A stretch of 64,000 bases of DNA from positions 4,368,153-4,432,152 of the forward strand of contig OZ242326.1 of assembly GCA_965208325.1 (NCBI GenBank). The letters run 5' to 3'. Both the position numbers and the translations under genes were made by a program. Positions within the stretch are counted from its first letter, which is position 1. Each line of letters begins with the position of its first letter. Under the pieces are notes generated by a model. That model did not search any database. It was given only the letters and a program-made list of their open reading frames with translations, and was not told the DNA's origin. Positions 1 to 64,000 of the stretch are shown here, piece after piece. The DNA comes from Candidatus Poribacteria bacterium. Lineage in GTDB: Bacteria; Poribacteria; WGA-4E; PCPOR2b.

Positions 1-488
1 ATTCTCAAATAATCGCCGGTATCGGCGTCCCACAGTCGGATGGTACGGTCTCCGCTTCCGCTTGCGATAATATCCCCATTAGGACTGAAGGCGACACTAT
101 TCACCGGACCCGTATGCCCTGTGAGCGTTTGCAGGTGATGGCCAGTATTGGCATCCCACAGACGGACCGAACGGTCCTGGCTCCCGCTGACAAGCCTACT
201 GCCATCGGGGCTGAACACTACGCTCCAGACTCGACCCGTATGCCCGGTCAACAAGGCGACCTCTTGACGCGTCGCCGGGTTGTAGATCCAAATACCGATG
301 CTGCTAGCCACCGCAAGGCGCGTGCCGTTGGGGTAAAATTGTATTTCATTTATCCTGCCCTTACCCAGCCGCGTTTTAGCACCTTCAGGTAAGCCCCATT
401 GGGGAAAATCATGTGCAGTGCTGTGTGATAGACAGAATGCGGTAGCGAAAAAATATGCACTTAATTTGAAAAACAACGCTTTCACCAT
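1..488 (-). CDS. WD40-repeat beta-propeller protein, N-terminal part (3' end runs off the left edge of the window)
   Basis: Own translation of the minus strand from the ATG at 488 gives [32 protein letters not shown]...[75 protein letters not shown]. The N-terminus looks like a signal peptide. GGAGG lies about 8 nt upstream. It is a paralog of 555..2759. The ORF track omits it because there is no stop inside the window. Confidence 0.8.
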
Positions 489-554
489 TGAAACGATCCT
501 CCGTTAGCAGACCGAACATAGCGTCACTACTTTTCTCACCCGAAGTGTATGGCG

Positions 555-2759
555 CTACTTCAAAATCACCATCTGCCTTAACGACGTATAATCACCCGCG
601 CGAAGTTTATAGTAATACGAGCCGCTTGGGACGCGTTCTCCGTTTTGATTGCGTCCATCCCAATACGCTGCGCGCACCTTGTCTCGGTAGATTCCCGATT
701 TTTGATGTCCAATTTCGAGTGTGCGGACGATATGACCGCTCTGGTTGTAGATGTTCAACGTCACGAGCGCATCGTCCCCCAACTGATACGGAATCCAAGT
801 TTCGGGGTTGAACGGATTCGGAAAATTTTGCAGCAGCGCTGTCCGTTTGATGTCTCCCAAGGTGGTAATGCGGTTTCCCAACGGTTCCACGCCAAATGGT
901 ATCGAAGAGGGAAGTTCCCACAGCAATACGGTGCCGTCCCCACTCGCGCTGGCGAGTGCGCGTCCGTCGGCACTGAACGCAAGGCTTCGGACTTCACCTG
1001 TATGCCCTGCGCGCACTTGCAGTTTTTTTCCCGTATGGATGTCCCACAAGCGAATGGTACAGTCCACACCGCTACTGGCGAGTATTCGCCCATTGGGGCT
1101 GAACGCAAGGCTTAAGACCCAATTCGTATGCCCTTTGAGCGTTCGCAGACGTATTCCGGTATCAGTGTCCCACAGACGGATGGTAAGGTCACCACTCCCG
1201 CTAGCGAGCGTTCTGCTATCGGGACTAAATGCTACGCTCGTAACCGAATTCGAATGTCCTTTCAGCGTTCGCAGGTGATTTCCGGTATGGGTGTCCCACA
1301 GACGCACCGTAGTGTCGCGGCTGCCGCTAGCAATCGTGCCACCGTCTGGGTTAAACGCAACAACTTCAACCTCGCTATTATGCCCCATGAAGGTCAGCAG
1401 CAGTTTTCCGGTATCGGTGTCCCGCAGCCGCACTGTACCGTCTCGTCTCCCGCTAGCAATTGTTCGCCCATCCGGACCGACCGCAACGCAACTGAACCCT
1501 ATCCCTTGCCCGTCGTGGGTTCGCAGGCGTCTTCCGGTATCGGTGTGCCACAGACTTATGGTATCGTGTGCACTTCCACTTGCGATAGTGCGCCCATCGG
1601 GACTGAATCCAATGCTAAATACGCTTGATGAATGCCCCTTCAGCGTTCGCAGGTGTTTTCCCGTATCGGCATCCCGCAGTCGGATTGTATGGGTTTCACC
1701 GCTGTACGCGATGATGCTGCTATCGGGACTAAACACAACGCTATAGGCCCCTAACGTATATCCTTTGAAGGTTCGGCGGTGATTTCCGGTATTGGCGTCC
1801 CACAGACGGATTGTAGTGTCGTCGCTCCCACTTGCGATGGTGCCGCCATCAGGACTGAACGCTACGGTATCAACATCATCCTTATGACCTATGAGCGTTC
1901 GGCGGTGTTTTCCGGTATTGGCATTCCATAGACGGATTGTGTCGTCCCGGCTCCCACTAGCAATGGTGCGACCATCTGGACTGAACGCAACACTATAGAC
2001 GGCAGATTCATGTCCCGTAAGCGTTTGGCGGTGTTTTCCGGTATCGGCGTCCCACAGGCGAATAGTCTTGTCCCAACTCCCGCTTGCAATTGTACGTCCA
2101 TCGGGGCTGTACACAACCTTAACGATGCCGTCTTCATGCCCCTTGAGCGTTTGCAGAAGTTTTCCAGTATCGACGTCCAACAGTCGAATAGAGTTGTCCC
2201 CAATCGCACTAGCGATGGTGCGGCCATCTGGACTGAACGCAACACTAGAATGCAAACCCCCACGCAAACCATCCCTGAATATATGCAGGAGTCCTCCGGT
2301 GCGGGCGTTCCACAGACGGATGCTGCCCAAACCCGTACTAGCGATGGTACGGCCATCTGGACTGAACGCAATGCTAGAGATCCAATTGCTATGGTTGAGC
2401 GTTCGAAAGGGTTTTCCCGTGTCGGTGTCCCATAACCGAATAGTATAGTCCCAACTCCCGCTAGCAATTGTGCGGCCATCCGGACTGAACGCAACGCATT
2501 TGACATAGTATGAATGCCCGTTGATTAGGGCGACCTCTTGATAGGTCTCCGTATCGTAAAGCCAAATTCCGATGCTACTGGCAACAGCAAGTCGAGTGCC
2601 GTCAGGCGAATACTGAAGTTCACTTATTTCGCCTTTACCGAAGCGTGCTTTAGCGTCCTCGGGACGACCCCATTGCGGAGAGTCTTGGGCAAAGCTGGGC
2701 GGTAGATATAGGGAGGTTACTAACAGTAAGCTAAGCTCGAAAACAATCGCCTTTTTCAT
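555..2759 (-). CDS. Secreted WD40-repeat protein with a C-terminal T9SS/FlgD-Ig-like sorting domain
   Basis: 734-aa ORF starting at a true ATG, with signal peptide MKKAIVFELSLLLVTSLYLPPSFA. It has more than a dozen units of the type GH...V.SVAFSPDGRTIASGS.D.TIRLWD. The last ~95 aa begin LLQNFPNPFNPETWIPY, typical of Por/T9SS-type C-terminal domains. Confidence 0.9.
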   Translation of the reverse strand: MKKAIVFELSLLLVTSLYLPPSFAQDSPQWGRPEDAKARFGKGEISELQYSPDGTRLAVASSIGIWLYDTETYQEVALINGHSYYVKCVAFSPDGRTIASGSWDYTIRLWDTDTGKPFRTLNHSNWISSIAFSPDGRTIASTGLGSIRLWNARTGGLLHIFRDGLRGGLHSSVAFSPDGRTIASAIGDNSIRLLDVDTGKLLQTLKGHEDGIVKVVYSPDGRTIASGSWDKTIRLWDADTGKHRQTLTGHESAVYSVAFSPDGRTIASGSRDDTIRLWNANTGKHRRTLIGHKDDVDTVAFSPDGGTIASGSDDTTIRLWDANTGNHRRTFKGYTLGAYSVVFSPDSSIIAYSGETHTIRLRDADTGKHLRTLKGHSSSVFSIGFSPDGRTIASGSAHDTISLWHTDTGRRLRTHDGQGIGFSCVAVGPDGRTIASGRRDGTVRLRDTDTGKLLLTFMGHNSEVEVVAFNPDGGTIASGSRDTTVRLWDTHTGNHLRTLKGHSNSVTSVAFSPDSRTLASGSGDLTIRLWDTDTGIRLRTLKGHTNWVLSLAFSPNGRILASSGVDCTIRLWDIHTGKKLQVRAGHTGEVRSLAFSADGRALASASGDGTVLLWELPSSIPFGVEPLGNRITTLGDIKRTALLQNFPNPFNPETWIPYQLGDDALVTLNIYNQSGHIVRTLEIGHQKSGIYRDKVRAAYWDGRNQNGERVPSGSYYYKLRAGDYTSLRQMVILK

Positions 2760-3494
2760 TGGAATAATCCTCCATGCAAGCGTTCGGGATATATCTTCTC
2801 AATCTCTAATGGGTTATTCCAGAGATTTATCGGACGTGCAAAGTGAACTAGGCTCTTAATCTTGGCGATTGTACGAGCAAATACCGTGCCATTGACACAA
2901 AATCAGGACTTTATAGATGGCTTAAACGTGCACGCTGAAAGAGATGAAAGTTGAGAATTGAAAATGTAGCGATATTCCGACATCACTGTGTCAATTTCGC
3001 TACACCATTTGAATTATTTTCAGACGCGTTCCACACGCTGAAAATCCGATCCCCGGGTGATTGAAACCCGTGAGATTCAAATAGCATCGTCTTTTTTTCG
3101 GGGAACTTGAGAAGTGTCGGTTAGGTATTGTGCAATGGAGTCGGACTATGCGACCACATATACGGTGAGGTTTAATTCGAATTGAATTAGAAATTCACAA
3201 TTCAAATAATATTTCCGTTACTGTCGAATAGGGCAATTCTCGCCGCAAAAGGCAAATCGGCTCAAAACCTTCACGTCGAATCCGTTAAGATAAAACATCT
3301 GAAGAGCTGCGGCGAGAATCTAAGTGAGGAGCGGCAATTTTGACTAGTCTTAACCAGTTTACCGGCGTCGTGGGTCGTAACTCTTCGCCGTTGGATAGGT
3401 CGGCCTCAACATGCACGCCATTTACAGATATTCTTGTTGCGTTTCAGCCGACCTACCGAAGGACTCAGTGTAAGAATCATTCACGGCTACACCG

Positions 3495-4541
3495 TTATCT
3501 TGCCGATGTACTGTCCAACTGCTTGACCCATCCCCAACTCAGCGGCTGCTTGCCCGCGGGAGATACGGCAAATTCGACGACAAAATCGGGATCAAACCAA
3601 GCGGGTCCCCGGTTAATCGATCCAGCTTCTCCAATAACCGGCAGGTTAAACCGATTTTCGTGATTTCCTTTTCCAGCTGCATTCTTCACATCGTAGATGA
3701 CTATCCAAGCGGAACCGCCCGCGAACATAATCGTTGCTACTTGCTTGTCGTTCGGATTCCAGGTTATATCTTGTTTTTCTTCCTGGCTAAAGATTTCAAA
3801 TACGTTTTGGGCTCCATCTTCGCCAACTTCGGCGTCCATTACCCACACGTTTCCGGTTCCGTCTCGCCGCGTAATCCATGCAATCCGGTCTCCTTCAAAC
3901 GAAAATTCCGGCTGAATATCCTCGCCCTTATGATTTGTGTAATTCACCTGGTTTCCGCCATCGGAATTCATCACGTAGATGTCTCCGAGCGTGCGTCCGC
4001 GTTTGGATGAGAACGCAATCCGCCGACCGTCCGGCGACCAAGATGGCATTTTGTCTGGGGCGGGGTCGTTTGTGAGATTGGCAATAATATTGCCACCATC
4101 CGACATTACATAAATTTCGAGGTTCCCGTCCCTATTAGAAGCGATGGCGAGCTTTCTGCCGCCAGGGTGCCAATCGGGCCAGCTATCTACGCCTTCATGA
4201 TCGGTGATTCGCCGCAGATTCTTGCCGTTGGCGTCTACGATATAGATGTCGGTATTTTTCTGTGAAGTCGCATGGAAGGCGAGTTTGCGGCCATCCGGTG
4301 ACCATTCAAGTCCAAGCGGCCGCGGGTCTTCGTTATCTGTTGCAAGGTTGAACAATGCATTCACAGCACCGCCGCCTTTCCCTTCAGGATTAGTCAAAAA
4401 AATTGTCTCCTCGCCGGATACAGCTATTGTCGCTTCGTTGGGTGCGATCGCCTGCCCGCCCATAGGAAAAACGAGGTTGATTAGGATTACTAATTTGGAG
4501 AATGCCAAGATTCTCAAAGTCAATAGCGTTCTGTTTTGCAT
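3495..4541 (-). CDS. TolB-like (PD40 beta-propeller repeat) periplasmic protein
   Basis: PD40-type repeats are present (WSPDGRKLAF...DIYIV, WHPGGRKLAIASNRDG..EIYVM, WSPDGRRIAFSS...DIYVM). Start re-set to the ATG at 4541 (MQNRTLLTLRILAFSKLV...), which is preceded by GAGGAGG. The longer ORF-track start lacks a signal peptide. Confidence 0.8.
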   Translation of the reverse strand: MQNRTLLTLRILAFSKLVILINLVFPMGGQAIAPNEATIAVSGEETIFLTNPEGKGGGAVNALFNLATDNEDPRPLGLEWSPDGRKLAFHATSQKNTDIYIVDANGKNLRRITDHEGVDSWPDWHPGGRKLAIASNRDGNLEIYVMSDGGNIIANLTNDPAPDKMPSWSPDGRRIAFSSKRGRTLGDIYVMNSDGGNQVNYTNHKGEDIQPEFSFEGDRIAWITRRDGTGNVWVMDAEVGEDGAQNVFEIFSQEEKQDITWNPNDKQVATIMFAGGSAWIVIYDVKNAAGKGNHENRFNLPVIGEAGSINRGPAWFDPDFVVEFAVSPAGKQPLSWGWVKQLDSTSAR

Positions 4542-4702
4542 AAGTCTTTCCTCCTCTTTACAATTTGAAAATTCACGGCAAACGCCGTCTATCCAAAAAC
4601 TGTCCGAGAACCAATTGGAATAGTAAATTAATTTGGATCGAGTGTTGTGCTGCACCTTATTTTCAACTGTATGGCTCGCAAATTCTGCACGTGCCGTAGT
4701 GC

Positions 4703-6175
4703 CTACTCAACCATGCCAATCTTCGCCGCCTCGGGCGCGCGTGTCGGCAAGCTCTGTGTTGCAAGCTGATCCTCCGGGACGTAGCGAGAGTAATCTGAAA
4801 TCTTTCCGTGGGTCAAAGCGTATACCGCTACGTTGGTCATAAACCGATACACGCCGGGAGAATAGTGCACGGACCGCGTCGGCAGGCTTACGGCTTCCAT
4901 TGCGCACATGTAGTCACGGCGGACCAGCAACACCGAAAGCTTTTCGCCTACGGAAATGCCTTCGAGGAAATTCCGCTTCGGCGGCTGTGTGCCAAACCAG
5001 AAGATATCGAAACCGACCGGCGGTCCGCCCATTTCGTAAAAGTTGTTATAGACTTCATGGTCATTGGGAATCCGTTCCAACTGGTATTCTGGCATCACAT
5101 AGCGCATTTGAGCCATGAATATGCGAACAGTTGCTTGAGCCGCCCGATTTACGCCGCAATCATCGAATATTAGAATTCCGCCCCTGTCAACAAGGTATCG
5201 CCGCAACCCAGCCGCTTCCGGCTCAGTAAACCTGCTGTTCAGCGTTGCACCTAAGCCGCCCTTGTTCACATGCGTCCGCACGAGGGCAGGATCATGCCCT
5301 GTCATGAATGCCATTGGAGTCTTTTGCAGATTGGCGTCCGTTAATTTCAGCGCGCCACCTTCAACGTTCATGTCGGTTTTGATTTTCGTCCGCTCATTGA
5401 GCCATTTTGTCAGCGCATTCAGCGATGACGCATCTGCCCACCAATCGGCAAGATTGTGCCGGATTCGTGCAAATCGGAAGACGCCTTGTATGTCGCGCCC
5501 TTTGCCAATGACTCGACCCCCAGGCTCTCCTCTCGGCAGGGGCGGAACATCGACATTGCCGAGCGTGATGCTTTCAACTACATCGCCTAGCGCATCTCGT
5601 GCAGCACCAACCTGCTCCACCATCGTCAGACCCGGTGGACGTTCAAATGCAACCTTTACCTGCACTATCCCGCCGGCAATCCCGCGTCCAATATTCGACG
5701 GGCCGGCACTTGGTGCAGACGCAACAGGCCCGGAAAACGCCAATGCGCCCGGCGCATCAGATACCGGCAAATCGGCATGCGTTGTTATTTGCGGAACCGG
5801 CGCATTCGGGTTAACGACTTTGGGAACATTAGGATTGATGGGTTGGTCTAGTTTGACGACTTTATTCGAAAATTCGAGCACGGTTTGTGGCTCGATTGTA
5901 GACGTACGAACGACCGCAGCGGTTGTGACTCTGGGTTGAACCTGAACCTGTTCAACGACAACGGTGTTATCCGTTGGAATAGTCGGTTTAATCTGTTTAA
6001 TAACCGGCTTACGTACTTGGGGTTTTGGCGGCTCAGGCGGTTCAAGCACTTGTGCACCGACTAAGTCTTTGAATTGCGGGGTTTGTGTGACGAGATAAAC
6101 ACCTAGAATCAGCACAGCGACGCCGTGAAGAATCAACGATGTCATCAAGGCACCTGAAATCTTCTTGGCACTCAT
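4703..6175 (-). CDS. Membrane-anchored DUF4159-like protein with a Pro-rich TonB-like linker
   Basis: It has an N-terminal TM helix (LMTSLILHGVAVLILGVYLV) and a Pro/Lys/Val-rich spacer (EPPEPPKPQVRKPVIKQIKP). The C-terminal region (LKLTDANLQKTPMAFMTGHDPA...FTEPEAAGLRRYLVDRGGILIFDDCG) matches what I recall of the DUF4159 family. GGAGG lies upstream. Confidence 0.65.
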   Translation of the reverse strand: MSAKKISGALMTSLILHGVAVLILGVYLVTQTPQFKDLVGAQVLEPPEPPKPQVRKPVIKQIKPTIPTDNTVVVEQVQVQPRVTTAAVVRTSTIEPQTVLEFSNKVVKLDQPINPNVPKVVNPNAPVPQITTHADLPVSDAPGALAFSGPVASAPSAGPSNIGRGIAGGIVQVKVAFERPPGLTMVEQVGAARDALGDVVESITLGNVDVPPLPRGEPGGRVIGKGRDIQGVFRFARIRHNLADWWADASSLNALTKWLNERTKIKTDMNVEGGALKLTDANLQKTPMAFMTGHDPALVRTHVNKGGLGATLNSRFTEPEAAGLRRYLVDRGGILIFDDCGVNRAAQATVRIFMAQMRYVMPEYQLERIPNDHEVYNNFYEMGGPPVGFDIFWFGTQPPKRNFLEGISVGEKLSVLLVRRDYMCAMEAVSLPTRSVHYSPGVYRFMTNVAVYALTHGKISDYSRYVPEDQLATQSLPTRAPEAAKIGMVE

Positions 6176-6253
6176 CTTCCGTGTCGCCTCCGATTCGTAT
6201 TAGTAAGCGCGGCATGGGACCTATAATTCAACTGCGCCGCCAGTACAAAGCCT

Positions 6254-7282
6254 TTATTCTGGCCTGTAAATCCCTGTGCCTAGCTGTTTAATCCAACTCC
6301 AGGTCAAGGGGCGCTTTTTGCCGGGCGATACTGCATACGGCACAACAAAGTCCGGGTCAAACCAATCCGGAGAACGGCTGCCTTGCCATTCTGCGCCAAG
6401 CGGCAAGACTTTTCCATCTGCACGTACATCGTCGACAACCTTATCTGATTCCATCACGGCAATTTCCACAAACGGAGCATCTGAAAGGACGAGCATTGTT
6501 CCATCGGGAGACCACGCCGGGTCAAAGTTACATCGCGGCCCAGGCGTGAGGTTTTTCACGTTTTCACCGTTGGCGTCCATGGTGTGCAGATCGCCCGTCC
6601 CATTGCGCCTAGATGTCCAGACAATCTTTTGGCTGTTCGGCGACCAACGGGGATAGCTGTCATCGCCGCGGTGGTTAGTCAAATTCAAGGGGTTTTCACC
6701 ACTCGCATCCATCGTGTATACATCTGAAATAGTTCTACCCCGCTTGGAAGCGAAGGCAATCATTCGACCGTCGGCTGACCAATCAGGTTGCCTGTCGGGA
6801 GCAGCGTCGTTAGTCAGGTTCACCCCGACGTTCCCGTTAGCTGTCAATGTGTAGATTTCGTAATTGCCATCCCGATTGGTGGTGAACGCAAGCCGTTGTC
6901 CGCTAGGATGCCACGTGGGCCAACTATCCTCGGCTTCATGGTTGGTCAGTCTCTTGAGCTTCTCGCCATCGGCGTTAACCACGTAGATATCAATGTTGCC
7001 GTCCAACTTGGTATGGAACGCCACCCTTTGTCCATCTGGCGACCACCTAACCCCTAACGGCTGTTCGTCCGCTTTAAGCCGTAAATCAATTAACGGACGA
7101 AGATTTGCACTGTCGGGGTCCATCAGCCAAAGGTCGCCTTCCGGTTGGCTGCTCGAAAACACAATGGTCGGATCCTCGGGTGCCCGCTGCGCAATTGCGC
7201 CGGACGCAACAACCATGCTGCCAATAAGGAACGTAGTTACTGAAAATACAAGCCGCGTTGCGAATGGTATTCTATGTTGCAT
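6254..7282 (-). CDS. TolB-like (PD40 repeat) periplasmic protein
   Basis: Signal peptide present. PD40 repeats are present (WSPDGQRVAF...DIYVV, WHPSGQRLAFTTNRDGNYEIYTL, WSADGRMIAFAS...DVYTM, WSPNSQKIVWTS). GAGGAG lies upstream of the ATG. Paralog of 3495..4541 and 9461..10513. Confidence 0.85.
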   Translation of the reverse strand: MQHRIPFATRLVFSVTTFLIGSMVVASGAIAQRAPEDPTIVFSSSQPEGDLWLMDPDSANLRPLIDLRLKADEQPLGVRWSPDGQRVAFHTKLDGNIDIYVVNADGEKLKRLTNHEAEDSWPTWHPSGQRLAFTTNRDGNYEIYTLTANGNVGVNLTNDAAPDRQPDWSADGRMIAFASKRGRTISDVYTMDASGENPLNLTNHRGDDSYPRWSPNSQKIVWTSRRNGTGDLHTMDANGENVKNLTPGPRCNFDPAWSPDGTMLVLSDAPFVEIAVMESDKVVDDVRADGKVLPLGAEWQGSRSPDWFDPDFVVPYAVSPGKKRPLTWSWIKQLGTGIYRPE

Positions 7283-7486
7283 TCGTGTTTTCTCCTCTCG
7301 CTGTTTCAGAGTTGCCGGTTAGAGATATTTTATAACTAACGGCTCCAATTGTCAATCAATTTAAAGGGCGATTGCGTAACTGCTCATTGGGAAGGAACGT
7401 ACGGTATTCGTGCCTGACTCGACGTTTCAGCGTCTGCGTTAGCCTGCATTTAAACGACGGTCCGCGGATATTTGACAACTGTTGCA

Positions 7487-9394
7487 CTACTTGCTTACCC
7501 TCTGCCTAGCTTGCCGAATGGCATCAAGGCCCTGCTGATACGTTGCGTTCTCGGGCTGCAGCGTCAGCGCTTTCTGAATTGCGTCTTCTGCCCTCCCGTA
7601 GTCTTTCGTGCGGTATAACAACCAAGACAGCGTATTCAGATGTTCCGCCGCGTTGGGTTGAAGTTTGACGGCTTCTCGCGCGAGTTCCACCGCCCTGTCA
7701 AGGTGGATGTCCTGGGCGCCGTATAGATGCGCCAGCCGTTCGTAGGCGTGCGCAAATGAGGTACCTAGAGCAACTGCCCGTTCAAATGCCCGCACAGCTT
7801 CGTCGTTCCGACTTTGCGCCGCATGGATTGTGCCCAAAAAGTAGTATGCATCTGCCATGTCCGGTTGACGCCTCAGCGCCGCATTCAAGTTATTTGCCCC
7901 GTCATCTAACCGTCCTTCCCGGACAGCGATGACACCGAGGATGTAATGCGGTTCAGCAAGCTCGGGGTCGCTGGCAGTGACCAGTTTATAGTGGTGAACC
8001 GCTTGTTGAACCAGTCCTTGGCGCAAGTAGACGCGGGCCAGCCCCAGAAAAACCTTTGGGTCGCTTAACCCGAACGACAGCAGTTTTTCAAATGCCGTTT
8101 GAGCTTCTTTAAAACGGGATAGTTGAAAGGCGATATTGCCCACGTTCTGCCACGATTCTACAGAGTCGGGTTCAAATTCCAGCGCTTTTCGATACGCCGA
8201 AAGGGCGCGGCCGTAAGCCGCAGCATCTTTGGATGCCTGCGCTTTCTTAAACCAGATTAATCCCAAACCCCGGTGCACGGCAGCCGACTCCGGTTCCAAT
8301 TCAACTGCGCGTTGCTGCGCCGTAATCGCGTCGTCAAGTTTGCCGCGCATCGTATAAACATGCGCCAACCCCTTATGTGCTTCCGTCGAGTTTGGATAGT
8401 GCGCCACGGCTTTTTGGAACTGTTTTATTGCTTCTGCATAAATTTTGTCCCGATTGGGTTCCCACCCAGGCTGCGCGGCGAGTGCATCGGCTTGTGCCAT
8501 GCTCTTGAGGCCTGCGTCTATAGCATCATTTGCTGTCAACTGCCCTTTTATCCGCCGATACCGCTGCATCTCGGATTCGGCTTCCGCTGTTCTCCCTTGC
8601 TTAAAATACAACAGTCCCAACTGATAGTACGCGCTTTCCATCTGAGCGTCAATGCGAATAGCTTCGCGGAAAGCAGCCTCCGCGCCATTCTCCTGTTCCT
8701 TTGAGAGATTTACCATACCAAGTTGGAAATAGACTTTGGCGAGCGGCGGCCCCAAATTTATCGCGCGTCCGAAATGTTCGGCAGCTTGGTCAACCCTGCC
8801 CTGTTCAAATGCGATTCGCCCAAGAAAGTAAATCACATGCGCGGGCAGCAGCGCATCCACGCCATACGCGCCTAATCCCGCTTGAGGCGAGGACGGTGCA
8901 GTACGGTATTTCGGCGCGTCCGGCGACACCATCAGTGCGAAGGCCTTTTCGAATTCGGCGATTGCGCGATCATAATCATGGCGCTGAAAGTGAACCATTC
9001 CCAGCTGCGCGTGAGCCTGGTCCCAATCTGGGAAGAGCTGAATAGCTCGCTCAAGCACGGGTATCGCCCGCTCATATTCTTCTCGCAGGTAGTAGATGCC
9101 GCCCAAGCGGTGGTAGATACTGGCATCTTCTGAATCTAACCGAAGCGCGTTTGAAAAAGCCGCTTCCGCTTCGTCTGTCGCATCAAGCGACAGGTACGCC
9201 AATCCCAGATTCAAATGGGCTTCGGCCGAGTCGGGGTTTTCATCGACCGCCTTTTTGTACGGAGCGACCGCTTGCGACAACCCGAATGCCGCATCTTGGG
9301 GCTGTGAAACCGTGCACAGTCCAATTAGCATGACCGAAATAAAACCCGCAAAAGCGAAACTCCGGCTTGTTCGCGGAAGGAAGCAGGTAATCAA
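7487..9394 (-). CDS. Tetratricopeptide-repeat (TPR) protein, secreted or membrane-anchored
   Basis: 635-aa ORF with a hydrophobic N-terminus and many 34-aa TPR units (e.g. AEAHLNLGLAYLSLDATDEAEAAFSNALRLDS). It is a clear full-length paralog of 60764..62704. Confidence 0.85.
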   Translation of the reverse strand: MITCFLPRTSRSFAFAGFISVMLIGLCTVSQPQDAAFGLSQAVAPYKKAVDENPDSAEAHLNLGLAYLSLDATDEAEAAFSNALRLDSEDASIYHRLGGIYYLREEYERAIPVLERAIQLFPDWDQAHAQLGMVHFQRHDYDRAIAEFEKAFALMVSPDAPKYRTAPSSPQAGLGAYGVDALLPAHVIYFLGRIAFEQGRVDQAAEHFGRAINLGPPLAKVYFQLGMVNLSKEQENGAEAAFREAIRIDAQMESAYYQLGLLYFKQGRTAEAESEMQRYRRIKGQLTANDAIDAGLKSMAQADALAAQPGWEPNRDKIYAEAIKQFQKAVAHYPNSTEAHKGLAHVYTMRGKLDDAITAQQRAVELEPESAAVHRGLGLIWFKKAQASKDAAAYGRALSAYRKALEFEPDSVESWQNVGNIAFQLSRFKEAQTAFEKLLSFGLSDPKVFLGLARVYLRQGLVQQAVHHYKLVTASDPELAEPHYILGVIAVREGRLDDGANNLNAALRRQPDMADAYYFLGTIHAAQSRNDEAVRAFERAVALGTSFAHAYERLAHLYGAQDIHLDRAVELAREAVKLQPNAAEHLNTLSWLLYRTKDYGRAEDAIQKALTLQPENATYQQGLDAIRQARQRVSK

Positions 9395-9460
9395 GAACTA
9401 ACCTCATTTTTGTGGATGAATTAAATCACTATGGATAAATAGCGTAGGGGCTAGGAATTT

Positions 9461-10513
9461 TCAGTCTCGCGGCCCTAAATTTTTTATCCATCCCCACGTA
9501 AGCGGGCGCTTGTCAGCAGGCTCAACATCGAATGGCGGCGCTGGAAATGCGGGGTCGAACCAAGCTGGAGACCGGGCGCGCCTGCCTTTATCTAGCACAA
9601 GAATCTGTAAGAAATTTTTCGCCGCCTTGAGGTCCGCTTCGAGCGTTTCTCCAACGCCAAGCTCGTCGATTGCGTGGTAAAGGAAGATGCCTTGCGGGAA
9701 TGACAGGGAGGCGATGCTTTTGCCGTCTGGAGACCATGTAGCATCCTTCTTCTCCTCGGTGCTCTTTACCCACCGCTGATTTTCGCCATCCGAATCAATG
9801 ATGTAGATGTCACCCGTGCCGTCTCGCCGAGATACCCACGCCAATGTTTCACCGTCAGGCGACCACCTCGGTTGAATATCCTGGCCTTTATGATTGGTGA
9901 TATTCTGCAGATTTTCGCCTTTCGAATCCATCACATAGATATCTGCAATCGTGCGGCCTCGCTTGGTCGAAAACGCAATCTTTCGCCCGTCAGGCGACCA
10001 AGACGGGTCAATATCGGGCGCAGCGTCTGCTGTGAGGTTTCCGCCGACATTGCCTTGCGCCGTCATGGTGTAGATTTCAAAATTCCCGTCACGGTTGGTG
10101 GCGAACGCCAGTTTTTGACCGCTCGGATGCCACGTGGGCGAGCTGTCTTCCGCCTCATGCTCGGTAAGCCTCCGCAAATTTTTCCCGTCGGCGTTCACGG
10201 AATATACGTCAATGTTGTCCTTCAAGTTAGTATGGAAAGCCAACATTTCACCGGTTGGGGACCATACCAAGCCCGCCGGCACCGGCTCGCCGTCAATTTC
10301 TAATACCAAGAAAGGAGGGTTTACACCTGCCGGATCCATTGACCAGATGCCTACTTCGCCCGCCACACCGTCGGTGCCCACGACTATCGTTGGCACCATT
10401 GGTGCTTGAGCCTGCCCGCTCTGGAGCGGAGCAATACAGTTTATGAGAAGCACGCCGATGAACACGACCGGCATGAATATGTCCCGGATCTGAAGGTTTT
10501 GTCGGATTTGCAT
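9461..10513 (-). CDS. TolB-like (PD40 repeat) periplasmic protein
   Basis: PD40 repeats are present (WSPTGEMLAF...DVYSV, WHPSGQKLAFATNRDGNFEIYTM, WSPDGRKIAFST...DIYVM, WSPDGETLAWVS..DIYII). Start re-set to the ATG at 10513 (MQIRQNLQIRDIFMPVVFIGVLL...), with GAGGTGA 5 nt upstream. Confidence 0.8.
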   Translation of the reverse strand: MQIRQNLQIRDIFMPVVFIGVLLINCIAPLQSGQAQAPMVPTIVVGTDGVAGEVGIWSMDPAGVNPPFLVLEIDGEPVPAGLVWSPTGEMLAFHTNLKDNIDVYSVNADGKNLRRLTEHEAEDSSPTWHPSGQKLAFATNRDGNFEIYTMTAQGNVGGNLTADAAPDIDPSWSPDGRKIAFSTKRGRTIADIYVMDSKGENLQNITNHKGQDIQPRWSPDGETLAWVSRRDGTGDIYIIDSDGENQRWVKSTEEKKDATWSPDGKSIASLSFPQGIFLYHAIDELGVGETLEADLKAAKNFLQILVLDKGRRARSPAWFDPAFPAPPFDVEPADKRPLTWGWIKNLGPRD

Positions 10514-10665
10514 GGTTATCACCTCATCGTGTTGGTTAAGGTTAATGGACAATCGCTAAGAGAATCCGGGAAGACGAATTCCTCGGCGCATTTACGCTCG
10601 GTATTGCCTGTGAAAACTCGACCGGTTTTTAGCTTGTTGAAACACGCGGTGAAGGCGGTTAAATA

Positions 10666-12411
10666 TTACTCACGACTCGACTCGGTAACGACAATCTCCT
10701 GATTAACCGTTACTTTTTCTAGGATTTGAACAATGCCGCTCGGCCAATGAATTTCAAGGCGATCCACAATGGAATTATCGCCGAGACCAAAGTGGCAGCG
10801 CGGATCATTGCTGCACATTATACTTGACCCCGCACGCACCTCTTGAACCCAAGACTGGGTACCCGCCGTCAAAGTCAGCCGCGCGCCGATGCCGCCGCGA
10901 TTGCTAAGGACGCCCGCGAGTTTTACCCGCAACCAGTTTTTTTGATTGCCGCCTTCGTTGCGGAGTAACTGCGCTGCCTGATTCACCTGGGTCGTGACGA
11001 TATCGCAATCGCCGTCGTTGTCATAATCTCCAAATATCGCGCCGCGGCTGACGCTCGGTTCATGAAAATATTTTCCCGAACTGAATGAAACTTCCCTGAA
11101 CGTCCCGTCGCCTTTGTTATGAAACAGTTGATTTCGCTGCGCGTAAGTTAGAATGTCCGTTACCTGCGCTATATTGTCGATAATATGTCCGTTCGCGATA
11201 AAAATATCCAGATATCCATCGTTATCATAGTCGAAAAAGCGCGTACCAAATCCGACAAATAGAAAACTTTCATCACCGAGATGTGCGCCGTAGATTACAT
11301 CGGAAAACGTACCATCCCCGTTGTTCTGGTAAAGCGCGTTCGTTTCATAGGAAAGGTTGGTGACAAAGATGTCTAGATATCCGTCGCCGTTATAGTCGCC
11401 GGCATCAACCCCCATTCCCGCCTGCGCTACGCCGTTGAAGCTATAGGCGCAGCCCGCCAATAGCCCCGTCTCGGTAAACGTACCGTCCCCGTTGTTGTAG
11501 TAAAGGTAGTTCGGCGTATCGTCGTTTGCTACATAAATGTCAGCTTCGCCGTCGTTATTGAAATCTGCCGCGACGACACCCAAACCCTTCCCACTGTGCG
11601 GTCCTTCAGCTACTTTGAAACCTGCCTCCTCGGTGACGTTCGTGAATGTACCGTCTCCGTTGTTGCGGAAAAACTGATCGGGCGCGCCGTCGAAGTTTTT
11701 TGGGTGGCACAAAATGCGGATCCCGTCAACTTCACAAGGTGCATGCGGCACATCCAACGAATACCGCAAGTAATTCACAACGTAGAGGTCGAGGTCGCCG
11801 TCGCGGTCGTAATCAAGAAATGCGGCGCTGCTGCCCCACATCGGGTCCCCTACCCCTGCGGTTTCCGTGACATTGGTAAAGCTGCCGCCGCCGTTGTTCC
11901 GATAGAGCACATTGGCGCCGAAATTCGTTACGTATAAATCTGGATCGCCGTCATTATCGTAATCGCCGCACGCAGCGCCGACGCCGTAATTTCCGACATT
12001 GCCGGCGCCCGAATCGCTTGTCACATCCGTAAATGTGCTATCGCCGTTGTTGCGGTAGAGAGCGCATGTGACCGTACTTTCTCGTCCTTCGCCCGGTAAT
12101 TCGCCGCTGTTCACGAGATACAAATCGAGGTCGCCGTCGTTGTCATAGTCAAGAAACGCTCCGCCGGCACCGAGTTGTTCGGGCAGATGGTAACCGCCTT
12201 TCGCCCCGTTTTGATGCCGAAAATGAATCCCCGCCTCCGCGGTAGCATCAATGAACTTAATCTGTTCCCCAACGGCAAAGGCGTTGAGGCATATCATCAT
12301 GAACGCCGTTGCCGCCGATAAACGAGTTAGATTCGTGACGAAAAACTCCGATTGACTATGGTTGATTGTCGATGTCCTTTGCCAGCCTAAATCCGATAAA
12401 ACTTGTCCCAA
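10666..12411 (-). CDS. FG-GAP/VCBS-repeat protein with a C-terminal ASPIC/UnbV domain (CRTAC1-like)
   Basis: It has repeated DYDNDGDLDLY..N and LYRNNGDGTFT.VT units. The C-terminal region is NWLRVKLAGVLSNRGGIGARLTL...EVRAGSS...HFGLGD...DRLEIHWPSG. The start is uncertain: 12411 overlaps the upstream FGE gene by 56 nt, and ATG 12300 (MMICLNAFA) is an alternative. Confidence 0.85.
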   Translation of the reverse strand: MGQVLSDLGWQRTSTINHSQSEFFVTNLTRLSAATAFMMICLNAFAVGEQIKFIDATAEAGIHFRHQNGAKGGYHLPEQLGAGGAFLDYDNDGDLDLYLVNSGELPGEGRESTVTCALYRNNGDSTFTDVTSDSGAGNVGNYGVGAACGDYDNDGDPDLYVTNFGANVLYRNNGGGSFTNVTETAGVGDPMWGSSAAFLDYDRDGDLDLYVVNYLRYSLDVPHAPCEVDGIRILCHPKNFDGAPDQFFRNNGDGTFTNVTEEAGFKVAEGPHSGKGLGVVAADFNNDGEADIYVANDDTPNYLYYNNGDGTFTETGLLAGCAYSFNGVAQAGMGVDAGDYNGDGYLDIFVTNLSYETNALYQNNGDGTFSDVIYGAHLGDESFLFVGFGTRFFDYDNDGYLDIFIANGHIIDNIAQVTDILTYAQRNQLFHNKGDGTFREVSFSSGKYFHEPSVSRGAIFGDYDNDGDCDIVTTQVNQAAQLLRNEGGNQKNWLRVKLAGVLSNRGGIGARLTLTAGTQSWVQEVRAGSSIMCSNDPRCHFGLGDNSIVDRLEIHWPSGIVQILEKVTVNQEIVVTESSRE

Positions 12412-13219
12412 CCGCCGGGTGGTGTCCCATGCGTGTAATGCACCGAGCTAACTGCGGCCCATTTGCCCATGACCCGCCCCGCACCACGCGCCGACTGCCC
12501 ACATCAGGACCCGCCGGGTTTTCGGTAGGGCTGCGATAGTAATAAGATTCAGAAAACCAATCTGCGACCCACTCCCAGACATTGCCGCCCATATCGTATA
12601 CGCCGTACGGGCTTGCGCCAGTCGGAAATTTCCCGACAGGCGCCAAGACGTTGTCATATCCGTCTCGCCCATTCCACACATTTGCGTGGACATTTGCGCC
12701 GCGTATCGAAACGAAGAAGGCATTCCCCCACGGCCAAACACGTTGGTCGGTTCCCCGAGACGCTTTCTCCCACTCCGCTTCGGTGGGCAGCCGCTTATTC
12801 GCCCATTTGGCATACGCGTCCGCTGCGGCCCAAGAAATACCCACAACGGGATAGTTCGGCTTGGACTGCGCAATCTCGGGCCAATCCCCCAGTCCGACCT
12901 CCTCGCCGTAACTGACTGGAGTGTGCTTACTGCGCTCTCCGCCATCCGACATCCAGAAGGCAAAATAATCCGCGTTGGTGACCTCGTGTTTGTCGATGTA
13001 ATAAGCGTCAATCGAAATCTGGTGCGCTGGTTTCGCGCCAATTCCCCCGGCATCGTCGCCCATGGTAAATTCACCGCCCGGTATCAACACCATCCCGCCG
13101 GGCGGGGTCAATGGACGCGGCGTTTCGGCCCCCTCGGCGTGCCCATGGGTTATCGGGAGATGCAGGACAGCCCAGAAGAAACAGAATAGATTGAAGGATA
13201 AACGGCAGTTTGCTGACAT
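12356..13219 (-). CDS. Formylglycine-generating-enzyme (FGE/SUMF1) family protein
   Basis: Signal peptide, then GGEFTMGDD...YYIDKHEVTN..Y..F......WPWGN...GNVWEWVADW...RVVRGGSW......R...R, the typical FGE-sulfatase domain pattern. Confidence 0.85.
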   Translation of the reverse strand: MSANCRLSFNLFCFFWAVLHLPITHGHAEGAETPRPLTPPGGMVLIPGGEFTMGDDAGGIGAKPAHQISIDAYYIDKHEVTNADYFAFWMSDGGERSKHTPVSYGEEVGLGDWPEIAQSKPNYPVVGISWAAADAYAKWANKRLPTEAEWEKASRGTDQRVWPWGNAFFVSIRGANVHANVWNGRDGYDNVLAPVGKFPTGASPYGVYDMGGNVWEWVADWFSESYYYRSPTENPAGPDVGSRRVVRGGSWANGPQLARCITRMGHHPAVGTSFIGFRLAKDIDNQP

Positions 13220-13230
13220 CGTAACGGGTT

Positions 13231-14415
13231 CTATTTTTCAGTTGTGAGACGCTGATAGACGCGGTATTCCTCTTGCGCCTTGGCGGTGTCTCCTGCGAAT
13301 TCATAGGTTTTCGACAGATTCAAGCGAAAACGCGGTTCGGAAGGATCCAAATGAATCGCATTTTGATAGGCTTCAATGGCTTGGCGATATTCCGTCATCA
13401 TCAAATAAACACTGCCGAGACCGTTATGATACGCCGCAACATCAGGGCGGCGCTTTACAACTTCCTGGTATGCCTTCAATGCGCGCCCGTAGGCTTTCAA
13501 TCGAAAATAGACGAATCCTAAGGCTTCATAGCTCCGCACAGATTCAGGGTCGAGCGCGATGCACTTTTCAAAGGCGAAGACAGCGGCGCCCCATTGCGCC
13601 CGTCCCACTTGGAGGCGGCCCAATGCATACCAGGCATCCCGGTTCGCCGCATCGCCGCCTACGATGCGCTGCAAACGCTCAATCTCTTCCCCTTCTTGCG
13701 TCAGCCGTTGAAAGGTTTCTAACGCCTCTGCCGCCTCCTCCGACAAGCCCATGCGGTGGTAGCAGTTGCCGAGGTTCAAGTATGCCTTGGCATTGAACGG
13801 ATCTTGTTCGATTATCCGTTGGAAGAGTGTGCTCGCCGCTTCAAATTCTCCGCGCTGGAAATAAGCCAATCCGAGCGTATAATACGATTCCAATCGCGAA
13901 GGGTCGAGTTCTGCGGCGCGCCGGAGTTCGTGAATCGATTTATCCAGGCGTTGCTGCCGGAAGTAGGCTAAACCTAAAAGCCGTCGGCTCTCTGCATGAT
14001 GCGGATCCATTTCGACCGCTTTCTGCAGCGGCGGAATTGCCTTCGACACCTGCGCCAACACCTTTAGGTAAGTATCGCCTAATTTGTAATGGGCTTCGAT
14101 GTAGTCCGGGTCGGTTATTGCGGCTTGTTGAAATGCACGCGTTGCGCTTTGCCACTTCTGTTGCGACCCGTAGACCATCCCCAAGTAATAGTGTGCGTCA
14201 GCGAGCGACGAATCCAGTTCTACGGCGCGTTGAAACGCTGCCTCCGCCTTATCATAATCTCGATGAAATATAGCCCGCTGCCCTTCGTCGTAGGCGCGAA
14301 GCGCCTGGTGGGCATCGGATTTCGCATGTGACGCTGCTATAGCGCGGAAGGTCAGCGCTAAAAAAAACACGCCAACCAGAATTGGTGTGTTCAGCGTAAT
14401 TAGACCACTTTTCAT
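13231..14415 (-). CDS. TPR-repeat protein with N-terminal membrane anchor or signal
   Basis: About 10 TPR units (e.g. ADAHYYLGMVYGSQQKWQSATRAFQQAAITDP). Start set to the true ATG at 14415 (MKSGLITLNTPILVGVFFLALTF...). The ORF-track start at 14469 is a GTG. Confidence 0.8.
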   Translation of the reverse strand: MKSGLITLNTPILVGVFFLALTFRAIAASHAKSDAHQALRAYDEGQRAIFHRDYDKAEAAFQRAVELDSSLADAHYYLGMVYGSQQKWQSATRAFQQAAITDPDYIEAHYKLGDTYLKVLAQVSKAIPPLQKAVEMDPHHAESRRLLGLAYFRQQRLDKSIHELRRAAELDPSRLESYYTLGLAYFQRGEFEAASTLFQRIIEQDPFNAKAYLNLGNCYHRMGLSEEAAEALETFQRLTQEGEEIERLQRIVGGDAANRDAWYALGRLQVGRAQWGAAVFAFEKCIALDPESVRSYEALGFVYFRLKAYGRALKAYQEVVKRRPDVAAYHNGLGSVYLMMTEYRQAIEAYQNAIHLDPSEPRFRLNLSKTYEFAGDTAKAQEEYRVYQRLTTEK

Positions 14416-14561
14416 AACATCGCAAAATGCGAATAGATAGGGGAAAACCCGCCATGCGTAAGTGCACACGACGGGATTTTCCCGAATTCAAATTCAATCA
14501 GAGCGCCGCGAATTGCTAACGGCCAACAATACTAGCGTCGCTGCAGTTGAGGTTAAATTAG

Positions 14562-15443
14562 CTATCTGCGGGTTTTTATATCCCCCCATGTTGTGGACAG
14601 TTTTTCAACCGGTGCAACACCGAGCGCAGTCGTAACGCCAAGCCCATCATTCATGATGGCAGCGATTTCTTCTCCGCTCAAAACCCGGCTGAATACCCCG
14701 ATATCGTCCACTGTAACCTGTGCGGAAGAGCCATACCTGCCGCAAATATGCCACGGACCGTGTTCATTGGTCCGAACAAACGGCTCCGTTCCGGGACCGC
14801 GATTAACAATTTTACCATTCTGGTATATCACTGTCTCTTTACCATTTCCCGTAAAGGCGTAGTGGTTCATCTCGTCGCCGTTTGCGGGGAACCACCAACG
14901 ATGGTCCAGGCGAGGCTTGCCGTATTGCCACAGGACAAACTCGCCCTCGCCATCATCCCACGGAAAGTGAACCAGAATTCGGTTGTCCCACGGCCCGCCG
15001 GGTTCAAATGAGAAGAGATCTTTTTGGGCAAAGGTGCCGATTTTGTCGTTTCGCTGCACCCATGCGGTTATTGTAATCTCTGTCTCCTTGGGAAGATTGC
15101 CGGCATCCGCTTCGTCTTCGTCAGGCCCTAACCGCTCATCCTTGATGAAGTTTGGGACTATGATAACGCTGCCCTCGCCTTCACATTTCAGAGCCGTGCC
15201 GAATTTGCCGTCAACCCACGACGGCCTTAGCGCATCGCTGTCAGGACGATTACCTTGCAGCCTGCCGTCCATGTCGTGGGGGTTGCCCGACGCGTCATTG
15301 GCAGTGACTCCTTCCCCCTCATCAAATAGCCAAACGGCAATAATGTCGTCGGGGTCGAGTGCGGCATGAGTCGGGGCTGTCACCATAATCCCGAACAATG
15401 AAACGGCGCTGACGCATACCAGCGTTCTTAGCATGAGTTTCAA
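14562..15443 (-). CDS. Secreted LamG-like (concanavalin/laminin-G jelly-roll) protein, paralog 1
   Basis: Contains IAVWLFDEGEGVTANDASGNPHDMDGRL...WVDGKFGTALKCEG...VTVDDIGVFSRVLSGEEI. Start re-set to the TTG at 15443 (M/LKLMLRTLVCVSAVSLFG), which aligns codon-for-codon with the ATG of paralog 2 and lies 10 nt after GGAGG. That gives 293 aa, like its paralogs. Confidence 0.8.
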   Translation of the reverse strand: MKLMLRTLVCVSAVSLFGIMVTAPTHAALDPDDIIAVWLFDEGEGVTANDASGNPHDMDGRLQGNRPDSDALRPSWVDGKFGTALKCEGEGSVIIVPNFIKDERLGPDEDEADAGNLPKETEITITAWVQRNDKIGTFAQKDLFSFEPGGPWDNRILVHFPWDDGEGEFVLWQYGKPRLDHRWWFPANGDEMNHYAFTGNGKETVIYQNGKIVNRGPGTEPFVRTNEHGPWHICGRYGSSAQVTVDDIGVFSRVLSGEEIAAIMNDGLGVTTALGVAPVEKLSTTWGDIKTRR

Positions 15444-15450
15444 TTTGCAT

Positions 15451-15545
15451 TTCCTCCATCTACAGCCGGTACGGTATAGGATGGCCGAATGCTGCCGCTG
15501 TAGAAAAACCCATCCCGTATACCTGTACACGGCGAGTTTTTCAAA
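15451..15545 (-). promoter_or_regulatory. Conserved structured 5' leader upstream of LamG paralog 1
   Basis: About 95 nt nearly identical to 16527..16620 (only about 4 differences), whereas the adjacent coding sequences diverge quickly. It contains mutually exclusive helices and ends at the GGAGG Shine-Dalgarno sequence. Confidence 0.35.
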
Positions 15546-15633
15546 TATTGAATCTACATACAACGGCGCCAGTTGCTAAACTGCAAGCAAAACACCACTC
15601 GCGCCGTTGTGGTTATGGGTAGAAATCTCTTAG

Positions 15634-16518
15634 CTAATTTTTGGTTTTTATCACCCCCCATGTTGTTGATATTTTTTCATCCGGTTGAACATCAAGAGCC
15701 GCCGCGGCGGCAAGCCCGTCGAGCATGATAGATGCAATTTCACCTTGGGTCAATACCCGGCTAAATACGCCGATGTCGTCCACTGTAACCTGAGCGGAAG
15801 AGCCAAACCTGCCGCAAATATGCCATGGACCGTGTTCATCGGTCCGAATAAACGGCCTCGATCCGGGACCGTGATGCACCATTTTACCATTCTGGTAAAT
15901 CACTGTGGCTTCGCTATTGCCGGTAAATGCGTAGTGGTTCATCTCGCCGCCGTTTGCGGGAAACTCCCACGGATTGTCGAAGTCAGGTCTGCCGTATTGC
16001 CACATTATAAACTCGCCCTCTCCGTCATCCCACGGAAAGTGCACCAGAATCCGGTTGTCCCACGGACCGCCGGGTTGGAACGAAAAGAGGTCTCTCTGAG
16101 CCGCCGTGCCGATTTTATCGTTGCGCTGCACCCATGCGGTTATGGTAATCTCCGTCTCGTCGGGAATATTGCCGGCAGACGCATCGTGTTCGTGGCGTCC
16201 CAATCGCTCATCCTTGATGAAATTCGGGATAACGATAACGCTGCCCATACCTTCACATTTCAGGGCCGTGCCGAATTTTCCGTCTACCCACTTCGGTTTT
16301 TCGCCGGCGTTGTGCGCCCGCTTGGTGACTTCCAACCTACCGTCCATGTCGAGCGGGTTTCCCGAAGCGTCGTTGGCAGTGTTGCCTTCGCCCTCATCGA
16401 ATAGCCAAATTGCAATGATGTCGGCGGGGTCTAGGAAGGCGTAAGCCGGGATAATAACGATAAACCCGAACAATGAAACAGTGGCGGCGCATGCTAGTGC
16501 CCTTAGCACAAACTTCAT
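15634..16518 (-). CDS. Secreted LamG-like jelly-roll protein, paralog 2
   Basis: 294-aa ORF with signal peptide MKFVLRALACAATVSLFGFIVIIPAYA and the same domain pattern as 14562..15443. GGAGG lies 10 nt upstream of the ATG. Confidence 0.85.
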   Translation of the reverse strand: MKFVLRALACAATVSLFGFIVIIPAYAFLDPADIIAIWLFDEGEGNTANDASGNPLDMDGRLEVTKRAHNAGEKPKWVDGKFGTALKCEGMGSVIVIPNFIKDERLGRHEHDASAGNIPDETEITITAWVQRNDKIGTAAQRDLFSFQPGGPWDNRILVHFPWDDGEGEFIMWQYGRPDFDNPWEFPANGGEMNHYAFTGNSEATVIYQNGKMVHHGPGSRPFIRTDEHGPWHICGRFGSSAQVTVDDIGVFSRVLTQGEIASIMLDGLAAAAALDVQPDEKISTTWGVIKTKN

Positions 16519-16526
16519 TTTACATA

Positions 16527-16620
16527 ACCTCCATCTACAGCCGGCACGGTATAGGATGGCCGAATGCTGCCGCTATAGAAAAACCCATCACGTATACCTG
16601 TACACGGCGAGTTTTTCGAA
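16527..16620 (-). promoter_or_regulatory. Conserved structured 5' leader upstream of LamG paralog 2
   Basis: Near-identical copy of 15451..15545 in the same position relative to the start codon. Confidence 0.35.
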
Positions 16621-16694
16621 AACCAAATCTACGTGAAACGACGCAAATTGCTAAACCGCGAGCAAAACATTACTTGCACCGTTTTGGTTAAAAG

Positions 16695-16941
16695 CCTGTT
16701 TGAATAATGGGCGGCAATGCCATTCTTGGGGGTTTGAGTTGCTATAACCGGTGGAACTTCTATCGCGCGGGATTTTCTATCGCCTTCGCTATTCGCTCAG
16801 TTAATCCAATTTGGTCGCTCGATTCCATCAAATACCTTACTCCGGCATTGGGCGGGGCAAGATGCCCCGCCTACGGAGGGTAGTGAGGTACTATACACCT
16901 GCCGCACCTATGGTACTGTATAAAATGAATTTTCACACAGG
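16695..16941 (+). mobile_element. MITE-like element, copy 1 (one GC hairpin, no tandem expansion)
   Basis: The ends CCTGTTTGAA (16695) and TTCACACAGG (16932) are imperfect terminal inverted repeats. The left arm GCCATTCTTGGGGGTTTGAGTTGCTATAACCGGTGGAACTTCTATCG...CTTCGCTATTCGCTCAGTT is about 90% identical to 23186..23280. It carries a single hairpin, GGCGGGGCA-AGA-TGCCCCGCC. Confidence 0.5.
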
Positions 16942-17125
16942 TTCTAAGAGAATGTATATATAGAATAAATTGCGGCCTTAATCACGTCCACTAAAGAAAA
17001 ACCCGCCCTACACACGTGCAGGACGGGTTGTTTTGGAAATCACCTTTGCTGAAGCGCCGCGAGCTGCAAAGCGTATTCACGTTCATTACTCACAGTGCTT
17101 GGGTTTTAGGCACGACAACGAAAAA

Positions 17126-18007
17126 CTATTTGGGAGACGACTTAATTTCTCCCCATGTTGTCGATAATTTTTCAGCCGGTTCAACACCGAGGGCTGCAAT
17201 TGCGAGTCCTTTCTGCTGAATGGACGCGATTTCGTCATCGCTAAGAACTCGGCTGAACACCCCAACGTCATCGACTATAACTTGAGCCGAGGAACCGAAC
17301 CTTCCGCCGATGTGCCAGGGACCGTGTTCGACGGTTCGAACAAACGGTTTCGCACCGGCGCCCAGATGGACAAATTCGCCATTCTGGTATATGACTGTCT
17401 CTTCACCGTTGCCGGTAAAGGCGTAGTGATTCATTTCGCCGCCATTTCCGGGAAATTCCCAGTTGGTGCCTTGGAACGGTTTACCATACTGCCACATAAT
17501 AAACTCGCCTGCGCCGTCATCCCATGGGAAGTGTACCAAAATTCGGTTATCCCATGGACCACCGGGCTCATATGAAAACAGGTCTTTTTGCGCCGCGCTG
17601 CCGAGTTTATCCAGCCGCTGCACCCATGCCGTAATGGTAATGGTTGTTTCATCGGGAAGATTTCCGGCAGCTTCATCCTCTTCATCAGGACCTAAACGCT
17701 CGTCCTTGTTGAAATTCGGGATATTGATTACACTGCCTGCACCTTCGCATTTCAAGGCTTTGCCGAACTTGCCGTCAACCCATTGAGGTCTCAGGTTATC
17801 GCTGTCGTTAGCACCGCCTTCAAGCGTACCGTCCATGCCCTTGGGGTTGTCCGACGAATCTACGGTCTTTTTGCCTTCGCCTTCGTCAAACAGCCAAATA
17901 GCGACAATGTCAGCCGGGTCAAGTGCCGCATAAGTCGGGACTGTAACCAATAGCCCGATCATAGCAACAGCGCTGACAAATGCCAGTGTTTTTAGCGTCG
18001 ATTTCAT
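17126..18007 (-). CDS. Secreted LamG-like jelly-roll protein, paralog 3
   Basis: Start re-set to the ATG at 18007 (MKSTLKTLAFVSAVAMIGLLVTVPTYA), with GGAGG 8 nt upstream. Same domain pattern and length (293 aa) as the two paralogs. Confidence 0.85.
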   Translation of the reverse strand: MKSTLKTLAFVSAVAMIGLLVTVPTYAALDPADIVAIWLFDEGEGKKTVDSSDNPKGMDGTLEGGANDSDNLRPQWVDGKFGKALKCEGAGSVINIPNFNKDERLGPDEEDEAAGNLPDETTITITAWVQRLDKLGSAAQKDLFSYEPGGPWDNRILVHFPWDDGAGEFIMWQYGKPFQGTNWEFPGNGGEMNHYAFTGNGEETVIYQNGEFVHLGAGAKPFVRTVEHGPWHIGGRFGSSAQVIVDDVGVFSRVLSDDEIASIQQKGLAIAALGVEPAEKLSTTWGEIKSSPK

Positions 18008-18409
18008 TAGCGTTTCCTCCTTTTTGGTTGGCAAATTTGCCAACATTTTAGGAATGGTGCCCGGGTGATTATCACCCGATCACCGTTTAGGAACGCAGCA
18101 CCCAATTCATCAACCGCCACGTCCCTTTCGGGAACGGATTGCTATGCTCACCGTTCAACCCGTGTAGAACTTTAACCTTCCTAATTGATGGAAAGAATAA
18201 AGCGCCACACATACCCGTTACCGGGAAAAATACAGTAATGCTACTATATTTTGCGATAGTATACTACATTTTGTAACATAATTGCAACAAAAAAATGACG
18301 AATTTCACCGAATATTTCTCGTACGCAAATGGATGCGATGCAAGATTGGATTAGGGTAGCACCGCCGCTCACGTTGACTGCTGTCCTTTGCGCACGTTTC
18401 CTCAAACGG

Positions 18410-19198
18410 CTACCGGTTTAGGAACTCCATGACAATCGGGTGCAATTCCCTATTTGCGGCTACGCAAGATGTTCCTTGCACTGGGTCGCCGCCAGCCCAA
18501 GTCGTAATGACGCCGCCGGCGCCTTGAATGATGGGAATTACAGGGAGGACGTCCCACGGGTTCATGATTGGGTCGAGCATTATGTCTGCTCCGCCGCACG
18601 CGAGGAGCAAATATCCGTAGCAGTCTCCCCAGGTGCGCAAATACTTCACCTTTTGAGACAACCGCTCAAAACCCGATTCGTCTTGGTATTCGGAAATGCT
18701 CAGAACGTCCGTCGTCAGCAAAGTTGCTTCGGCGAGTTCGGCAACCCTTCTCATTTGAACGCGGCTGCCGTTAACACTTGTACGATGGTTGTCGCCGAGG
18801 CACAATATGTCCAAAATTGGCTGATTGATTGCGCCCAAAATTGGCCTGTCTTCGTGAATCAGACATATGAGTGTCCCAAAGAGCGGACAGCCGCTGGCGA
18901 AGGAGATTGTGCCGTCTATCGGGTCAAGTATCCAAACAAACTCCGCACCCTCATTTTCGCTCCCATATTCCTCGCCGATGATGCCGTGGTTGGGAAATTC
19001 CCGCCGTATCAAATCTCGCATCAACGCCTCGGCTTGGCGATCCGCTAAAGTTACCGGTGTTTCATCTTCTTTGATTTCAACCTCAAAATCCAAAGCGGCG
19101 AAGTAGGGTTTAATTACCTTTGCGCTTTCATCGGCAAGCCGATGGATAAATCGGACATATTCCTCGTTCACCTTTTCACCATTTTTGGACAACGACAC
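18410..19198 (-). CDS. Inositol-monophosphatase family protein (IMPase / HisN-like)
   Basis: Motifs IIGEEYG and WILDPIDGTISF, plus C-terminal WDVLPVIPIIQGAGG. Start re-set to the GTG at 19198, 1 nt after the acylphosphatase stop. The longer ORF would overlap that gene. Confidence 0.8.
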   Translation of the reverse strand: MSLSKNGEKVNEEYVRFIHRLADESAKVIKPYFAALDFEVEIKEDETPVTLADRQAEALMRDLIRREFPNHGIIGEEYGSENEGAEFVWILDPIDGTISFASGCPLFGTLICLIHEDRPILGAINQPILDILCLGDNHRTSVNGSRVQMRRVAELAEATLLTTDVLSISEYQDESGFERLSQKVKYLRTWGDCYGYLLLACGGADIMLDPIMNPWDVLPVIPIIQGAGGVITTWAGGDPVQGTSCVAANRELHPIVMEFLNR

Positions 19199-19199
19199 A

Positions 19200-19469
19200 T
19201 CAATACTCGATTCTAAAGGAGGTATATTCCCCGCCCAATCGGCGTTCTTCGACCTCGACAGACTCAACCACAGCGGCCGGCGGACCACCCCGAAGGAGCG
19301 TTACAAACTTATCAAGCACGGCTTCTTCTCCTTCGGCGGCAATCTCGACCCCGCCGCCGCGCAAGTTCCTCACGTAACCACGAATGCCGAGCTTTTGTGC
19401 AGCCTGTTGCGTAAAATAACGGAAATTTACGCCTTGCACTCTGCCGTGAATGAGAATGCGGCATTGCAT
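19200..19469 (-). CDS. acyP: Acylphosphatase
   Basis: 89 aa from the ATG at 19469: MQCRILIHGRVQGVNFRYFTQQAAQKLGIRGYVRNLRGGGVEIAAEG..., the classical acylphosphatase signature and size. Confidence 0.85.
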   Translation of the reverse strand: MQCRILIHGRVQGVNFRYFTQQAAQKLGIRGYVRNLRGGGVEIAAEGEEAVLDKFVTLLRGGPPAAVVESVEVEERRLGGEYTSFRIEY

Positions 19470-19670
19470 AATTGGGTTTGCCAGAATTGTATCTCCAATG
19501 GTCAATTTGACGCTCAGTTATTTTGCCGCAAAGATTTCAGTTTGCCTAGAAGCGGATTTCGAATTTGCCTGCCGTCCTCAACGCCGCGGCGTTGCCGCAC
19601 AGGTGCCGTATTTCAACCTCGCTTTTGGAAGTCAATTCGCCGGATAACTTTCGTCAACCCCCGTCCGCCT

Positions 19671-21962
19671 TCAGCCGCCTGTGGAGAGTTTCAATCTTCT
19701 GAGCGTAAATTTCGTGTATCGTTCTTCGCCTTCAACAATCCGGATAAATTGGTTAGATGGAACATCGCGGAATGTCTGCGTGATGTTGGTGGTTGGCCAG
19801 AAGATTTCTAATCTTTCAATTTTTGAAGCGTCCCCCAACCCTATGGTTTGCCGCAGCGGATTGCCGCCAAAGGTGCCGCCGCTGTTGACGTGCTTGTAGA
19901 TTGAACGCGGCGAACCGTTTTCGATGATTTCGGCATGGATTCGGGCGCCGATAGCGGAACGGTTAGATCGAACTCCGACGAGCTTAACGGTTATCCAGTG
20001 ATTACCAAAGCCGGGATTCTCATATAAGATGTTGCTGTACGCGTCTCCGGGGAGTGCACCGCCCATCTGCTCAAAGATGTCCTGATCGCCATCGTTGTCT
20101 AGATCAGCGAACGCGACGCCGTGCCCCTTCTGCAAATGGCTGAACCCGCCCGAAACGCTCACGTCCGCGAACCGTAACCCACGGTCATTGCGGTACATGA
20201 CGTTAGGCATGATATTCTCGTAGTCCGGGTATCCGGTACCGAGGTAAAAATCGAGATAGCCGTCATTGTCCAAGTCGCCAAAGTTGGACCCCATGGGCGC
20301 TGTAGGACGTATCAGGTTACATTTCCTTGACACTTCTTCAAAGCCGCCCTGCCCATCCCCGCGATACAGACGAGCCATAACTTCGTTCGCTTGTTCCGCC
20401 CCCGGTCGAATCCGACTGGCTGTGAGGTGTTCGAGTTTTGCAGAATAAGCCGAGACATACAAATCCAAGGCTCCGTCGTTGTCAAAGTCCCAAAACCAAG
20501 CCGGGAAGCTAGCTTCCGGAAGGTCAACGTTGAGCCTGCTAGCCATAGGCGTGAATGTTCCGTCTCCGTTGTTGTGATACAGGCGGTTGCGCTCCTTTAA
20601 ATTCGAAACGTATAAATCAGGCCAGCGGTCTCCGTTGTAGTCGCCCCAATTAACGGCTTTGGTGTATCGATCATTCTGCACGCCCGCCCGGGCGGCGACA
20701 TCTGTGAATGTCCCGTCTCCGTTATTGCGGAACAGTTGGCAAGGTGCACGCAAGTTCTTACCATTCCGATTTTTAGAAGTTTCGTTGCCAATGTATACAT
20801 CAAGGTCGCCGTCACTGTCGTAGTCCGCCCAAGCCGCAGTGCCGGTAGGGTAGTGCACTTCCGCCAACCCGGCATCGAAAGTGACGTCTGTGAACGTACC
20901 GTCGCCGTTATTGCGCAGGAGTGAGTTTGGGTGCTGTCCCTGCGCAATAAGCCAGGCGCCGCGCAATACAAGTATATCGGTGTCGCCATCGTTATCATAG
21001 TCCGCTTGTACCATGTTCAATCCGCCGTAAATACCCGTCAGTCCCGCCTCGTTTGAAACGTCTGAAAACGTGCCGTCCCGGTTGTTTTTAAAGAAGTGCA
21101 TCTGTCCCCGGGAATCCCATGTCGACGTTACGATGTCGAGGTAATCGTCATTGTCAAAATCGTCCACAATTGCTCCGCCCGACAGGTCAAAAGTATCGAG
21201 CCCTAACTTTGGTGCGATATTCATGAAACGCGGAATCTGCTCCTCAGATTCGAACGCTTTGCGCGGGATGAGGTATGCCTTGGGTATCTGCTCAGGGTAA
21301 CCTCCGATTGTCATGTACGCGATGTTTAACAGCCAACGTGCTGCTAGATGCAGCGATTCATACGTTGGCGTATTCTCCAGTACGCGGCTAAAATAAGAGA
21401 TTGCCAGTTTTGACGGCCGCTGCTGGATATGTATCCCGCCGCCTCGAATCGGGAGAATACAACTATCCACTGTGTTTCGCAGACAGCAGTTTTCCGTTTC
21501 GCCGCGCCGCATTTGCGCAACGCCAAGCCGAAAAAGGGTATGATTCACAATCTCCGCCGGAACCGTACTTTTCATTATTTCGGTTAATTCTAGGGCACGC
21601 TCAAGGCACTCAATTCCCTCTTCTTCATCTCCCAATCGAAGCAGCGCGTGTCCCAACTGCATATTTACCGTCCATCTCGTGCGATTTGATGCTTCATCGG
21701 GCAAGCTGGATAGGCGGTTGCGGAGAAAGTGTACATCCGAATTTCCCAAATAGGCGTTATTCTTGGAAGTTCCATCGGCAATCGATTTAAGCAGCATAAG
21801 CATCCGCTGGTGCCCTGCCGAATCTCTTGGCGCTGAGGGTTCTGAATTCGATGACGCCTTGGCTGTTGAAGCCGCATATCCAATATCAGGCGAAATACCG
21901 GTTATTTTGCTGAGAAACACCAAGTCAATTAAGAAAACTAACAGCATAGCAGCCTTTTGCAT
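19671..21962 (-). CDS. FG-GAP/VCBS-repeat ASPIC/UnbV protein with N-terminal helical (TPR-like) region
   Basis: 763-aa ORF with signal peptide and repeated DYDNDGDTDILV / LLRNNGDGTFTDVT units. C-terminal region is NHWITVKLVGVRSNRSAIGARI.....GGTFGGNPLRQTIGLGD...ERLEIFWPT. Confidence 0.85.
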   Translation of the reverse strand: MQKAAMLLVFLIDLVFLSKITGISPDIGYAASTAKASSNSEPSAPRDSAGHQRMLMLLKSIADGTSKNNAYLGNSDVHFLRNRLSSLPDEASNRTRWTVNMQLGHALLRLGDEEEGIECLERALELTEIMKSTVPAEIVNHTLFRLGVAQMRRGETENCCLRNTVDSCILPIRGGGIHIQQRPSKLAISYFSRVLENTPTYESLHLAARWLLNIAYMTIGGYPEQIPKAYLIPRKAFESEEQIPRFMNIAPKLGLDTFDLSGGAIVDDFDNDDYLDIVTSTWDSRGQMHFFKNNRDGTFSDVSNEAGLTGIYGGLNMVQADYDNDGDTDILVLRGAWLIAQGQHPNSLLRNNGDGTFTDVTFDAGLAEVHYPTGTAAWADYDSDGDLDVYIGNETSKNRNGKNLRAPCQLFRNNGDGTFTDVAARAGVQNDRYTKAVNWGDYNGDRWPDLYVSNLKERNRLYHNNGDGTFTPMASRLNVDLPEASFPAWFWDFDNDGALDLYVSAYSAKLEHLTASRIRPGAEQANEVMARLYRGDGQGGFEEVSRKCNLIRPTAPMGSNFGDLDNDGYLDFYLGTGYPDYENIMPNVMYRNDRGLRFADVSVSGGFSHLQKGHGVAFADLDNDGDQDIFEQMGGALPGDAYSNILYENPGFGNHWITVKLVGVRSNRSAIGARIHAEIIENGSPRSIYKHVNSGGTFGGNPLRQTIGLGDASKIERLEIFWPTTNITQTFRDVPSNQFIRIVEGEERYTKFTLRRLKLSTGG

Positions 21963-22500
21963 GCCTAAACGCCCGCTAAATCAGATAGAATTATCAGTTT
22001 CATGCAACCCAAAATTTACACCGACGAACTTCCCGTATAGTATCGTTTAGTTGAGCGTGTTATCGAACACCATTCATCTTGTCAATTATTTCTGCAGGTT
22101 GCGGCGCATCACGCCATCCGCACCAACGGCTAATAATTCAATAAAAAGGTGTCTAATTGACCGCAAATTACGGACATTTTTTGTTGGACAATTTGGGGCG
22201 ATTGCTCTAAAATGGAAACGAATTACATACAGACTTTGATGCGGTTATTGGATTCAGAATTCCGGGAGTCAACCGAACTTATCCAATATCGTATCACGCC
22301 GAAAAATACATTGTCAAGAGGGGAGTTCCGTGTCTCCAAGCGCAATAATATGAGACAATATTCCATTTTTTGCTGCGGGTTCGGCGAGCCTGTTTGAAGC
22401 GGCTTTTTTTCATAAAGAGACGCCCGAATTATTAAATATATGAACATTGTCATTTAAACGCGGAATTGCGGATATTCAAGAGGAGAAAGGCTTTCAGCTA

Positions 22501-23124
22501 ATGAGCGACACGCAACGCCACAAAACGTTACTACTATTTGGCGCACCCGGTGTAGGAAAAGGGACGCAAGGAAAGATGCTTGGATCCATACCGGGATTTT
22601 TCCATCTCTCCAGCGGCGATATATTTCGTGCGCTTGACGCAAATTCCAGACTCGGCAAACTTTTTCATGACTATTCATCGCGCGGCGAACTTGTTCCAGA
22701 CGATATTACGATTCAAATCTGTACGGAGTTTATCTCGGACCTTACTGCCGAAAGCGGCTATGAATTTGGTACAAGTTTGCTAATCCTTGACGGTATCCCG
22801 CGGAATGTCAATCAAGCGCATCTGATGGCGGCGCAGGTCAACGTGCTAAAAATTGTCCATCTCGTGTGCGAAGATTTGGAAACGCTCATCGCGCGGCTTC
22901 GCGGACGCGCCATCAAAGAGAACCGAACCGACGATGCACAGGAGTCAGTTATCCGACGGAGATGGGAAGTTTACCGAGAAGAGACGTCCCCGCTGCTCGA
23001 ACATTATCCGGAGTCAATTATTGCTAACGTGAACGGCATCGGCAGCCCGGCCGAGGTTTTGTATCGGATACTTGAGGTGCTTATTCCCTTGCAGAACCAC
23101 CACCTCGACAGCCCGCCAATTTAA
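22501..23124 (+). CDS. adk: Adenylate kinase
   Basis: From the ATG at 22501: MSDTQRHKTLLLFGAPGVGKGTQGKML (P-loop), followed by LSSGDIFR and LILDGIPRN motifs. About 207 aa. Confidence 0.85.
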   Translation: MSDTQRHKTLLLFGAPGVGKGTQGKMLGSIPGFFHLSSGDIFRALDANSRLGKLFHDYSSRGELVPDDITIQICTEFISDLTAESGYEFGTSLLILDGIPRNVNQAHLMAAQVNVLKIVHLVCEDLETLIARLRGRAIKENRTDDAQESVIRRRWEVYREETSPLLEHYPESIIANVNGIGSPAEVLYRILEVLIPLQNHHLDSPPI

Positions 23125-23162
23125 CTGTGCTTGGTCGATGGTTAACTGAATATGCCTTAAAG

Positions 23163-23882
23163 CCTAATTGAAAAATAGGTGACAAAGCCATTCTTGGGCG
23201 TTTGAGTTGTTATAACCGGTGGAACTTCTATTGTGCGGGATTTACTATTGCCTTCGCTATTCGCTCAGTTGATTCTATTCGGTAGCTTGATTTCACCTAA
23301 TACCTTACGCCAGCGTTGGGCGGGGCAAGATGCCCCGCCTAGAAGGCGCGGTGGTGGACGCGGGGCAAGATGCCCCGCCTACAAGGCGTGGTGGTGCACG
23401 TGGGGCAAGATGCCCCGCCTACAAGGCGTGGTGGTGCACGTGGGGCAAGATGCCCCGCCTACAAGGCGTGGTAGTGGACGCGGGGCAAGATGCCCCGCCT
23501 ACAAGGCGTGGTAGTGGACGCGGGGCAAGATGCCCGCCTACAAGGCGTGGTAGTGGACGCGGGGCAAGATGCCCCGCCTACAAGGCGTGGTGGTGGACGA
23601 GGGGCAAGGTGCCCCGCCTACAAGGCGCGGTGGTGGACGCGGGGCAAGATGCCCCGCCTACAAGTCGTGGTGGTGGACGCGGGGCAAGATGCCCCGCCTA
23701 GAAGGCGCGGTGGTGGACGCGGGGCAAGATGCCCCGCCTACAGGGCGTGGTGGTGGACGCGGGGCAAGGAAGATCTCTATCGCACTCCTTATTCAGTCGC
23801 TTGATTCCCGGCTACGGAGGGTAGTGGGGTACTTTGCACCTGACGCCCGTTTGGGGCTGTATAAAATGAACTTTCAAACAGG
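23163..23882 (+). mobile_element. MITE-like element, copy 2, carrying an expanded 40-bp tandem repeat
   Basis: Ends are CCTAATTGAA (23163) and TTCAAACAGG (23873). The left arm is homologous to 16718..16860. The right arm (GAAGATCTCTATCGCACTCCTTATTCAGTCGCTTGATT ... CTGTATAAAATGAACTTTCAAACAGG) is homologous to 44103..44376. Confidence 0.5.
23319..23768. repeat. 40-bp tandem repeat, 11 full copies plus one partial, each with a 9-bp-stem GC hairpin
   Basis: GGGGCAAG starts at 23322, 23362, 23402, 23442, 23482, 23522, 23561, 23601, 23641, 23681 and 23721, with a partial copy at 23761. The unit is GGGGCAAGATGCCCCGCCTACAAGGCGTGGTGGTGGACGC, and the hairpin is GGCGGGGCA-AGA-TGCCCCGCC. There are no unique spacers. 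Confidence 0.95.
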
Positions 23883-24006
23883 CTCTTATCAGGGGTAAAC
23901 CTGAAATGCCTTTAAGGCGTCTTTTGCGTAAAGGATTCAACGTTCCCTCAAAATGGAAATACCATCCGTGAACGACGATTGTAAATGATTGAACGGAGAC
24001 ATTGAT

Positions 24007-25050
24007 GTGATTGAAGTTGATAACCTCACAAAAAATTACGGCACCACGGAAGCTTTGCGAGGCGTGTCCTTTAAGATAGATAAAGGCGAAGTGGTAGGCT
24101 TTCTCGGCCCAAACGGCGCGGGTAAAACAACGGCGATGCGCATATTGACCTGTTTCATGCCCGCAAGCGGCGGAAGCGCCGCGGTTGCGGGCTATGATGT
24201 GTTCAAGGAATCCCTCGAAGTTAGGAAACACATCGGCTATCTTCCCGAGAGTGTGCCGTTGTACCCGGAGATGACTGTTACGGGGTATCTCAAATTCGTC
24301 GCAAAAATCAAAGGGACGCGACGCGGGGTACGAGCAGAGCGGTTGAACTTAACCATTGACGCCTGCGGATTAAACGAGCACCGGAACCAAATTGTCGGTC
24401 ATCTGTCCAAAGGGTTTCGGCAACGCGTCGGATTGGCGCAAGCGCTTATTCATGATCCGGATGTCCTAATTCTGGATGAGCCCACGTCGGGGCTGGACCC
24501 GCGCCAAATTGTCGAGATTCGCGAACTCATCAAAAACTTGGGCAAGGATCGCACAATCATCCTCAGCACACACATACTGCCGGAAGCTAGTATGACCTGC
24601 GAACGGTTGATTGTAATCAATGAAGGGCGGATTACCGGGAATGTAAAGCTGGTGGAAGGACGCGCCGTCTCGGTTGACGCGGGTGAGGGCGAGCACACCG
24701 AACTAGGCCGTGAGAATGAAATTTATCTTGAAGTGGCAGCGCCGGCTGACGCCATTCCCTCAGCATTAAGCGAAATTCCCGATGTCAGGCGAGTTGAAAA
24801 CCGGGGTTTGAGTCCGGGAAACAACCCGACTTTTCATGTCGGTTGCGATGCCAACGTGGATATTCGTGCGCAATTATCCTCGCGAATTATACAAAACGGT
24901 TGGGGGCTGCTTGAAATGCGTTCGGTAGATATTACGCTTGAAGAACTCTTCCTGAAATTGACCACGCAGGCGGACAAGGGTTCCTACGATGAGGGAAGTA
25001 ATTCGCCGGACTTCGAAGTGGAGGCTGGAGGCAGTCCAACCGCCGATTAG
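24007..25050 (+). CDS. ABC transporter ATP-binding protein (ABC-2 / drug-exporter type), no permease gene adjacent
   Basis: Walker A GPNGAGKTT, signature LSKGFRQR, Walker B VLILDEPTSGLD. Start re-set to the GTG at 24007 (M/VIEVDNLTKNYG), with GGAG 9 nt upstream. There is a ~110-aa C-terminal extension. Confidence 0.85.
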   Translation: MIEVDNLTKNYGTTEALRGVSFKIDKGEVVGFLGPNGAGKTTAMRILTCFMPASGGSAAVAGYDVFKESLEVRKHIGYLPESVPLYPEMTVTGYLKFVAKIKGTRRGVRAERLNLTIDACGLNEHRNQIVGHLSKGFRQRVGLAQALIHDPDVLILDEPTSGLDPRQIVEIRELIKNLGKDRTIILSTHILPEASMTCERLIVINEGRITGNVKLVEGRAVSVDAGEGEHTELGRENEIYLEVAAPADAIPSALSEIPDVRRVENRGLSPGNNPTFHVGCDANVDIRAQLSSRIIQNGWGLLEMRSVDITLEELFLKLTTQADKGSYDEGSNSPDFEVEAGGSPTAD

Positions 25051-25072
25051 CTCAAATGATGGTTTAAGTGTG

Positions 25073-25480
25073 CTATGACTGCTTCGCAACTCTCAAGCGG
25101 TTTTCCGCTCTAGCTAACGCGGCTTCGGCGCGCGTGCGGTTAACCCCCGGATCCCGCGACTCCAGAAGTTCCTTTGCGCGCTGGCGCGCGGCTTCGGCGC
25201 GCTCAATGTCAATGTCGGACGCCCACTCTGCGGTATCCGCCAACACGGTAACGCCGGTTCGCAGCACCTCAAAAACGCCGCCGCTCGTAGCAAGAGATTT
25301 AGCCGCCTCGGATTCTCGGATTCGAATCTCTCCAGCCTCCAAGACTGTGAGAAAAGGAATATGCCCCGAGAGTATCTCAAACAAACCGAGTTCACCGGGG
25401 GCTCTCACGCTCGTAACTTCCCCGTCATAAATTAACTGTTGGGGCGTTCTGATTTCCAAAAGTAGTCGTTTTTCGAGCAT
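25073..25480 (-). CDS. atpC: F1 ATP synthase subunit epsilon
   Basis: 135 aa. The N-terminal beta-sandwich region is LEIRTPQQLIYDGEVTSVRAPGELGLFEILSGHIPFLT, followed by a C-terminal helical hairpin. It lies directly downstream of atpD. Confidence 0.9.
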   Translation of the reverse strand: MLEKRLLLEIRTPQQLIYDGEVTSVRAPGELGLFEILSGHIPFLTVLEAGEIRIRESEAAKSLATSGGVFEVLRTGVTVLADTAEWASDIDIERAEAARQRAKELLESRDPGVNRTRAEAALARAENRLRVAKQS

Positions 25481-25494
25481 TTTTTTCCGGTTAG

Positions 25495-26928
<1,434 letters not shown>

Positions 26929-27110
26929 CTATATTGCGAATTTTTTCAGTAAATTAGGGAATTCAAAATGTACGCCGGATTTTATCTGGAAAATAATTTC
27001 CTGTTGGTCTGCATTGGCGAAGATGCATTATACAGCGAATCTAAAATGTTGCATGAGTTGAGGTACGGCTCCCAAACGCTCGGCTTGTGAAGCCGCACCA
27101 ATCTCAACGG

Positions 27111-27917
27111 CTACTCCTCTGCGTAGTCCAATCGCTGCGCGTACAGAAGTTGCGACGACCGGCTTGTGCGGTTCGGGAGTTCAATACTAACAGCCAGTGC
27201 CGCTTCGGTTTCCATGTACCTATTGGCGTCTGCGATGCTATCGAACTCAAACTCAACATACCGGTGCGGCGTTGCGCCGTGAATATTGTCGTATGAGGCA
27301 ATCCGCTTGACCTCTTCAGGTTCCTGCAGACTTGGTGCCACAGTCGCAATCCAATCCAGATACGCGTCTTTTCCGCCAAGCGGGTAGTCCACCAAATAAA
27401 CCAGTTTAACCGTCCGCGTGGGGTTTTCGTCCTTAGTATATTCCGATGAGCGTTGCGCGAACACATGCGTACTCACTTGGCTGCTGCGATTTGGGAGATC
27501 CCGAAACACCGCAGCCACATCGGGTCGGCGTAGATATTTTGCCGCATCCGATAAATTATCAAATTCAAACTCAACCAGCCGATGCGGATTTTCCCCGCGA
27601 ACATTGTCGTAAGATGCCACCCGGTTAAGTTCTTCGGGTGCCAGCAATGTCGGAGCGACTTCCGCTATCCAAGCGAGATAGGCGGCTTTTCCGCCGACCG
27701 GATAGTCGACCAACCAGACTACCTTCACCGGTAAAGTTTCCAACTCAACCATGTCGGAGTCCATAGGCGGCATGATGTCAATCGGAGGCGTCGTGTCGGG
27801 CTCGTCATCCTCCGGCGTCATCACATCCATCATCATATCTTGGGACAGATCGCAACCGATTAAAGCTACCGCTGTCAAGATAGCCACAACTAACATGCGC
27901 CTTAGTTGAAATGTCAT
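27111..27917 (-). CDS. Lipoprotein with two tandem ~100-aa repeats (possible ferredoxin-like ABM/Dabb-type fold)
   Basis: Start re-set to the ATG at 27917 (MTFQLRRMLVVAILTAVALIGC, lipobox LIGC), with AAGGAGG 7 nt upstream. There is an internal duplication: VKVVWLVDYPVGGKAAYLAWIAEVAPTLLAPEELNRVASYDNVRGENPHRLVEFEFD versus VKLVYLVDYPLGGKDAYLDWIATVAPSLQEPEEVKRIASYDNIHGATPHRYVEFEFD. The fold assignment is a guess. Confidence 0.6.
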   Translation of the reverse strand: MTFQLRRMLVVAILTAVALIGCDLSQDMMMDVMTPEDDEPDTTPPIDIMPPMDSDMVELETLPVKVVWLVDYPVGGKAAYLAWIAEVAPTLLAPEELNRVASYDNVRGENPHRLVEFEFDNLSDAAKYLRRPDVAAVFRDLPNRSSQVSTHVFAQRSSEYTKDENPTRTVKLVYLVDYPLGGKDAYLDWIATVAPSLQEPEEVKRIASYDNIHGATPHRYVEFEFDSIADANRYMETEAALAVSIELPNRTSRSSQLLYAQRLDYAEE

Positions 27918-28075
27918 CAGTTTGCCTCCTTTGGTGTAATAAATCATGATTAGTTAAGTTTAAACCATCCGCTCACATCAGTTCTGAAAACCGAATTTCC
28001 CGTTGCATCCAGGTTCTGTTTGCTGACTTTGAAAGGCATAATTTCACCTTCCAAAGCACCGTGAAATACTGGCGT

Positions 28076-28474
28076 TTACTCGTCGAAATGGTAGATTATT
28101 TGGTCGAAGCGGTGGCAGGCAAATGAGAACACGAAAATTAACGGCTCGCCGCCGGTGCACCGGACGGCATGTTTCGCGTTCGACGGAATAAAGACCGCCG
28201 AACCCGGTTCTATCTCCGATTCGTGATTCTCAATTGTCATATGGCCCGTGCCGCTGACGACGTAATACGTCTCCTCGGGCTCGTGGTGGTGAAGGGGAAG
28301 CCGCGTACCGGTTGGGAAATCCGCTATGCCTGTAACCAGCCCGCTGCTCGGTCCTTTTTCGCCGGTAACCAGAAGTTTCCAGCGAATCTGGCTTTTGGCG
28401 GCAATGACGGGATCGGCCCAACCCTCCCAAGCGAGTTCTGCTTGATTGATGATTATGGGTTTCTGACCGCTCAT
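28076..28474 (-). CDS. Cupin-domain protein
   Basis: Cupin motifs LPLHHHEPEETYYVVSGTG and GSAVFIPSNAKHAV. Start set to the ATG at 28474 (MSGQKP...). The ORF-track start at 28483 is a GTG. Confidence 0.75.
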   Translation of the reverse strand: MSGQKPIIINQAELAWEGWADPVIAAKSQIRWKLLVTGEKGPSSGLVTGIADFPTGTRLPLHHHEPEETYYVVSGTGHMTIENHESEIEPGSAVFIPSNAKHAVRCTGGEPLIFVFSFACHRFDQIIYHFDE

Positions 28475-28521
28475 AACTTCCACGTTTTTTCGGTATTGAG
28501 AAAGGACACCGCATCAGGAAT

Positions 28522-29388
28522 TTAACCCTCAAGTGCCGCTGCGCCGCTCACAATCTCCGAAATCTCCGTCGTAATCTGCGTCTGGCGTGCCCGGTTCCGC
28601 TGTAAGACCAAATCGTCAATGAGTTCCTTGGCGTTTCGTGTGGCATTCTCCATCGCCGTCATCCGCGCCGCTTGCTCGGCAGCGTTGGAGTCCAAAAGCA
28701 CCTTCCACATCTGCATATTAAGATGTTTCGCCAATACCGACTGAAATATCGCATCTTGTTCGGGCTCATAGAGATAATCTAGGAACAGGTCGTCGCCGGT
28801 CGGCACTTCCGGGGTAAGCGGCAGCAACTGCTCGACCAAGACCGTCTGCAGAATGGCAGATTTGAAATCGTTGTAGATGACCTCCACTTTATCGACCGCT
28901 TTGTCTCTGTAAAGAGGCTCAAACTCTGCCACTATGGCGACTGCTGACTCGAATGCAAGTTGCCGAAAAATGTTCACATATTCGGCGATGATATTATAAT
29001 TGCGCCGTGCGAAATGGTCGCGTGTGCGCCTGCCGACGCAGATGACCGAGACCTCCGAGCCCTGCGCTTCATAGTAAGCCCTCCGCTGCGTTGTTGTTCG
29101 AATGACATTGCTGTTAAAGCTGCCGCACAACCCGCGGTCCGCGGACACGGAGATGAGGCAAACCCGCTTCAGTTTGCGTGACTCGAGCAGGGGATGGGTA
29201 GGATTCTCAATCTGCGAAATAAGATGTCCCAAAATGGTGTTGAATTTTTCCGCGAACGGGCGCGTCGCGAGGATGTTTTCTTGTGCGCGCCGCAGCCTCG
29301 CCGCGGCGACCACTCGCATCGCATCCGTCACCTGCGCAATATTTTCGATACTTGCGATTCGGCGCCTAATTTCACGTAGTGTTGACAT
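28522..29388 (-). CDS. atpG: F1 ATP synthase subunit gamma
   Basis: 288 aa: MSTLREIRRRIASIENIAQVTDAMRVVAAARLRRAQ ... ITTEISEIVSGAAAL, with the typical gamma N- and C-terminal helices. Confidence 0.95.
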   Translation of the reverse strand: MSTLREIRRRIASIENIAQVTDAMRVVAAARLRRAQENILATRPFAEKFNTILGHLISQIENPTHPLLESRKLKRVCLISVSADRGLCGSFNSNVIRTTTQRRAYYEAQGSEVSVICVGRRTRDHFARRNYNIIAEYVNIFRQLAFESAVAIVAEFEPLYRDKAVDKVEVIYNDFKSAILQTVLVEQLLPLTPEVPTGDDLFLDYLYEPEQDAIFQSVLAKHLNMQMWKVLLDSNAAEQAARMTAMENATRNAKELIDDLVLQRNRARQTQITTEISEIVSGAAALEG

Positions 29389-29406
29389 GGGGGAAAGTTA
29401 GAAGAA

Positions 29407-29504
29407 TAATGAGTAAAGCGTAATGCGTAATGCGTAATGCGTAATGAGTAATGAGTAATGAGTAATGCGTAATGAGTAATACGTAATGCGTAATGCGTAA
29501 TGCG
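29407..29504. repeat. Heptanucleotide microsatellite (TAATGCG/TAATGAG/TAATACG), 14 units
   Basis: Read directly: TAATGAG TAAAGCG (TAATGCG)x3 (TAATGAG)x3 TAATGCG TAATGAG TAATACG (TAATGCG)x3. It lies between the atpG start and the 4HB gene stop. Confidence 0.95.
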
Positions 29505-29517
29505 TGATTAAGAAGGA

Positions 29518-29976
29518 TTAGTCGTTTAGGGGTGTTTCGGTGTCGTCGATATTGTAGGGTTCAGATTCTTCTTTTAAATTAGATTTTCTCTGATTTGAAA
29601 GCATCACGAGCAATAATCGGATAATTTCGGTCATCAATTCTAAGCGGTGATCGATAATAGATTCATTCAGAATGAAGCGGGCTTTGAAATACCAATCTCG
29701 GCACTCTCGAGCCGATCCGAGCGCATATTCGTAAAACCGGGCGCGGTCTCTATCGCTGCTTCGGCTGAATCCTTCGGCGATATTTGCGCTGATTGAACCG
29801 AGTGATCTGCAAAGCTGATCGGATAAAGAAACAGCGCGTCTGTCTTTAGCCAGCGCTGTGATGTCGGCCCAGCCGATATTCGCGGCGTACAGCGCCAACC
29901 GGTAGACCTTTACCCTCCATAGTGCATCGCCGGTAATGCTTTCAGGTACCGTCCGCTGCCACTCCTCGAACTTCAT
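29518..29976 (-). CDS. Four-helix-bundle protein of the 23S rRNA intervening-sequence / S23-like family (Avd-related)
   Basis: 152 aa. The region LSDQLCRSLGSISANIAEGFSRSSDRDRARFYEYALGSARECRDWY matches the family hallmark (..S...NIAEG..R.....F...A.GS..E). It is inserted between atpA and atpG on the same strand. Confidence 0.8.
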   Translation of the reverse strand: MKFEEWQRTVPESITGDALWRVKVYRLALYAANIGWADITALAKDRRAVSLSDQLCRSLGSISANIAEGFSRSSDRDRARFYEYALGSARECRDWYFKARFILNESIIDHRLELMTEIIRLLLVMLSNQRKSNLKEESEPYNIDDTETPLND

Positions 29977-30002
29977 GGCTTTCGCCCTTTGCGCCTTAAT
30001 GT

Positions 30003-30044
30003 ATATGAGTAATGCGTAATACGTAATGCGTAACTAGTAATTCA
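30003..30044. repeat. Short heptanucleotide microsatellite (same family)
   Basis: ATATGAG TAATGCG TAATACG TAATGCG TAACTAG TAATTCA, lying between the intact 4HB gene and the remnant copy. Confidence 0.8.
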
Positions 30045-30120
30045 ACGCTCATTTCCAAAGCCTTACTAATAGCCTTTAATCGCCTCATGCAACTACCAGA
30101 ATGCAACGCCCTTTTATATG

Positions 30121-30224
30121 CCAATCTCGGCACTCTCGAGCCAATCCTAGCGCATATTCGAATTCCAAAGCGCATCGCCGGTAATACGCTCGGGCACAGT
30201 ATTCTGCCACTCCCCGAACTTCAT
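30121..30224 (-). pseudogene. Decayed second copy of the four-helix-bundle gene
   Basis: 30121..30160 matches 29692..29731, and 30171..30237 matches 29927..29993 (this segment includes the start codon and upstream sequence) of the intact gene. About 185 nt are missing between the two segments and the 3' part is absent. There is no intact ORF on the minus strand. Confidence 0.55.
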
Positions 30225-30242
30225 GGCTTTCGCCCTTGCTTC

Positions 30243-30326
30243 TTACGCATTACGTATTACGTATTACGTATTTTTCCTAACGAGTAACGAGTAATACGTA
30301 ATACGTAATACGTAATACGTAATACG
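30243..30326. repeat. Heptanucleotide microsatellite with an inverted segment (long hairpin potential)
   Basis: TTACGCA (TTACGTA)x3 at 30243..30270 is the inverse of (TAACGAG)x2 (TAATACG)x5 at 30278..30326. It starts 4 nt after the atpA stop codon. Confidence 0.9.
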
Positions 30327-30330
30327 CAAC

Positions 30331-31857
30331 TCATAGCTCATTACTAAATTCACCTTTAAAACTCTTTACAGCCTCATGCAGTTTGTCAATCAATTCATCA
30401 CTGAGTTGTCCCGACTCTGCAATCTCCTTGAGGATGTCCGCGTGATTTCTCTCCATATATGCCAAGAATTCGGATTCAAACCGCGCCACCAAATTTGTTT
30501 CAATGTCGTCCAGATACCCGTTCGATCCGCAGAAAATAGAGGCAATCTGTTTCTCGACAGGCATTGGCTCATATTGAGGTTGTTTCAGCAATTCAACCAA
30601 CCGCTCACCACGCCGAAGCTGGCTTTGCGTTGAAGCGTCGAGGTCGGAACCGAACTGCGCGAAGGCGGCAACTTCGCGGAAACTCGCCAGATCAAGTTTC
30701 AGCGTCCCCGCAACTTCGTCCGATTTCATGGCTTTGGTCTGCGCATCGCCGCCGACGCGAGACACCGAGGTGCCTACATCTATTGCCGGACGGACGCCTT
30801 GATTGAAGAGTTCGGAAGTCAGGTAAATCTGTCCGTCGGTAATCGAAATCACATTGGTCGGGATGTAGGTTGTGAGATCGCCTTCGAAAATTTCAATAAT
30901 TGGCAATGAGGTCAACGAACCCCCGCCCAAGTCGTCGCTGAGTTTTGCGGCGCGTTCCAACAGCCGTGAGTGGAGATAGAATACGTCGCCCGGATATGCT
31001 TCGCGCCCCGGCGGGCGGCGTGAGAGCAGCGACATCTGGCGGTATGCCCACGCATGTTTGGTCAAGTCGTCGTAAATTACCAGTGCGTGCTGCCCCTTGT
31101 CGCGGAAATATTCACCCATCGAGGTGCCCGTGTAGGGCGCAAGATATTGGAGCGGGGACGGTTCGCTCGCCGGCGCGGAAACGACAATGGTGTAATCCAT
31201 CGCGCCGTGTTCTTCTAGGGTATTCACGACCTGCGCGACGGTCGAACCCTTCTGTCCGACGGCCACATAGATGCAAAACACGCCGGTATTTTTTTGATTG
31301 ATGATAGTATCAATCGGGATAGCCGTCTTGCCCGTTTGACGGTCGCCGATAATTAGCTCGCGCTGCCCTCGTCCGATGGGCGTCATGCTGTCAATCGCCT
31401 TTAAACCTGTATAAAGCGGTTCGTTCACGGGCTGGCGTTGGACGATTCCCAGCCCCTTCCGCTCAACGGGGAGGGTCTGCTCGGTCTTAATTTCTCCTTT
31501 TCCGTCAATCGGTTGTCCGAGCGCGTTCACGGCGCGCCCAAGCAGCGCCTCGCCGACGGGCACTTCAAGCAGCCTGTTCGTGCGCTTGGCGATATCGCCC
31601 TCGTGGATTAGCTTATCCTCGCCGAAGAGAACGCAGCCGACGTTGTCCTCTTCGAGGTTGAACGCCATCCCGAACACCTCGTTCGGGAATTCAACCATCT
31701 CGCTCGCCATAACGTTGGCAAGCCCGTGCACGCGGGCAATACCGTCGCCGACATCCAACACCGTTCCGGAGTCGTAAACGTCGACCTGCTGGCTGTATTG
31801 CAGCAGTTGTTGCTTTAATATGTTTGAAACCTCATCGGGTCTAACTTCTCTTGCCAT
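30331..31857 (-). CDS. atpA: F1 ATP synthase subunit alpha
   Basis: 508 aa with Walker [11 protein letters not shown], plus [12 protein letters not shown] and YDDLTKHA motifs. Confidence 0.97.
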
Positions 31858-31872
31858 GAACTGTTTTCTCCC

Positions 31873-32415
31873 TTATCCCCTCGCAAGCAATGTTCTCATT
31901 CGCTGAAGCTGCGTGACAACACTGCCGTCGAATACGGTGTCCCCCAATCGAACGACGGTTCCGCCTTGGATACCGGTGTCTATGCCCAACTCGAGCCGCA
32001 CCTCCGCCGCGCCCGAATAGTCGAGCAGCCGCTGCGTGAGGTCTTCCTGCTGCGCATCGTTTAACGGCACGGCTGAGGTGACTTGGGCAACCACGCGTCC
32101 GGCTTTTCGATCGACAATCTCTAAAAATGCCTTCAATATTGCGGTTAAGAACCGGTCACGCTGTTTCGACGCGAGCAGCAGCAGGAAATTGAGCGTAAGC
32201 GGTTCCACAGTCTCTGATAAGAGCTGTTGAAACATCTCGCCCTTGAACCGCGGGGATAGAATCGGGTTGCTCAAGAAGTTTTCGAAATCTTCCGATTCAC
32301 TTGTCAGCTCAATAAGCCGATTAGCATCCGCGACGATGGGGGCCAACGCCTCCTGCTCTATAGCTGCGTCATACAGCGCTTGCGCGTAGGGTTTGGCAAT
32401 GCGAATCTCTCTCAT
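31873..32415 (-). CDS. atpH: F1 ATP synthase subunit delta (OSCP)
   Basis: 180 aa beginning IAKPYAQALYDAA, between atpF and atpA. Confidence 0.9.
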   Translation of the reverse strand: MREIRIAKPYAQALYDAAIEQEALAPIVADANRLIELTSESEDFENFLSNPILSPRFKGEMFQQLLSETVEPLTLNFLLLLASKQRDRFLTAILKAFLEIVDRKAGRVVAQVTSAVPLNDAQQEDLTQRLLDYSGAAEVRLELGIDTGIQGGTVVRLGDTVFDGSVVTQLQRMRTLLARG

Positions 32416-32448
32416 TGGATAGTGTTTCTTTAAATTGAATGTTAGATA

Positions 32449-33051
32449 CTATTGGGTGTTCTGCGCCGGTAGGCGGCCGATCGACTCATCAATAATGTGC
32501 CGATGTTTCTCGGCGTCGAGCGTCTGATCGATGATTTTTCCTGCGGCGTCAATAGCGATTTCGGCGACAGTCCCTCGCAATTCGAGAATGGCTCCCTCTT
32601 TTTCGCGCTGAATTGCGGCGCGGGCCTTTTCGAGTTCCGCGCCCGCATCTTGGCGCGCCGTATCGAGTATGCGCTGCCGCTCGGCGTTTCCTTCATCAAT
32701 CGCCGCCTGAATCTTCGCCTGCCCCTCGGATTCAATCTCGCTGAGACGTTGACGCGTTTCAGCGTTCAACCGGTCGAGTTCAAGCTGATCTGCCTCGAGC
32801 TTCTCCATTCGCGAGGTAATCTCCTGCTGGCGGTCATCCAAAAGCCCACCGATGCGGCCGAAGACGAATTTCCATAGCACAAACAGAACAACAAGAAACC
32901 CAATCACCTGAAGGATTATTGTCTGCGGATCGATTCCAATGGCGCCCAATAATCCGCCGCCGTCACCACCGTCTTCCGCGGCAAATGCGGACGGAATCGC
33001 TGCTAAAGTGAACGCACAGAACGATAAGATTATAACTGAAATTATTTTCAT
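32449..33051 (-). CDS. atpF: Fo ATP synthase subunit b (with signal-peptide-like N-terminal extension)
   Basis: One TM helix (ILQVIGFLVVLFVLWKFVF) followed by a long charged coiled coil. An extra N-terminal hydrophobic segment, MKIISVIILSFCAFTLAAIPSAFA, is present. Confidence 0.9.
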   Translation of the reverse strand: MKIISVIILSFCAFTLAAIPSAFAAEDGGDGGGLLGAIGIDPQTIILQVIGFLVVLFVLWKFVFGRIGGLLDDRQQEITSRMEKLEADQLELDRLNAETRQRLSEIESEGQAKIQAAIDEGNAERQRILDTARQDAGAELEKARAAIQREKEGAILELRGTVAEIAIDAAGKIIDQTLDAEKHRHIIDESIGRLPAQNTQ

Positions 33052-33126
33052 AATGATACGCCGTCTCGTCCTTGCTGAAACATAGCGCGCGACCGAAACG
33101 ATCGCGCTTTACGTTTCACGACCCTT

Positions 33127-33456
33127 CTAGTGGCTGTGATCTGCGTCGTGGTGCTCTTGGGACGATCCCACCTGCATTATCTTTTCAAGCGCACTGACCT
33201 TTTCGCCTTCAGCCGGGGTTACATCCGGCAGTTTGCCCATCAGCAAGAAAAAGATTAGCAGCGAATAGATAACCAGCGATTCGATGAGCGCCAGACCGAT
33301 AATCATCGCCGTCTGAATCCGAGGCGCCGCCTCGGGTTGACGTGCAATGCCTTCGAGAGCGGTGCTTGTCGCCTTTCCTTGTGCAGTTGATGCCGCTATC
33401 ACGGCGATGGGCAGACCGAGCGCCACGCCAAAAGCTAAAACAGCGAGATAAATCAT
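33127..33456 (-). CDS. atpE: Fo ATP synthase subunit c with an unusual ~35-aa C-terminal His/Asp-rich tail
   Basis: 109 aa. The hairpin loop is GIARQPEA, TM2 is IIGLALIESLVIYSLLIFF with the carboxylate E, and the tail is KLPDVTPAEGEKVSALEKIMQVGSSQEHHDADHSH. Confidence 0.9.
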   Translation of the reverse strand: MIYLAVLAFGVALGLPIAVIAASTAQGKATSTALEGIARQPEAAPRIQTAMIIGLALIESLVIYSLLIFFLLMGKLPDVTPAEGEKVSALEKIMQVGSSQEHHDADHSH

Positions 33457-33543
33457 GAATGTTCCTCCTTTAAATTTTATACCGAAACAGAGTTTTGCAA
33501 CCGAAATAACGATAAATTACGGACGGCGCTAGCCGCCCATTGT

Positions 33544-34389
33544 TCAAGGATGCGCCTCCGCGCCGTGCGCTTCATCATCGTGAGAAAGAAAGGTCACGAT
33601 GTAGATTGAGGTCAACATCGAGAAGACCAGTGCTTGCAGGAAGCCGCCAAACAACCCGAAAAACAGCATCGGCACCTGGATTGGAACCCAAGGAATCATG
33701 CCCGCGATCGCCGGAATTGCAAGCCCCAAAAGCGTCAAATTAATGACGACGGACTCCTCGCCGAAGATATTGCCGAAAAGCCGAATCGCCAGTGAGCCTG
33801 CGCGTGCGATTTCGCCGATGATGTGCAGTGGAAACATCAATGGCCCCAACCACCACGGATCGCCGATGAAGTGCCGCAGATAGCCGACCAGCCCGTTCTC
33901 CTTTATCGCAATGATATGAACGCCAATCAGCGCGCTGATGCCGAGCGCTAGCGTGGTGTTCAAATCTGCCGTCGGAGATTGAAAACCGGGTATGAGGCCG
34001 AGGTAGTTCAAAAACAGGATAAAGATGAAATAGGAGCCGACGAACGGAACATATTTCTTTCCGTTTTCGCCCAAGATTCCACCGAAGAAGTTGATTAAAC
34101 CGCCGACGAACAGTTCTAGAAACGTCTGTCCTTTGCCGCGCGGGAGGCGCTTTAAGTTCCGCGTGGCGGCGATGAAGAGGATGGCGATAAACAACACCAC
34201 GAAATAGGCGTTGGGGATGAGATCCGGCTGATGCCACCGTTGCGGTTCCGGAACAATTTCATTCGGCAGCAGTTTGGAGATTGGGCTTAACCAGGAACGG
34301 TGCGCATCTTCGCCCGCAGAAGCGGCGGGAACCGCGACCGCAGCGGAGATTAAGATTGTAAATGACAGCGTGAAAACCAATTTTCTCAT
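33544..34389 (-). CDS. atpB: Fo ATP synthase subunit a
   Basis: 281 aa, polytopic, with the conserved Arg region LAIRLFGNIFGEE. The C-terminus is SHDDEAHGAEAHP. Confidence 0.92.
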   Translation of the reverse strand: MRKLVFTLSFTILISAAVAVPAASAGEDAHRSWLSPISKLLPNEIVPEPQRWHQPDLIPNAYFVVLFIAILFIAATRNLKRLPRGKGQTFLELFVGGLINFFGGILGENGKKYVPFVGSYFIFILFLNYLGLIPGFQSPTADLNTTLALGISALIGVHIIAIKENGLVGYLRHFIGDPWWLGPLMFPLHIIGEIARAGSLAIRLFGNIFGEESVVINLTLLGLAIPAIAGMIPWVPIQVPMLFFGLFGGFLQALVFSMLTSIYIVTFLSHDDEAHGAEAHP

Positions 34390-34402
34390 AGTGTATCGTT
34401 CA

Positions 34403-34819
34403 TTAACGCTTTGTTGCGCCGCCTTTGAACAGAATCCCCGCCATTAGCCCGAAGGCTTTAAGAATTATGACTACCTGCACGAGCCCGACGCCTGCCGCCA
34501 GGGTGTAGATATTCAACCAGTCTGCTTTCATCAAGAAATAAAAGCCGGCGAAAATAACTGTAAATTTGCCGAGTGCGATGAATCCAAGCCACCGCTTCGC
34601 TTTGGGCGAACTCCCGGGCACTACCATACGGCGTATGACAAGTTCCAGCGCCAATACAGCGCCCAAACTGAACAGGCTGCCGATGGCAAAACTTAAACCG
34701 GCCGGAAACCCGTATATTCCCCAAAGCACCGCCGTCCCGAGCAACGCAAGTATGGTGGACAAGCGGTAGACCTGCTTTAGGAATCGATCGTCCACTTCAA
34801 TCGGTGCGCGCGGGTTCAC
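34403..34819 (-). CDS. atpI: ATP synthase protein I (AtpI-like)
   Basis: Start re-set to the GTG at 34819, 1 nt after the atpZ stop. That gives 138 aa with hydrophobic helices (LSTILALLGTAVLWGIYGF, LGFIALGKFTVIFAGFYFL). The longer 202-aa ORF overlaps atpZ in another frame and its N-terminus looks non-coding. Confidence 0.65.
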   Translation of the reverse strand: MNPRAPIEVDDRFLKQVYRLSTILALLGTAVLWGIYGFPAGLSFAIGSLFSLGAVLALELVIRRMVVPGSSPKAKRWLGFIALGKFTVIFAGFYFLMKADWLNIYTLAAGVGLVQVVIILKAFGLMAGILFKGGATKR

Positions 34820-34820
34820 T

Positions 34821-35093
34821 TTACGGACGTTCCTCTGAATCCTCTGTATCGCTGCGCTCACCGCGCTCCATGCGTCTGTTCCAACGAGACACGGCTCGGA
34901 ACATCTCGATAAAACCCGCCGCCGTGCCGAATAGAAAGCCGATAATCGATCCGGCGGTTGGGTTTCCCAGTTTGCCGCCAATCCACCTGCCGGCGAAGAA
35001 CCCGATAACAATGGCGAGTGCGAGCGTTAGGCCGATAGTGCCCAAGTCGCCCACGCTGATCCAATCGCTGCCTTTCTTCTTGGACCAAAACAT
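34821..35093 (-). CDS. AtpZ/AtpR-type small membrane protein (ATPase_gene1 family)
   Basis: 90 aa with two TM helices (LGTIGLTLALAIVIGFFAGRWIG, AGSIIGFLFGTAAGF). It is the first gene of the atp cluster. Confidence 0.7.
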   Translation of the reverse strand: MFWSKKKGSDWISVGDLGTIGLTLALAIVIGFFAGRWIGGKLGNPTAGSIIGFLFGTAAGFIEMFRAVSRWNRRMERGERSDTEDSEERP

Positions 35094-35143
35094 CTTGAAC
35101 TTGCCCGCCCTTTAAATTTACGCTGGGGCTAAATGTATTTCTA

Positions 35144-36673
35144 TCAACGCAGAAAAACGAAGGTCACAACCACAAACAGCGGGAAGAGTATGACGACCGA
35201 CCAGAGCATGAATCCGAAAAAACTCGGCATCTTGATGCCGCTGCCTTCGGCGATCGATTTCACCATAAAGTTTGGGGCGTTCCCGATATAGGTGTTCGCG
35301 CCCATAAAAACGGCGCCGATGGAAATCGCTGTCAGAATCCTGACGAACTCGAGATGGTGCGCTTCGGTGAGCGATCCGTTAAGGATTTGCGGCACCACGG
35401 CTTCCGTCAACTCCAGCTTTCCGAGGGCCGTGTTAAAGAATGTCAAATAGGTCGGTGCGTTGTCCAAAAAACTCGATAATATGCCCGTCACCCAAAAATA
35501 GTGGAGCGGTTCGGTAACCGACCGAATCAATCCGCTTAAGGCGCCGTGCTCTCCCGCTTTGAGAATCGCCAACGCGGGGATAATCGTCATGAAAATTCCG
35601 GCGAACAGCTTGGCGACTTCGGCGATCGGTTCCCATTCAAAGTGATTCTCGCGCCGCAGTGCGCCCTCGAAGGGTGCGAACTTCAACGATAACAGTCCCA
35701 TTACCACTATGAGCACATCGCGAAGCAGGTTCTGCCACGCTACATGGACGCCCAGAATGTTCACCTCGCCCAAGTTGGCGGTGCCGCTCATCAAGACAGC
35801 CCCGACAATGCCGGCGAGGAAAATTAGGTTAAACAATCCCGCAATGCGAATCGGCGCACGCTCACCGTCGTCCGGCGCCTGTCCGCCCTCGCGTTTGAAT
35901 AGTATCGTGTCCAAAATGAAGAAGAGGCCAAGCAGCAGCACGCTGATAAACACCATTTGCGGGAATAGCGCCGTGGTCGTCCAGAAAAACGGGACGCCGT
36001 GCAGAAATCCCAAAAACAGGGGCGGGTCACCCAGCGGCGTCAGCGAGCCGCCGATATTGCTTACCAAAAAGATGAAGAAGATTACCAGGTGGGTCTTGTT
36101 TTTGCGGTAAGCGTTGGCGCGAATCAGCGGGCGAATCAGTAGCATCGACGCGCCTGTCGTGCCAATCCACGACGCAATCGCCGTCCCAATCAGCAGCAGC
36201 ATCAGGTTGACAACCGGCGTGCCGCGCAGGGTGCCGCGAACCACAATCCCGCCTGCAACCGTGAACAAACCCCAGAGCAGTATGATAAATGGGATATAGT
36301 CGATTAGATAGATATGGAGTATGTCGTAGAAGGCTGCGCCCCGAAAAATTGCGAGATACGGCAGTGCGAAAATTAACGCCCAGGCTAAAGAAATCTTGCC
36401 GTAATGCTGATGCCAGAAATGCGGCGCGGCAAGCTGCCAAAACGCAATCGAGAGCAGAATGCCGATAAACGGAATGACACTCCAGACCGGCAGGACTGCT
36501 CCGTCAACGCCGTGATGCTCCGCATGGTGTGTGTCGTCCGCGTGGGGGGATTCAACGCCGCGGCTGGTATGGGTATGATGGTGGTCGCCTTCCGCCGAAA
36601 AACCTAACGGTGCAAACAGAAGTAACGATGTTCCGAGAAGGACAAATGGTAGAAATCTGCGGCTAATCTTCAC
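35144..36673 (-). CDS. Ion-transporter-superfamily permease (NhaD/ArsB/CitMHS-like) with His-rich periplasmic N-terminus
   Basis: 509 aa with about 12 predicted TM segments. Signal peptide, then EGDHHHTHTSRGVESPHADDTHHAEHHGVDG. The family call rests on overall architecture and remembered similarity only. The start is a GTG. Confidence 0.65.
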   Translation of the reverse strand: MKISRRFLPFVLLGTSLLLFAPLGFSAEGDHHHTHTSRGVESPHADDTHHAEHHGVDGAVLPVWSVIPFIGILLSIAFWQLAAPHFWHQHYGKISLAWALIFALPYLAIFRGAAFYDILHIYLIDYIPFIILLWGLFTVAGGIVVRGTLRGTPVVNLMLLLIGTAIASWIGTTGASMLLIRPLIRANAYRKNKTHLVIFFIFLVSNIGGSLTPLGDPPLFLGFLHGVPFFWTTTALFPQMVFISVLLLGLFFILDTILFKREGGQAPDDGERAPIRIAGLFNLIFLAGIVGAVLMSGTANLGEVNILGVHVAWQNLLRDVLIVVMGLLSLKFAPFEGALRRENHFEWEPIAEVAKLFAGIFMTIIPALAILKAGEHGALSGLIRSVTEPLHYFWVTGILSSFLDNAPTYLTFFNTALGKLELTEAVVPQILNGSLTEAHHLEFVRILTAISIGAVFMGANTYIGNAPNFMVKSIAEGSGIKMPSFFGFMLWSVVILFPLFVVVTFVFLR

Positions 36674-36957
36674 GTTAACTGAGTCGCCTCATTGCCGCTT
36701 ACAAAAGTCAATGTCATAACCTTCGGCGGCTTCGCATGGAAGATGGGCTCGCCGTAAACCGATTGAATCTTTGACAAGCTGGCTTCCGAAAGAGAAATGT
36801 ATCAAAAACGCAGTAGAGTTTGTGAAATTTTTCACAAACTCAAGCCAAAAAAAAATGTATTACGCGCACTTTCAGCACGCAATCACCTATTGTCTCACAT
36901 TTCTGGGAGCGTGTCAAGTTTTTTTTCGGAGGGGATTGTGAAAAAAGGGAGTGTGGA

Positions 36958-37107
36958 TTATTTTTCGGCGGACGATTTTTCGACGGATTTACGGCGCGCC
37001 CGCGCTTTTCGGGCGAGCTGCCGTTTCATTGCATCGAGCTGGTTTTTGCGGTTCAGTTTCCGGCTGATATCTTCCGCGATAGTTTTTGGGGCGCGTTTCG
37101 TTTTCAT
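36958..37107 (-). CDS. Hypothetical small, highly basic protein (49 aa)
   Basis: ATG at 37107 with GGAG 6 nt upstream: MKTKRAPKTIAEDISRKLNRKNQLDAMKRQLARKARARRKSVEKSSAEK. I recognise no family. Confidence 0.3.
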   Translation of the reverse strand: MKTKRAPKTIAEDISRKLNRKNQLDAMKRQLARKARARRKSVEKSSAEK

Positions 37108-37346
37108 TCTGGTCTCCGTGCAAGATAAATTGAGGCAACGTTTAGGAGTGCACAAATCAAAACGACGACAGGATTGTGTGCGGTTTCACACATTTCAACA
37201 CGTGTTGTGGAAGCGCGGCGAAATTCATCCACTATTGACGGGTGAGGTGGTTTTTTGGTATACTAAAAAATCATAACGATGGTTGGGGTTAAGGATTTAT
37301 CTGAACTGTGATTCGTGTGATTAAATGCTGGGCTGTGATAACGAGA

Positions 37347-39343
37347 GTTCTTGTAGGTTGGGTTACGCTAGATTGTAGGGAATTCATGATTCATTAAAAC
37401 ACGAAACGCCTGCGTTGTAGCTAACTGTTTCTTAAAACACCACTTAACCCAACCTACAAGAACTGGTGTATTGATTGCGTTCGAGAATTGTCAGTGCGCG
37501 GTGAAACCCAACGCCTTTCAAATCTCGAGAGTGCAGAAAAGCGTTGGGTTTCGCTGCGCATAATTTGGAATTGGGCGTGTTTTGTGTAATGAACGGTCAA
37601 CGCAATTGGAACGGTTTTGGGATAATCCGCTCTACCCAACCTACAAAGACTAGCGTCTTCGGTGCGTGATGAATTCAAATTCTTTACACCTGTCGCCCCG
37701 CTGGGGCTTCGGCATTAGTGAGTTGGTGCGCATTTTGTAGGTTGGGTAGAGCGAGATTATTGAAACATGCGGTTATTAGGCATAGGGCTGGTGTGTTGAT
37801 TGTGTTCAAGAATTGTCAGGCGTAGCGATAGCCAACGCATTTTAAATATCGGGAGTGCAGAAAAGCGTTGGGTTTCGCTGCGCATAATTTGGAATTGGGC
37901 GTGTTTTGTGTACTGAGCTGTCAACGCAATTGGAACGGTTTTGGGATTATCCGCTCTACCCAACCTACAAAGACTAGCGTCTTCGGTGCGTGATGAATTC
38001 AAATTCTTTATACCTGTCGCCCCGCTGGGGCTTTCAATGATTGGAGAATTGTCGTTTCTATACACCTGTCGCCCCTCCGGGGCTTCGGCATTAGTGAGTT
38101 GGTGCGCATTTTGTAGGTTGGGTTGAGCGGGATTGTTGAAACATGCGGTTATTAGGCATAAGGCTGGTGTGTTGATTGTGTTCAAGAATTGTCAGTGCGC
38201 GGTGAAACCCAACGCCTTTTAAATCTCGAGAGGTCAGAAAAGCGTTGGGTTTCGCTACAGGTAATTTGGAATAGGCAATGTTTTGTGTACTGAGCTGTCA
38301 ACGCAATTGGAACGGTTTTGGGATAATCCGCTCTACCCAACCTACAAAGACTAGCGTCTTCGGTGCGTGATAAATTCAAATTCTTTATACCTGTCGCCCG
38401 TCCGGGGCTTCGACATTAGTGAGTTGGTGCGCATTTTGTAGGTTGGGTAGAGCGAGATTATTGAAACATGCGGTTATTAGGCATAGGGCTGGTGTGTTGA
38501 TTGCAATTAAGAATTGGTAGTGCGCGGAGAAACCCAACGCCTTTTAAATCTCGAGAGTGCAGAAAAGCGTTGGGTTTCGCTGCGCACAATTTGGAATTGG
38601 CAGCGTTTTGGGTTGTGAACCGTCAACGGAATTGGAACGGTTTTGGGATTATCCGCTCTACCCAACCTACAAAGACTAGCGTCTTCGGTGCGTGATGAAT
38701 TCAAATTCTTTATACCTGTCGCCCCGCTGGGGCTTCGGCATTAGTGAGTTGGTGCGCATTTTGTAGGTTGGGTAGAGCGGGATTGTTGAAACATGCGGTT
38801 ATTAGGCATAAGGCTGGTGTGTTGATTGTGTTCAAGAATTGTTAGTGCGCGGAGAAACCCAACGCCTTTTAAATCTCGAGAGTGCAGAAAAGCGTTGGGT
38901 TTCGCTGCGCACAATTTGGAATTGGCAGCGTTTTGGGTTGTGAACCGTCAACGGAATTGGAACGGTTTTGGGATTATCCGCTCTACCCAACCTACAAAGA
39001 CTAGCGTCTTCGGTGCGTGATGAATTCAAATTCTTTACACCTGTCGCCCCGCTGGGGCTTCGGCATTAGTGAGTTGGTGCGCATTTTGTAGGTTGGGTAG
39101 AGCGAGATTATTGAAACATGTGGTTATTAGGCATAAGGCTGGTGTGTTGATTGCAATTAAGAATTGGTAGTGCGCGGTGAAACCCAACGCCTTTTAAATC
39201 TCGAGAGTGCAGAAAAGCGTTGGGTTTCGCTACAGGTAATTTGGAATAGGCAATGTTTTGTGTACTGAGCTGTCAACGCAATTGGAACGGTTTTGGTATA
39301 ATCCGCTCTACCCAACCTACAAAGATTACAAAGTCTACAAAGA
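37347..39343 (+). repeat. Tandem array of a ~325-bp nested-palindrome unit (1 partial and 5 full units plus a terminal half-site)
   Basis: CTCTACCCAACCTACAAAGA occurs at 37630, 37954, 38331, 38656, 38981 and 39306, with spacings of 324, 377, 325, 325 and 325. A leading inverted pair, GTTCTTGTAGGTTGGGTTA (37347) ... TAACCCAACCTACAAGAAC (37445), precedes the array. No credible ORF is present. Confidence 0.95.
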
Positions 39344-39415
39344 CATGAAAATAGAAACGCAATGGAAATGCGGTAAAAATCTGTTTTGCCGAGTGCACAA
39401 GGAGGCGGGACGCCT

Positions 39416-41098
39416 ATGAACGCTGCGGTAATTGCGGTTGTTGTGTTGATTCTGTATTTTTTGGGGTACCGTTACTACTCGAAGTTTCTCTCCGAGAAGA
39501 TTTTTCGGCTTTCTGACGATGAACCGATGCCCTCGCATGAGCTCGAAGACGGCGTGGATTATGTTCCGACTAACAAACACGTCCTGTTTGGGCACCACTT
39601 CTCGTCGATTGCCGGCGCCGCGCCGATTATCGGACCCGCGATTGCCGTGTTTTGGGGCTGGCTGCCTGCGATTCTCTGGGTGGTGCTCGGAACAATTTTT
39701 ATGGGTGCGGTGCACGATTTCAGTGCGCTCGTGGTCTCCGCCCGGCGGAAGGGGCGGTCCGTCGGAGACCTCGCCGGGTTGCTGGTGAATTCCCGCGCAA
39801 GAACGCTGTTTCTGATAATCGTCTACTTCTTGATTTTTTTCGTCCTGGCGGTCTTCGCATACGCCATCGCCAGCCTGTTCGTCAAATATCCGACAAGTGT
39901 GCTGCCCATTAATTTCGAGATTGCCGTGGCGCTCGCTATCGGTTTTCTGCTCTATCGAAAAGGGATTCCGCTGCTCTGGCCGTCCATAATTGCGCTGCTC
40001 ATGCTTTATGTCATGGTCTGGGTGGGGACACGCGTGCCGATACCGATGCCCGAAATCATGGGCAGCCAAAAGGTGACGTGGATTATCTTGCTGCTGGGCT
40101 ACTCATTCGTTGCGTCGGTATTGCCGGTGTGGTTGCTGCTGCAGCCGCGCGACTATATCAACTCCCACCAACTCTTCGTCGGGTTGGCGGTGATGTTCTT
40201 GGGGCTGATGGTGGCGCATCCGACGATGCAGGCGCCGGCAATCAACCCCAACCCCGACGGCGCTGTTCCGATGTTTCCGTTCATCTTTGTAACCATCGCG
40301 TGCGGCGCAATCAGCGGGTTTCACGGGCTGGTTTCGAGCGGCACCACATCGAAGCAATTGGATAAAATGACGCACGCGCGGCACGTCGGATACGGCGGAA
40401 TGTTGGGCGAGGGAACGTTGGCGATGTTCGCCACGCTCGCGGTGGCTGCGGGGTTGAGCCGCAGCGAGTGGCTCACGCACTACCACGATTGGCATGCGGC
40501 GAGCAGCGGCGGCATCACCAATTTCGTGCTCGGCGCTTCCACGTTCTTGCAGGCGCTGAAGATTCCCGAACTTTTGGCGAACACGTTTATTAGCGTCATC
40601 GTCATCAGTTTCGCCGCGACGTCGCTCGATACCGGCACGCGAATTCAGCGCCTGATCGTCGGCGAACTCGGCGCGGCGTATAAGATAAAGGGGTTCCAAA
40701 ACCGCTACATCGGCGCGGCGCTGGCGGTTGTGCCCAGCCTGCTGCTGGCGCTGCTCGTTGAAGCGCCGAACCTCGGACCCGGTTCAGGCGGTTTCCTGCT
40801 CTGGCCGCTGTTCGGTGCGAGCAACCAGCTCGTCGGCGGGTTGACGCTGCTGGTGGCAACGATTTTCCTCTGGAAATCGGGACGCCCCATCATCTATACG
40901 TTGATACCGATGTTCTTCCTGATATGCATGACGACGGGCGCCATGATACTGAACTTTAAGTCGTTCTGGCATAACCCGCTGCTGCTCGTCCTCTCCGCGA
41001 TAATTCTGGCGCTCGAGGTCTGGTTGATTTTGGAGGCGGTTGCCGTGTTCAAGAGCCGGCGCGGCGGCGCAAGCGGCGTCCCGCAAGAGGCGGATTAG
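39416..41098 (+). CDS. cstA: Carbon starvation protein A (peptide/pyruvate transporter family)
   Basis: ATG at 39416 with AAGGAGG 10 nt upstream. Sequence MNAAVIAVVVLILYFLGYRYYSKFL...FGHHFSSIAGAAPIIGPAIAVFWGWLPA is a typical CstA N-terminus. About 560 aa, polytopic. Confidence 0.92.
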   Translation: MNAAVIAVVVLILYFLGYRYYSKFLSEKIFRLSDDEPMPSHELEDGVDYVPTNKHVLFGHHFSSIAGAAPIIGPAIAVFWGWLPAILWVVLGTIFMGAVHDFSALVVSARRKGRSVGDLAGLLVNSRARTLFLIIVYFLIFFVLAVFAYAIASLFVKYPTSVLPINFEIAVALAIGFLLYRKGIPLLWPSIIALLMLYVMVWVGTRVPIPMPEIMGSQKVTWIILLLGYSFVASVLPVWLLLQPRDYINSHQLFVGLAVMFLGLMVAHPTMQAPAINPNPDGAVPMFPFIFVTIACGAISGFHGLVSSGTTSKQLDKMTHARHVGYGGMLGEGTLAMFATLAVAAGLSRSEWLTHYHDWHAASSGGITNFVLGASTFLQALKIPELLANTFISVIVISFAATSLDTGTRIQRLIVGELGAAYKIKGFQNRYIGAALAVVPSLLLALLVEAPNLGPGSGGFLLWPLFGASNQLVGGLTLLVATIFLWKSGRPIIYTLIPMFFLICMTTGAMILNFKSFWHNPLLLVLSAIILALEVWLILEAVAVFKSRRGGASGVPQEAD

Positions 41099-41192
41099 TG
41101 ACTTTCCTGACAATTTGAGAATAGCATCGGTACTAAATTTGTGACATTAGGATGGGATTGCCGATTCTTCAACGGATTCAAGGAGGATGAAA

Positions 41193-42656
41193 ATGAAAAG
41201 ACTGTGTGTGATAAATATCGCATTGATCGTTGTGTTTTTATTCAGTGCTATGTTTAGTGTCGAATCCGCAAGCGCGGATCATGATCCGGTTATTGATAAC
41301 GACAAGGAAGCCCCGGATTTTTCGCTGCCGGACACGAATAATCGAAACGTGACCCTAAGCGAGCATGAGGGGAAGGAGAACATCGTCCTGGTCTTTTACC
41401 GAGGGCAGTGGTGACCGTCCTGTATTGACCAGCTCGTTGAGCTGCAGCCGCATTACACCCGCGTTCGCGAACTCGGCGCCGAAATGTATGCCATCAGCGT
41501 GGACAAACACGCCGACTCGATACGCGTGCTCGTGCAAGGGAACAACAGACACAATACTAAAGTGACGTTTCCTATTCTATCAGACATTGGTGATGGAGAT
41601 GTGAGAAACGGTACCAAAGCTGCAACCATTAAGAATTACGATATCTTTGATGCGAACATCAGTGGCGCTAAACCCGCTACTTTCATTGTCGACAGAGACG
41701 GTATTATTCGTTGGCATGAGGTAGGCAGCAAAAATCATCGGGTAAATTTCAGTACCGTGATCGACGTGCTTGAGGACCTTAGCGAACCACCGAACACTGC
41801 GCCTGTGATTAAAGGAAGGATTTCGGATCTCTCTGTCCGATCCGATGAACGGCTAGTCTTCGATCTGTCCCCTCACGCGTCCGATGCGGAGGAGTCGCCG
41901 GGCAGCCTGCGGTGGGAAGTGGAGCCAACGAAAACCGAGTATTTTACCGCTGAAATCAACGGCCATCAACTCACAATCACTCCGTTCCCGGACGAATACG
42001 GTGAGAGAAGCATTACATTGAGGCTTTTTGATTCCGCCGGTGACATGGATTCGCAATCGCTGCTCGTCAGGGTCATCCCGGGACCGAATGTCCAGAAAAC
42101 GATTCGCTTGACTGTCCACGACGGGTTAAACCTGATGCACCTTCCGATCAACGTGAAAACCGTCAACGGCGCGCCGGGGACTATCACCCGAATCAGCGAC
42201 CTTTACGAGGTGCTCGGCGGGGCCGCGAATGTCCACTGGCTGGTAACGAGTTCCCCGGGCAAGCCGGGAGGGGAAAACGAGTTGAAACCGTATTTCGGGG
42301 GCGTGAACGATTCAAGCATAGATGCCGAAACGGGCATATTCGCCGCGCTCAAAGCGCCGAGAACACTGCATCTTGTCGGTACTCTGCTCAATGCGCCGCT
42401 TCACCTCAATCCGGGTTGGAACATCGTGGGCATCCCGCACTACGACAGCGGTATTTTTCTTCTCAGCGACCTGGCTTGGATAAACGAGATTCAGGGCAAC
42501 GCGTCCCAAATTGCGGTATTCGAAGATGGTAAATTTTATGCGAATGCGCCAAGCGACATTATCAAAAGCACCCAGTCCGACAGGAGATTAGAAACGGGGC
42601 AGGCGATCCTGATAGAAATGACGGGCGCCGCAAGGATAACGCTGCCGTTGAAATAA
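41193..42656 (+). CDS. Secreted peroxiredoxin-like (AhpC/TSA, PRX-like CxxC type) protein with probable selenocysteine at TGA 41412..41414, plus a large C-terminal extension
   Basis: ORFs 41187..41414 and 41484..42656 share one frame and are separated only by a single TGA. Read-through gives NIVLVFYRGQW-U-PSCIDQLVELQ, so the TGA sits at the first Cys of the redox-active WCxxC motif. A signal peptide is present, and a hairpin lies 15 nt downstream of the TGA. AAGGAGG favours the ATG at 41193. Confidence 0.65.
41430..41444 (+). promoter_or_regulatory. Candidate bacterial SECIS hairpin
   Basis: CAGCTC-GTT-GAGCTG, a perfect 6-bp stem with G and U in the loop. The loop G lies 21 nt after the UGA, inside the spacing window I recall for bacterial SECIS elements. 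Confidence 0.4.
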
Positions 42657-42699
42657 GTTGGCTCCCTGAATCATATCTCTGAATCGGGTCACTCCGCTA

Positions 42700-43731
42700 A
42701 TGAACCCAACCCAAATCTCAAGCACTATTCGCGAGGGTATAGCGGACCGCGTCTTCCCCGGCGCGGTGGCTTACATCGTCGAAAGCGGCAACTTATCCTA
42801 TTACGAAGCATTCGGGAACCGGATGATTCAACCGGATGTTAAGCCGATGCACCGCGGCACAATCTTCGATATCGCATCGCTCACCAAACCCATGGTCATC
42901 TCGACGCTCGCCCTGCGCCTCGTCGAGTCCGGCGGCATCGATCTGCGCGCCCCCGTCCGAGACCGCCTCCCCGAATTTTCGCATCCGGAGGTGACGGTTT
43001 ACCACCTGCTGACGCACACCTCCGGACTGCCGGCGTGGCGGCCGCTGTATCTGGATACCGCATCCAAAGAGGACGTTGTTAAACATCTGGGGCAGATGCG
43101 GCTGGAACAGCCGCTGGGCGCGAAAGTCGAATACAGTTGCCTTGGCTATATCCTGCTCGGCGCGCTCATTGAACGCGCCGCGGGGAATTCGCTCGACCGC
43201 TTGGCTGACGAACAGATTTTTCAGCCGCTTGGAATGTCAGAAACGCGGTATAATCCGCCGGAATCGTGGATAGACTGTATCGCCGCGACGGAAGATTCCA
43301 ACAGCTTTGAAAAACGCATTGCCGACCATCGCCGCTACGACTGGCGGGAGGGGGTGAACGTTGGCGCGGTGCACGACGAGAATGCCCATTATCTCGGCGG
43401 CGTGTCGGGAAACGCGGGCTTATTCTCAACGGCTGAGGACGTTTCGAAATATTGCCGCATGATAATTGACGGCGGAGACGGCGTGTTGACGGAGCAGGGC
43501 GTGGCGCAGATGTCAGCGGTTCAAACGAAGGGATTGAATGAATCGCGCAGTGTGGGTTGGATTATCTTGGAGGACGGCTCGCTCTACCACACCGGATTCA
43601 CCGGAACTTCGATCCGAATCAATTTGCAAAGCAGGTCATTTGCCGTTTTGTTGACGAACCGCGTTCACCCGAGCGCATTCGGTCCCAGCATGGTGGAATT
43701 TCGCGCCAAATTTCATCAGGAAATTTTTTGA
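42700..43731 (+). CDS. Serine hydrolase of the beta-lactamase / penicillin-binding (class C-like) family
   Basis: 343 aa with the active-site S-x-x-K in FDIASLTKPMV. The later GFTGTS motif is typical of this family. Confidence 0.85.
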   Translation: MNPTQISSTIREGIADRVFPGAVAYIVESGNLSYYEAFGNRMIQPDVKPMHRGTIFDIASLTKPMVISTLALRLVESGGIDLRAPVRDRLPEFSHPEVTVYHLLTHTSGLPAWRPLYLDTASKEDVVKHLGQMRLEQPLGAKVEYSCLGYILLGALIERAAGNSLDRLADEQIFQPLGMSETRYNPPESWIDCIAATEDSNSFEKRIADHRRYDWREGVNVGAVHDENAHYLGGVSGNAGLFSTAEDVSKYCRMIIDGGDGVLTEQGVAQMSAVQTKGLNESRSVGWIILEDGSLYHTGFTGTSIRINLQSRSFAVLLTNRVHPSAFGPSMVEFRAKFHQEIF

Positions 43732-43834
43732 TATTGCGGTTACTACAATCATTTCAAGTAAGGAAGAGTGTCCGTAAAATTTGGACGTCTATTATTGATT
43801 CCGAGATAGTGGTAGAGCGAGGTTCGAGCGGTGA

Positions 43835-44376
43835 GCGGGGCAAGATGCCCCGCCTACAAGGCGTGGTGGGGTACGGGGTGGCAAGATGCCCGCCTACAGG
43901 GCGTGGTGGTACACGCGGGGCAAGATGCCCCGCCTACAAGGCGTGGTGGGGTACGGGGTGGCAAGATGCCCCGCCTACGGAGGGTGGGGTGATGATTTAC
44001 GCGGGGCAAGATGCCCCGCCTACAAGGCATGGTGGCACGCTAGGGTTGGGGGAGGCAAGATGCCCGCCTAGGGAGGGTGGGGTGATAGTTTACACGGGGC
44101 AATGAAGATCTCTAGCGCACTCGTTATTCAGTCGCTTGATTTCAGCCTACTGAGGGTAGTGGGATACTTAATGCCTGCCGCCCCTCTGGGGCTATTGATG
44201 TAGGGTGAATTGATGTTGCTATATACCTATCGCCCCTCTGGGGCTTTCGATTTAGGTGAAATAATGATTTTATAATCCTGAGAATCTCAATTGTACTCGC
44301 AATTCACCCGCTCGATCCCGCGCTGGCGCTTTGGCTTATGACAACTGGTGCTGTAAAATATGAACTTTCAAACAGG
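43835..44376 (+). mobile_element. MITE-like element, copy 3 (left arm missing, about 6 degenerate hairpin repeats, extra hairpin modules)
   Basis: GGGGCAAGATGCCCCGCC hairpins run from 43837 to about 44097 with about 40/80-bp periodicity. The right arm (GAAGATCTCTAGCGCACTCGTTATTCAGTCGCTTGATT ... AAATATGAACTTTCAAACAGG, ending at 44376) is homologous to copy 2. Confidence 0.5.
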
Positions 44377-44415
44377 TTTTAAGAAAATCCTTGAATAATT
44401 GAAGGAGAATTAATA

Positions 44416-46701
44416 ATGTTCTCAAAAGCGGCAGAACTCGCCCGATCAAAACTGGGCGGTTCGGCTTCGGATCCAGGTTCGGGGCACGGCTTCGGCACGG
44501 CGCCGGTCTTCCTCGCCTCGGTGAGCACCATTCTCGGCGCGATTCTCTTTTTGCGGTTCGGTTACGCTGTGGCGCACGTCGGGCTGGGGCTGACGCTTGT
44601 AGTTATTGCCCTCGGCCATTTTGTGACTATTCCCACGGTTCTGGCGGTGTCCGAAATTGCCACGAACCGGCGGGTGGCGGGCGGCGGCGCGTACTTCATC
44701 GTTAGCCGCTCATTCGGCATGAGCATCGGCGGCGCGATCGGCATTGCGCTTTATCTTTCCCAAGCGATTTCGGTGGCGTTCTACATGGTAGCTTTCGCCG
44801 AAGCCTTTAAGCCGGTGTATCAATTGGCTGCGGAAGCGGAGACGATTAAATGGATTGATAAGGTGTCCGACCCCCGCTGGGTTAGCCTCCCCTTTACATG
44901 CCTGCTCATCGCTCTCATGCTAACGCGAGGCGCCAACCTGGGTGTGCGTGCACTGTGGGCTGTGTGCTGCCTGCTTGCAGCGGCAATTGCCGCATTCCTG
45001 CTAGGAAAACCCCCCGACGGCACGGAGCTAAACGGCCTCAACGTGACGGCGCGTATTGATAAAAACGACGGTTTCGGTACAGTTTTCGCCATATGTTTCC
45101 CGGCGTTCACGGGGATGATTGCGGGCTTGGGGCTATCGGGGGACCTGAAGAACCCTCAACGCAGCATACCGCTCGGTACCATCGGGGCAACGTTTGCTGG
45201 AATGGTAATTTACACTTTGGTCGCCGTAAAACTTGCACTAAGCGCGACGCCCGAAGACCTCGCGGAGGATTATTTCATCATGGCAAAGATTGCCATCTGG
45301 CCACCCATAATATACATCGGGTTAGCCGCAGCGGCGCTGTCGTCCGCACTCGGCTCTATCATGGTGGCGCCGAGAACACTGCAAGCGCTGGCACGCGACA
45401 ACGTGTTGCCGATTCCCAAACTGAATCGCCTTTTGGAAAAGGGGTTGGGCAAGGCGCAGGAGCCGTTTTATGCGACTTGCGTGTCGGGCGCGATTGCAAT
45501 CGTATTCGTGGTTCTAGGCGGTGTGGACACTATCGCCCGGATTCTTACGATGTTCTTCATGGTGACGTACGGCGCGCTCTGTGCGGTGTCGTTCCTCGAA
45601 TACTTCTCGGGCAACCCGTCGTACCGCCCGACATTCCACACTCGCTGGTATTTATCGCTGCTCGGCGCGGTGATGTGTGGTTTGATGATGATTCGGATAG
45701 ACATTCTTTACACGATTCTCGCACTGCTTCTGATGATAGCGGTATATATCGGGCTGCGGCGCAGCCGACACGGGCAGCGCGACTTGACAGCGATTTTTCA
45801 AGGGACGATGTTCCAGCTTACGCGGCGGCTGCAGATTTTCCTGCAGAAGAGCCGCGCTATCTCCACTAAAGACGGATGGCGGCCGTCAATTGTCGCAGTG
45901 ACGCGATTCGGCGAACGCCGCCTTGGGCACTTCGACCTGCTCCGATGGATTTGCCACCGGCACGGATTCGGCCAGTTCATCCAGTTCTCGGAGGGTGAAT
46001 ATTCATTTTCGAGCGAGGTTACCGCACGCCTCGGCGTTGACGAGTTGATTCAGCGAACAGAAGTAAGCCGTGCCGGCATCTTTGTCGATTCGCTGATTTG
46101 CCCGTCGTTTCAGCTTGCGATAGCACAAACCCTGCAGATGCCGGGGGTCTCCGGTTTGCCCAACAACTGTGTTTTGCTGGAGTTCCATCAAGATAATCCT
46201 GAAGAGATTAAGGAGGTCGAGCAGGGTGCGCGACTGGCGGCGAATGCGATGTTCAACGTGTTGATTTTGCGATCGACCAAATACCGATTCGGCTACCGGT
46301 CGTCCATTCATGTCTGGGTAACGGAGGATACCTTGGCAAACGCGCCGATGATGTTAATGTTCGCATATATCATTGTCGGCCATCCGGAATGGAAACGCGC
46401 CGAGATTAAGCTATTCGGCTGCTTCGATTCGACGGAAGCCGGGCGTGAGGTAAACAAACTCTCGACGCTCATGACGGAAGGGCGGCTGCCAATCTCGACG
46501 CATAACGTGACGTCCGTATCTTGCAGCCTGGACGAGCTGGAGGAAGAGGTATTCCACCGATCCTCGCAGGCTGACTTGGTAATTGCGGGCTTAAAAGCGG
46601 ACAGCGCCGAACCGCGCCCAGTGGCTGACGCATTGCGGCATTATGAACGCGCGAACGAGGTGCTATTGGTGCATTCCAGCGAGCAGATATCAATCCGATA
46701 A
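44416..46701 (+). CDS. APC-superfamily permease with large cytosolic C-terminal domain (cation:chloride cotransporter / SLC12-like)
   Basis: 761 aa. GAAGGAG lies 8 nt upstream of the ATG. There are about 12 TM helices in the first ~470 aa, then a ~280-aa soluble domain. This architecture is typical of bacterial CCC homologs. Confidence 0.75.
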   Translation: MFSKAAELARSKLGGSASDPGSGHGFGTAPVFLASVSTILGAILFLRFGYAVAHVGLGLTLVVIALGHFVTIPTVLAVSEIATNRRVAGGGAYFIVSRSFGMSIGGAIGIALYLSQAISVAFYMVAFAEAFKPVYQLAAEAETIKWIDKVSDPRWVSLPFTCLLIALMLTRGANLGVRALWAVCCLLAAAIAAFLLGKPPDGTELNGLNVTARIDKNDGFGTVFAICFPAFTGMIAGLGLSGDLKNPQRSIPLGTIGATFAGMVIYTLVAVKLALSATPEDLAEDYFIMAKIAIWPPIIYIGLAAAALSSALGSIMVAPRTLQALARDNVLPIPKLNRLLEKGLGKAQEPFYATCVSGAIAIVFVVLGGVDTIARILTMFFMVTYGALCAVSFLEYFSGNPSYRPTFHTRWYLSLLGAVMCGLMMIRIDILYTILALLLMIAVYIGLRRSRHGQRDLTAIFQGTMFQLTRRLQIFLQKSRAISTKDGWRPSIVAVTRFGERRLGHFDLLRWICHRHGFGQFIQFSEGEYSFSSEVTARLGVDELIQRTEVSRAGIFVDSLICPSFQLAIAQTLQMPGVSGLPNNCVLLEFHQDNPEEIKEVEQGARLAANAMFNVLILRSTKYRFGYRSSIHVWVTEDTLANAPMMLMFAYIIVGHPEWKRAEIKLFGCFDSTEAGREVNKLSTLMTEGRLPISTHNVTSVSCSLDELEEEVFHRSSQADLVIAGLKADSAEPRPVADALRHYERANEVLLVHSSEQISIR

Positions 46702-46783
46702 CCGGAACCGCCTTTCAATTTTAATGCCATGATTAAGGAATAACTTCGCTACTCATATTTGGCTATTTTTGCTGAAATCACCA

Positions 46784-48718
46784 ATGTTTGACCGGTTGAA
46801 GAACAAATTTAAATTCAACATTGAGCACTTCCTCTTACGCGGTGCGTATGCCAGATTGCTATTCATAGCATCGTTAATTGGCTTGGTTGCCAGCGCCGGG
46901 GGATTGCTTGTGCAGGTTACCGACGGTTCTTTTGTAGAAAAAAAATCCGCTATCTGGTGGGCGTTTTTGCGGTTGACCGATCCGGGGTATTTGGGAGATG
47001 ACGAGGGTTTGCCGCGCCGCGTGATATCCACGGTGTTAACAGTGCTTGGATACGTCCTTTTCATGGGTTCGTTAATTGCAATTTTGACCCAGTGGCTGAA
47101 TCAGAAAATTCGTGATTTTGAACGCGGTTTAACCCCGATTGTGCGGCGAAATCACATTTTAATTCTGGGCTGGACGAATCGTACACCGGCGGTTGTAGAG
47201 GAATTGATGCGTTCCGGGGAACGTGTGCATAGATTTTTGAAACTGCGGGGCGCGCGCGGATTACACGTCGTCATTTTGTCCGAGGAGGTAAGTCTGGAGC
47301 GCACTATTGAATTACGCAACATCCTTGGACCTTTGTGGGACGCTCGAAGGATTACCTTTCGGTCAGGCACTGCGCTCAGGATGGAGCATTTAGAACGAGT
47401 AGACTACCAAAACGCGAGTGCCATCATTCTTCCCGGCGCCGATTTTGCCTATGGCGGTGCGAACGAATCCGATATGCGCATCGTCAAAACGCTGTTAACA
47501 ATAGCGAATCAGTTTCATAGCGACAGCGATAAAACGTTGCCGTTATTGGTAACAGAACTGTTTGATTTTAACAAGACTGCCATGTTGCAGAAATCGTATC
47601 AAGGCATTTTAGAGATTTTGGCAACCGATGTGTTTATTACGAGATGTATGGCGCAAACCGTCCGCCACCCCGGACTTTCGCTTCTTATCCAGCAAATTTT
47701 GACACACAGGCGCGGTAATTCAATTCATATTCGCACAATTAAATCTGTTACGGGAAATTGTTGCGGCGATTTGGCGGGCGCTTGCCCAAGAGCAATTCTG
47801 CTCGGCGTGGTGCGTTTTGAAGAAGATAAATTTCGACCTTTGCTGAGTCCGCCAAAGGGTCTAGTTGTACAGCCGGACGACCGCTTGGTTTTTTTGGCTA
47901 GAAGGTACGAAGATTGCATAATTCACGAGAGTTTTTACTCGAAACCTCCCCCCTCACCTTCTCAGATAAAAACACAACCGGTGAATCGTGAGATGGCGAC
48001 TGGCGCGCGGCGTATCTTGATATTGGGCTGGAATTACAAAGTCGCGGCACTAATTAAGGAGTTGGACGACTATCTTCATGAGAATTTTGAAGTGTCGACC
48101 CTATCGATTAAACCGATACCGGATCGGGAAGCTGAATTGAAGCAGAGAGGCATTGACCAACAACGCATGAAGGTGAGCCATTTCGAAGGTGATTACACGC
48201 TCTTATCTGATTTGGAAGCTATCGAACCGGACACCTACGACAATGTGATAGTTTTTGGCGGCGACTGGTTAGAGACTCAGGAAGAGTCAGATGCCCGGAC
48301 AATCGTGGGGCATATGGTACTGAAAAACATCATCGAAAAATCGACCAAAAAACCAACGATACTGGTGGATTTAATGGATGCGGACAACGCCAGACTGTTC
48401 CAGGACATTAACACCGAAGTATTGGTTACGCCGATGATGGCGAGCCATGTATTGGCGCAAGTTTCATTGAGACGAGAACTGAATTCGGTGTATACGGAAC
48501 TGTTTGGCGTTAGCGGGGCTGAGATTTTTTTTCGTTGTGTTTCGGATTATGGCATAGTGGACGAGGAGATGACTTTCGCGACACTTATGGGAATTATGAC
48601 CGACGACCGTGAAACCGCGTTGGGCGTACGTCTAATGCGCGGCGACGTTAAATTGAATCCGGAAAAAAACACAGTTTTCAAAATGGCGGAGCTGGATAGT
48701 CTCATTGTTTTGGGTTAG
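46784..48718 (+). CDS. CASTOR/POLLUX/DMI1-like ion channel with two RCK (TrkA-N-like) domains
   Basis: N-terminal TM pair with a pore-like segment (WWAFLRLTDPGYLGDDEG), then NHILILGWTNRTPAVVEEL and a second RILILGWNYKVAALIKEL Rossmann-type segment. Start set to the ATG at 46784. Confidence 0.65.
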   Translation: MFDRLKNKFKFNIEHFLLRGAYARLLFIASLIGLVASAGGLLVQVTDGSFVEKKSAIWWAFLRLTDPGYLGDDEGLPRRVISTVLTVLGYVLFMGSLIAILTQWLNQKIRDFERGLTPIVRRNHILILGWTNRTPAVVEELMRSGERVHRFLKLRGARGLHVVILSEEVSLERTIELRNILGPLWDARRITFRSGTALRMEHLERVDYQNASAIILPGADFAYGGANESDMRIVKTLLTIANQFHSDSDKTLPLLVTELFDFNKTAMLQKSYQGILEILATDVFITRCMAQTVRHPGLSLLIQQILTHRRGNSIHIRTIKSVTGNCCGDLAGACPRAILLGVVRFEEDKFRPLLSPPKGLVVQPDDRLVFLARRYEDCIIHESFYSKPPPSPSQIKTQPVNREMATGARRILILGWNYKVAALIKELDDYLHENFEVSTLSIKPIPDREAELKQRGIDQQRMKVSHFEGDYTLLSDLEAIEPDTYDNVIVFGGDWLETQEESDARTIVGHMVLKNIIEKSTKKPTILVDLMDADNARLFQDINTEVLVTPMMASHVLAQVSLRRELNSVYTELFGVSGAEIFFRCVSDYGIVDEEMTFATLMGIMTDDRETALGVRLMRGDVKLNPEKNTVFKMAELDSLIVLG

Positions 48719-48732
48719 GGAGAACGTGACCG

Positions 48733-49614
48733 ATGAGTTGGGAAGAGATACGCAATATATTGGGCAAAAAGCTTGGTGAAATAGGACAGGTTACAATTAC
48801 GCCGGCCAGTCTAGCGACAGTCGTATTGATTATTGTGGCGACGTACTGGATTTCAAGGCTGTTGCAGCGTTTGCTGCGCCGCGACGTGTTTGCGCGAATT
48901 GGATTGAGGGAGGGCACGCAGGCCACCATCTGCCGCGTATTGCACTATGCGATAATGTGCATAGGCACCTTTATCGCATTGAATCAAGCGGGGATCAATC
49001 TGACGGGTCTGGCAGCCATTACCGCGGTGTTAATGGTAGGTATCAGTCTCGGTTTACAAAACGTAACGAGCAATTTTATCAGCGGGCTAATTCTGTTGAT
49101 TGAGCGGCCGGTGCAGGTGGGAGATTTTGTCGAGGTTGCCGGCGTCCAAGGAAAGGTGCGTACGATTAGAGGGCGCAGCACCACCGTGGACACGTTGGAC
49201 AATGTGTCGATTATTGTGCCGAATACTAACTTTATATCAGAGAACGTCACCAACTGGAGTTTTCGAGACACGAAAGTCCGCGTCCACGTGTCTGTCGGCG
49301 TGTCTTACGGGTCTGATGTGGACTTGGTCGCCGAAACATTGTTGGAAGCTGGACGAGCGCATCCTGAAGTGTTGGCGCATCCAGAACCAAGAATTCAGTT
49401 TTTGGAATTTGGGGATAGCTCGTTAAATTTTGATTTGTTGGTGTGGCTAAGGGATGCGTCGCGCCAGTATTTTGTGAGAAGCGATTTAAATTTTGCAATC
49501 GTGAAGGCGTTTCGCGAACGAGACATTACGATTCCGTTCCCGCAGCGAGATTTGCACCTCCGGAGCGCCGTGCCGATGAACGTTGGCAAAGACGTGGACA
49601 TGGATGAATCGTGA
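48733..49614 (+). CDS. Small-conductance mechanosensitive channel (MscS family)
   Basis: LQNVTSNFISGLILLIERPVQVGDFVEVAGVQGKVRTIRGRSTTVDTLDNVSIIVPNTNF is the canonical MscS TM3 / beta-domain signature. Confidence 0.88.
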   Translation: MSWEEIRNILGKKLGEIGQVTITPASLATVVLIIVATYWISRLLQRLLRRDVFARIGLREGTQATICRVLHYAIMCIGTFIALNQAGINLTGLAAITAVLMVGISLGLQNVTSNFISGLILLIERPVQVGDFVEVAGVQGKVRTIRGRSTTVDTLDNVSIIVPNTNFISENVTNWSFRDTKVRVHVSVGVSYGSDVDLVAETLLEAGRAHPEVLAHPEPRIQFLEFGDSSLNFDLLVWLRDASRQYFVRSDLNFAIVKAFRERDITIPFPQRDLHLRSAVPMNVGKDVDMDES

Positions 49615-50797
49615 GCGCCGCCTGGCAACGCAAGTTGGTTTGGACATTCTGTTCAAGGAGCGCATTTCTCTGATTGCGGGCCGGCGGGTCGGGTTAATCA
49701 CCAACCAAACCGGAATTGATAAAAAGTTTCAGAGCAGTGCGACGTTGTTCGCCGGACACCCGGAAGTTCGGCTTTCGGCACTGTTTAGCCCGGAGCACGG
49801 GCTTCGGGGAGGCGTTCAGCACGGAGTCCGGATTCCGTCCAAGATTAACACACCGTTTCAGATTCCAGTCTACAGCCTGTACGGGGAGACGTGCGCGCCG
49901 ACACCGGAGATGCTTGCGGGCATTGATGTTTTGGTGTTCGATATCCAAGATGTTGGTTCGCGGTTTTTCACGTATATTTCGACGCTGCGAAATGCGATGC
50001 AGGCGGCTATGTCGAACGACGTGGACTTCATGGTGCTTGACCGGCCGAATCCGATCCGCGGGGATTGCGTTGAGGGCAACCTGCTTCAACCGGCTCTCCA
50101 ATCGTTCGTTGGGCCAGCCGGTGTGCCGATTCGCCACGGCATGACGGTTGGTGAACTTGCGCGGCTTTTCCGGGCAGAACTCGAATTGAAAGCGCAACCG
50201 CAGCAGTGCAGCGCGCAGTTGGAAGTGGTGCCGATGCAGGGTTGGCGCCGCGCTATGTGGTACGATGAGACGGATTTGCCTTGGGTGCCGCCGTCGCCGA
50301 ATATGCCTACCGCCGAAACTGCGGCCTTGTATCCCGGCACCTGCTTAATCGAAGGCACAAACCTATCAGAGGGGCGCGGCACAACCAGGCCGTTTGAGTG
50401 GATTGGCGCGCCGTGGATCGAATCTGACCGGTGGGCAGAGTCGCTCAATAGTTTAGATTTGACGGGCGCTCACTTCCGCCCGATTGATTTCACCCCTCCT
50501 TTTTCCAAATTCGCGGGGCAGCAGTGCCGCGGCGTGCAGGTGCATGTAACGAATCGAGACGAATTGAGACCGGTTGAGGTTGGCATTCATCTCATCGCGA
50601 CGGCGCGCCGCGGCTATCCGGACAGGTTTGCGTTTGTCCAAAACGAGGGCCGTTACTTCATTGACCTATTAGCTGGCACCGATGAACTACGGTTGCGGCT
50701 CATGGATGGCGAACCGCCCGGCGAGATAATTCGCGCTTGGGAGAAAGATGCGGCGGCGTTCAGACAGCGGCGCCAACCGTATCTGCTCTACAACTGA
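49604..50797 (+). CDS. DUF1343 family protein (NamZ-like exo-beta-N-acetylmuramidase)
   Basis: GLDILFKERISLIAGRRVGLITNQTGID...FSPEHG is a typical DUF1343 N-terminus. Start set to the ATG at 49604, overlapping the MscS 3' end by 11 nt. Confidence 0.78.
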   Translation: MNRERRLATQVGLDILFKERISLIAGRRVGLITNQTGIDKKFQSSATLFAGHPEVRLSALFSPEHGLRGGVQHGVRIPSKINTPFQIPVYSLYGETCAPTPEMLAGIDVLVFDIQDVGSRFFTYISTLRNAMQAAMSNDVDFMVLDRPNPIRGDCVEGNLLQPALQSFVGPAGVPIRHGMTVGELARLFRAELELKAQPQQCSAQLEVVPMQGWRRAMWYDETDLPWVPPSPNMPTAETAALYPGTCLIEGTNLSEGRGTTRPFEWIGAPWIESDRWAESLNSLDLTGAHFRPIDFTPPFSKFAGQQCRGVQVHVTNRDELRPVEVGIHLIATARRGYPDRFAFVQNEGRYFIDLLAGTDELRLRLMDGEPPGEIIRAWEKDAAAFRQRRQPYLLYN

Positions 50798-50853
50798 GAT
50801 GCGGAAATGGTTCGATTCGAAATATTGAAGCAGACAGACGGAATTTTTCTGCA

Positions 50854-52041
50854 GTGAAATCTCTCTACCACCTTTCCCAGAAAAGGACGAAAAAGGTTAT
50901 TGGCTTGATGTCGGGCACGTCTGCCGACGGGGTTGATGCGGCGCTTGTCGAAATCCGGGGCGACGGCTTAGCCACACAGGTCGAACTCCTCGCGTTTCAA
51001 GCTCTGCCCTATGAGGAGAACGTCCGAAGCCGCATCTTTAATCTTTTTCAGCCGGAAACTAGCGGCGTCGACGAAATCTGCCAGATGAATTTCCTTATCG
51101 GGGAGATATTTGCGGACGCGGCGCACTCGGTAGTTCGGCACGCCGCACTCAATATAGACGAAATTGACTTAATCGGTACACACGGACAGACGGTCTATCA
51201 CCTGCCGCCCGATAAGAACGCAGCATACGTCCCATCGACGTTGCAACTCGGTGAGCCGGCTGTGATTGCGCATCGCACAGGCGTGCCGACGGTTGCAGAT
51301 TTTAGAGTCGCGGACCTCGCAGCGGGCGGGCAGGGCGCTCCGCTTGTACCTTACGTCGATTTTCTGCTCTTTCGGCGAAGTGATAAGACGATTGCACTTC
51401 AAAACATCGGCGGCATCTCCAATGTGACCCTAATCCCTGCAGGCGCAAGATCAGCGGAAGTCTTGGCATCCGATACCGGACCCGGGAACATGATTATTGA
51501 CGCGGTCATGGAGATAACGACGGACGGCAAAGAGAAGTACGATCGCGGCGGGCAGCATGCGGCAGGCGGAGAGCCGTGCGAGGAGTTGGTAGCGGAATGG
51601 TTGGATCACCCGTTCATCCGGGCAGCGCCGCCGAAAACGACCGGGCGTGAGGTGTTTGGCGTGGAGTTCGCCCGCCGGGCAATCGAGGCGTCGCGCAAGA
51701 GGAAATTGTCAAGTACGGACACAGTTGCGACGGTGACTGAGTTTACGGCGCGGACAATTTTCGACTACTACAACCGCTTTCTGACCCCGCATCATCCGGT
51801 TGATGAAATTGCAGTCAGCGGCGGAGGAGTGCATAATGCGACGCTTATACAACGATTAAATACGCTATTCCATCCGATTGATGTTAAATCGGTGGATGCG
51901 TACGGATTCTCAAGCGACGCAAAAGAGGCGATTGCGTTTGCGGTGCTTGCCAACGAAGCGGTGCATGGGAATTTCGGGAATTTACCGCGAGTCACGGGCG
52001 CTTCGCAGCCAAAAATCCTAGGGAAGTTTGTGCCTGCATAA
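50854..52041 (+). CDS. anmK: Anhydro-N-acetylmuramic acid kinase
   Basis: VIGLMSGTSADGVDAALVEI is the AnmK N-terminal signature. Later motifs are QNIGGISN and TGPGN. The start is probably the GTG at 50854. The ORF-track start at 50737 overlaps the previous gene. Confidence 0.85.
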   Translation: MKSLYHLSQKRTKKVIGLMSGTSADGVDAALVEIRGDGLATQVELLAFQALPYEENVRSRIFNLFQPETSGVDEICQMNFLIGEIFADAAHSVVRHAALNIDEIDLIGTHGQTVYHLPPDKNAAYVPSTLQLGEPAVIAHRTGVPTVADFRVADLAAGGQGAPLVPYVDFLLFRRSDKTIALQNIGGISNVTLIPAGARSAEVLASDTGPGNMIIDAVMEITTDGKEKYDRGGQHAAGGEPCEELVAEWLDHPFIRAAPPKTTGREVFGVEFARRAIEASRKRKLSSTDTVATVTEFTARTIFDYYNRFLTPHHPVDEIAVSGGGVHNATLIQRLNTLFHPIDVKSVDAYGFSSDAKEAIAFAVLANEAVHGNFGNLPRVTGASQPKILGKFVPA

Positions 52042-52069
52042 AAACGAAATTTTTGGTTGGAGGCAGTTT

Positions 52070-52182
52070 AAAAGCGTTGGGTTTGCTGTGCCGGGCAGAT
52101 TTCGAAACATAATATAGCCTTAGGACGCATTATGATAAATCACGCATGTTGCACGAACCCGCTTAACCCAACCTACAAGAAC
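52070..52182 (+). repeat. Solo copy of the half-unit of the 37-39 kb repeat family
   Basis: It begins AAAGCGTTGGGTTTGC and ends CGCTTAACCCAACCTACAAGAAC, with about 85 nt of unrelated sequence between. These are the same end motifs and spacing as in each array unit. Confidence 0.7.
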
Positions 52183-52260
52183 AATCCAAACAGGCAAAAC
52201 AACTATGCGAATTGGAGGAACGCGGAAAGCCGACCATTTCATGGGTGTTGTGTTTCATCA

Positions 52261-52635
52261 TTAGGATGCTCTGAGCGGAATAACCGGCAGCCCGAATCGA
52301 TTTGCGTCGTCCGTGCCCCGCATGAATCCCAGGAACACAACCAGGAAGAAAATGCCGTAGACTGGAATAAGCACCATTAGACACCACCACCCCGATTTGT
52401 CATGGTCGTGGCATCGCTTGACCGACACAGCAATCATGGACCACAACATCAAGACGCACGCAATAAACGCAATTATTCCAAAAGGCAGAACGGAATCAAT
52501 AAATTGCACGATAAGTGAAACTAGAATTATCGCAATCCATCCCCACCAGAAATGACCTCTGCCAATTCGTCCGTCGAGGCAAAAGAACAGGTGTGCGAAT
52601 GTGTCCGGTGTGTCGTAACTCGAATCGTGTTGCAT
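52261..52635 (-). CDS. DUF805 family inner-membrane protein
   Basis: GRIGRGHFWWGWIAIILV ... VKRCHDHDKSGWWCLMVLIPVYGIFFLVVFLGFMRGTDDANRFG is the typical DUF805 (YhaH/YhaI-like) pattern. Start set to the ATG at 52635. Confidence 0.75.
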   Translation of the reverse strand: MQHDSSYDTPDTFAHLFFCLDGRIGRGHFWWGWIAIILVSLIVQFIDSVLPFGIIAFIACVLMLWSMIAVSVKRCHDHDKSGWWCLMVLIPVYGIFFLVVFLGFMRGTDDANRFGLPVIPLRAS

Positions 52636-52726
52636 CGTCAAATTGCTAATTTCGTTTAGGTGCGAACATTAACCTGAGTAATTTGTGTTCGATTGAAGGC
52701 ATTCGCGTCCTAGAGCAAGGCGGCAT

Positions 52727-53539
52727 TTACCTTGGCGGCGAGTTTTTTATTCTCCCCCACTTCGTGGTCAAATGCGTATCAGGATTAACATTTCGCGGGC
52801 CTATGTCCGGGATCTGCGGGCCCGTAATGGCAATGTCGTCAAGATGAACGGCCAGGCGACTCTGCGACCAAAACCTCACCGTGCCCGGACCGGCCTTTAC
52901 ATCGCTATATTCCGCTACGAGTTGGCCATCGAAATAAAACTCAAATAAGTCATCGTTAGCCACGATTTTGATTGGGATCCACCGATCCCACATCGGTTTT
53001 CCGGCACCTTCAAGCCGCAATTCTGCACGTGGAATACGACCCACCTGCTGTGGGAATCCGACCGCGGGTTCAATCGGCTGGTAAGTCGAGACACTTAACT
53101 TCTGCAGTAGGTCGTTATGGATCCACATTTGTTGCAGGTTATTCAGGTGAATAAATTGGTGAGGGGCTTTTTCAACCTTGCGTCCCTCGCTGTATCGAAC
53201 TTCAATTACGAAAGTTGAGGGCGGTTCCAAATTGGCGTGTGATTTAAATCTGATTCGGCAGGCCAGCGTATAAGAATCCCATTTTTCCGGATTGCCAGTT
53301 TTTAATTCCAAGGATACCAAACTCGGTGTTCCCCTGTGAATTGCGTTTACAGCCAAACTTCCATCTTCAATATTCAAAAAGTCCTTAACCCGCAACTGCG
53401 GATGCGGGTTTGGAATTATCTGAAATTCCCATCGGTTCAGGTTTCCATCGCTGAAATCTTCTCGAAAAACGCCGGCGTGTGCCGCTATGACCGGCAATAT
53501 TACCATTAACAATACTATCAGTGCCCGCATCATTTTCAT
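52727..53539 (-). CDS. Secreted concanavalin-A-like jelly-roll protein (DUF1080/LamG-like)
   Basis: Signal peptide MKMMRALIVLLMVILPVIAAHA, then FREDFSDGNLNRWEF ... VRFWSQSRLAVHLDDIAITG. GGGAGG lies 8 nt upstream. It ends with the same TKWGRIK tag as the LamG paralogs. Confidence 0.55.
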   Translation of the reverse strand: MKMMRALIVLLMVILPVIAAHAGVFREDFSDGNLNRWEFQIIPNPHPQLRVKDFLNIEDGSLAVNAIHRGTPSLVSLELKTGNPEKWDSYTLACRIRFKSHANLEPPSTFVIEVRYSEGRKVEKAPHQFIHLNNLQQMWIHNDLLQKLSVSTYQPIEPAVGFPQQVGRIPRAELRLEGAGKPMWDRWIPIKIVANDDLFEFYFDGQLVAEYSDVKAGPGTVRFWSQSRLAVHLDDIAITGPQIPDIGPRNVNPDTHLTTKWGRIKNSPPR

Positions 53540-54043
53540 TGGAATTCCTCCCTATTAGGTGCGTTACCGCGCACCGGCTTCGTGAGTGTCGTCGAACTCC
53601 GCATGTCACGTGCAGTTTTTTTACTTATTGTCAAATGGCTTCTCAATAGTCAACGGCGTTTCTAACTCGCTGTAAACCAAAGCCACCATCAACGTTAGGT
53701 ATTTCATGCCGCACGACGTACTATTGTACGAGATTTTGACGCCATCGTCAATTGCGTTAACCGCAACGCCGACAACCCTCTGGGGATGTAGGATGACGAG
53801 CGTTGACTGAATGTGACACGCAGGAAAAAACTTCATCTTCGAGCGGGGGGCAATTCCCAGTTGCCATGGGGTTATGGAATTATTGTGGAAAGATGCCTAA
53901 TCTTGCATGTTTGCCGATGCCGCTTAACCGAACCGACAAGAACCATTTGTTAGCTTAATCGCATGATTTTGGTTTGATGACAGCGTTTAATATTTGTGCG
54001 GGAGTAAAAAAATCTAACTCTTTTTGGTGGTGTAGAGGTTTCA

Positions 54044-54156
54044 AAAGCGTTGGGTTTCGCTCCGTCCATTTTGCTAAGCAGCGATGATTGATGATTGAGT
54101 TGATTGTTGAGATGATACGTTTTTGGAAAATCCTGCTCTACCCAACCTACAAGAAC
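54044..54156 (+). repeat. Solo copy of the half-unit of the 37-39 kb repeat family
   Basis: AAAGCGTTGGGTTTCGC ... about 80 nt ... ATCCTGCTCTACCCAACCTACAAGAAC. A further degenerate end motif, TTAACCGAACCGACAAGAAC, lies at 53924..53943. Confidence 0.7.
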
Positions 54157-54185
54157 TGCCCGAGTTCGCGGTGAGATTCGGGCAG

Positions 54186-54214
54186 TTGACAGTCGAATTG
54201 GGATGTGATAATCT
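54186..54214 (+). promoter_or_regulatory. Candidate sigma70-type promoter upstream of the CotH-ankyrin gene
   Basis: TTGACA (54186..54191), a 17-nt spacer, then TAATCT. Alternatively TGTGATAAT as an extended -10. It lies about 260 nt upstream of the ATG at 54473. Pattern match only. Confidence 0.25.
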
Positions 54215-54472
54215 AACAGAAAATCACACTAGCCGACTTAGCAGCTTCCTTTTCCAAGTGCGATCCAAAACACATCCCCAAAATTGAAAGCGTTATATTC
54301 ACATGAACCTAGATGATGTCCCCAAAAGTTGATGTACCGTTATCAATGTTATAATCGAAAGGCGTTCACCTCATTCGTTCCTTCCCCCGGAGGACGGCGC
54401 GAATCGTGTTAGGGTAAAAACGCATTTAGTAGATAAACCTTGACAATCACATTCAAATTGATAGGACGAAAG

Positions 54473-57166
54473 ATGATCTTGATGTTTACACAACGAATGA
54501 TTGGAATTACAACATCGTTTTGCTTTTGGATTGCAGTGAACAGTGCGGCGTCTGCGGCGCTGACGTTGGACGATCTTTTCCCGACCGACCGGGTATTGGA
54601 CGTGCAGATTTCCGTTGCGGATAAGGATTGGGATACTATCCGCCATCAACGGCGCGATTTTCGATCGACATTGCACGAAAGCCGCAGTGAGTCGCCTATT
54701 GATTCGCCCTACACCTATGTCGACGCTAGTGTGACAATTGACGGAGTAACTTTTCCAGAGGTTGGGCTACGCAAGAAAGGGTTCCTTGGATCGCTAAACT
54801 CGGAACGCCCTTCACTCAAGATTAGACTCAATCACGTTGACAAAAACGGCGGTATTGAGGGCTTGACCAACCTGACGTTGAACAACAACCAACAGGACGC
54901 GGGTTTGGTGAGCCAGTTTATCGGGTACGCGCTGTTTAACGCCGCCGGCTCACCGGCGCCGCGGTGTGCTTTTGCGAGTGTGAAGGTGAACGGCAAAAAC
55001 TTGGGGATTTATTCCCATGTTGAAACGATACGGAGATCACTGCTGGATCGGGCGTTCGGCAACAGCGACGGGACGCTGTATGAAGGCCCTTACGTGGATT
55101 TTTACGAAGGATGGGAAGGCAGTTTCGAGCACAAGACTGGGGATGATGCGGCCGGAAGAGCGCGTATCGGCAACCTCATCAGGGTACTAATGGGCGAGGA
55201 CGAAGGTATTGACCGGGCGATTGGCGAGTACGTTCATCTCGATTCGTTCTTCACGTATTGGGCATTGGAAGGGTTGCTCGGTTTTTGGGACGGATACTCC
55301 GGCAACAGCAACAACTATTTCTTTTATCTGAACCCCGCGACCGACAGGTTTCACTTTATACCGTGGGGTGCAGATTCACTATTCGTCAAATACAGCAAGC
55401 TAGAACATGACCGGCGCGCCCCAATTTCTGTCAAGACCCAAGGATTGATAACCCACAAGCTGTATCAACTCGAGTCTGCGCGAGAACGATACGCCGAAAC
55501 GCTTAGGGCAATTATGGACAAACATTGGAATGAAGCGGAGTTGCTTGCAGAGCTGGATCGGATTGAAACCATGGTCACGCCGCATCTGATTGAGTCCCAG
55601 CGCTTCTTTTACGATGACGACAAACGAGAGGGAGGAGTCTACACATACGCTCAAGCATTGGACGAAACGCGAGATTTCATCCGCCGCCGCCGTACGGAGA
55701 TTCGCGAGGAGACGGCGGACGGAATGCCGGAGTGGCGCGACGAACCGAAGGAACTTTTTGTCATCAATGACGAGGACATGTTCAAACCGAAATCCGATTC
55801 GATTTGGCATGCGGTGCACACCGGAAACACGGCAGCGATTGAGCGGTACCTAGCTGAAGGCGCAGATGTTAATACTAAGGATGGCAAATTTGGGGTGACG
55901 CCGTTAGCGTGGGCGGTACTTGGGCGGCAGATTGAGGCGGTCGAATTGCTCATCCAAAAAGGGGCCGATATCAATGCAAAAAATAACGACACTTTCACAC
56001 CCTTGCACACGGCGGCGTTTCTCGGCGAATACGCGATTGCGCAATTATTAGTAAATAACGGTGCAGACGTCAACGCCAAGAATGAAGACGGCGATGCGCC
56101 GATGAACAGCTTGGAGGTGGATTGGGAGACCACCGAAGCTATTGCCGAATGGATACAAATTGAGGTTGACCGCGCGAGCGTCGAACGCGGGAGGGCTAAA
56201 CTCGCAGGGTTGTTACGGGAGCACGGCGCCCAAGCCGCTAACCTGAATCGAGATGCCGTATGTGATGCAGCTAGGAACGGACACATGGAAGAGATTGAGG
56301 CGCATTTGGCTGCGGAGGGTACTGATCCTGATGCGGGAGACAGAAAATTTGGGGTAACACCGCTATGTTGGGCGGCACTGGGGGACCACACGGGAATTGT
56401 TGAACTTCTCATTCAGCACGGAGCGTCAGTGGATGCGAGAAATCGGGATGGGGCAACGGCGTTGCACGGCGCAGGTTTTCTGGGGCGGGCAAAGGCAGCG
56501 GAACTGTTGCTCGAAAATGGAGCGGACCCAGATGCACGAAATCACCGAGGCGAGACGCCGATGAACGGTTTGGGAACGGATTGGGAAACTACGGAATTTC
56601 TCGCCGGCCTATTAGGGGTTGAGATTGACCGGGAAAGCGTTGAGCGCGGCAGGAGTCATGTTGAGGCGTTACTCCGACAGCACGGTGCTGGCAATGCAAA
56701 CCGTACTAGCGACGAACTCTGGGGCGCGGCAAAGACTGGGAACATTGAGGCTGTTAAGGGATTTTTAGCCGATAATGCCGATATTAACGCCGTAGATAGC
56801 AAATACGGGGTAACACCGCTATGTTGGGCGGCCTTTGGAGGCCATGCAGAAATTATTGAACTCCTGATTGAGAGCGGGGCCGATGTGAACGCCAAGAATC
56901 GAGATGCCGGAACGGCGCTGCACGGCGCCGCGTTTCTCGGACAAGCTGAGGCCGCAGCATTATTGATTCAGAATGGCGCTGACACACATGCCAAGCATGA
57001 GAGCGGCGACACACCGATGGATAGCGCGAACGTCGACTGGGGAACTACCCAGTTTATTGCGGGCCTGTTGGAGATTGAGATTGACCGTGAAGCGGTCGAG
57101 CGCGGCAGGGAAAGGGCGGTTGATATTCTTCGCGAGCATAACGCCAAACGCGGCAGAAGAGAGTAG
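54473..57166 (+). CDS. Secreted CotH-kinase-family domain fused to three ankyrin-repeat modules
   Basis: Signal peptide MILMFTQRMIGITTSFCFWIAVNSAASAA. The CotH-like region is LTLNNNQQDAGLVSQFIGYALFNAAGSPAPRC...VNGKNLGIYSHVE...GTLYEG...NNYFFYLNPATDRFHFIPWGADSLF. The C-terminal part has three ~135-aa modules of ANK repeats (GVTPL.WAA..GH..IVELLI..GADVNAKN) followed by a DWETTE...IE(I/V)DRESVERGR helix. Confidence 0.8.
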   Translation: MILMFTQRMIGITTSFCFWIAVNSAASAALTLDDLFPTDRVLDVQISVADKDWDTIRHQRRDFRSTLHESRSESPIDSPYTYVDASVTIDGVTFPEVGLRKKGFLGSLNSERPSLKIRLNHVDKNGGIEGLTNLTLNNNQQDAGLVSQFIGYALFNAAGSPAPRCAFASVKVNGKNLGIYSHVETIRRSLLDRAFGNSDGTLYEGPYVDFYEGWEGSFEHKTGDDAAGRARIGNLIRVLMGEDEGIDRAIGEYVHLDSFFTYWALEGLLGFWDGYSGNSNNYFFYLNPATDRFHFIPWGADSLFVKYSKLEHDRRAPISVKTQGLITHKLYQLESARERYAETLRAIMDKHWNEAELLAELDRIETMVTPHLIESQRFFYDDDKREGGVYTYAQALDETRDFIRRRRTEIREETADGMPEWRDEPKELFVINDEDMFKPKSDSIWHAVHTGNTAAIERYLAEGADVNTKDGKFGVTPLAWAVLGRQIEAVELLIQKGADINAKNNDTFTPLHTAAFLGEYAIAQLLVNNGADVNAKNEDGDAPMNSLEVDWETTEAIAEWIQIEVDRASVERGRAKLAGLLREHGAQAANLNRDAVCDAARNGHMEEIEAHLAAEGTDPDAGDRKFGVTPLCWAALGDHTGIVELLIQHGASVDARNRDGATALHGAGFLGRAKAAELLLENGADPDARNHRGETPMNGLGTDWETTEFLAGLLGVEIDRESVERGRSHVEALLRQHGAGNANRTSDELWGAAKTGNIEAVKGFLADNADINAVDSKYGVTPLCWAAFGGHAEIIELLIESGADVNAKNRDAGTALHGAAFLGQAEAAALLIQNGADTHAKHESGDTPMDSANVDWGTTQFIAGLLEIEIDREAVERGRERAVDILREHNAKRGRRE

Positions 57167-57216
57167 GCGCAGGATGCGTTAGCCCCGCAGCGGCTGCACT
57201 CTATGTCCATCTGTTA

Positions 57217-57981
57217 CTACGACTGATAGGCATTTGTTGTGCTAAGGAAATCACGCACGCTCGGCGGGACGAGGCTATCGATTGAATCACCCCGCGCAAT
57301 TTGTGTACGGATTTGGGTCGAAGATAGTTCGGCATAGAAACAGGGCAACTCAATAATGTCTATATTCTCAGCGAAGGCACGAATTTCCGGCTGCTCTAGG
57401 AATTTGTTCACCGCGTCCGCATTCTCACTCTCACGGTTGGCGACAATTAGGCGGCATCGGTCGAAGAGGGACTCCAACGCTGTATTCATATCGGTGTAAT
57501 ATTTGGGGTCGAAGATTCGTACAAACGTGTCGTAACCGACGATGAACGAGAAATAGGTGTTGGGCGGATAGACAGCCTCCAACGCACGAAGTTTCTCAAT
57601 GAACCGCCCGTGGCTACAGGCAGCCACCGAAACATCTTCTCGGCTGACGGCATACCGCTTGAGCATCAACAGGCGATCGGCCAGAGACAGCCCAAACACA
57701 TTTTTATCGACGTTCGCCTTCGCTAAGAGCAAGACCGTCTCCTGCAGATTGAAATTGGCAGCGGCGGCTGCAATCATTTTGGCGTGGGCTACAGTGAGTG
57801 GATTAAATGAGCCTGAAAAGATGCCAAGTTTGTTCCCGCCCGCCACGATGTGTTTTGAGGCGCGGTGCACCCAGCGCGCTTGCGGCTCGCCGTGATGGTG
57901 GAGCTGGCCGAGGAGTTTTGTCAGACAGATGTATTCATCGGCGTAATCTGCGTATTGCGCAAGGCTCACAGTTAGCTCCAT
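57217..57981 (-). CDS. Cytidylyltransferase-fold nucleotidyltransferase (NadD/NMNAT-like)
   Basis: GIFSGSFNPLTVAHAKM fits the G.F.P.H..H nucleotidyltransferase motif. About 254 aa. The specific substrate is not assignable. Confidence 0.6.
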   Translation of the reverse strand: MELTVSLAQYADYADEYICLTKLLGQLHHHGEPQARWVHRASKHIVAGGNKLGIFSGSFNPLTVAHAKMIAAAAANFNLQETVLLLAKANVDKNVFGLSLADRLLMLKRYAVSREDVSVAACSHGRFIEKLRALEAVYPPNTYFSFIVGYDTFVRIFDPKYYTDMNTALESLFDRCRLIVANRESENADAVNKFLEQPEIRAFAENIDIIELPCFYAELSSTQIRTQIARGDSIDSLVPPSVRDFLSTTNAYQS

Positions 57982-58052
57982 CAAATCGGAATTGATATTA
58001 AATGATCATACCGGGGCGGTGTTGCTCTATTCCAACCGAATTCTCGTATGGC

Positions 58053-60767
58053 TCACGCTTTGCGTTTAGCGGGTTTATGAAGGATTAACTGCGTGCTATC
58101 TTCGCGCGCCAGGATTTCGAAGAACCGTTTGGCGACAGGATAATCTTCGGGGGAAATGACTCGATTCGCGAGTGTGAACTGGAGGATATAGCGAATCTCA
58201 CGCCCTTCCAATTCGTAGCGGCGATCCATACTAGCAAAGCTCTGCTCCACCCGGAGGTTTTCCGGGAGGATAGCCGACCATCCCTGCGGCAAGGCAATAC
58301 GCACGGTCTTCTGCATTTCAAACGGATAGCTAAACTCCAGCGGATGGCTTCGTTCACTCGCCGCAAAGAGTTCCGCATAATCCGTGAACTCGCCGCTGGG
58401 CAACGGAAGGAGCAGGGTTCCGTTGATCTGCTTAACATATTCTTCGACGGCGAAATCAATCTCGACCTCAACCGGCAGGTTTAGATTGTTGAGATCGGAC
58501 ATTGCCACACGATTAACCACGACCCCGGGAAACTGCGTGCTAAGTTCGCCTCCAAAGGTGTCCTTCAAGGCGTTAGGGTGGACAGGGCTATAGTGCAAAC
58601 GGTTTTCGATGTTGTATTGGCCGCTAGTTTCTACGCGCATCTTGCCTTGAAGTTCGCCACTTTCACTTAAACTGAGTTCAGTATTTACAATTAGTTTGTT
58701 GGATTCGGGGGGGAAAGTGGGAATATCAACGAATTCGCCTCTAGTTTCTCCGATTACGAACCCTTTTCGCCCTTGATCGCTCGCAGGTAAATCTCCAAAA
58801 CTACAAACTTCCGATGTTGCGTCCAACCAGAAATAGCTGCCGTCATCTTTCGGAACTGCCGCAATAACGTGACTGAACTGACCGAGCGACGGGATTTCAT
58901 CGTCAATCCGCTCATAGGGCGTCGGATTAAGCAGCACCGGAAACGCCTTCAGTCCGAGAATATTGAGCATGGAAATTAACAGTGTGGTTTTATCCTTGCA
59001 ATCCCCGTACCGCATTTGAAACACTTGACTTGCGGGGGACGGCTGATAGGCGCCTTGCCCCAACTCGATACCGACGTACCGAATCTGCGACGCGACCAGA
59101 TGATACAGCGCTTGGATTTTTTCTGATGGTGCTGTGAGACCGGCGGTAACGGCGTGCACGGCTCTTTCGATGTTGCCATCGGCATCGTACCGATCCTTTG
59201 CGAGGCCTTTGTACCAATTGTAGACGTCGTCCCACGACTTCACCGAGGAGTAGGCGAGACGCGGCACGATATCTTTTGTTGGCGGCATACCCACTTCTAC
59301 CACAAGCCCCGGCGTTTCGCCATAGTTCCAGATGTAGGTGCTTGCTTCATCTTCATGAGCCACTTGCGGATCGAGTTGGCAATTCATGGCTTTCCACCGG
59401 AAGTGGGTGCCTTTAGGGATACGCAGCGCATAGTTGGACCGTAGCGTTACGTGCGAAGCTTGAAAATTAAAATCCCCCCAAAACCAAGTTTCGTTTCCCG
59501 CAGTTTGCGTGCCCGTGTCTTCAAGCGTGACCTGAAATTCGATGCACACGCCGGGTTTGAGTGCTGGCATCGAAATTACTTTCCACATGGCATCCGAATA
59601 GAGATTGTAGGAGAGCAACCCCGGCGGGGTCACATCGTTGTAAGCTTCATCAAGCGGCTCAACCACCGATCCATCCGGTAAAATTGTGCGCGCGATGTTG
59701 ATGGAGATATACTGCGCCAACGGGTTGTAAGGGATAGCGATGTCATCATATTCCTGCCTGCCTCTTTCCGTCAGAATTTTAACAACTTGATGCGAAGTGT
59801 ATCGGGATTTACCCGTTGGCAAGACGTCATGGCTGAACTGGTTGAGCAAGAGGATTACGTCAGCGTCGGGGTAAACCGCTGCGTCCGGAGCACCCGCGAT
59901 GATTGCGTCAATGTCGGTGTCGATGAGTTCCACCGGGGGTACGTCAGTCGTCGTATAGGCAGGTGAATTAAGCTGTGATAGGGCTTGGAGCCGCGCTGGC
60001 GCGAGTAGATTCTCGGGTTCGACGCGCAGAATTTCGTAATATTGGAGTTCTGCTTCGTAGTAACGCGCTTCGTCCTCATAGATTGAAGCGAGTTGTTGGC
60101 GCGCCCACACGTCGCCGGGAAAAAGGCGAATTGACTCTCGAAACTCGGCGATGGCTTCACCGATCTCGCCCTGTTCGAGGTGAATCAACGCAAGGTAGTT
60201 ATGTGTATTTTTGCTCTCTGACCGCTCAGATTTCGGGTCGATTTCCAACGCACGGCGTAGAACGGCTTCCGCCTCATCTAGGCGATGAAGTTGTTTGTAA
60301 GCCAATCCCAGGTGGTTAAGCGTGTACAAATTGCGTGGTTCAAGTTTCAATGCGGCTTCATACGCTTTCGCAGCATCCTTGTAGTTGTTAAGATTCTCGT
60401 GGACATATCCGAGATAATTCCGAGCGATGACGTTTTTCGGGTCGAGTTTTACCAACGCCGCAAAGGCGTCGCGCGCTTTTTCGTATTCCTGGCGTTGAAA
60501 GTGGATTTCTGCAATTTTGAGCTGCGGAGCGCTCGACCTCGGTTTGATTGCCATCGCCGCGCGATAGGCTTCGATTGCGCGATCAAAGTCTCGATTTTGG
60601 AACGCCCAATTTCCACTGTCAATCTGTTTCTGCCATTGTCGATTCCGATCGACGATTGGATCGACAATCTCCACTTCAGACGACCGGTTCCGCGAGAAAA
60701 AGGCGCATCCACCAAGCACTAGGGCAAACATGACGACAGCTACGTACTTAAACCAAGAAATAATCAT
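58053..60767 (-). CDS. TPR + DUF3857 + transglutaminase-like cysteine protease-fold + DUF3858-type protein
   Basis: N-terminal TM helix, then about 6 TPR units. The transglutaminase core is FQMRYGDCKDKTTLLISML. The overall architecture is as I recall for DUF3857 proteins. Its ATG overlaps the stop of the upstream TPR gene (ATGA). Confidence 0.78.
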   Translation of the reverse strand: MIISWFKYVAVVMFALVLGGCAFFSRNRSSEVEIVDPIVDRNRQWQKQIDSGNWAFQNRDFDRAIEAYRAAMAIKPRSSAPQLKIAEIHFQRQEYEKARDAFAALVKLDPKNVIARNYLGYVHENLNNYKDAAKAYEAALKLEPRNLYTLNHLGLAYKQLHRLDEAEAVLRRALEIDPKSERSESKNTHNYLALIHLEQGEIGEAIAEFRESIRLFPGDVWARQQLASIYEDEARYYEAELQYYEILRVEPENLLAPARLQALSQLNSPAYTTTDVPPVELIDTDIDAIIAGAPDAAVYPDADVILLLNQFSHDVLPTGKSRYTSHQVVKILTERGRQEYDDIAIPYNPLAQYISINIARTILPDGSVVEPLDEAYNDVTPPGLLSYNLYSDAMWKVISMPALKPGVCIEFQVTLEDTGTQTAGNETWFWGDFNFQASHVTLRSNYALRIPKGTHFRWKAMNCQLDPQVAHEDEASTYIWNYGETPGLVVEVGMPPTKDIVPRLAYSSVKSWDDVYNWYKGLAKDRYDADGNIERAVHAVTAGLTAPSEKIQALYHLVASQIRYVGIELGQGAYQPSPASQVFQMRYGDCKDKTTLLISMLNILGLKAFPVLLNPTPYERIDDEIPSLGQFSHVIAAVPKDDGSYFWLDATSEVCSFGDLPASDQGRKGFVIGETRGEFVDIPTFPPESNKLIVNTELSLSESGELQGKMRVETSGQYNIENRLHYSPVHPNALKDTFGGELSTQFPGVVVNRVAMSDLNNLNLPVEVEIDFAVEEYVKQINGTLLLPLPSGEFTDYAELFAASERSHPLEFSYPFEMQKTVRIALPQGWSAILPENLRVEQSFASMDRRYELEGREIRYILQFTLANRVISPEDYPVAKRFFEILAREDSTQLILHKPAKRKA

Positions 60768-62704
60768 TGCATGTTCCCTTTCGATTGGACTTGTTTCTGC
60801 CTAGCTGCTTGAATGGCTTCAAGCCCCTTTAGGAGCTTAGGGTTATCCGGCATTAATTCTAGCGCCTTTTGGATGGTTTCCTCCGCATTCGCATAGTCAT
60901 TGTTTCGGAAATACAACCAAGATAACGTGTTGAGGTAGCTTGCCGAGTTGGGTTGGATGTCGACCGCCTTTTGAACCAACTCGAGTGCTTCGTCGAGGCG
61001 GGAATTCTGTGCCGCGTAGAGCTGCGCTAACCGTTCGTACGCCTTGTCATAGGCGGGGTTCAGAGATATACACTTTTGAAACGCACCCTCCGCCGCGTCG
61101 AATTGGTTGCGTTTAATATGGATTGTGCCGAGGAAGTAGTACGTCTCAGCCATGTCGGGTTGAAGTTCTACGGCGGTACTCAGATAGTCGGCGGCTTCAT
61201 CCAGACGCTCCTGCCACAGGGCGATTAACCCTAACATGTGATGGGGTTCGGCGAGATCCGGGTTTCGATTGATTGCCTCGCGGTAGTGGTTTGCCGCCTG
61301 TTCAGGTTTATCCTGACCTAAGTAGACTCGTGCCATACCGTGATGGACACGTGCATCATCAGGCATGAGACCAAGCAATTTTTCGTACACAGCAAGCGCA
61401 TCGTGCAGGAGGGAGAGTTTAAACGAGATGGTACCGATGTTCAGCCACACTTCGCCGTTATCCGGTTCGAACTCAACGGCTCTGCGAAAGGCTGTGAGGG
61501 CGTTTTGGTAATCCACGTTGTTTTCAGATTTTTGTGCTTTGGTAAACCAAACAGACCCGAGGTCGATATATGAGGCGGCGGAATTCGGCCTTAGTTGGAC
61601 GGCGCGGTTTTGGGCTTCCAGTGCATCGTCGAACCGCTCCAGCATGGTATAGATGTGGCTAAGTCCGCTGTAGGCTTCTGCGTTATTCGAATCGTGCCAG
61701 ACCGCTTTATTGAATTGCTGTATCGCGGCTTCATACTTCTTATCCTTGATGAATTTCCAGCCGAGATTTGACAATGTGACGGCTTTTCCAGTCCCTTGAG
61801 GCGCCCGCAACATGTCGACTTCGTCGGCTAGTTCTGCTTTGAGACGCCGAAATTTTTCCATCGCCTTTTTTGCCTCAGTGTTTTTCCCTTGCCTGAAATA
61901 CAGCAGCGCCAAGCGGTAGTGGGTGCTAGCGAGTTGCGGATTCACTCGGATTGCATTTCGAAACGACCTTTCTGCATATTGTTCCTGTCCTTTTCGAAGA
62001 CGCGCCACTCCAAGCCAGAAATGCGCCTCTGCGAGCGGAGGCCCCAGACGAATCGCCTGCTCATAGTATTCGATAGCCGAGTCAACTAAGTTTCGCTCGA
62101 AGGCGGCGCGCCCAAGGAAGTAACTCACACCTGCTAACGATAGCGGGGTAAGTTTGTAGGTTTGGCTACCCCCCTGCAATATGGGCGAGTTTGCAAGCCG
62201 AGCATCTAGTGCGTTCAACGCATTCATCAGCGCAAAACCCTTTTTTAATGTTACGTCAGCTGCATCATAGTTTTGCTGCCGAAAATAAACGACACCTAAC
62301 TGTGCATACGCTTGACCCCAATCGGGGAAACGGCGCACCGTATTCTCGAACACTTCTCGGGATTTATCGTAGAGTTTCTGTATGAGATATCCGCCGCCTA
62401 GACAGTAGTAGGCAACAGGATAGGCGTCATCGAGGGTTAACGCCTTCTCGAACGATTCGACGGCGAGATCGGCTGCGCCAAGCGAAAGATACGCCAGCCC
62501 GAGATTTAGGTGCACCTCTGCAGATGTCGGATCTTCTTCGAGAATCTTCCGATACGCTTCGACAGTTCTGACCATATCCGAGGATGAACCCACTTGCGCA
62601 CAAATTTTTCCGCCCAGCGTTACCACCAGAAATATGACTGATGTTGAAAGTATAGTGTTACATCTTGGAAAACATTGGGAAGGGAATATAATTCGTATCA
62701 ACAT
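60764..62704 (-). CDS. TPR-repeat protein, paralog of 7487..9394
   Basis: 646 aa and colinear with 7487..9394 (e.g. AEVHLNLGLAYLSLGAADLAVESF versus AEAHLNLGLAYLSLDATDEAEAAF; shared ...NTLSWLY(F)R..DY..AE..IQKAL.L.P.N). Confidence 0.85.
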   Translation of the reverse strand: MLIRIIFPSQCFPRCNTILSTSVIFLVVTLGGKICAQVGSSSDMVRTVEAYRKILEEDPTSAEVHLNLGLAYLSLGAADLAVESFEKALTLDDAYPVAYYCLGGGYLIQKLYDKSREVFENTVRRFPDWGQAYAQLGVVYFRQQNYDAADVTLKKGFALMNALNALDARLANSPILQGGSQTYKLTPLSLAGVSYFLGRAAFERNLVDSAIEYYEQAIRLGPPLAEAHFWLGVARLRKGQEQYAERSFRNAIRVNPQLASTHYRLALLYFRQGKNTEAKKAMEKFRRLKAELADEVDMLRAPQGTGKAVTLSNLGWKFIKDKKYEAAIQQFNKAVWHDSNNAEAYSGLSHIYTMLERFDDALEAQNRAVQLRPNSAASYIDLGSVWFTKAQKSENNVDYQNALTAFRRAVEFEPDNGEVWLNIGTISFKLSLLHDALAVYEKLLGLMPDDARVHHGMARVYLGQDKPEQAANHYREAINRNPDLAEPHHMLGLIALWQERLDEAADYLSTAVELQPDMAETYYFLGTIHIKRNQFDAAEGAFQKCISLNPAYDKAYERLAQLYAAQNSRLDEALELVQKAVDIQPNSASYLNTLSWLYFRNNDYANAEETIQKALELMPDNPKLLKGLEAIQAARQKQVQSKGNMQ

Positions 62705-62972
62705 TTACACCCTCACAGCGGGACATCAGAAAATTAATCACTTTCGGTATTGTACATGAATACGCCGAGCGTGTCAAGATCAGAGTATATGATACTCATA
62801 TTGTATTGGCGCCGCACCGCGTGCACGAATGACAGATTTGTATTGCAAAGGGCGGCGTTAGTCCGTATAATACCGGTGTTGGGGCGTCTTATTCAATAGT
62901 CCGCGGCAGTGCCTGTGTGTCCGGTGTGATTCGGTGCACTACTGCGTTTCAATACAGATTGGGGACGGTCAA

Positions 62973-64000
62973 TTGCATTCCGATTCGCGTTGCTTAAGAA
63001 CTTACTGTTTGGCTTTTCTTTTGTCTGTCCAAATTGCGTTCGCGGACTCAGCGATTCAATTCGTTGATGTCACCGAAGCGGCAGGCATCCGATTCAATCA
63101 CGTCGACGGGCGCAGCGGCCAGCGGTACTTTGTGGAATCACTTGGGTCCGGTGCCGCATTTTTCGACTATGACGGTGACGGCGACCCAGACCTATACTTC
63201 GTTAACGGTGCGGCGCTTCCGGGCTATCAGGCGGCTGTAACGCCGACCAACAGACTATACCAAAACAACGGCGACGGCACTTTCAGCGACGTGACGGTGC
63301 AAGCGGGCGTCGGGGACACCGGCTATGGGCACGGATGCGCGGTTGGCGACTACAATAACGACGGCTACCTTGATTTGTACGTGACCAACTACGGACCCAA
63401 TGTACTCTATTTGAACAACGGAGATTTGACTTTTACCGACGCCACAGCCGATGCGGGTGTCGGCGACCCCCAATGGAGCAGTAGCTGCGCGTTCGCAGAC
63501 TACGACCGTGACGGCGATCTCGACCTCTATGTCGTCAATTATATTGAGTACAGTCTAAAGGACAACCCGTGGTGCGGCCCTAAGGAGAAAGGGATTCGAG
63601 CGTACTGCGAGCCGAACAATTTTCCGGGTCTGCCGGATACCTTGTATCGGAACAACGGAGACGGGACATTTACGGATGTCACCCGTGAGTCCGGAATTTA
63701 TATTCCAACCGGAAAGGGGCTCGGCGTGGTGTGGGGGGACTACAACAACGACGGGCATCCGGACATCTACGTTGCCAACGACTCGACCGAAAATTTTTTC
63801 TATTTGAATAAAGGTGACGGCACCTTTAAGGAAGTAGGATTCATGCTTGGCGTTGCAATGAGCGAAACGGGAGCGGAAGAAAACGGGATGGGCACGGCAT
63901 TCGGGGACATGGATAATGACGGGTGGTTGGATTTAATTGTGACGAACTATCAGGATCAGGCTAACACGCTTTACCACAACGACCAGGACGGATTTTTTAC
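62973..64000 (+). CDS. FG-GAP/VCBS-repeat ASPIC-type protein, N-terminal part (runs off the right edge)
   Basis: Own translation: ...CLAFLLSVQIAFADSAIQFVDVTEAAGIRFNHVDGRSGQRYFVESLGSGAAFFDYDGDGDPDLYFVNG...LYQNNGDGTFSDVT...DYNNDGYLDLYVTN... The frame stays open to position 64000. Paralog of 10666..12411. The start is uncertain: TTG 62973, GTG 62934, or TTG 63009. Confidence 0.75.
   Translation, partial: MHSDSRCLRTYCLAFLLSVQIAFADSAIQFVDVTEAAGIRFNHVDGRSGQRYFVESLGSGAAFFDYDGDGDPDLYFVNGAALPGYQAAVTPTNRLYQNNGDGTFSDVTVQAGVGDTGYGHGCAVGDYNNDGYLDLYVTNYGPNVLYLNNGDLTFTDATADAGVGDPQWSSSCAFADYDRDGDLDLYVVNYIEYSLKDNPWCGPKEKGIRAYCEPNNFPGLPDTLYRNNGDGTFTDVTRESGIYIPTGKGLGVVWGDYNNDGHPDIYVANDSTENFFYLNKGDGTFKEVGFMLGVAMSETGAEENGMGTAFGDMDNDGWLDLIVTNYQDQANTLYHNDQDGFF

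What the first reader, a model, noticed from the sequence alone, without database searches (positions are those of the whole stretch)
29405..30330. Four-helix-bundle (23S-IVS / Avd-like) gene cassette bracketed by heptanucleotide microsatellites, inserted between atpA and atpG, with a decayed second copy
atpA (stop at 30331) and atpG (start at 29388) are normally adjacent. Here they are separated by about 940 bp containing, in operon orientation:
1. A heptamer array with an inverted segment that can form a hairpin with a stem of at least 20 bp (30243..30326).
2. A remnant of a 4HB gene that keeps its start codon region and one internal block but has lost about 185 nt and its 3' part (30121..30224).
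3. A short heptamer array (30003..30044).
4. An intact 152-aa 4HB gene (29518..29976).
5. A heptamer array of 14 units, (TAATGCG/TAATGAG/TAATACG)n, at 29407..29504.

The 4HB family is known from intervening sequences of 23S rRNA genes and as the Avd accessory protein of diversity-generating retroelements. No reverse transcriptase or rRNA gene is in this window.

A tandem pair (one copy dead), each copy bounded by the same 7-nt microsatellite, looks like a self-propagating cassette that has landed inside an essential operon. The repeats may be its recombination or processing sites. In the mRNA they would read (CGCAUUA)n. I do not know of a described link between heptamer arrays and this gene family.
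Basis: partly seen in the sequence, partly recalled or inferred. Interest (0 to 1): 0.7.

Follow-up and report, generated by a model that had tools for sequence, protein, structure and literature searches.

The report
Old heptamer-flanked four-helix-bundle cassette in atp operon
A small, conserved gene of unknown function, bracketed by runs of a 7-base repeat, has sat between two ATP-synthase genes of sponge-symbiont Poribacteria for a very long time; it is inherited vertically and repeatedly decays, so it is not a recent jumping element, and it looks like a messenger-RNA counterpart of the intervening sequences known from 23S rRNA.

Summary
A 942-nt insert lies between atpA and atpG. It holds an intact 152-aa PF05635/TIGR02436 four-helix-bundle (4HB) gene, a decayed second copy, a 30-bp hairpin and three arrays of TAATRCG-type heptamers.

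The "freshly landed, self-propagating cassette" reading is not supported.
- In 80 related atpA-atpG loci the cassette occurs only in Poribacteria.
- The 4HB tree mirrors the host tree, and 4HB synonymous divergence matches that of atpG.
- dN/dS is 0.05-0.2.
- Relatives show a full decay series: intact gene, internal deletion, arms only, one arm, nothing.
- The window's second copy is a local tandem duplication that then decayed.

All seven operon contexts found for this 4HB subfamily, in several phyla, carry flanking arrays with the same RCGT(A/G) core. The reverse does not hold. Of 128 TAATRCG arrays sampled from metagenomes, only one adjoins a 4HB remnant. Such arrays are 40-50 times over-represented in sponge metagenomes, often as gene-less hairpins.

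Best reading: an old, dispensable, IVS-like cassette whose arms can form an RNase III-type stem in the atp transcript. The protein probably recognises the repeat; that step is inferred.

The parts
30331..31857 (-). atpA (F1 alpha subunit, 508 aa); its TGA stop lies 4 nt before the first heptamer
   Evidence: ORF list; Pfam ATP-synt_ab families.
30278..30326 (-). Array A1, 'forward' type: (CGTATTA)5(CTCGTTA)2. It forms the 5' arm of the hairpin.
   Evidence: TRF rows 30278-30294 and 30291-30326. A shorter version is shared with relative L002.
30243..30270 (-). Array A1', 'reverse' type with TAA in every unit: (TACGTAA)3TGCGTAA. It is the 3' arm of the 30-bp hairpin with A1 (7-nt loop at 30271-30277). 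It is also the original upstream arm of the cassette.
   Evidence: -48.5 kcal/mol, z = -8.8. I1, and I2/I10 for complementarity to A3; duplex with A2 -35.4 kcal/mol and with A3 -39.4 kcal/mol.
30097..30237 (-). Decayed 4HB copy. It keeps the leader, the ATG at 30224 and 20 codons (30164-30237), plus a block of codons ~80-101 (30097-30160). About 181-184 nt were deleted between the blocks, with a frameshift and a stop. The 55 nt that follow (30042-30096) have no recognisable homology.
   Evidence: searches (tblastn; 84% and 86% identity; nearest relative is the adjacent intact copy), D2 and D3.
30005..30041 (-). Array A2, forward type: TTACGCA TTACGTA TTACGCA TTACTCA. It is inverted relative to A1' and direct relative to A3.
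   Evidence: I3/I7.
29977..30004 (-). Duplicated leader (…AAGGGCGAAAGCC) immediately before the intact gene's ATG
   Evidence: the leader is identical to the one in front of the remnant.
29518..29976 (-). Intact four-helix-bundle gene, 152 aa
   Evidence: PF05635 E = 5.9e-17 and TIGR02436 E = 4.5e-19. PDB 2GSC (XCC0516) E = 1.5e-4. dN/dS 0.05-0.22 against orthologues.
29407..29505 (-). Array A3, forward type, 14 units of CGCATTA/CTCATTA/CGTATTA. It ends 18 nt before the atpG start. The 12 nt between the 4HB stop codon and A3 (29506-29517, CCTTCTTAATCA) extend the complementarity to the flank of A1'.
   Evidence: 14.1 copies, 90% matches; D1 and I2. Read depth over it is 40-50 times that of the flanks in four runs.
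28522..29388 (-). atpG (F1 gamma subunit, 288 aa)
   Evidence: Pfam PF00231 E = 2.3e-94.

Best explanation
This is an old, vertically inherited, dispensable cassette of the kind otherwise known as the S23p-bearing intervening sequence of 23S rRNA. Here it sits in an operon spacer.

Origin and history:
- One unit consisted of an upstream array of T-R-C-G-T-A-A heptamers, a 4HB gene, and a downstream array of the complementary TTACGYA heptamers. It entered the atpA-atpG spacer before the sampled Poribacteria lineages split, and has been passed down with the operon since.
- The protein is kept by purifying selection where it survives. The unit is nevertheless lost often, by internal deletion of the gene and then of the arms.
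- In the window's lineage the unit acquired an extra forward array upstream. The leader-gene-array part was then duplicated in tandem. The first copy decayed, and the last array expanded by slippage to 14 units.

How it most likely works (inferred):
- The operon, including the cassette, is transcribed as one RNA.
- The complementary arrays pair into a 17-30-bp (up to 59-bp) double-stranded stem. As in rRNA intervening sequences, such a stem is a substrate for RNase III, or acts as a stabilising 3' hairpin. The cassette is thereby insulated or cut out, and the upstream and downstream cistrons are uncoupled.
- The TAA in each upstream unit gives stop codons in all three frames. The downstream array carries none and runs into the next gene's ribosome-binding site.
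- The 4HB protein, a homologue of a pentameric toroid, probably binds the repeat. The repeat core stays the same within this protein subfamily across phyla and across saturated synonymous divergence.
For: Shown:

1. Distribution. Of the 80 related atpA-atpG loci fetched, six hold an intact cassette and ten hold remnants or arms. With the window itself and metagenome contigs L001 and L094-L099, the intact cassettes form three host lineages. Only Poribacteria are affected.

2. Vertical descent.
- All atp-locus 4HBs form one clade (SH-aLRT 94), with L049 basal and subclades matching the AtpA+AtpG tree.
- 4HB dS tracks atpG dS: 0.68 vs 0.66, 1.40 vs 1.35, 0.74 vs 0.89. Both are saturated for deeper pairs.

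3. Selection on the protein: dN/dS 0.05-0.22.

4. Decay series in the window's 16-species clade:
- L014: arms plus start plus C-terminal remnant
- L075 and L005: remnants
- L011 and L015: arms only
- L004 and L010: downstream arm only
- L006-L009 and L013: 8-17 nt left

5. Local duplication. The dead copy is closest to its neighbour (84-86% identity). The inverted repeat A1'/A3 extends beyond the heptamers (I2).

6. Arms.
- Upstream units are T[AG]CGTAA and downstream units TTACG[CT]A in every Poribacteria cassette, despite dS > 1.4.
- Relatives at 60-65% identity carry arrays with the same RCGT(A/G) core. They lie in coxS-coxL, PAS kinase-response regulator, ABC-3 permease pair, MoxR-DUF58, ACAD-ETF and RNase H-like contexts.
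- Arm duplexes are 17-59 bp, with z = -4 to -9 in most.
- Copy number differs between strains that encode the identical protein.

7. Co-transcription. Metatranscriptome contigs of 1.5 kb span atpA-4HB-atpG of an L012-like relative without a gap.

8. No terminator-like site in the insert beyond the chance expectation.

From the literature: the Coxiella IVS has a 28-bp terminal stem, 2-3 variable tandem heptamers before the S23p ORF, RNase III excision and a decaying ORF (PMC4990558).
Against: - No direct evidence for RNase III cleavage or for protein-repeat binding. Contigs cannot show RNA ends, and DNA carry-over in those libraries is possible.
- In the window the intact gene is not enclosed by a stem. 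Its cognate upstream arm is predicted to be captured by A1, and A3 stays unpaired.
- The protein is not basic overall (by my count about +3 over residues 1-128, with an acidic tail), unlike Avd.
- Several orthologues (L003, L012, L019) lack a visible Shine-Dalgarno sequence.
- Arrays of the same unit are abundant without any 4HB gene nearby. They clearly can exist, and probably spread, on their own.
- One ancient gain requires at least 14 losses.
- The WIN/L001/L002 branch of the 4HB tree is unusually long.
Confidence: 0.6

Rival explanations
1. Active mobile cassette. The gene plus heptamer arms is a self-propagating element that recently inserted into the atp operon, and the arms are its recombination sites.
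For: - The same subfamily with the same architecture sits in seven unrelated operon junctions in several phyla. At deep time scales it must therefore have moved.
- Filled and empty sites exist among relatives.
- A tandem copy is present.
- The same spacer holds a hicBA pair in a sister clade, so it is a landing spot for small selfish genes.
Against: - Gene tree and host tree are congruent, and dS equals that of atpG.
- The empty sites in the window's clade carry footprints of deletion.
- Depth over the gene equals the flank depth in the source metagenome: 21.5 vs 19-21.
- No transposase, integrase or target-site duplication.
- No hits in plasmid or phage collections, PADLOC or PHROGs.
Confidence: 0.12
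2. Independent parts. TAATRCG arrays are ordinary slippage-prone intergenic microsatellites or REP-like hairpins of these genomes, and the 4HB gene is an unrelated passenger that happens to sit beside them.
For: - 127 of 128 arrays sampled from metagenomes have no subfamily 4HB next to them. 27 are gene-less hairpins, and many precede ordinary genes.
- Array depth is 40-50 times the flank depth in four sponge runs.
- Heptanucleotide repeats are a known abundant class (PMC4692102, PMC4679880, PMC2700814).
Against: - 7 of 7 operon contexts and all atp-locus orthologues of this subfamily carry arrays with the same core.
- At this locus arrays and gene have the same phylogenetic distribution. No TAATRCG footprint is seen in the 42-species clade without the gene.
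- In 99 loci, about 0.8 Mb of mostly Poribacteria DNA, strict three-unit arrays occur only at the cassettes.
- Unit and arm complementarity are kept despite saturated dS.
Confidence: 0.18
3. Domesticated accessory gene of the Poribacteria ATP synthase operon, for example an assembly or regulatory factor.
For: Vertical inheritance inside the operon, purifying selection and co-transcription.
Against: - Lost or decayed at least ten times within one 16-species clade.
- Replaced by hicBA in another clade.
- Absent from most Poribacteria.
- Close homologues sit in unrelated operons.
Confidence: 0.05
4. Avd-type accessory protein of a diversity-generating retroelement.
For: Same Pfam family as Avd-like proteins (PMC10053308 is listed as mentioning PF05635).
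Against: - All neighbours within about 5 kb are atp genes, a cupin and a lipoprotein, both here and in relatives. None is a reverse transcriptase.
- No PADLOC hit.
- Only PDB 2GSC matches by sequence.
Confidence: 0.02

Closest known systems
ORF-bearing intervening sequences (IVS) of 23S rRNA (Coxiella burnetii, Leptospira, Xanthomonas, Brucella; PMC4990558)
   Same: - Same protein family (S23p / PF05635).
- The gene lies inside terminal inverted repeats that form a 17-30-bp stem.
- Tandem heptamers next to the ORF vary in number between strains.
- The ORF is prone to deletion.
- The element is embedded in a highly transcribed unit.
   Different: - The host site is an mRNA operon spacer (atpA-atpG), not helix 25/45 of 23S rRNA.
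- The heptamer unit is different (TRCGTAA vs GACAGAT), and the arms are themselves built of heptamers.
- The protein is under clear purifying selection here, whereas the Coxiella ORF is thought not to be expressed.
- RNase III processing is untested here.
Intergenic heptanucleotide repeats of bacteria (TAACTGA in Beggiatoaceae, PMC4679880; GGGNATC in Xanthomonas/Nostoc, PMC4692102; Geobacter heptanucleotide elements, PMC2700814)
   Same: - Period-7 arrays of 2-26 units lie between co-directional genes, close to stop or start codons.
- They are transcribed and variable in number.
- One orientation gives stop codons in all three frames.
   Different: - None of those reports links the repeats to a 4HB gene.
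- The unit sequence differs.
- Here the arrays occur as inverted pairs that enclose a gene or a short loop.
REP/BIME elements with RAYT transposases (REPINs)
   Same: Many gene-less palindromic copies in intergenic, transcribed positions, and a few copies associated with one conserved protein-coding gene flanked by the repeats.
   Different: - The associated protein is a small helical bundle with no nuclease or transposase motif.
- The arms are microsatellite arrays rather than a fixed palindrome.
- No evidence that the protein mobilises the repeats.
XCC0516 (PDB 2GSC), the S23p homopentamer, and DGR Avd
   Same: Sequence homology to 2GSC (E = 1.5e-4, residues 39-128); four-helix-bundle family.
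   Different: - The protein has an N-terminal ~36-residue extension and an acidic C-terminal tail.
- No reverse-transcriptase partner.
- Oligomeric state was not examined here.

Membership tests
PF05635 / TIGR02436 four-helix-bundle (23S rRNA IVS protein) family | Profile match above the curated cut-off | tested here: met
   PF05635 62.3 bits (cut-off 33.8). TIGR02436 68.7 bits (cut-off 24). PDB 2GSC E = 1.5e-4.
23S rRNA intervening sequence (IVS) | Inserted in a 23S rRNA helix | tested here: not met
   Flanked by atpA and atpG. No rRNA or other Rfam family in the window.
23S rRNA intervening sequence (IVS) | Terminal inverted repeats that form a long stem around the ORF | tested here: met
   - Relatives have 17-59-bp arm duplexes.
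- In the window A1'/A3 (-39 kcal/mol) and A1'/A2 (-35 kcal/mol) can pair.
- However, the predicted fold pairs A1' with A1 and leaves the intact gene unenclosed.
23S rRNA intervening sequence (IVS) | Excision from the transcript by RNase III | not testable with these tools
   Only assembled RNA contigs were available. They span the cassette but cannot show processing.
Diversity-generating retroelement (Avd accessory) | Adjacent reverse transcriptase | tested here: not met
   Neighbouring genes, here and in five relatives, are atp subunits, a cupin, a lipoprotein and DJC28_CD. The whole 64-kb window was not scanned for reverse transcriptase.
Diversity-generating retroelement (Avd accessory) | Template repeat / variable repeat pair linked to the gene | not tested
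   No search for a template/variable repeat pair was run outside the insert. Inside the insert the only long direct repeats are the two blocks of the dead gene copy (D2, D3).
Prokaryotic long simple-sequence (heptanucleotide) repeats | Tandem period-7 arrays, intergenic, with copy number variable between strains | tested here: met
   - TRF arrays of 4-14 units.
- Differences of one unit more or less in run X5.
- Upstream spacers of 45, 59 and 66 nt with an identical protein in L085-L090.
Transposon / MITE | Transposase, or target-site duplication, or multiple near-identical copies | tested here: not met
   - No enzyme gene in the unit.
- No direct repeat at the filled/empty boundaries.
- Gene depth equals flank depth.
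REP/RAYT (REPIN) system | Repeat-flanked gene encodes a Y1 (HUH) transposase | tested here: not met
   The only Pfam hit is PF05635.

The most novel reading that the evidence does not exclude
This 4HB subfamily and the RCGT(A/G) period-7 arrays form one two-part system.
- The protein is the sequence-specific reader of the repeat, as RNA stem or as DNA.
- Most repeats in a genome are gene-less satellites, either relics or non-autonomous copies.
- The gene-carrying copy is maintained because the protein acts on all of them, for instance by controlling processing or stability of operon mRNAs at cistron junctions.
- 23S rRNA intervening sequences would be the special case that landed in rRNA.
Probability: 0.2. 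Interest if true: 0.8.

Novelty: new variant of a known kind. Interest (0 to 1): 0.55.

Why it matters
PF05635 proteins are among the most widespread small proteins with no known function. The origin and purpose of rRNA intervening sequences have been open since 1990.

The Poribacteria atp locus offers a dated natural series of one such cassette:
- one origin,
- co-divergence with the host,
- purifying selection on the protein,
- conservation of the repeat unit through saturated divergence,
- every stage of decay down to gene-less heptamer hairpins.

This shows that at least some of the abundant intergenic heptamer hairpins of bacteria are relics of gene-carrying cassettes. These cassettes can be stable operon residents rather than fast-moving elements. 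The series also gives concrete substrates (arms, protein, empty and filled alleles) for testing RNase III processing and protein-repeat recognition.

Tried and rejected
- **Gut-1 or any other Rfam motif for the arms.** Only sub-threshold miRNA-precursor hits that merely reflect the hairpin. Nothing at gathering score in the window.
- **Phage or plasmid carriage.** No tblastn match. No PHROGs or PADLOC family.
- **Intrinsic terminator at the hairpin.** No T-run, and the scan is at chance level.
- **Footprint hidden in the longer AtpA of the 42-species clade.** The extension is an acidic low-complexity tail, not translated heptamers.
- **Independent insertion of the dead copy.** Rejected because it is closest to the adjacent copy.
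- **4HB genes beside the metagenome arrays.** The subfamily HMM found 0 of 180 adjacent ORFs even at E <= 10. Only the truncated L140 gene was found. Very distant PF05635 members cannot be fully excluded.
- **Literature.** Searches for the gene-repeat link outside rRNA found nothing.
Full report
**Observation**

The atp operon lies on the minus strand: atpB, E, F, H, A, then G, then a cupin and a lipoprotein gene, then atpD. Between the atpA stop (30331) and the atpG start (29388) lie 942 nt. Read in operon sense they contain:
- A1: (CGTATTA)5(CTCGTTA)2
- a 7-nt loop
- A1': the inverted array (TACGTAA)3TGCGTAA
- a leader and a dead 4HB copy
- A2: four forward units
- the same leader again and an intact 152-aa gene
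- A3: 14 forward units

A1 and A1' fold into a 30-bp stem (-48.5 kcal/mol, z = -8.8). The intact ORF is a clear PF05635/TIGR02436 member. Its only solved relative by sequence is XCC0516, PDB 2GSC.

The dead copy keeps two blocks, 74 nt at 84% and 64 nt at 86% identity to the intact copy. About 181-184 nt are missing between them.

Contigs of an independent run (X5) confirm the tandem structure and differ by one heptamer more or less in two arrays. Another strain (X6) lacks the dead copy. The observation therefore stands.

One correction is needed. Only the dead copy is bracketed by inverted arrays, whereas the intact gene sits between direct arrays.

**Relatives of the locus**

The genome is a sponge-associated Poribacteria genome (record titles; earlier notes).

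Searching species-representative genomes with AtpG returned 80 loci: about 65 Poribacteria plus outgroups. I measured every atpA-atpG spacer.
- Intact 4HB cassettes occur in L002, L003, L012, L017, L019 and L049. They also occur in metagenome contigs L001 and L094-L099.
- Every one uses the same repeat family: T[AG]CGTAA upstream and TTACG[CT]A downstream.

Within the window's own 16-species clade all stages of decay are present:

| Locus | State of the spacer |
|---|---|
| L014 | both arms, the start and a C-terminal remnant |
| L075, L005 | remnants |
| L011, L015 | arms with a ~60-nt loop |
| L004 (closest relative, AtpG 95%), L010 | downstream arm only |
| L006-L009, L013 | 8-17 nt left |

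Elsewhere:
- A sister clade has L017 and L019 with the cassette. Five other species carry a hicB/hicA pair in the same spacer.
- A 42-species clade has 0-2-nt spacers or unrelated inserts, and no TAATRCG footprint.

**Recent arrival or old resident**

Four lines of evidence point to an old resident.
- **Trees.** The AtpA+AtpG tree and the 4HB tree agree. All atp-locus 4HBs form one clade (SH-aLRT 94), L049 is basal in both, and the L017/L019 and L003/L012/window groups correspond.
- **Synonymous divergence.** 4HB dS matches that of the neighbouring atpG. WIN-L002 is 0.68 vs 0.66, L002-L003 is 1.40 vs 1.35, and L017-L019 is 0.74 vs 0.89. Both are saturated for deeper pairs.
- **Selection.** dN/dS is 0.05-0.22 throughout.
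- **Copy number.** Read depth over the gene equals the flank depth, and there is no plasmid or phage homologue.

The cassette has therefore co-diverged with the operon from a single origin. It encodes a protein under selection, and it has been lost many times.

The window's second copy is closest to its neighbour. The inverted repeat between A1' and A3 extends past the heptamers (I2). The simplest history is an internal tandem duplication of leader-gene-array, followed by decay of the first copy and slippage expansion of A3.

**Gene and repeat**

I looked at homologues at 60-65% identity from other phyla. They lie in six further operon junctions:
- coxS-coxL, in two related lineages
- a PAS kinase and its response regulator
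- two ABC-3 permease genes
- MoxR and DUF58
- acyl-CoA dehydrogenase and ETF
- behind an RNase H-like gene

All are co-directional with their neighbours. All are flanked by period-7 arrays with the core RCGT(A/G).
- The usual layout is reverse array, gene, forward array.
- Sometimes extra gene-less hairpins sit on one or both sides.
- The upstream gene's stop codon commonly lies in the first unit.

Reverse units contain TAA, so three units give stops in all three frames. Forward units contain no stop. The same property was noted for TAACTGA repeats (PMC4679880).

Arms pair into 17-59-bp duplexes. Array length varies between samples that encode the identical protein.

**The reciprocal test**

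Scanning metagenome contigs for (TAATRCG)3 gave 128 arrays in 120 contigs from many environments:
- 27 are gene-less hairpins with loops of at most 150 nt.
- 10 have longer loops.
- Only one is of the opposite (forward-then-reverse) type.
- Only one (L140) adjoins a 4HB gene, and that gene is truncated.

Many arrays sit just upstream of ordinary genes.

In four sponge runs the depth over A3 is 40-50 times the flank depth. Joints reveal gene-less hairpins with loops of 11-33 nt.

The association is therefore one-sided. This 4HB subfamily always comes with the repeat, but the repeat mostly occurs without the gene.

At the atp locus, however, gene and arrays share the same phylogenetic distribution. 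Strict arrays occur nowhere else in about 0.8 Mb of fetched loci. The decay series shows directly that gene-less hairpins can arise from cassettes.

**Mechanism**

Shown:
- Metatranscriptome contigs of 1.5 kb cover atpA-4HB-atpG of an L012-like relative in one piece.
- No terminator-like site beyond chance lies in the insert.

Inferred from the rRNA precedent (PMC4990558) and from the stems:
- The paired arms make a double-stranded RNA that RNase III could cut, or that could act as a protective 3' hairpin.
- This would uncouple the upstream and downstream cistrons and release the 4HB message.

Also inferred: the protein recognises the repeat. The grounds are that the repeat core is conserved within the protein subfamily, across phyla and across saturated divergence.

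Points against:
- There are no data on RNA ends.
- The protein is not basic.
- In the window the intact gene is not enclosed, because A1 is predicted to capture A1'.

**Comparison with what is known**

The closest described system is the S23p-bearing 23S rRNA intervening sequence. The defining location in rRNA is not met, so this is not a member of that class. It is an operon-borne variant of it.

It shares the period, position and variability of published intergenic heptanucleotide repeats, none of which has been tied to a gene. I found no paper describing 4HB genes between heptamer arrays in operons.

Earlier notes of this scan describe the same layout in other genomes. I treated them as leads. 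My results agree on the architecture. They add a large filled/empty series with evidence for vertical descent. They do not reproduce the Gut-1 resemblance at this locus.

**Verdict**

The feature is real and the anatomy is correctly described. The "landed mobile cassette" reading is replaced by an old, selected but dispensable, IVS-like operon resident with a local duplication.

The open and interesting question is what the protein does with the repeat.

Noticed in passing
L016, L018, L020, L022, L023 (atpA-atpG spacers, about 436-446 nt, locus positions ~3555-4000): A hicB-like/hicA toxin-antitoxin pair occupies exactly the same atpA-atpG spacer in a sister clade whose other members (L017, L019) hold the 4HB cassette. 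HicA_toxin E = 6e-18 and HicB_lk_antitox E = 2e-6. hicA looks frameshifted in L022.
   Followed up: partly
L042 and L024 atpA-atpG spacers: Other Poribacteria carry different short repeats at this site. L042 has (CTGAYAA)4, the TAACTGA-type heptamer described in Beggiatoaceae. L024 has a 9-mer, (GTTATCTGC)4. Several others have REP-like palindromes (…GTAGGTTGGGTTGAA…CCCAAC…).
   Followed up: no
L031-L065 group (42-species clade), end of atpA: AtpA carries a ~25-aa acidic, proline-rich C-terminal extension, and atpG starts 0-2 nt after its stop. This is a quite different, tightly coupled junction.
   Followed up: partly
window 29407-29505 in runs X1 and X4 (table 5c): One gene-less heptamer hairpin elsewhere in the metagenome has a 33-nt loop containing GGGGCATCTTGCCCC. 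This is the core of the 40-bp hairpin repeat seen at window 23320-23768 and 43835-44035. The two repeat families are therefore found nested.
   Followed up: no
L194 (metagenome contig), about 46 nt upstream of an ORF whose N-terminus reads like AtpA: A seven-unit TAATRCG array with its inverted partner 6 nt away sits directly in front of an atpA-like gene in an unrelated organism. This suggests such hairpins recur at atp cistron junctions.
   Followed up: no
window 27111-28483; L002, L003, L094: The cupin and lipoprotein genes between atpG and atpD are conserved in relatives. L003 and L094 have an additional DJC28_CD-domain gene there. In these relatives a TPP-enzyme gene follows instead of atpD within the fetched range.
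   Followed up: no
4HB genes of L003, L012, L017 and L019 versus their atpG: GC3 of the 4HB gene is 0.35-0.46 against 0.49-0.61 for atpG, despite co-divergence over saturated dS. The low-GC composition has not ameliorated.
   Followed up: no
L002 3980-4010: In the closest 4HB-bearing relative the ATG-AAG start of the gene is replaced (…GTAGTTTGAGGAG…). The gene was called from an internal GTG (147 aa), which may be an early step of decay.
   Followed up: no

What the first reader, a model, noticed from the sequence alone, without database searches (positions are those of the whole stretch)
37347..39343. Six-unit tandem array of a ~325-bp ORF-free nested-palindrome repeat filling the cstA upstream region
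- **Periodicity:** the motif CTCTACCCAACCTACAAAGA recurs at 37630, 37954, 38331, 38656, 38981 and 39306, with spacings of 324, 377, 325, 325 and 325 bp. The units look well above 90% identical by eye.
- **Unit structure:** each unit is built of nested inverted repeats.
  - 14-bp arms ACCCAACCTACAAA ... TTTGTAGGTTGGGT enclose about 90 nt that contain the GC hairpin GCCCCGCTGGGGC.
  - An inner hairpin GCGCGGTGAAACCCAACGC-N25-GCGTTGGGTTTCGCTGCGC.
  - Across unit junctions, ~26-bp arms TTTGTAGGTTGGGTAGAGCGAGATTAT ... ATAATCCGCTCTACCCAACCTACAAA.
- **Odd unit:** the 377-bp unit carries an extra ~52 bp with a second copy of the GC hairpin.
- **Mosaic variation:** the segment after the inner hairpin exists in three alleles. 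GCGCATAATTTGGAATTGGGCG occurs in occurrences 1-2, GCTACAGGTAATTTGGAATAGGCAA in occurrences 3 and 6, and GCGCACAATTTGGAATTGGCAGCG in occurrences 4-5. This points to recombination or gene conversion rather than simple decay.
- **Context:** the array ends about 70 bp before the cstA ATG, so a cstA transcript starting upstream of the array would carry about 2 kb of hairpins.
- **Interpretation:** the closest analogy I know is a REPIN/BIME-type cluster mobilised by a RAYT transposase. A 325-bp composite unit in tandem is not typical of those, and no RAYT or transposase gene is in the window. A tandemly encoded structured RNA is the main alternative.
Basis: partly seen in the sequence, partly recalled or inferred. 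Interest (0 to 1): 0.75.

Follow-up and report, generated by a model that had tools for sequence, protein, structure and literature searches.

The report
Tandem array of oversized REP doublets
The 2-kb repeat in front of cstA in this sponge-symbiont (Poribacteria) genome is a tandem pile-up of an unusually large version of the REP palindromes that RAYT transposases spread through bacterial genomes, a known kind of selfish DNA, here wedged between the gene and its conserved promoter.

Summary
Five complete ~325-bp units (one of 377 bp) plus one partial unit lie at 37466-39325, 91-92% alike and mosaic between units.

Each unit is an 84-92-nt spacer with a GC hairpin plus an inverted doublet of two ~110-nt "long REPs". 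Their end boxes are GTAGGTTGGGT / ACCCAAC / GTTGGGT / ACCCAACCTAC.

The same boxes are dispersed and extragenic in Candidatus Poribacteria genomes. They directly flank a REP-associated tyrosine transposase (RAYT) gene in three Poribacteria genomes, a Calothrix genome and, as a variant, an Anaerolineae genome. Tandem REP arrays lie beside the Poribacterial RAYT genes.

A tandem structured RNA is not supported:
- No Rfam hit.
- No consensus fold or covariation inside the units.
- No per-unit promoter or terminator.
- Seven orthologous cstA loci lack the array.

Unusual points:
- The box spacing is 82-86 nt in Poribacteria against 0-29 nt in other phyla, and is held constant although the interiors have diverged almost to randomness.
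- The array separates cstA from a conserved promoter by about 2.15 kb, against about 135 nt in REP-free relatives. cstA is still under purifying selection.

No RAYT gene is in the window. Verdict: new variant of a known kind.

The parts
37235..37264 (+). Conserved sigma-70-type promoter (TTGACG, 18 nt, TATACT, with TG), the presumed ancestral cstA promoter, now about 2.15 kb from the ATG
   Evidence: It is the only promoter-like site in 36900-39500. The core GCTATTGAC..TTTGGTATACT is conserved in six orthologous loci. In REP-free loci it lies 134-139 nt before the ATG.
37307..37340 (+). ~35-nt motif TGTGATTCGTGTGATTAAATGCTGGGCTGTGATAA that abuts REP doublets
   Evidence: The same motif flanks both sides of the solo B'-A doublet in L002 and precedes the doublet in L061.
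37346..37465 (+). Resident single long REP (type D) with GTAG at one end and CTAC at the other. It is what remains of the doublet present in the orthologous locus L061.
   Evidence: 20-nt perfect inverted arms with 79 nt between them (I11). It is 91% identical to L061:5890-5992. L061's left long REP is deleted between two GTTGGGTT boxes.
37466..37649 (+). Partial unit U1: a B' arm truncated at its outer end, the central hairpin (37495-37560), and a complete A-type long REP (box 3 at 37541, box 4 at 37634-37644)
   Evidence: Unit alignment and box coordinates.
37650..37973 (+). Unit U2 (324 bp): spacer S with GC hairpin 37694-37707, inverted long REP B' (box 1 at 37737), central hairpin, direct long REP A (box 4 at 37958-37968). 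Its box 2 is degenerate (AGCCAAC).
37974..38350 (+). Unit U3 (377 bp): as the other units, but the spacer carries a 52-bp duplication with a second GC hairpin (38018-38031 and 38070-38083)
   Evidence: The same 52-nt spacing of this mini-repeat recurs at 44179 and 44231.
38351..38675 (+). Unit U4 (325 bp): S + B' + central hairpin + A
38676..39000 (+). Unit U5 (325 bp): S 38676-38759, B' 38760-38871, central hairpin 38845-38912, A 38888-39000
   Evidence: As single-stranded DNA it folds into the outer 21-bp stem plus the central hairpin on both strands (z = -6.7 and -5.9).
39001..39325 (+). Unit U6 (325 bp), the last unit. It contains TGGTATAAT at 39294-39302.
   Evidence: The other units read GGGATAAT or GGGATTAT at this position.
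39294..39302 (+). Candidate new extended -10 element (TGGTATAAT) made by a G-to-T change in the last unit only, 113 nt before the cstA ATG. It resembles the native TTTTGGTATACT. Function is inferred, not shown.
   Evidence: Sequence comparison of the units. It was not reported by the hexamer scan because the -35 region is poor.
39326..39344 (+). Right junction: TTACAAAGT CTACAAAGAC, reiterating the CTACAAAGAC tail of the resident REP
   Evidence: L061 reads ...ACCCAACCTACAAAGAC|ATGAAAATAG. The window reads ...ACCCAACCTACAAAGA TTACAAAGT CTACAAAGAC|ATGAAAATAG.
39416..41098 (+). cstA (carbon starvation protein A family transporter), 560 aa, intact
   Evidence: Pfam CstA E = 1e-145. Homologues cover 100% of it. 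Lineage-specific changes are 4 nonsynonymous and 68 synonymous.
52070..52182 (+). Solo long REP of the same family (box 3 at 52074, box 4 at 52166-52176, spacing 83 nt), in a convergent intergenic region
54043..54156 (+). Solo long REP (box 3 at 54047, box 4 at 54140-54150, spacing 84 nt). A degenerate box 4 lies at about 53923-53945.

Best explanation
The array is a BIME/REPIN-type cluster: tandem copies of an inverted doublet of two REP elements of different sub-types (B' and A) plus a linker.

**Family.** The REPs belong to a family whose end boxes (GTAG + GTTGGGT ... ACCCAAC, and the mirror image) are the recognition hairpin of a RAYT (TnpA-REP), an HUH/Y1 single-strand DNA nuclease encoded elsewhere in the genome. 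In Poribacteria the two arms of each REP hairpin are 82-86 nt apart, against about 10-20 nt in other phyla. Each REP is therefore about 110 nt and each doublet about 240 bp.

**What is shown.**
- The anatomy of the unit.
- Genome-wide extragenic dispersal in Poribacteria.
- Physical linkage of the same boxes to RAYT genes in relatives.
- Absence of the array at seven orthologous cstA loci.
- Mosaic unit relationships.

**What is inferred.**
- A REP doublet first landed in the cstA leader, next to or within a resident REP.
- A second doublet plus linker then amplified by unequal recombination or replication slippage between direct repeats.
- Gene conversion between units followed.
- RAYT action on single-stranded DNA seeded the copies, but need not have built the array.

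**Consequence.** The array lies inside the cstA 5' leader and pushes the conserved promoter about 2.15 kb away. cstA is then either read through a G/U-rich, hairpin-rich leader, or is driven by a new extended -10 (TGGTATAAT) born in the last unit.
For: **Anatomy.**

**Dispersal.** The 21-mer with box 4 gave more than 101 stretches, including 25 separate 8-kb blocks of one Poribacteria chromosome, OZ242351.1. Only 14 of 150 boxes lie in open stretches of 150 codons or more, although such stretches make up 69% of the sequence. In the window the figure is 0 of 15.

**RAYT.**
- L037:2576-3118 and L044:4688-5230 score 201.6 and 195.2 bits against NCBIfam REP_Tyr_transpos (cut-off 80), hit Pfam Y1_Tnp, and match PDB 4er8 TnpA-REP at E = 3.9e-40.
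- In L044 the boxes lie 15-70 bp from both ends of the gene. In L108 they start 21 bp after the stop.

**Other arrays.** Periods of 263 and 319 bp in L044, 394-594 bp in L037, and 153 bp (at least 9 copies) in L108.

**Same system in other phyla.** The closest RAYT homologues outside Poribacteria (60-65% identity) are from cyanobacteria, Anaerolineae and Desulfobacterales, the phyla where the motif was found. The Calothrix RAYT is flanked by short-loop doublets with the same four boxes.

**Orthologous loci.** L061 (91% nt identity) has one doublet. L102, L110-L113 and L115 have none.

**Recombination.** Segment identities are discordant between units.

**Literature.**
- BIMEs are a REP plus an inverted REP with a linker, often as consecutive tandem copies (PMC8266576).
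- Ordered tandem REPIN clusters include their flanks and lie beside RAYT genes (PMC3116915).
Against: - No RAYT gene is in the 64-kb window, and the rest of this genome is not available.
- At about 110 nt per REP, the elements are outside the 20-50 nt that defines REPs (PMC8266576, PMC3733652). A 7-9-bp stem closing an ~84-nt loop is marginal, and single long REPs do not fold better than shuffles (z = 0.15 to -1.8). No RAYT has been shown to act on such a substrate.
- The two arms of a doublet are not complementary in their interiors. Both are G/T-rich on the same strand. The doublet is therefore not a simple REPIN hairpin.
- The left junction (a truncated B') is not a clean site-specific cut.
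- The tight 82-86-nt spacing is not explained by this model.
- The array was not found in any other assembly, so its copy number rests on one assembly.
Confidence: 0.82

Rival explanations
1. Tandemly encoded structured RNA, or a functional structured leader: each unit, or the whole 2-kb leader, is an RNA with a selected fold that regulates cstA or acts in trans.
For: - The array lies downstream of the conserved cstA promoter and on its sense strand.
- The sense strand is G/T-rich (GC skew about +0.2), which allows G-U pairs and would disfavour Rho loading.
- The unit folds far better than shuffles (z = -6.7).
- The interior length is constrained.
- Tandem small-RNA arrays exist in cyanobacteria (NsiR1; from my own knowledge, not checked here).
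Against: - Both strands fold about equally well (z = -6.7 and -5.9), as expected of DNA palindromes.
- No Rfam family reaches its gathering score, and only sub-threshold miRNA-hairpin noise appears at E up to 1.
- RNAalifold on 15 A-type and 25 B-type long REPs finds no internal consensus structure and no covariation. Only the invariant closing stem is found, and only in the A set.
- No promoter-like or terminator-like site lies within any unit.
- Seven orthologous cstA loci lack the array.
- The same elements occur in unrelated intergenic contexts in both orientations.
Confidence: 0.07
2. A MITE of a conventional (DDE) transposon: the ~240-bp doublet with 21-26-bp terminal inverted repeats is a non-autonomous element of an IS, and the array arose by repeated insertion.
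For: - Perfect 20-21-bp terminal inverted repeats about 198 nt apart.
- A size typical of MITEs.
- DDE transposase genes occur in some related loci, for example L103 and L106.
Against: - The termini are the GTAG-tagged boxes that flank RAYT genes.
- No short target-site duplication is seen at the doublets examined. L002 instead has a 37-nt direct repeat on both sides.
- Single REPs with one outer and one inner box are common.
- No DDE transposase was found bounded by these repeats.
Confidence: 0.04
3. Integron-type attC array without integrase (CALIN): ACCCAAC and GTTGGGT fit the attC R'' and R' consensus RYYYAAC / GTTRRRY.
For: The heptamers fit the consensus. The central hairpin and the hairpin across the linker have the attC-like order ACCCAAC...GTTGGGT (sequence).
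Against: - No integrase gene is in the window.
- No cassette ORFs. All 'cassettes' are copies of one another.
- The stems extend well beyond the heptamers.
- The boxes are linked to RAYT genes, not to intI.
- Copies are dispersed singly across the genome.
Confidence: 0.01
4. Assembly artefact: the true locus has one unit or a few units, and the assembler inflated a repeat.
For: - Only one assembly carries it.
- Exact look-ups of three neighbouring proteins, and two exact-match scans of JGI metagenome contigs with array-specific junctions, found nothing.
- The closest relative has no array.
Against: - Units differ by 1-15% in a segment-wise mosaic, and one has a 52-bp insertion. Artefactual expansion gives near-identical copies.
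- Comparable arrays occur in four other Poribacteria long contigs or complete chromosomes.
Confidence: 0.05

Closest known systems
E. coli BIMEs (REP plus inverted REP with linkers, often in consecutive tandem copies) and their REPtron with TnpA-REP/RAYT (PMC8266576; PDB 4ER8, PMC3479197)
   Same: - A GTAG-tagged palindrome.
- Two REP sub-types alternating in opposite orientation, with two alternating linkers (a 26-nt centre and an ~86-nt spacer), repeated in tandem.
- Extragenic and high in copy number.
- A homologous RAYT (44% identity in tblastn; E = 4e-40 to 4er8) flanked by its REPs in relatives.
   Different: - Each REP is about 110 nt instead of 20-50 nt, with 82-86 nt between the stem arms.
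- The unit is 325 bp and the array about 1.9 kb.
- It sits in a 5' leader between promoter and gene.
- Binding of IHF, gyrase or Pol I is unknown.
- That Y and Z types alternate in E. coli BIMEs is from my own knowledge.
Ordered tandem REPIN clusters of Pseudomonas fluorescens SBW25 (Bertels and Rainey 2011, PMC3116915)
   Same: - Tandem repeats of nearly identical REP doublets, including their flanking sequence.
- Such clusters lie beside RAYT genes.
- A second mechanism (duplication) is invoked for cluster formation.
   Different: - The largest SBW25 cluster has four REPINs in just over 700 bp. Here there are five and a half doublets in about 1.9 kb.
- SBW25 REPIN arms are complementary. Here the interiors of the two arms are not.
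Cyanobacterial GTAG-tagged REPs with large unstructured loops (GTAG-15 family of Di Nocera et al. 2013, PMC3733652)
   Same: The same four boxes and the same loop-flanking residues (GAGCG ... AGCGAAAC) occur in Nostocales, Okeania and Calothrix copies. A RAYT 60-65% identical to the Poribacterial one is present there. That paper reports loops of 9-15 nt without complementary bases.
   Different: - Spacing is 0-29 nt in 83 of 107 non-Poribacterial copies and never 80-89 nt.
- Equating these copies with 'GTAG-15' is my inference. The consensus is in a figure that I could not read.
IS200/IS605 elements and their derivatives (PATEs)
   Same: A Y1 HUH enzyme acting on single-stranded DNA hairpins at the element ends. 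The RAYT also weakly matches the IS200 models.
   Different: The RAYT scores far higher on the REP-specific model (202 against 27 bits). No tnpB is present. No defined left and right ends bracket the gene as a mobile unit.

Membership tests
REP (repetitive extragenic palindrome) | Palindrome preceded by a conserved tetranucleotide, usually GTAG | tested here: met
   GTAG + GTTGGGT ... ACCCAAC on the REP strand, invariant in every copy.
REP (repetitive extragenic palindrome) | Small size, 20-50 nt (PMC8266576) or 20-40 bp (PMC3733652) | tested here: not met
   About 102-115 nt per element. Box spacing is 82-86 nt in 84 of 86 long copies. Cyanobacterial relatives meet this feature.
REP (repetitive extragenic palindrome) | High copy number, mostly intergenic | tested here: met
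   More than 101 stretches in a truncated scan, including 25 blocks of one chromosome. 14 of 150 boxes lie in long open stretches, which make up 69% of the sequence. Tested on relatives and the window, not on this organism's whole genome.
REPtron / RAYT association | A tnpA-REP (RAYT) gene immediately flanked by the cognate REPs | tested here: met
   Met in relatives L037, L044, L108, L105 and L106. For the window's own genome it is not testable. No RAYT is in the window.
REPtron / RAYT association | The RAYT binds and cleaves the single-stranded REP | not testable with these tools
   Needs an in vitro cleavage and strand-transfer assay, as in PMC8266576.
REPIN | Two REPs in inverted orientation that together form a long hairpin | tested here: inconclusive
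   Inverted orientation is present, with an outer 21-bp stem and a central 25-bp stem (z = -6.7). The ~70-nt interiors of the two arms are not complementary, and both are G/T-rich on one strand.
BIME | A REP and an inverted REP separated by linkers, as consecutive tandem copies | tested here: met
   (S - B' - centre - A) x 5 plus a partial unit.
MITE | Terminal inverted repeats plus a target-site duplication, with a cognate autonomous IS | tested here: inconclusive
   Terminal inverted repeats are present. No target-site duplication was seen at L002, L061 or the window junctions. No cognate IS was found, but no systematic search was possible.
Integron attC array | intI nearby, attC sites (R''-L''...L'-R') separating different cassettes | tested here: not met
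   No integrase gene among the window ORFs scanned. All units are copies of one another and have no conserved ORF.
Tandem small-RNA gene array or known RNA family | A match to a curated RNA family, or a conserved fold with covariation, plus a promoter and terminator per unit | tested here: not met
   Rfam; no consensus fold, zero covariation; no promoter-like or terminator-like sites in the units.
CRISPR array | Short repeats separated by unique spacers | tested here: not met
   The whole 325-bp period is repeated. There are no unique spacers.

The most novel reading that the evidence does not exclude
Poribacterial 'long REPs' may be a distinct REP architecture. The distance between the two half-sites (82-86 nt, about 8 helical turns) would be measured and selected while the interior is free to vary. 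That would imply a RAYT or host factor that reads two boxes at a fixed distance, or an interior with a sequence-independent role.

At this locus the array may also have been accommodated by the host. It displaced the conserved cstA promoter by about 2 kb. A single G-to-T change in the promoter-proximal unit created TGGTATAAT, which mimics the native TTTTGGTATACT. REP arrays could therefore both disconnect and regenerate promoters.
Probability: 0.2. Interest if true: 0.6.

Novelty: new variant of a known kind. Interest (0 to 1): 0.38.

Why it matters
- It extends REP-RAYT systems to the candidate phylum Poribacteria (sponge symbionts). I found no paper that mentions them together.
- One RAYT clade and one set of recognition boxes can carry REPs about 30 nt long in cyanobacteria and about 110 nt long in Poribacteria. 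This bears on which parts of a REP the enzyme reads.
- The constant spacing with a free interior is a concrete, testable anomaly.
- The cstA locus is a natural series: 0 REPs, one doublet, or a 2-kb array between a conserved promoter and an intact gene. It could be used to measure what BIME-type arrays do to transcription.
- For annotation, such arrays should be masked as REP clusters and not called as genes or RNAs.

Tried and rejected
- **Integron attC idea.** It was prompted by RYYYAAC / GTTRRRY. Rejected: no integrase, no cassettes, and linkage to RAYT genes.
- **oriC idea.** It was prompted by the cumulative GC-skew minimum near 36 kb and the divergent gene orientation. There is no DnaA-box enrichment (10 matches against 10.6 expected, none in the array), no dnaA gene, and the array is absent in orthologues.
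- **Rfam.** Nothing at gathering threshold on the whole window. At E up to 1 on the array, only miRNA-precursor noise at 21-29 bits against cut-offs of 59-99.
- **Internal hairpin in A-type interiors.** AACCGT..ACGGTT looked compensatory by eye (window versus L009 and L094). It is not complementary in L042, and RNAalifold did not recover it.
- **Literature search by sequence string.** Only chance primer matches.
- **Exact-protein look-ups.** CstA, AtpB and the 49-aa ORF of the window are not on record, so the source assembly and independent assemblies could not be found.
- **Metagenome scans.** Two exact scans for array-specific junctions gave 0 hits.
- **Probe sequence.** Its hits were then verified independently.
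Full report
**1.

The 20-mer CTCTACCCAACCTACAAAGA occurs six times on the + strand (37630, 37954, 38331, 38656, 38981, 39306). Its inverse occurs five times between them. Dinucleotide shuffles give none. Tandem Repeats Finder reports period 377 (1.9 copies, 91%) and period 325 (3.9 copies, 92%).
- 20-21-nt perfect arms 86 nt apart, across a GC hairpin.
- The same arms 197-199 nt apart.
- A central hairpin with 25-nt arms.

An alignment of the units shows five complete units and one partial unit. The complete units are U2 37650-37973, U3 37974-38350 (with an extra 52 bp), U4 38351-38675, U5 38676-39000 and U6 39001-39325. The partial unit is U1 (37466-37649). A different single element precedes them at 37346-37465.

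The mosaic is real. The spacer groups U2 with U6 (100%). The left arm groups U3 with U5 and U4 with U6 (97%). The right arm groups U4 with U5 (100%), U3 with U6 (99%) and U1 with U2 (96%). Mechanical ORFs exist (40-142 aa) but differ from unit to unit.

**2. Anatomy.**

Each unit has three parts:
- S, an 84-92-nt spacer with the hairpin GCCCCGCTGGGGC.
- B', reading TTTGTAGGTTGGGTAGAGCG, about 75 nt, then GCGGTGAAACCCAACGC.
- A 26-nt centre followed by A, reading GCGTTGGGTTTCGCT, about 75 nt, then CCGCTCTACCCAACCTACAAAGAC.

There are thus four boxes per doublet:
- Box 1: GTAGGTTGGGT.
- Box 2: ACCCAAC.
- Box 3: GTTGGGT.
- Box 4: ACCCAACCTAC (coordinates).

Solo copies with boxes 3 and 4 lie at 52070-52182 and 54043-54156.

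**3. What the boxes are.**

Forty-four are from Candidatus Poribacteria, including 25 separate 8-kb blocks of chromosome OZ242351.1. Most of the rest are from cyanobacteria, with some from Anaerolineaceae and Thermodesulfobacteriota. The window's genes (WD40, TPR, ankyrin plus CotH, FG-GAP) fit Poribacteria.

In cyanobacteria the same four boxes form classical short doublets, for example GTAGGTTGGGTTGAcgttaggAAACCCAAC, about 20 nt, then GTTGGGTTgcgctgtcgcTTAACCCAACCTAC. This is a GTAG-tagged REP hairpin and its inverse.

The ORFs L037:2576-3118 and L044:4688-5230 are 180 aa and 81% identical to each other. They score 201.6 and 195.2 bits on NCBIfam REP_Tyr_transpos (cut-off 80), hit Pfam Y1_Tnp, and match PDB 4er8 (TnpA-REP) at E = 3.9e-40.

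In L044 the gene is bracketed by the boxes. A short palindrome, GTAGGTTGGGTtgatctctACCCAACCTAC, lies 15 bp from its 3' end. A long-REP doublet lies 67 bp from its start. Tandem doublet arrays with periods of 263 and 319 bp follow. L037 has 21 boxes around its RAYT gene and arrays with periods of 394-594 bp.

Homologues of this RAYT at 60-65% identity come from cyanobacteria, Anaerolineae and Desulfobacterales, the phyla where the motif was found. Their flanks were checked in three loci:
- The Calothrix gene is flanked by short-loop doublets with the same boxes.
- The Anaerolineae gene is flanked by a GTAGGTCGGGTT variant.
- Another Poribacterial gene (L108) is followed by a long-REP doublet and at least nine direct long REPs with a period of about 153 nt.

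This meets the defining REP-RAYT ('REPtron') association in relatives. The window itself has no RAYT, transposase or integrase gene.

**4. Fit to known organisation.**

[quoted passage not shown] The largest has four REPINs in just over 700 bp, and clusters lie beside each RAYT gene (PMC3116915). The window's (S-B'-centre-A)n has that design and is larger. B and A are distinct sub-types, comparable to the alternating REP classes of E. coli BIMEs (the latter from my own knowledge).

**5. What is unusual.**

The spacing between the inner and outer box falls as follows:
- 80-89 nt in 70 of 150 Poribacterial copies.
- 80-89 nt in 14 of 15 window copies.
- 80-89 nt in 0 of 107 copies from other phyla, where 83 are 0-29 nt.

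Among the long copies, 84 of 86 have a spacing of 82-86 nt. Yet the interiors (70.8 +/- 2.1 nt) have diverged almost to randomness. Ungapped identity has a median of 0.35 against 0.26 for shuffles. This suggests selection on length, for which I have no explanation.

Published REPs are 20-50 nt. The largest loops reported are 9-15 nt in cyanobacterial GTAG-15 and up to 27 bp in Bradyrhizobium (PMC3733652). No paper in the library links Poribacteria with RAYT or REPIN.

**6. Structure and the RNA alternative.**

A whole unit folds as single-stranded DNA into the outer 21-bp stem plus the central hairpin, on both strands (z = -6.7 and -5.9). Single long REPs and the spacer do not fold better than shuffles (z = 0.15 to -1.8). 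RNAalifold on 15 A-type and 25 B-type long REPs gives no internal consensus structure and no compensatory change. Only the invariant closing stem is recovered, and only in the A set. Rfam gives nothing at gathering score and only sub-threshold miRNA-hairpin noise at E up to 1. The units contain no promoter-like or terminator-like sites. A tandemly encoded structured RNA is therefore not supported.

**7. Comparative genomics of the locus.**

L061 (OZ242351.1) is the orthologous region at about 91% nt identity. Between the same flanks it has a single doublet (L061 5726-5996). The window keeps only that doublet's right-hand REP (37346-37465). The left one was lost by a deletion between two GTTGGGTT boxes. 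The window also carries about 1.87 kb of additional sequence between ACCCAACCTACAAGAAC and a reiterated CTACAAAGAC.

Six more orthologous loci with the same synteny (ATP synthase, CitMHS_2, 49-aa ORF, cstA) have no REP at all in this spacer: L102, L110, L111, L112, L113 and L115.

All share a conserved promoter, GCTATTGAC..TTTGGTATACT. In the window it is TTGACG, 18 nt, TATACT with TG, at 37235-37264. It is the only promoter-like site in 36900-39500. It lies 134-139 nt from the ATG in REP-free loci, 437 nt in L061 and 2152 nt in the window. The array is thus a lineage-specific gain inside the cstA leader, not a conserved regulatory element.

cstA is intact. In the window lineage it has 4 nonsynonymous and 68 synonymous changes, against 5 and 59 in the L061 lineage, with L110 and L115 as outgroups. 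So it has stayed under purifying selection.

In the last unit only, a G-to-T change gives TGGTATAAT (39294-39302), which resembles the native TTTTGGTATACT. Whether it acts as a promoter is inference.

**8. Mechanism.**

Shown:
- Family membership of the boxes.
- RAYT linkage in relatives.
- Dispersal of the copies.
- Lineage-specific presence of the array.
- Recombinant units.

Inferred:
- RAYT-dependent seeding of REP doublets on single-stranded DNA at or next to a resident REP.
- Amplification of a doublet plus linker by unequal recombination or slippage.
- Gene conversion between units.

The alternating b2,b1,b2,b1 pattern of left arms in U3-U6, with a2,a3,a3,a2 right arms, suggests duplication of a two-unit block followed by exchange. 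The left junction is a truncation rather than a precise cut, so the history included at least one illegitimate deletion.

**9. Limits.**

- The rest of this genome, reads and transcripts are not available.
- Exact look-ups and two metagenome scans found no second copy of the array.
- The divergence between units argues against an assembly artefact but does not prove the copy number.

**10. Verdict.**

This is a BIME/REPIN-type tandem cluster of a RAYT-associated REP family. It is a new variant by size and by its fixed spacing, in a phylum where such systems have not been described in the library I could search.

Noticed in passing
window 44173-44244 (two copies 52 nt apart), 23838-23857; also L088 7482-7506: The GC-hairpin module of the array spacer (ACCTRTCGCCCCNNNGGGGCT) is a small repeat family of its own. 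The two copies near 44.2 kb are 52 nt apart, the same as the 52-bp duplication in unit U3.
   Followed up: partly
window 44108-44140; L002 1160-1290; L044 5460-5510 and 5985-6020; many other Poribacteria loci: Another dispersed Poribacterial repeat, GAAGACTATCGCCYTCGCTATTCRCTCAGTTGATCG. It often sits between a GTTGGGTT box and ACCCAACCTAC as a short REP interior ('type C'), and is sometimes reiterated.
   Followed up: no
window 37307-37340; L002 398-432 and 676-712; L061 5686-5722: A ~35-nt motif, TGTGATTYGTGTGATTRAATGNTGGNCTGTGAT, abuts REP doublets. In L002 it flanks the doublet on both sides as a direct repeat. It may be a preferred target or part of the duplicated unit.
   Followed up: partly
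window 36989-37138 (-): A 49-aa lysine/arginine-rich ORF is called in the orthologous loci that include this stretch (L102, L110-L113, L115). It lies between CitMHS_2 and the cstA promoter and has no Pfam hit on record there. Function unknown.
   Followed up: no
L108 5564-6994: Next to a Poribacterial RAYT gene lies a long-REP doublet followed by at least nine direct (same-orientation) long REPs with a period of about 153 nt. This is a second kind of array, made of single REPs rather than doublets.
   Followed up: partly
L037 724-1025 (-): A second, weaker RAYT-like tblastn match (34-35% identity, in two frames), about 1.5 kb from the intact RAYT gene. It is probably a decayed paralogue. The overlapping 136-aa ORF has no Pfam hit.
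   Followed up: no
window 25495-31857 (-): The F-type ATP synthase operon is interrupted. A 278-aa ORF without Pfam hit (27111-27947) lies between the beta and gamma subunit genes. A gene of the '23S rRNA-intervening sequence protein' family (29518-29976) lies between the gamma subunit gene and the next large ORF, 30331-31857, which I take to be the alpha subunit gene from the synteny in L102.
   Followed up: no
window ~22-37 kb: The cumulative GC skew falls to a minimum near 35-36 kb and rises afterwards. This coincides with the switch from minus-strand to plus-strand genes at the array. There is no DnaA-box enrichment and no dnaA gene, so it may only reflect gene orientation.
   Followed up: partly
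window 54440-57166 (+): A 908-aa protein combines a CotH kinase domain with many ankyrin repeats, a eukaryote-like repeat protein typical of sponge symbionts. A solo long REP lies in its upstream region.
   Followed up: no
window 1078-2247; L002 1740-3294: 126-bp tandem periodicity inside WD40-repeat protein genes. These are coding repeats, unrelated to the REP array.
   Followed up: no
L066 7569-7797 (Calothrix parasitica), L082 4041-4689 (Okeania): Tandem arrays with periods of 93-116 nt in two cyanobacterial loci fetched by the REP motif. The L066 unit contains the motif. The L082 array starts at a motif match, but its consensus unit lacks an exact box. Array formation is therefore probably not peculiar to Poribacteria.
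   Followed up: no

What the first reader, a model, noticed from the sequence alone, without database searches (positions are those of the whole stretch)
41187..42656. In-frame TGA at the WCxxC redox motif: probable selenocysteine-containing secreted peroxiredoxin-like protein, mis-split into two ORFs
- **Single in-frame stop:** the 75-aa ORF (41187..41414) and the 390-aa ORF (41484..42656) are in the same frame. The only stop between them is the TGA at 41412. Reading through gives ...KENIVLVFYRGQW-[TGA]-PSCIDQLVELQPHYTRVRELGAEMYAISVD...
- **Position of the stop:** the TGA occupies the first redox Cys of the FYRG.WC..C motif of PRX-like / AhpC-TSA thioredoxin-fold proteins, which is the classic position of Sec in UxxC selenoproteins.
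- **Possible SECIS:** a perfect hairpin, CAGCTC-GTT-GAGCTG, begins 15 nt after the UGA and has G and U in its loop. That matches what I recall of bacterial SECIS geometry.
- **Unusual architecture:** the protein has a signal peptide and a ~330-aa C-terminal extension containing an Ig/cadherin-like segment (PPNTAPVIKGRISDLSV...ITLRLFDSAGDMDSQSLLVRVIP). This is an unusual partner for a redoxin domain.
- **Caveat:** Prx-like selenoproteins are known, so the family itself is not new. The fusion and its secretion are the unusual parts, and standard gene callers would miss the gene.
Basis: partly seen in the sequence, partly recalled or inferred. Interest (0 to 1): 0.7.

Follow-up and report, generated by a model that had tools for sequence, protein, structure and literature searches.

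The report
Exported selenocysteine redoxin, split by gene callers
The "stop" codon inside this sponge-symbiont (Poribacteria) gene almost certainly encodes selenocysteine in the active site of an exported peroxiredoxin-like redox enzyme; this is a known kind of selenoprotein, here fused to two extra domains and listed in sequence databases only as a truncated protein.

Summary
One TGA (41412-41414) separates two same-frame ORFs. Reading through it gives one 487-aa protein (start ATG 41193): signal peptide, AhpC/TSA-fold domain with W-U-P-S-C, an Ig-like domain, and an unnamed 190-aa C-terminal module.

- **Conservation:** the TGA sits at the same codon in all 12 Poribacteria orthologue loci, in 5 loci from Planctomycetes, Dehalococcoidia and Chloroflexota, and in 68 of 80 metagenomic relatives.
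- **Cys counterparts:** more distant homologues have Cys there (VLVFYRGQWCPxC).
- **SECIS-like hairpin:** a 6-7 bp hairpin with a G-first loop starts 14-15 nt after the UGA. It is kept through wobble and compensatory changes.
- **Other checks:** an independent sample reproduces the TGA, and TGA ends 13 of 39 long ORFs in the window.
- **Family:** the Prx Thr, Pro and Arg are replaced, so this is not a canonical peroxiredoxin. It fits the known "Prx-like 1, UxxC" selenoprotein family.

Published work supports Sec use in sponge symbionts and Poribacteria.

Verdict: a real but ordinary recoding event. The only new elements are the domain architecture and the uncharacterised C-terminal module.

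The parts
41180..41186 (+). Shine-Dalgarno AAGGAGG, 6 nt before the probable true start ATG 41193
   Evidence: Sequence. The same box and spacing occur in the 9 closest orthologue loci; L013 and L015 have (C/G)(A/G)GGAGG before a GTG start.
41193..42656 (+). Complete selenoprotein gene: 487 codons with one in-frame UGA, TAA stop at 42654-42656.
41193..41276 (+). Sec-type signal peptide MKRLCVINIALIVVFLFSAMFSVESASA, with predicted cleavage after A-S-A
   Evidence: Read from the sequence. The n-h-c layout is conserved in orthologues. No signal-peptide predictor was available, so this is an inference.
41301..41759 (+). AhpC/TSA (Prx-fold) redoxin domain
   Evidence: Pfam PF00578 E 6e-26 and PF08534 E 5e-17. 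Foldseek matches AhpE 1xxu with TM 0.89.
41412..41414 (+). UGA = selenocysteine codon (residue 76 from ATG 41187, residue 74 from ATG 41193), first residue of W-U-P-S-C
   Evidence: Conserved in 12 Poribacteria loci, 5 loci from other phyla and 68 of 80 metagenome relatives. Cys homologues have TGC/TGT at this position. An independent sample has an identical contig.
41421..41423 (+). Cys79 (TGT), the resolving partner of Sec; aligns with the peroxidatic Cys of BCP and AhpE
   Evidence: HMMER alignments to 5enu and 5id2. Invariant in alignment A1.
41430..41444 (+). SECIS-like hairpin CAGCUC-GUU-GAGCUG. The loop G is 21 nt after the UGA. Most orthologues add a seventh G-C pair.
   Evidence: 95.8% of cells paired against 16-51% in slid controls. 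One pair appears as GC (7), GU (5) and AU (4). Background frequency in the window is 1.7%.
41673..41675 (+). Pro163 in A-K-P-A-T-F-I-V-D: a thioredoxin/TlpA-type cis-Pro position that replaces the catalytic Arg of peroxiredoxins
   Evidence: Aligns with the Arg of RSTFLID in 5enu and with R116 of AhpE. Invariant in A1 and at least 90% conserved in A2.
41793..42062 (+). Ig-like beta-sandwich domain (Big_9)
   Evidence: Pfam PF17963 E 4.9e-5, 24.6 bits against a cutoff of 23.6. AF2 pLDDT is 81-97 over this stretch. The domain is absent from the shorter orthologues L013 and L015.
42078..42653 (+). Unnamed all-beta C-terminal module ('module X')
   Evidence: No Pfam hit at E<=10. 263 representative clusters match at E<=1e-3; the eight multi-domain ones sampled carry LRR, Big_1, FlgD_ig, CHU_C or DUF6259. 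AF2 pLDDT 90.9. No PDB fold match.
39386..41098 (+). Upstream neighbour cstA (context, not part of the system)
   Evidence: Pfam CstA E 1e-145. Synteny is kept in the closer orthologue loci.
42700..43731 (+). Downstream neighbour: beta-lactamase-family serine hydrolase with SLTK and no signal peptide, ending in TGA. The adjacency holds even in the distant orthologues L013 and L015.

Best explanation
Window 41193..42656 is one gene. The ribosome reads UGA 41412-41414 as selenocysteine.

**Decoding (inferred from the standard bacterial mechanism).** SelB carrying Sec-tRNA(Sec) binds the small hairpin at 41430-41444, which places its G-first loop 21 nt behind the UGA.

**Product.** The 487-aa precursor is exported through the Sec translocon and cleaved after ASA. 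The mature protein carries three parts:
- A Prx-fold redoxin domain with the thioredoxin-type centre W-Sec-P-S-Cys and a cis-Pro loop.
- An Ig-like spacer domain.
- An uncharacterised all-beta module that also occurs in many large LRR/Ig surface proteins.

**Chemistry (inferred).** Sec is the attacking nucleophile. It reduces a substrate disulfide, or a peroxide or sulfenic acid, and forms a selenenylsulfide with Cys79. An envelope reductant of the DsbD/CcdA type then re-reduces that bond.

The Prx Thr, Pro and Arg are missing, so the protein works like a TlpA/ResA- or PRX_like2-type oxidoreductase rather than a classical peroxiredoxin. The two extra domains probably position the enzyme in the envelope or on a partner.
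For: **Shown**
- One in-frame TGA, with open frame on both sides.
- The same codon is TGA in 12 Poribacteria loci at 39-79% identity, in Planctomycetes L014, Dehalococcoidia L016-18 and Chloroflexota L019, and in 68 of 80 JGI metagenome relatives.
- Cys-containing homologues carry VLVFYRGQWCPxC, encoded by TGC/TGT.
- Residues 31-75, upstream of the UGA, are as conserved (60-71%) as residues 77-200 downstream (34-61%).
- An SD box precedes ATG 41193, and none precedes the downstream ORF.
- All 19 close database hits are N-truncated at 285-397 aa.
- The hairpin is conserved: 95.8% paired, with GC/GU/AU alternation. The Planctomycetes gene has a different hairpin at the same place.
- Best local hairpin energy averages -11.2 kcal/mol in 85 Sec forms against -4.5 in 4 Cys forms.
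- A contig from an independent sample is identical over 41042-42750, and a 96%-identical relative keeps the TGA.
- TGA is an ordinary stop for 13 of 39 long ORFs in the window.
- The fold is Prx-like: AhpE TM 0.89.
- U aligns with the Prx Thr, C79 with the peroxidatic Cys, and P163 with the catalytic Arg.

**From the literature**
- 'Prx-like 1, pfam00578, UxxC' is an abundant marine selenoprotein family (PMC2398784).
- SelA and SelB are enriched in sponge-symbiont bins (PMC5649159).
- Sec-containing hydrogenases are reported from Poribacteria (PMC13582414).
Against: - None lies in the 64-kb window, which has no tRNA and no Rfam hit.
- No other selenoprotein candidate was found in the window.
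- The hairpin is short. Its stem is encoded by the conserved peptide Q-L-x-E-L-Q, so part of its conservation is protein constraint.
- Single-sequence folding is not significant, and no Rfam SECIS model matches.
- The Cys-form control has only 4 sequences, apparently from other lineages, whose base composition was not checked.
- The signal peptide, the redox chemistry, the electron donor and the role of the extra domains are inferred, not shown.
Confidence: 0.88

Rival explanations
1. Pseudogene or two genuine genes. On this reading the TGA is a real stop, giving a 74-aa exported peptide plus a separately translated ~390-aa protein, or a dead gene.
For: Gene callers annotate it this way in every assembly. 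The downstream ORF has an ATG at 41484.
Against: - The stop is conserved at exactly the catalytic position across four phyla and more than 80 loci.
- Both halves are conserved as one domain, and the Pfam and AhpE alignments span the TGA.
- No SD box precedes 41484, and the called starts of the downstream ORF differ between orthologues, giving 298-397 aa.
- The downstream piece would lack both the signal peptide and the active site.
Confidence: 0.03
2. Sequencing or assembly error: the true codon is TGC/TGT and this is an ordinary Cys protein.
For: A single base separates TGA from TGC or TGT.
Against: - A contig from a different sample (X4) is identical over 41042-42750.
- A 96%-identical relative (X6) shows no difference at 41412-41414.
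- More than 10 independent assemblies of orthologues all have TGA.
Confidence: 0.01
3. The UGA is decoded, but not as selenocysteine. Possibilities are near-cognate read-through as Trp or Cys, or a reassigned code, in a genome without Sec machinery.
For: The Sec machinery was not verified in this genome. UGA followed by C is, from memory, a leaky termination context.
Against: - TGA terminates 13 of 39 long ORFs in the window, including the next gene, so there is no reassignment.
- The position is the Cys of a CxxC motif, with Cys in the homologues.
- A conserved hairpin sits at SECIS distance.
- Published work reports SelA/SelB and selenoproteins in sponge symbionts and Poribacteria.
Confidence: 0.05
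4. Rival on function only. The enzyme is mainly a selenium-based peroxidase (GPx-like or Prx-like peroxide scavenger in the envelope) rather than a protein-disulfide reductase.
For: - The fold and closest sequence matches are peroxiredoxins: AhpE, BCP and AhpC.
- C79 sits at the peroxidatic position.
- Sec reacts fast with peroxides without needing the Thr/Arg activation (general selenoenzyme chemistry, from memory).
Against: - The Prx Pro, Thr and Arg are all replaced, and a thioredoxin-type cis-Pro is present.
- The best NCBIfam hit is ResA, far below its cutoff.
- The motif W-[UC]-P-x-C resembles the W-C-x-x-C of TlpA/ResA/DsbE reductases.
Confidence: 0.35

Closest known systems
'Prx-like 1' selenoprotein family (pfam00578, UxxC) of Zhang & Gladyshev 2008 (PMC2398784), first reported from the Sargasso Sea
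   Same: AhpC/TSA-fold domain, Sec as the first residue of UxxC, and Cys homologues at the same site. The family is abundant in marine bacteria: 225 Sec forms in the GOS data set.
   Different: This protein is exported and carries two extra C-terminal domains. [quoted passage not shown] I could not align against their sequences directly.
Cys-containing 'peroxiredoxin-like family protein' / AhpC-TSA family proteins, e.g. P0226 (Aquiflexum balticum 'Peroxiredoxin'), P0203 (Chitinophagaceae) and P0186 (Flavobacteriales). From memory these are the PRX_like2 (cd02970) type.
   Same: Identical active-site context VLVFYRGQWCPxC, a P-I-P-A-T-F-I-I cis-Pro loop, and often a signal peptide; 29-37% identity.
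   Different: They have Cys (TGC/TGT) in place of Sec, a single domain, and no stable hairpin behind the codon in the 4 examined.
Mycobacterium tuberculosis AhpE (1xxu, 4x0x) and BCP/PrxQ (5enu)
   Same: Same fold (TM 0.89-0.91, about 29% identity). Cys79 aligns with the peroxidatic Cys.
   Different: The catalytic Thr is replaced by Sec, Pro by Arg, and Arg by Pro163. The window protein has a UxxC centre where these have TxxC, so it is not a canonical peroxiredoxin.
ResA / TlpA / DsbE (CcmG) extracytoplasmic thiol-disulfide oxidoreductases
   Same: Exported, with a W-C-x-x-C-type motif and a cis-Pro loop x-P-x-T-F-x-I-D. ResA is the best NCBIfam hit (E 5e-15), and PDB ResA and DsbE chains match.
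   Different: The scores are far below the family cutoffs (55.8 against 170 bits). The sequence is closer to the Prx branch.
E. coli fdhF-type bacterial SECIS and the SelB/tRNA-Sec system
   Same: A stem-loop just downstream of the UGA, with a G at the start of a small apical loop about 20 nt from the UGA. The fdhF geometry is from memory; the window's geometry is.
   Different: The helix is much shorter (6-7 bp, 3-nt loop), with no bulged U evident. SelB binding was not tested.
Eukaryotic Prx-like selenoproteins SelL/SelU and the NCBIfam 'SelL-related redox protein' NF040769
   Same: Prx-like fold with Sec in a CxxC-type motif. There is a weak NF040769 hit (E 2e-7).
   Different: The hit scores 30.8 bits against a cutoff of 120, so this is not a member.

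Membership tests
Bacterial selenoprotein (UGA-Sec recoding) | In-frame UGA conserved among orthologues, with coding conservation on both sides | tested here: met
Bacterial selenoprotein (UGA-Sec recoding) | Homologues with Cys (TGC/TGT) aligned to the UGA | tested here: met
   P0172, P0174, P0176 and P0203 carry FYRGxWCPxC, with codons TGC or TGT.
Bacterial selenoprotein (UGA-Sec recoding) | SECIS stem-loop immediately downstream, with a G in a small apical loop about 16-37 nt from the UGA | tested here: met
   Hairpin at 41430-41444 with loop GUU 21 nt after the UGA. It is conserved with pair-preserving changes, and chance frequency in the window is 1.7%. Caveats: no Rfam match, and single-sequence energy is not significant.
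Bacterial selenoprotein (UGA-Sec recoding) | selA, selB, selC (tRNA-Sec) and selD present in the same genome | not testable with these tools
None of these genes is in the window. For the lineage only: PMC5649159 and PMC13582414, plus unchecked AI notes on other Poribacteria genomes.
Bacterial selenoprotein (UGA-Sec recoding) | Selenium shown in the protein (75Se labelling or mass spectrometry) | not testable with these tools
   This needs an experiment.
Peroxiredoxin proper (AhpC / BCP / AhpE) | Prx fold, with Pfam PF00578 above its cutoff | tested here: met
   91.2 bits against a cutoff of 26. Foldseek TM 0.89 to AhpE.
Peroxiredoxin proper (AhpC / BCP / AhpE) | Catalytic P-x-x-x-T-x-x-C motif plus the conserved Arg | tested here: not met
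   Pro is replaced by Arg72, Thr by Sec76, and Arg by Pro163 (alignments). No NCBIfam peroxiredoxin model comes near its cutoff.
'Prx-like 1' selenoproteins (pfam00578, UxxC; PMC2398784) | pfam00578 domain with Sec in a UxxC motif | tested here: met
   A direct alignment to the published sequences was not possible.
ResA / TlpA / DsbE thiol-disulfide oxidoreductases | Family model score above its cutoff | tested here: not met
   NF002854 ResA scores 55.8 against 170 bits, and TIGR00385 DsbE scores 25.2 against 123. The protein may work like these enzymes, but it is not a member.
Bacterial Ig-like domain Big_9 (PF17963) | Pfam score above the gathering cutoff, and a beta-sandwich fold | tested here: met
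   24.6 bits against a cutoff of 23.6, which is marginal. The AF2 beta-sandwich has pLDDT 81-97.

The most novel reading that the evidence does not exclude
The Poribacteria protein may be a surface- or matrix-targeted selenoenzyme. On this reading, the C-terminal module is an undescribed all-beta fold shared with more than 250 clusters of LRR/Ig/T9SS-type surface proteins. It would tether a Sec-based reductase or peroxidase to the cell envelope or to a host-matrix partner, giving the symbiont an extracellular selenium-dependent defence or remodelling activity in the sponge.

A second point concerns the wider clade with the motif F-[YLIF]-R-G-x-W-U-P-x-C. It would be almost obligately Sec-dependent: among the 80 nearest metagenomic relatives, 68 have Sec, none has Cys in this motif, and one has Leu.
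Probability: 0.25. Interest if true: 0.55.

Novelty: new member of a known kind. Interest (0 to 1): 0.35.

Why it matters
- **Annotation.** It corrects a systematic error. Every database copy of this Poribacteria protein found here is a truncated fragment that lacks its signal peptide and its active site.
- **Biology of the lineage.** It adds an exported, multi-domain member to the Prx-like UxxC selenoproteins, in a sponge-symbiont lineage where published work reports Sec use.
- **Distribution.** All 17 genome-derived loci with this motif carry an export signal, lipobox or membrane anchor, and 68 of the 80 nearest metagenomic relatives carry Sec at the site.
- **Side product.** It exposes a widespread, unnamed, confidently modelled domain with no solved structural relative. 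That domain could be worth a family description.
- **Limits.** Nothing here changes how Sec decoding is understood.

Tried and rejected
- **RNA searches of the window.** Rfam found nothing over the whole window at gathering thresholds and nothing over 41380-41520 at E<=10. ARAGORN found no tRNA in the window and no tRNA-Sec in 32 related loci.
- **Other selenoproteins in the window.** A scan for other TGA-split ORF pairs gave 57 mechanical candidates. None apart from this gene looked like a coding read-through.
- **Single-sequence folding.** Folding of 41405-41480 gave z = 0.97, no better than shuffles. The case for the hairpin rests on comparative data.
- **RNA runs.** The search for RNA runs returned only the same four untyped runs. 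Coverage of X4 is even across genes, so it looks like DNA, and no expression evidence was obtained.
- **Full-length AF2 model.** pTM is only 0.42, and the C-terminal part was poorly modelled. No inference was drawn from domain-domain arrangement.
- **Earlier notes.** A search of earlier findings by sequence found nothing for this protein.
- **Rejected readings.** Canonical peroxiredoxin (catalytic triad absent), pseudogene, two genes, sequencing error, and TGA reassignment.
Full report
**1. What is in the sequence**

- ORF 41187..41414 and ORF 41484..42656 share a frame. The only stop between them is TGA at 41412-41414.
- Read-through gives a 489-aa protein with ...VLVFYRGQW-U-PSCIDQLVELQ....
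- AAGGAGG at 41180-41186 abuts ATG 41187 but lies 6 nt before ATG 41193. The 9 closest orthologue loci have the same box and spacing and begin at the equivalent of 41193; L013 and L015 have a similar box before a GTG start. The gene is therefore 41193..42656, 487 codons.
- No SD box precedes the ATG at 41484.
- The N-terminus (MKRL, a 19-residue hydrophobic core, then ASA|D) reads as a Sec-type signal peptide. This is an inference, because no predictor was available.

**2. Domains**

- Pfam finds AhpC-TSA at residues 40-176 (E 6e-26), Redoxin, and a marginal Big_9 Ig-like domain at 203-292.
- AF2 with a 23-sequence alignment models the redoxin and Ig-like parts well (pLDDT 80-97).
- Foldseek places the redoxin domain on peroxiredoxins. 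AhpE 1xxu matches with TM 0.89 and rmsd 1.8 Å.
- HMMER alignments to BCP (5enu) and AhpE (5id2) align Sec76 with the Thr of the Prx T-x-x-C motif and Cys79 with the peroxidatic Cys. Arg72 takes the place of the motif Pro, and Pro163 takes the place of the catalytic Arg, which is R116 in AhpE.
- The domain therefore has the Prx fold but a thioredoxin-style W-U-P-x-C centre and a cis-Pro loop (A-K-P-A-T-F-I-V-D). This is the layout of the "peroxiredoxin-like" CxxC proteins and of TlpA/ResA-type exported reductases.
- No NCBIfam model reaches its cutoff. The best is ResA, at 55.8 bits against a cutoff of 170.

**3. Is the TGA a selenocysteine codon?**

*Truncated database entries.* The word-indexed protein search returned 19 close relatives. 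All are N-truncated (285-397 aa, at most 83% coverage) and none is full length. That is the signature of a stop that gene callers respect.

*Poribacteria orthologues.* I fetched the DNA of seven of these hits, which gave ten loci (L001-L010) and seven distinct orthologue sequences. Each shows a 71-74-aa ORF followed by a 298-380-aa ORF in the same frame, joined by a TGA at the same codon: FYRG[QTEK][WF]-U-P[SHL]C.

*Other phyla.* A scan of GTDB species representatives added four complete Candidatus Poribacteria chromosomes. Two of them have a shorter, 370-aa form. The scan also added single-domain relatives in Planctomycetes, Dehalococcoidia and Chloroflexota. All of these have TGA at this codon.

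*Metagenomes.* Among 80 JGI metagenome relatives:

| Residue at the Sec position | Loci | Note |
|---|---|---|
| TGA (Sec) | 68 | 59 are UxxC, 9 are UxxS |
| Cys | 11 | different family, TlpA-like WC[GEP]PC |
| Leu (TTA) | 1 | L086 |

*Cys counterparts.* More distant homologues (29-37% identity) are named "peroxiredoxin-like family protein" or "AhpC/TSA family protein". They have VLVFYRGQWCPxC with TGC or TGT. This completes the classical Sec/Cys pair criterion.

*Selection on both sides.* Residues 31-75, upstream of the UGA, are 60-71% identical among orthologues. Residues 77-200 are 34-61% identical.

*Not an error, not a reassignment.* A contig from a different sample (run X4) is identical over 41042-42750. 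A 96%-identical relative (run X6) shows no change at the codon. TGA ends 13 of 39 long ORFs in the window, including the next gene.

**4. The recoding signal**

- CAGCUC-GUU-GAGCUG lies at 41430-41444 and begins 15 nt after the UGA. Most orthologues extend it to 7 bp with a closing G-C pair.
- The loop is always G-first: GUU, GGA, GUG, GGU or GGC.
- On a 17-sequence alignment, 95.8% of cells pair, against 16-51% when the 3' strand is slid by 1-3 nt. One pair occurs as G-C (7), G-U (5) and A-U (4), with its only mismatch in the Planctomycetes sequence. 9 of 500 shuffles reach the covariation score.
- The Planctomycetes gene has a different hairpin, CUCCAA-GGUC-UUGGAG, at nearly the same distance.
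- Across 85 Sec forms, the best local hairpin averages -11.2 kcal/mol. Across 4 Cys forms it averages -4.5 kcal/mol. This control is small and possibly confounded by base composition.
- In the window, 1.7% of all TGA trinucleotides have a comparable hairpin by chance.

Caveats on the hairpin:
- The stem is encoded by the conserved peptide Q-L-x-E-L-Q.
- Single-sequence folding is not significant.
- Rfam has no match.
- The geometry fits what I recall of bacterial SECIS elements: a small apical loop with G, about 16-37 nt after the UGA.

**5. What could not be tested**

The presence of selA, selB, selC and selD in this genome is therefore unverified.
- The window holds none of these genes, and no second selenoprotein candidate.
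- For the lineage, Slaby et al. 2017 report SelA and SelB co-occurring in most sponge-symbiont bins (PMC5649159). A 2026 survey lists Sec-containing hydrogenases from Poribacteria (PMC13582414).
- Earlier AI notes describe selB-tRNA-Sec and selA loci in other Poribacteria genomes. I treat these as leads only.

**6. The rest of the protein**

- The 190-aa C-terminal part (42078-42653) has no Pfam match even at E<=10.
- phmmer against 1.84 billion representatives finds 263 clusters at E<=1e-3 and 150 at E<=1e-10.
- Most of the 150 best hits are long proteins of up to about 4,400 aa. Of ten sampled, two short ones have no Pfam hit, and seven of the other eight carry LRR and/or Big_1 domains. Three of those end in a FlgD_ig domain, one also matching CHU_C (T9SS-type C-terminal domains), and one carries DUF6259 instead.
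- With an alignment that includes these relatives, AF2 gives a confident all-beta model. pLDDT is 90.9 and pTM 0.85 for the best of five models; the others score 67-80.
- Foldseek finds no PDB relative. The best hit has E 0.04 and TM at most 0.25.
- The two deep-branching Poribacteria orthologues (L013, L015) lack the Ig-like domain but keep this module. The redoxin-module pairing is therefore the older one.
- The module occurs only once in the window.

**7. Context**

- The gene order is cstA, then the selenoprotein gene, then a beta-lactamase-family serine hydrolase (SLTK motif, no signal peptide), then an amino-acid permease.
- This order is kept in the closer Poribacteria. Only the pairing with the hydrolase gene persists in L013 and L015.
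- Nothing links these neighbours functionally.

**8. Interpretation and comparison**

- The gene encodes an exported UxxC selenoprotein of the known "Prx-like 1" type: pfam00578, UxxC, 225 Sec forms in the GOS data set (PMC2398784).
- It is not a canonical peroxiredoxin, because the catalytic triad was tested and is not met.
- It most likely works as an envelope thiol/selenol-disulfide oxidoreductase. Sec would be the nucleophile, Cys79 the resolving residue, and the intermediate a selenenylsulfide. A peroxidase role is a live alternative.
- The genome-derived relatives I examined also carry a signal peptide, lipobox or membrane anchor. The clade appears to be extracytoplasmic.
- The new elements are the Poribacteria-specific three-domain architecture, the uniformly wrong database annotation, and the unnamed C-terminal module.

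**Verdict.** The finding is ordinary in kind.

Noticed in passing
window 42078-42653 (also L013:3526-4086 and L015:3547-4107): This is an unnamed all-beta domain of about 185 aa. Its consensus reads ...F.L.VP.G.SLIHLPL.VT.V.G...TI.SISDLYDALGG..NV..LIT...LTDD.GII...L.G..LG...I.L..G.NLVG.PL.DSRI.RVSDL...GGQ.F. It has no Pfam hit. 263 representative clusters match it; the multi-domain ones sampled mostly carry LRR/Big_1 domains, some with a FlgD_ig (T9SS-type) end. The AF2 model is confident and has no PDB fold match. It is a candidate new domain family; its taxonomic range was not determined.
   Followed up: partly
window 42700-43731; L013:4196-5224; L015:4216-5244: A cytoplasmic-looking beta-lactamase-family serine hydrolase gene (SLTK motif, no signal peptide) directly follows the selenoprotein gene in all Poribacteria loci. 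This holds even in the distant short-form orthologues, where cstA is no longer upstream. The reason for the linkage is unknown.
   Followed up: partly
L052, L064, L072, L090, L097-L099, L105, L108 (JGI metagenome loci): A subgroup of single-domain relatives has F-F-R-G-T-W-U-P-N-S. It carries Sec but has Ser in place of the resolving Cys, making it a UxxS variant. Its SECIS-like hairpins differ from the Poribacteria one.
   Followed up: no
L086 (JGI metagenome contig WNFY01278512.1): One relative has TTA (Leu) at the Sec position, a single base away from TGA, in an otherwise intact FLRGTW-L-PNC context. It could be an inactive variant, a read error or a pseudogene.
   Followed up: no
L016-L018 (Dehalococcoidia), L014 (Planctomycetes), L019 (Chloroflexota): The single-domain Sec relatives in other phyla all look extracytoplasmic. 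The Dehalococcoidia ones have a lipobox (L-A-A-C-G-G-G), the Planctomycetes one has N-terminal membrane helices, and the Chloroflexota one has a signal anchor plus a Pro/Thr-rich linker.
   Followed up: partly
window 37500-39300 and 43830-44380: Contigs of runs X1 and X4 show many alternative joints between the repeat array upstream of cstA and the repeat-rich spacer at 43.8-44.4 kb. This fits dispersed copies of one repeat family, which earlier notes on this window had already described.
   Followed up: no
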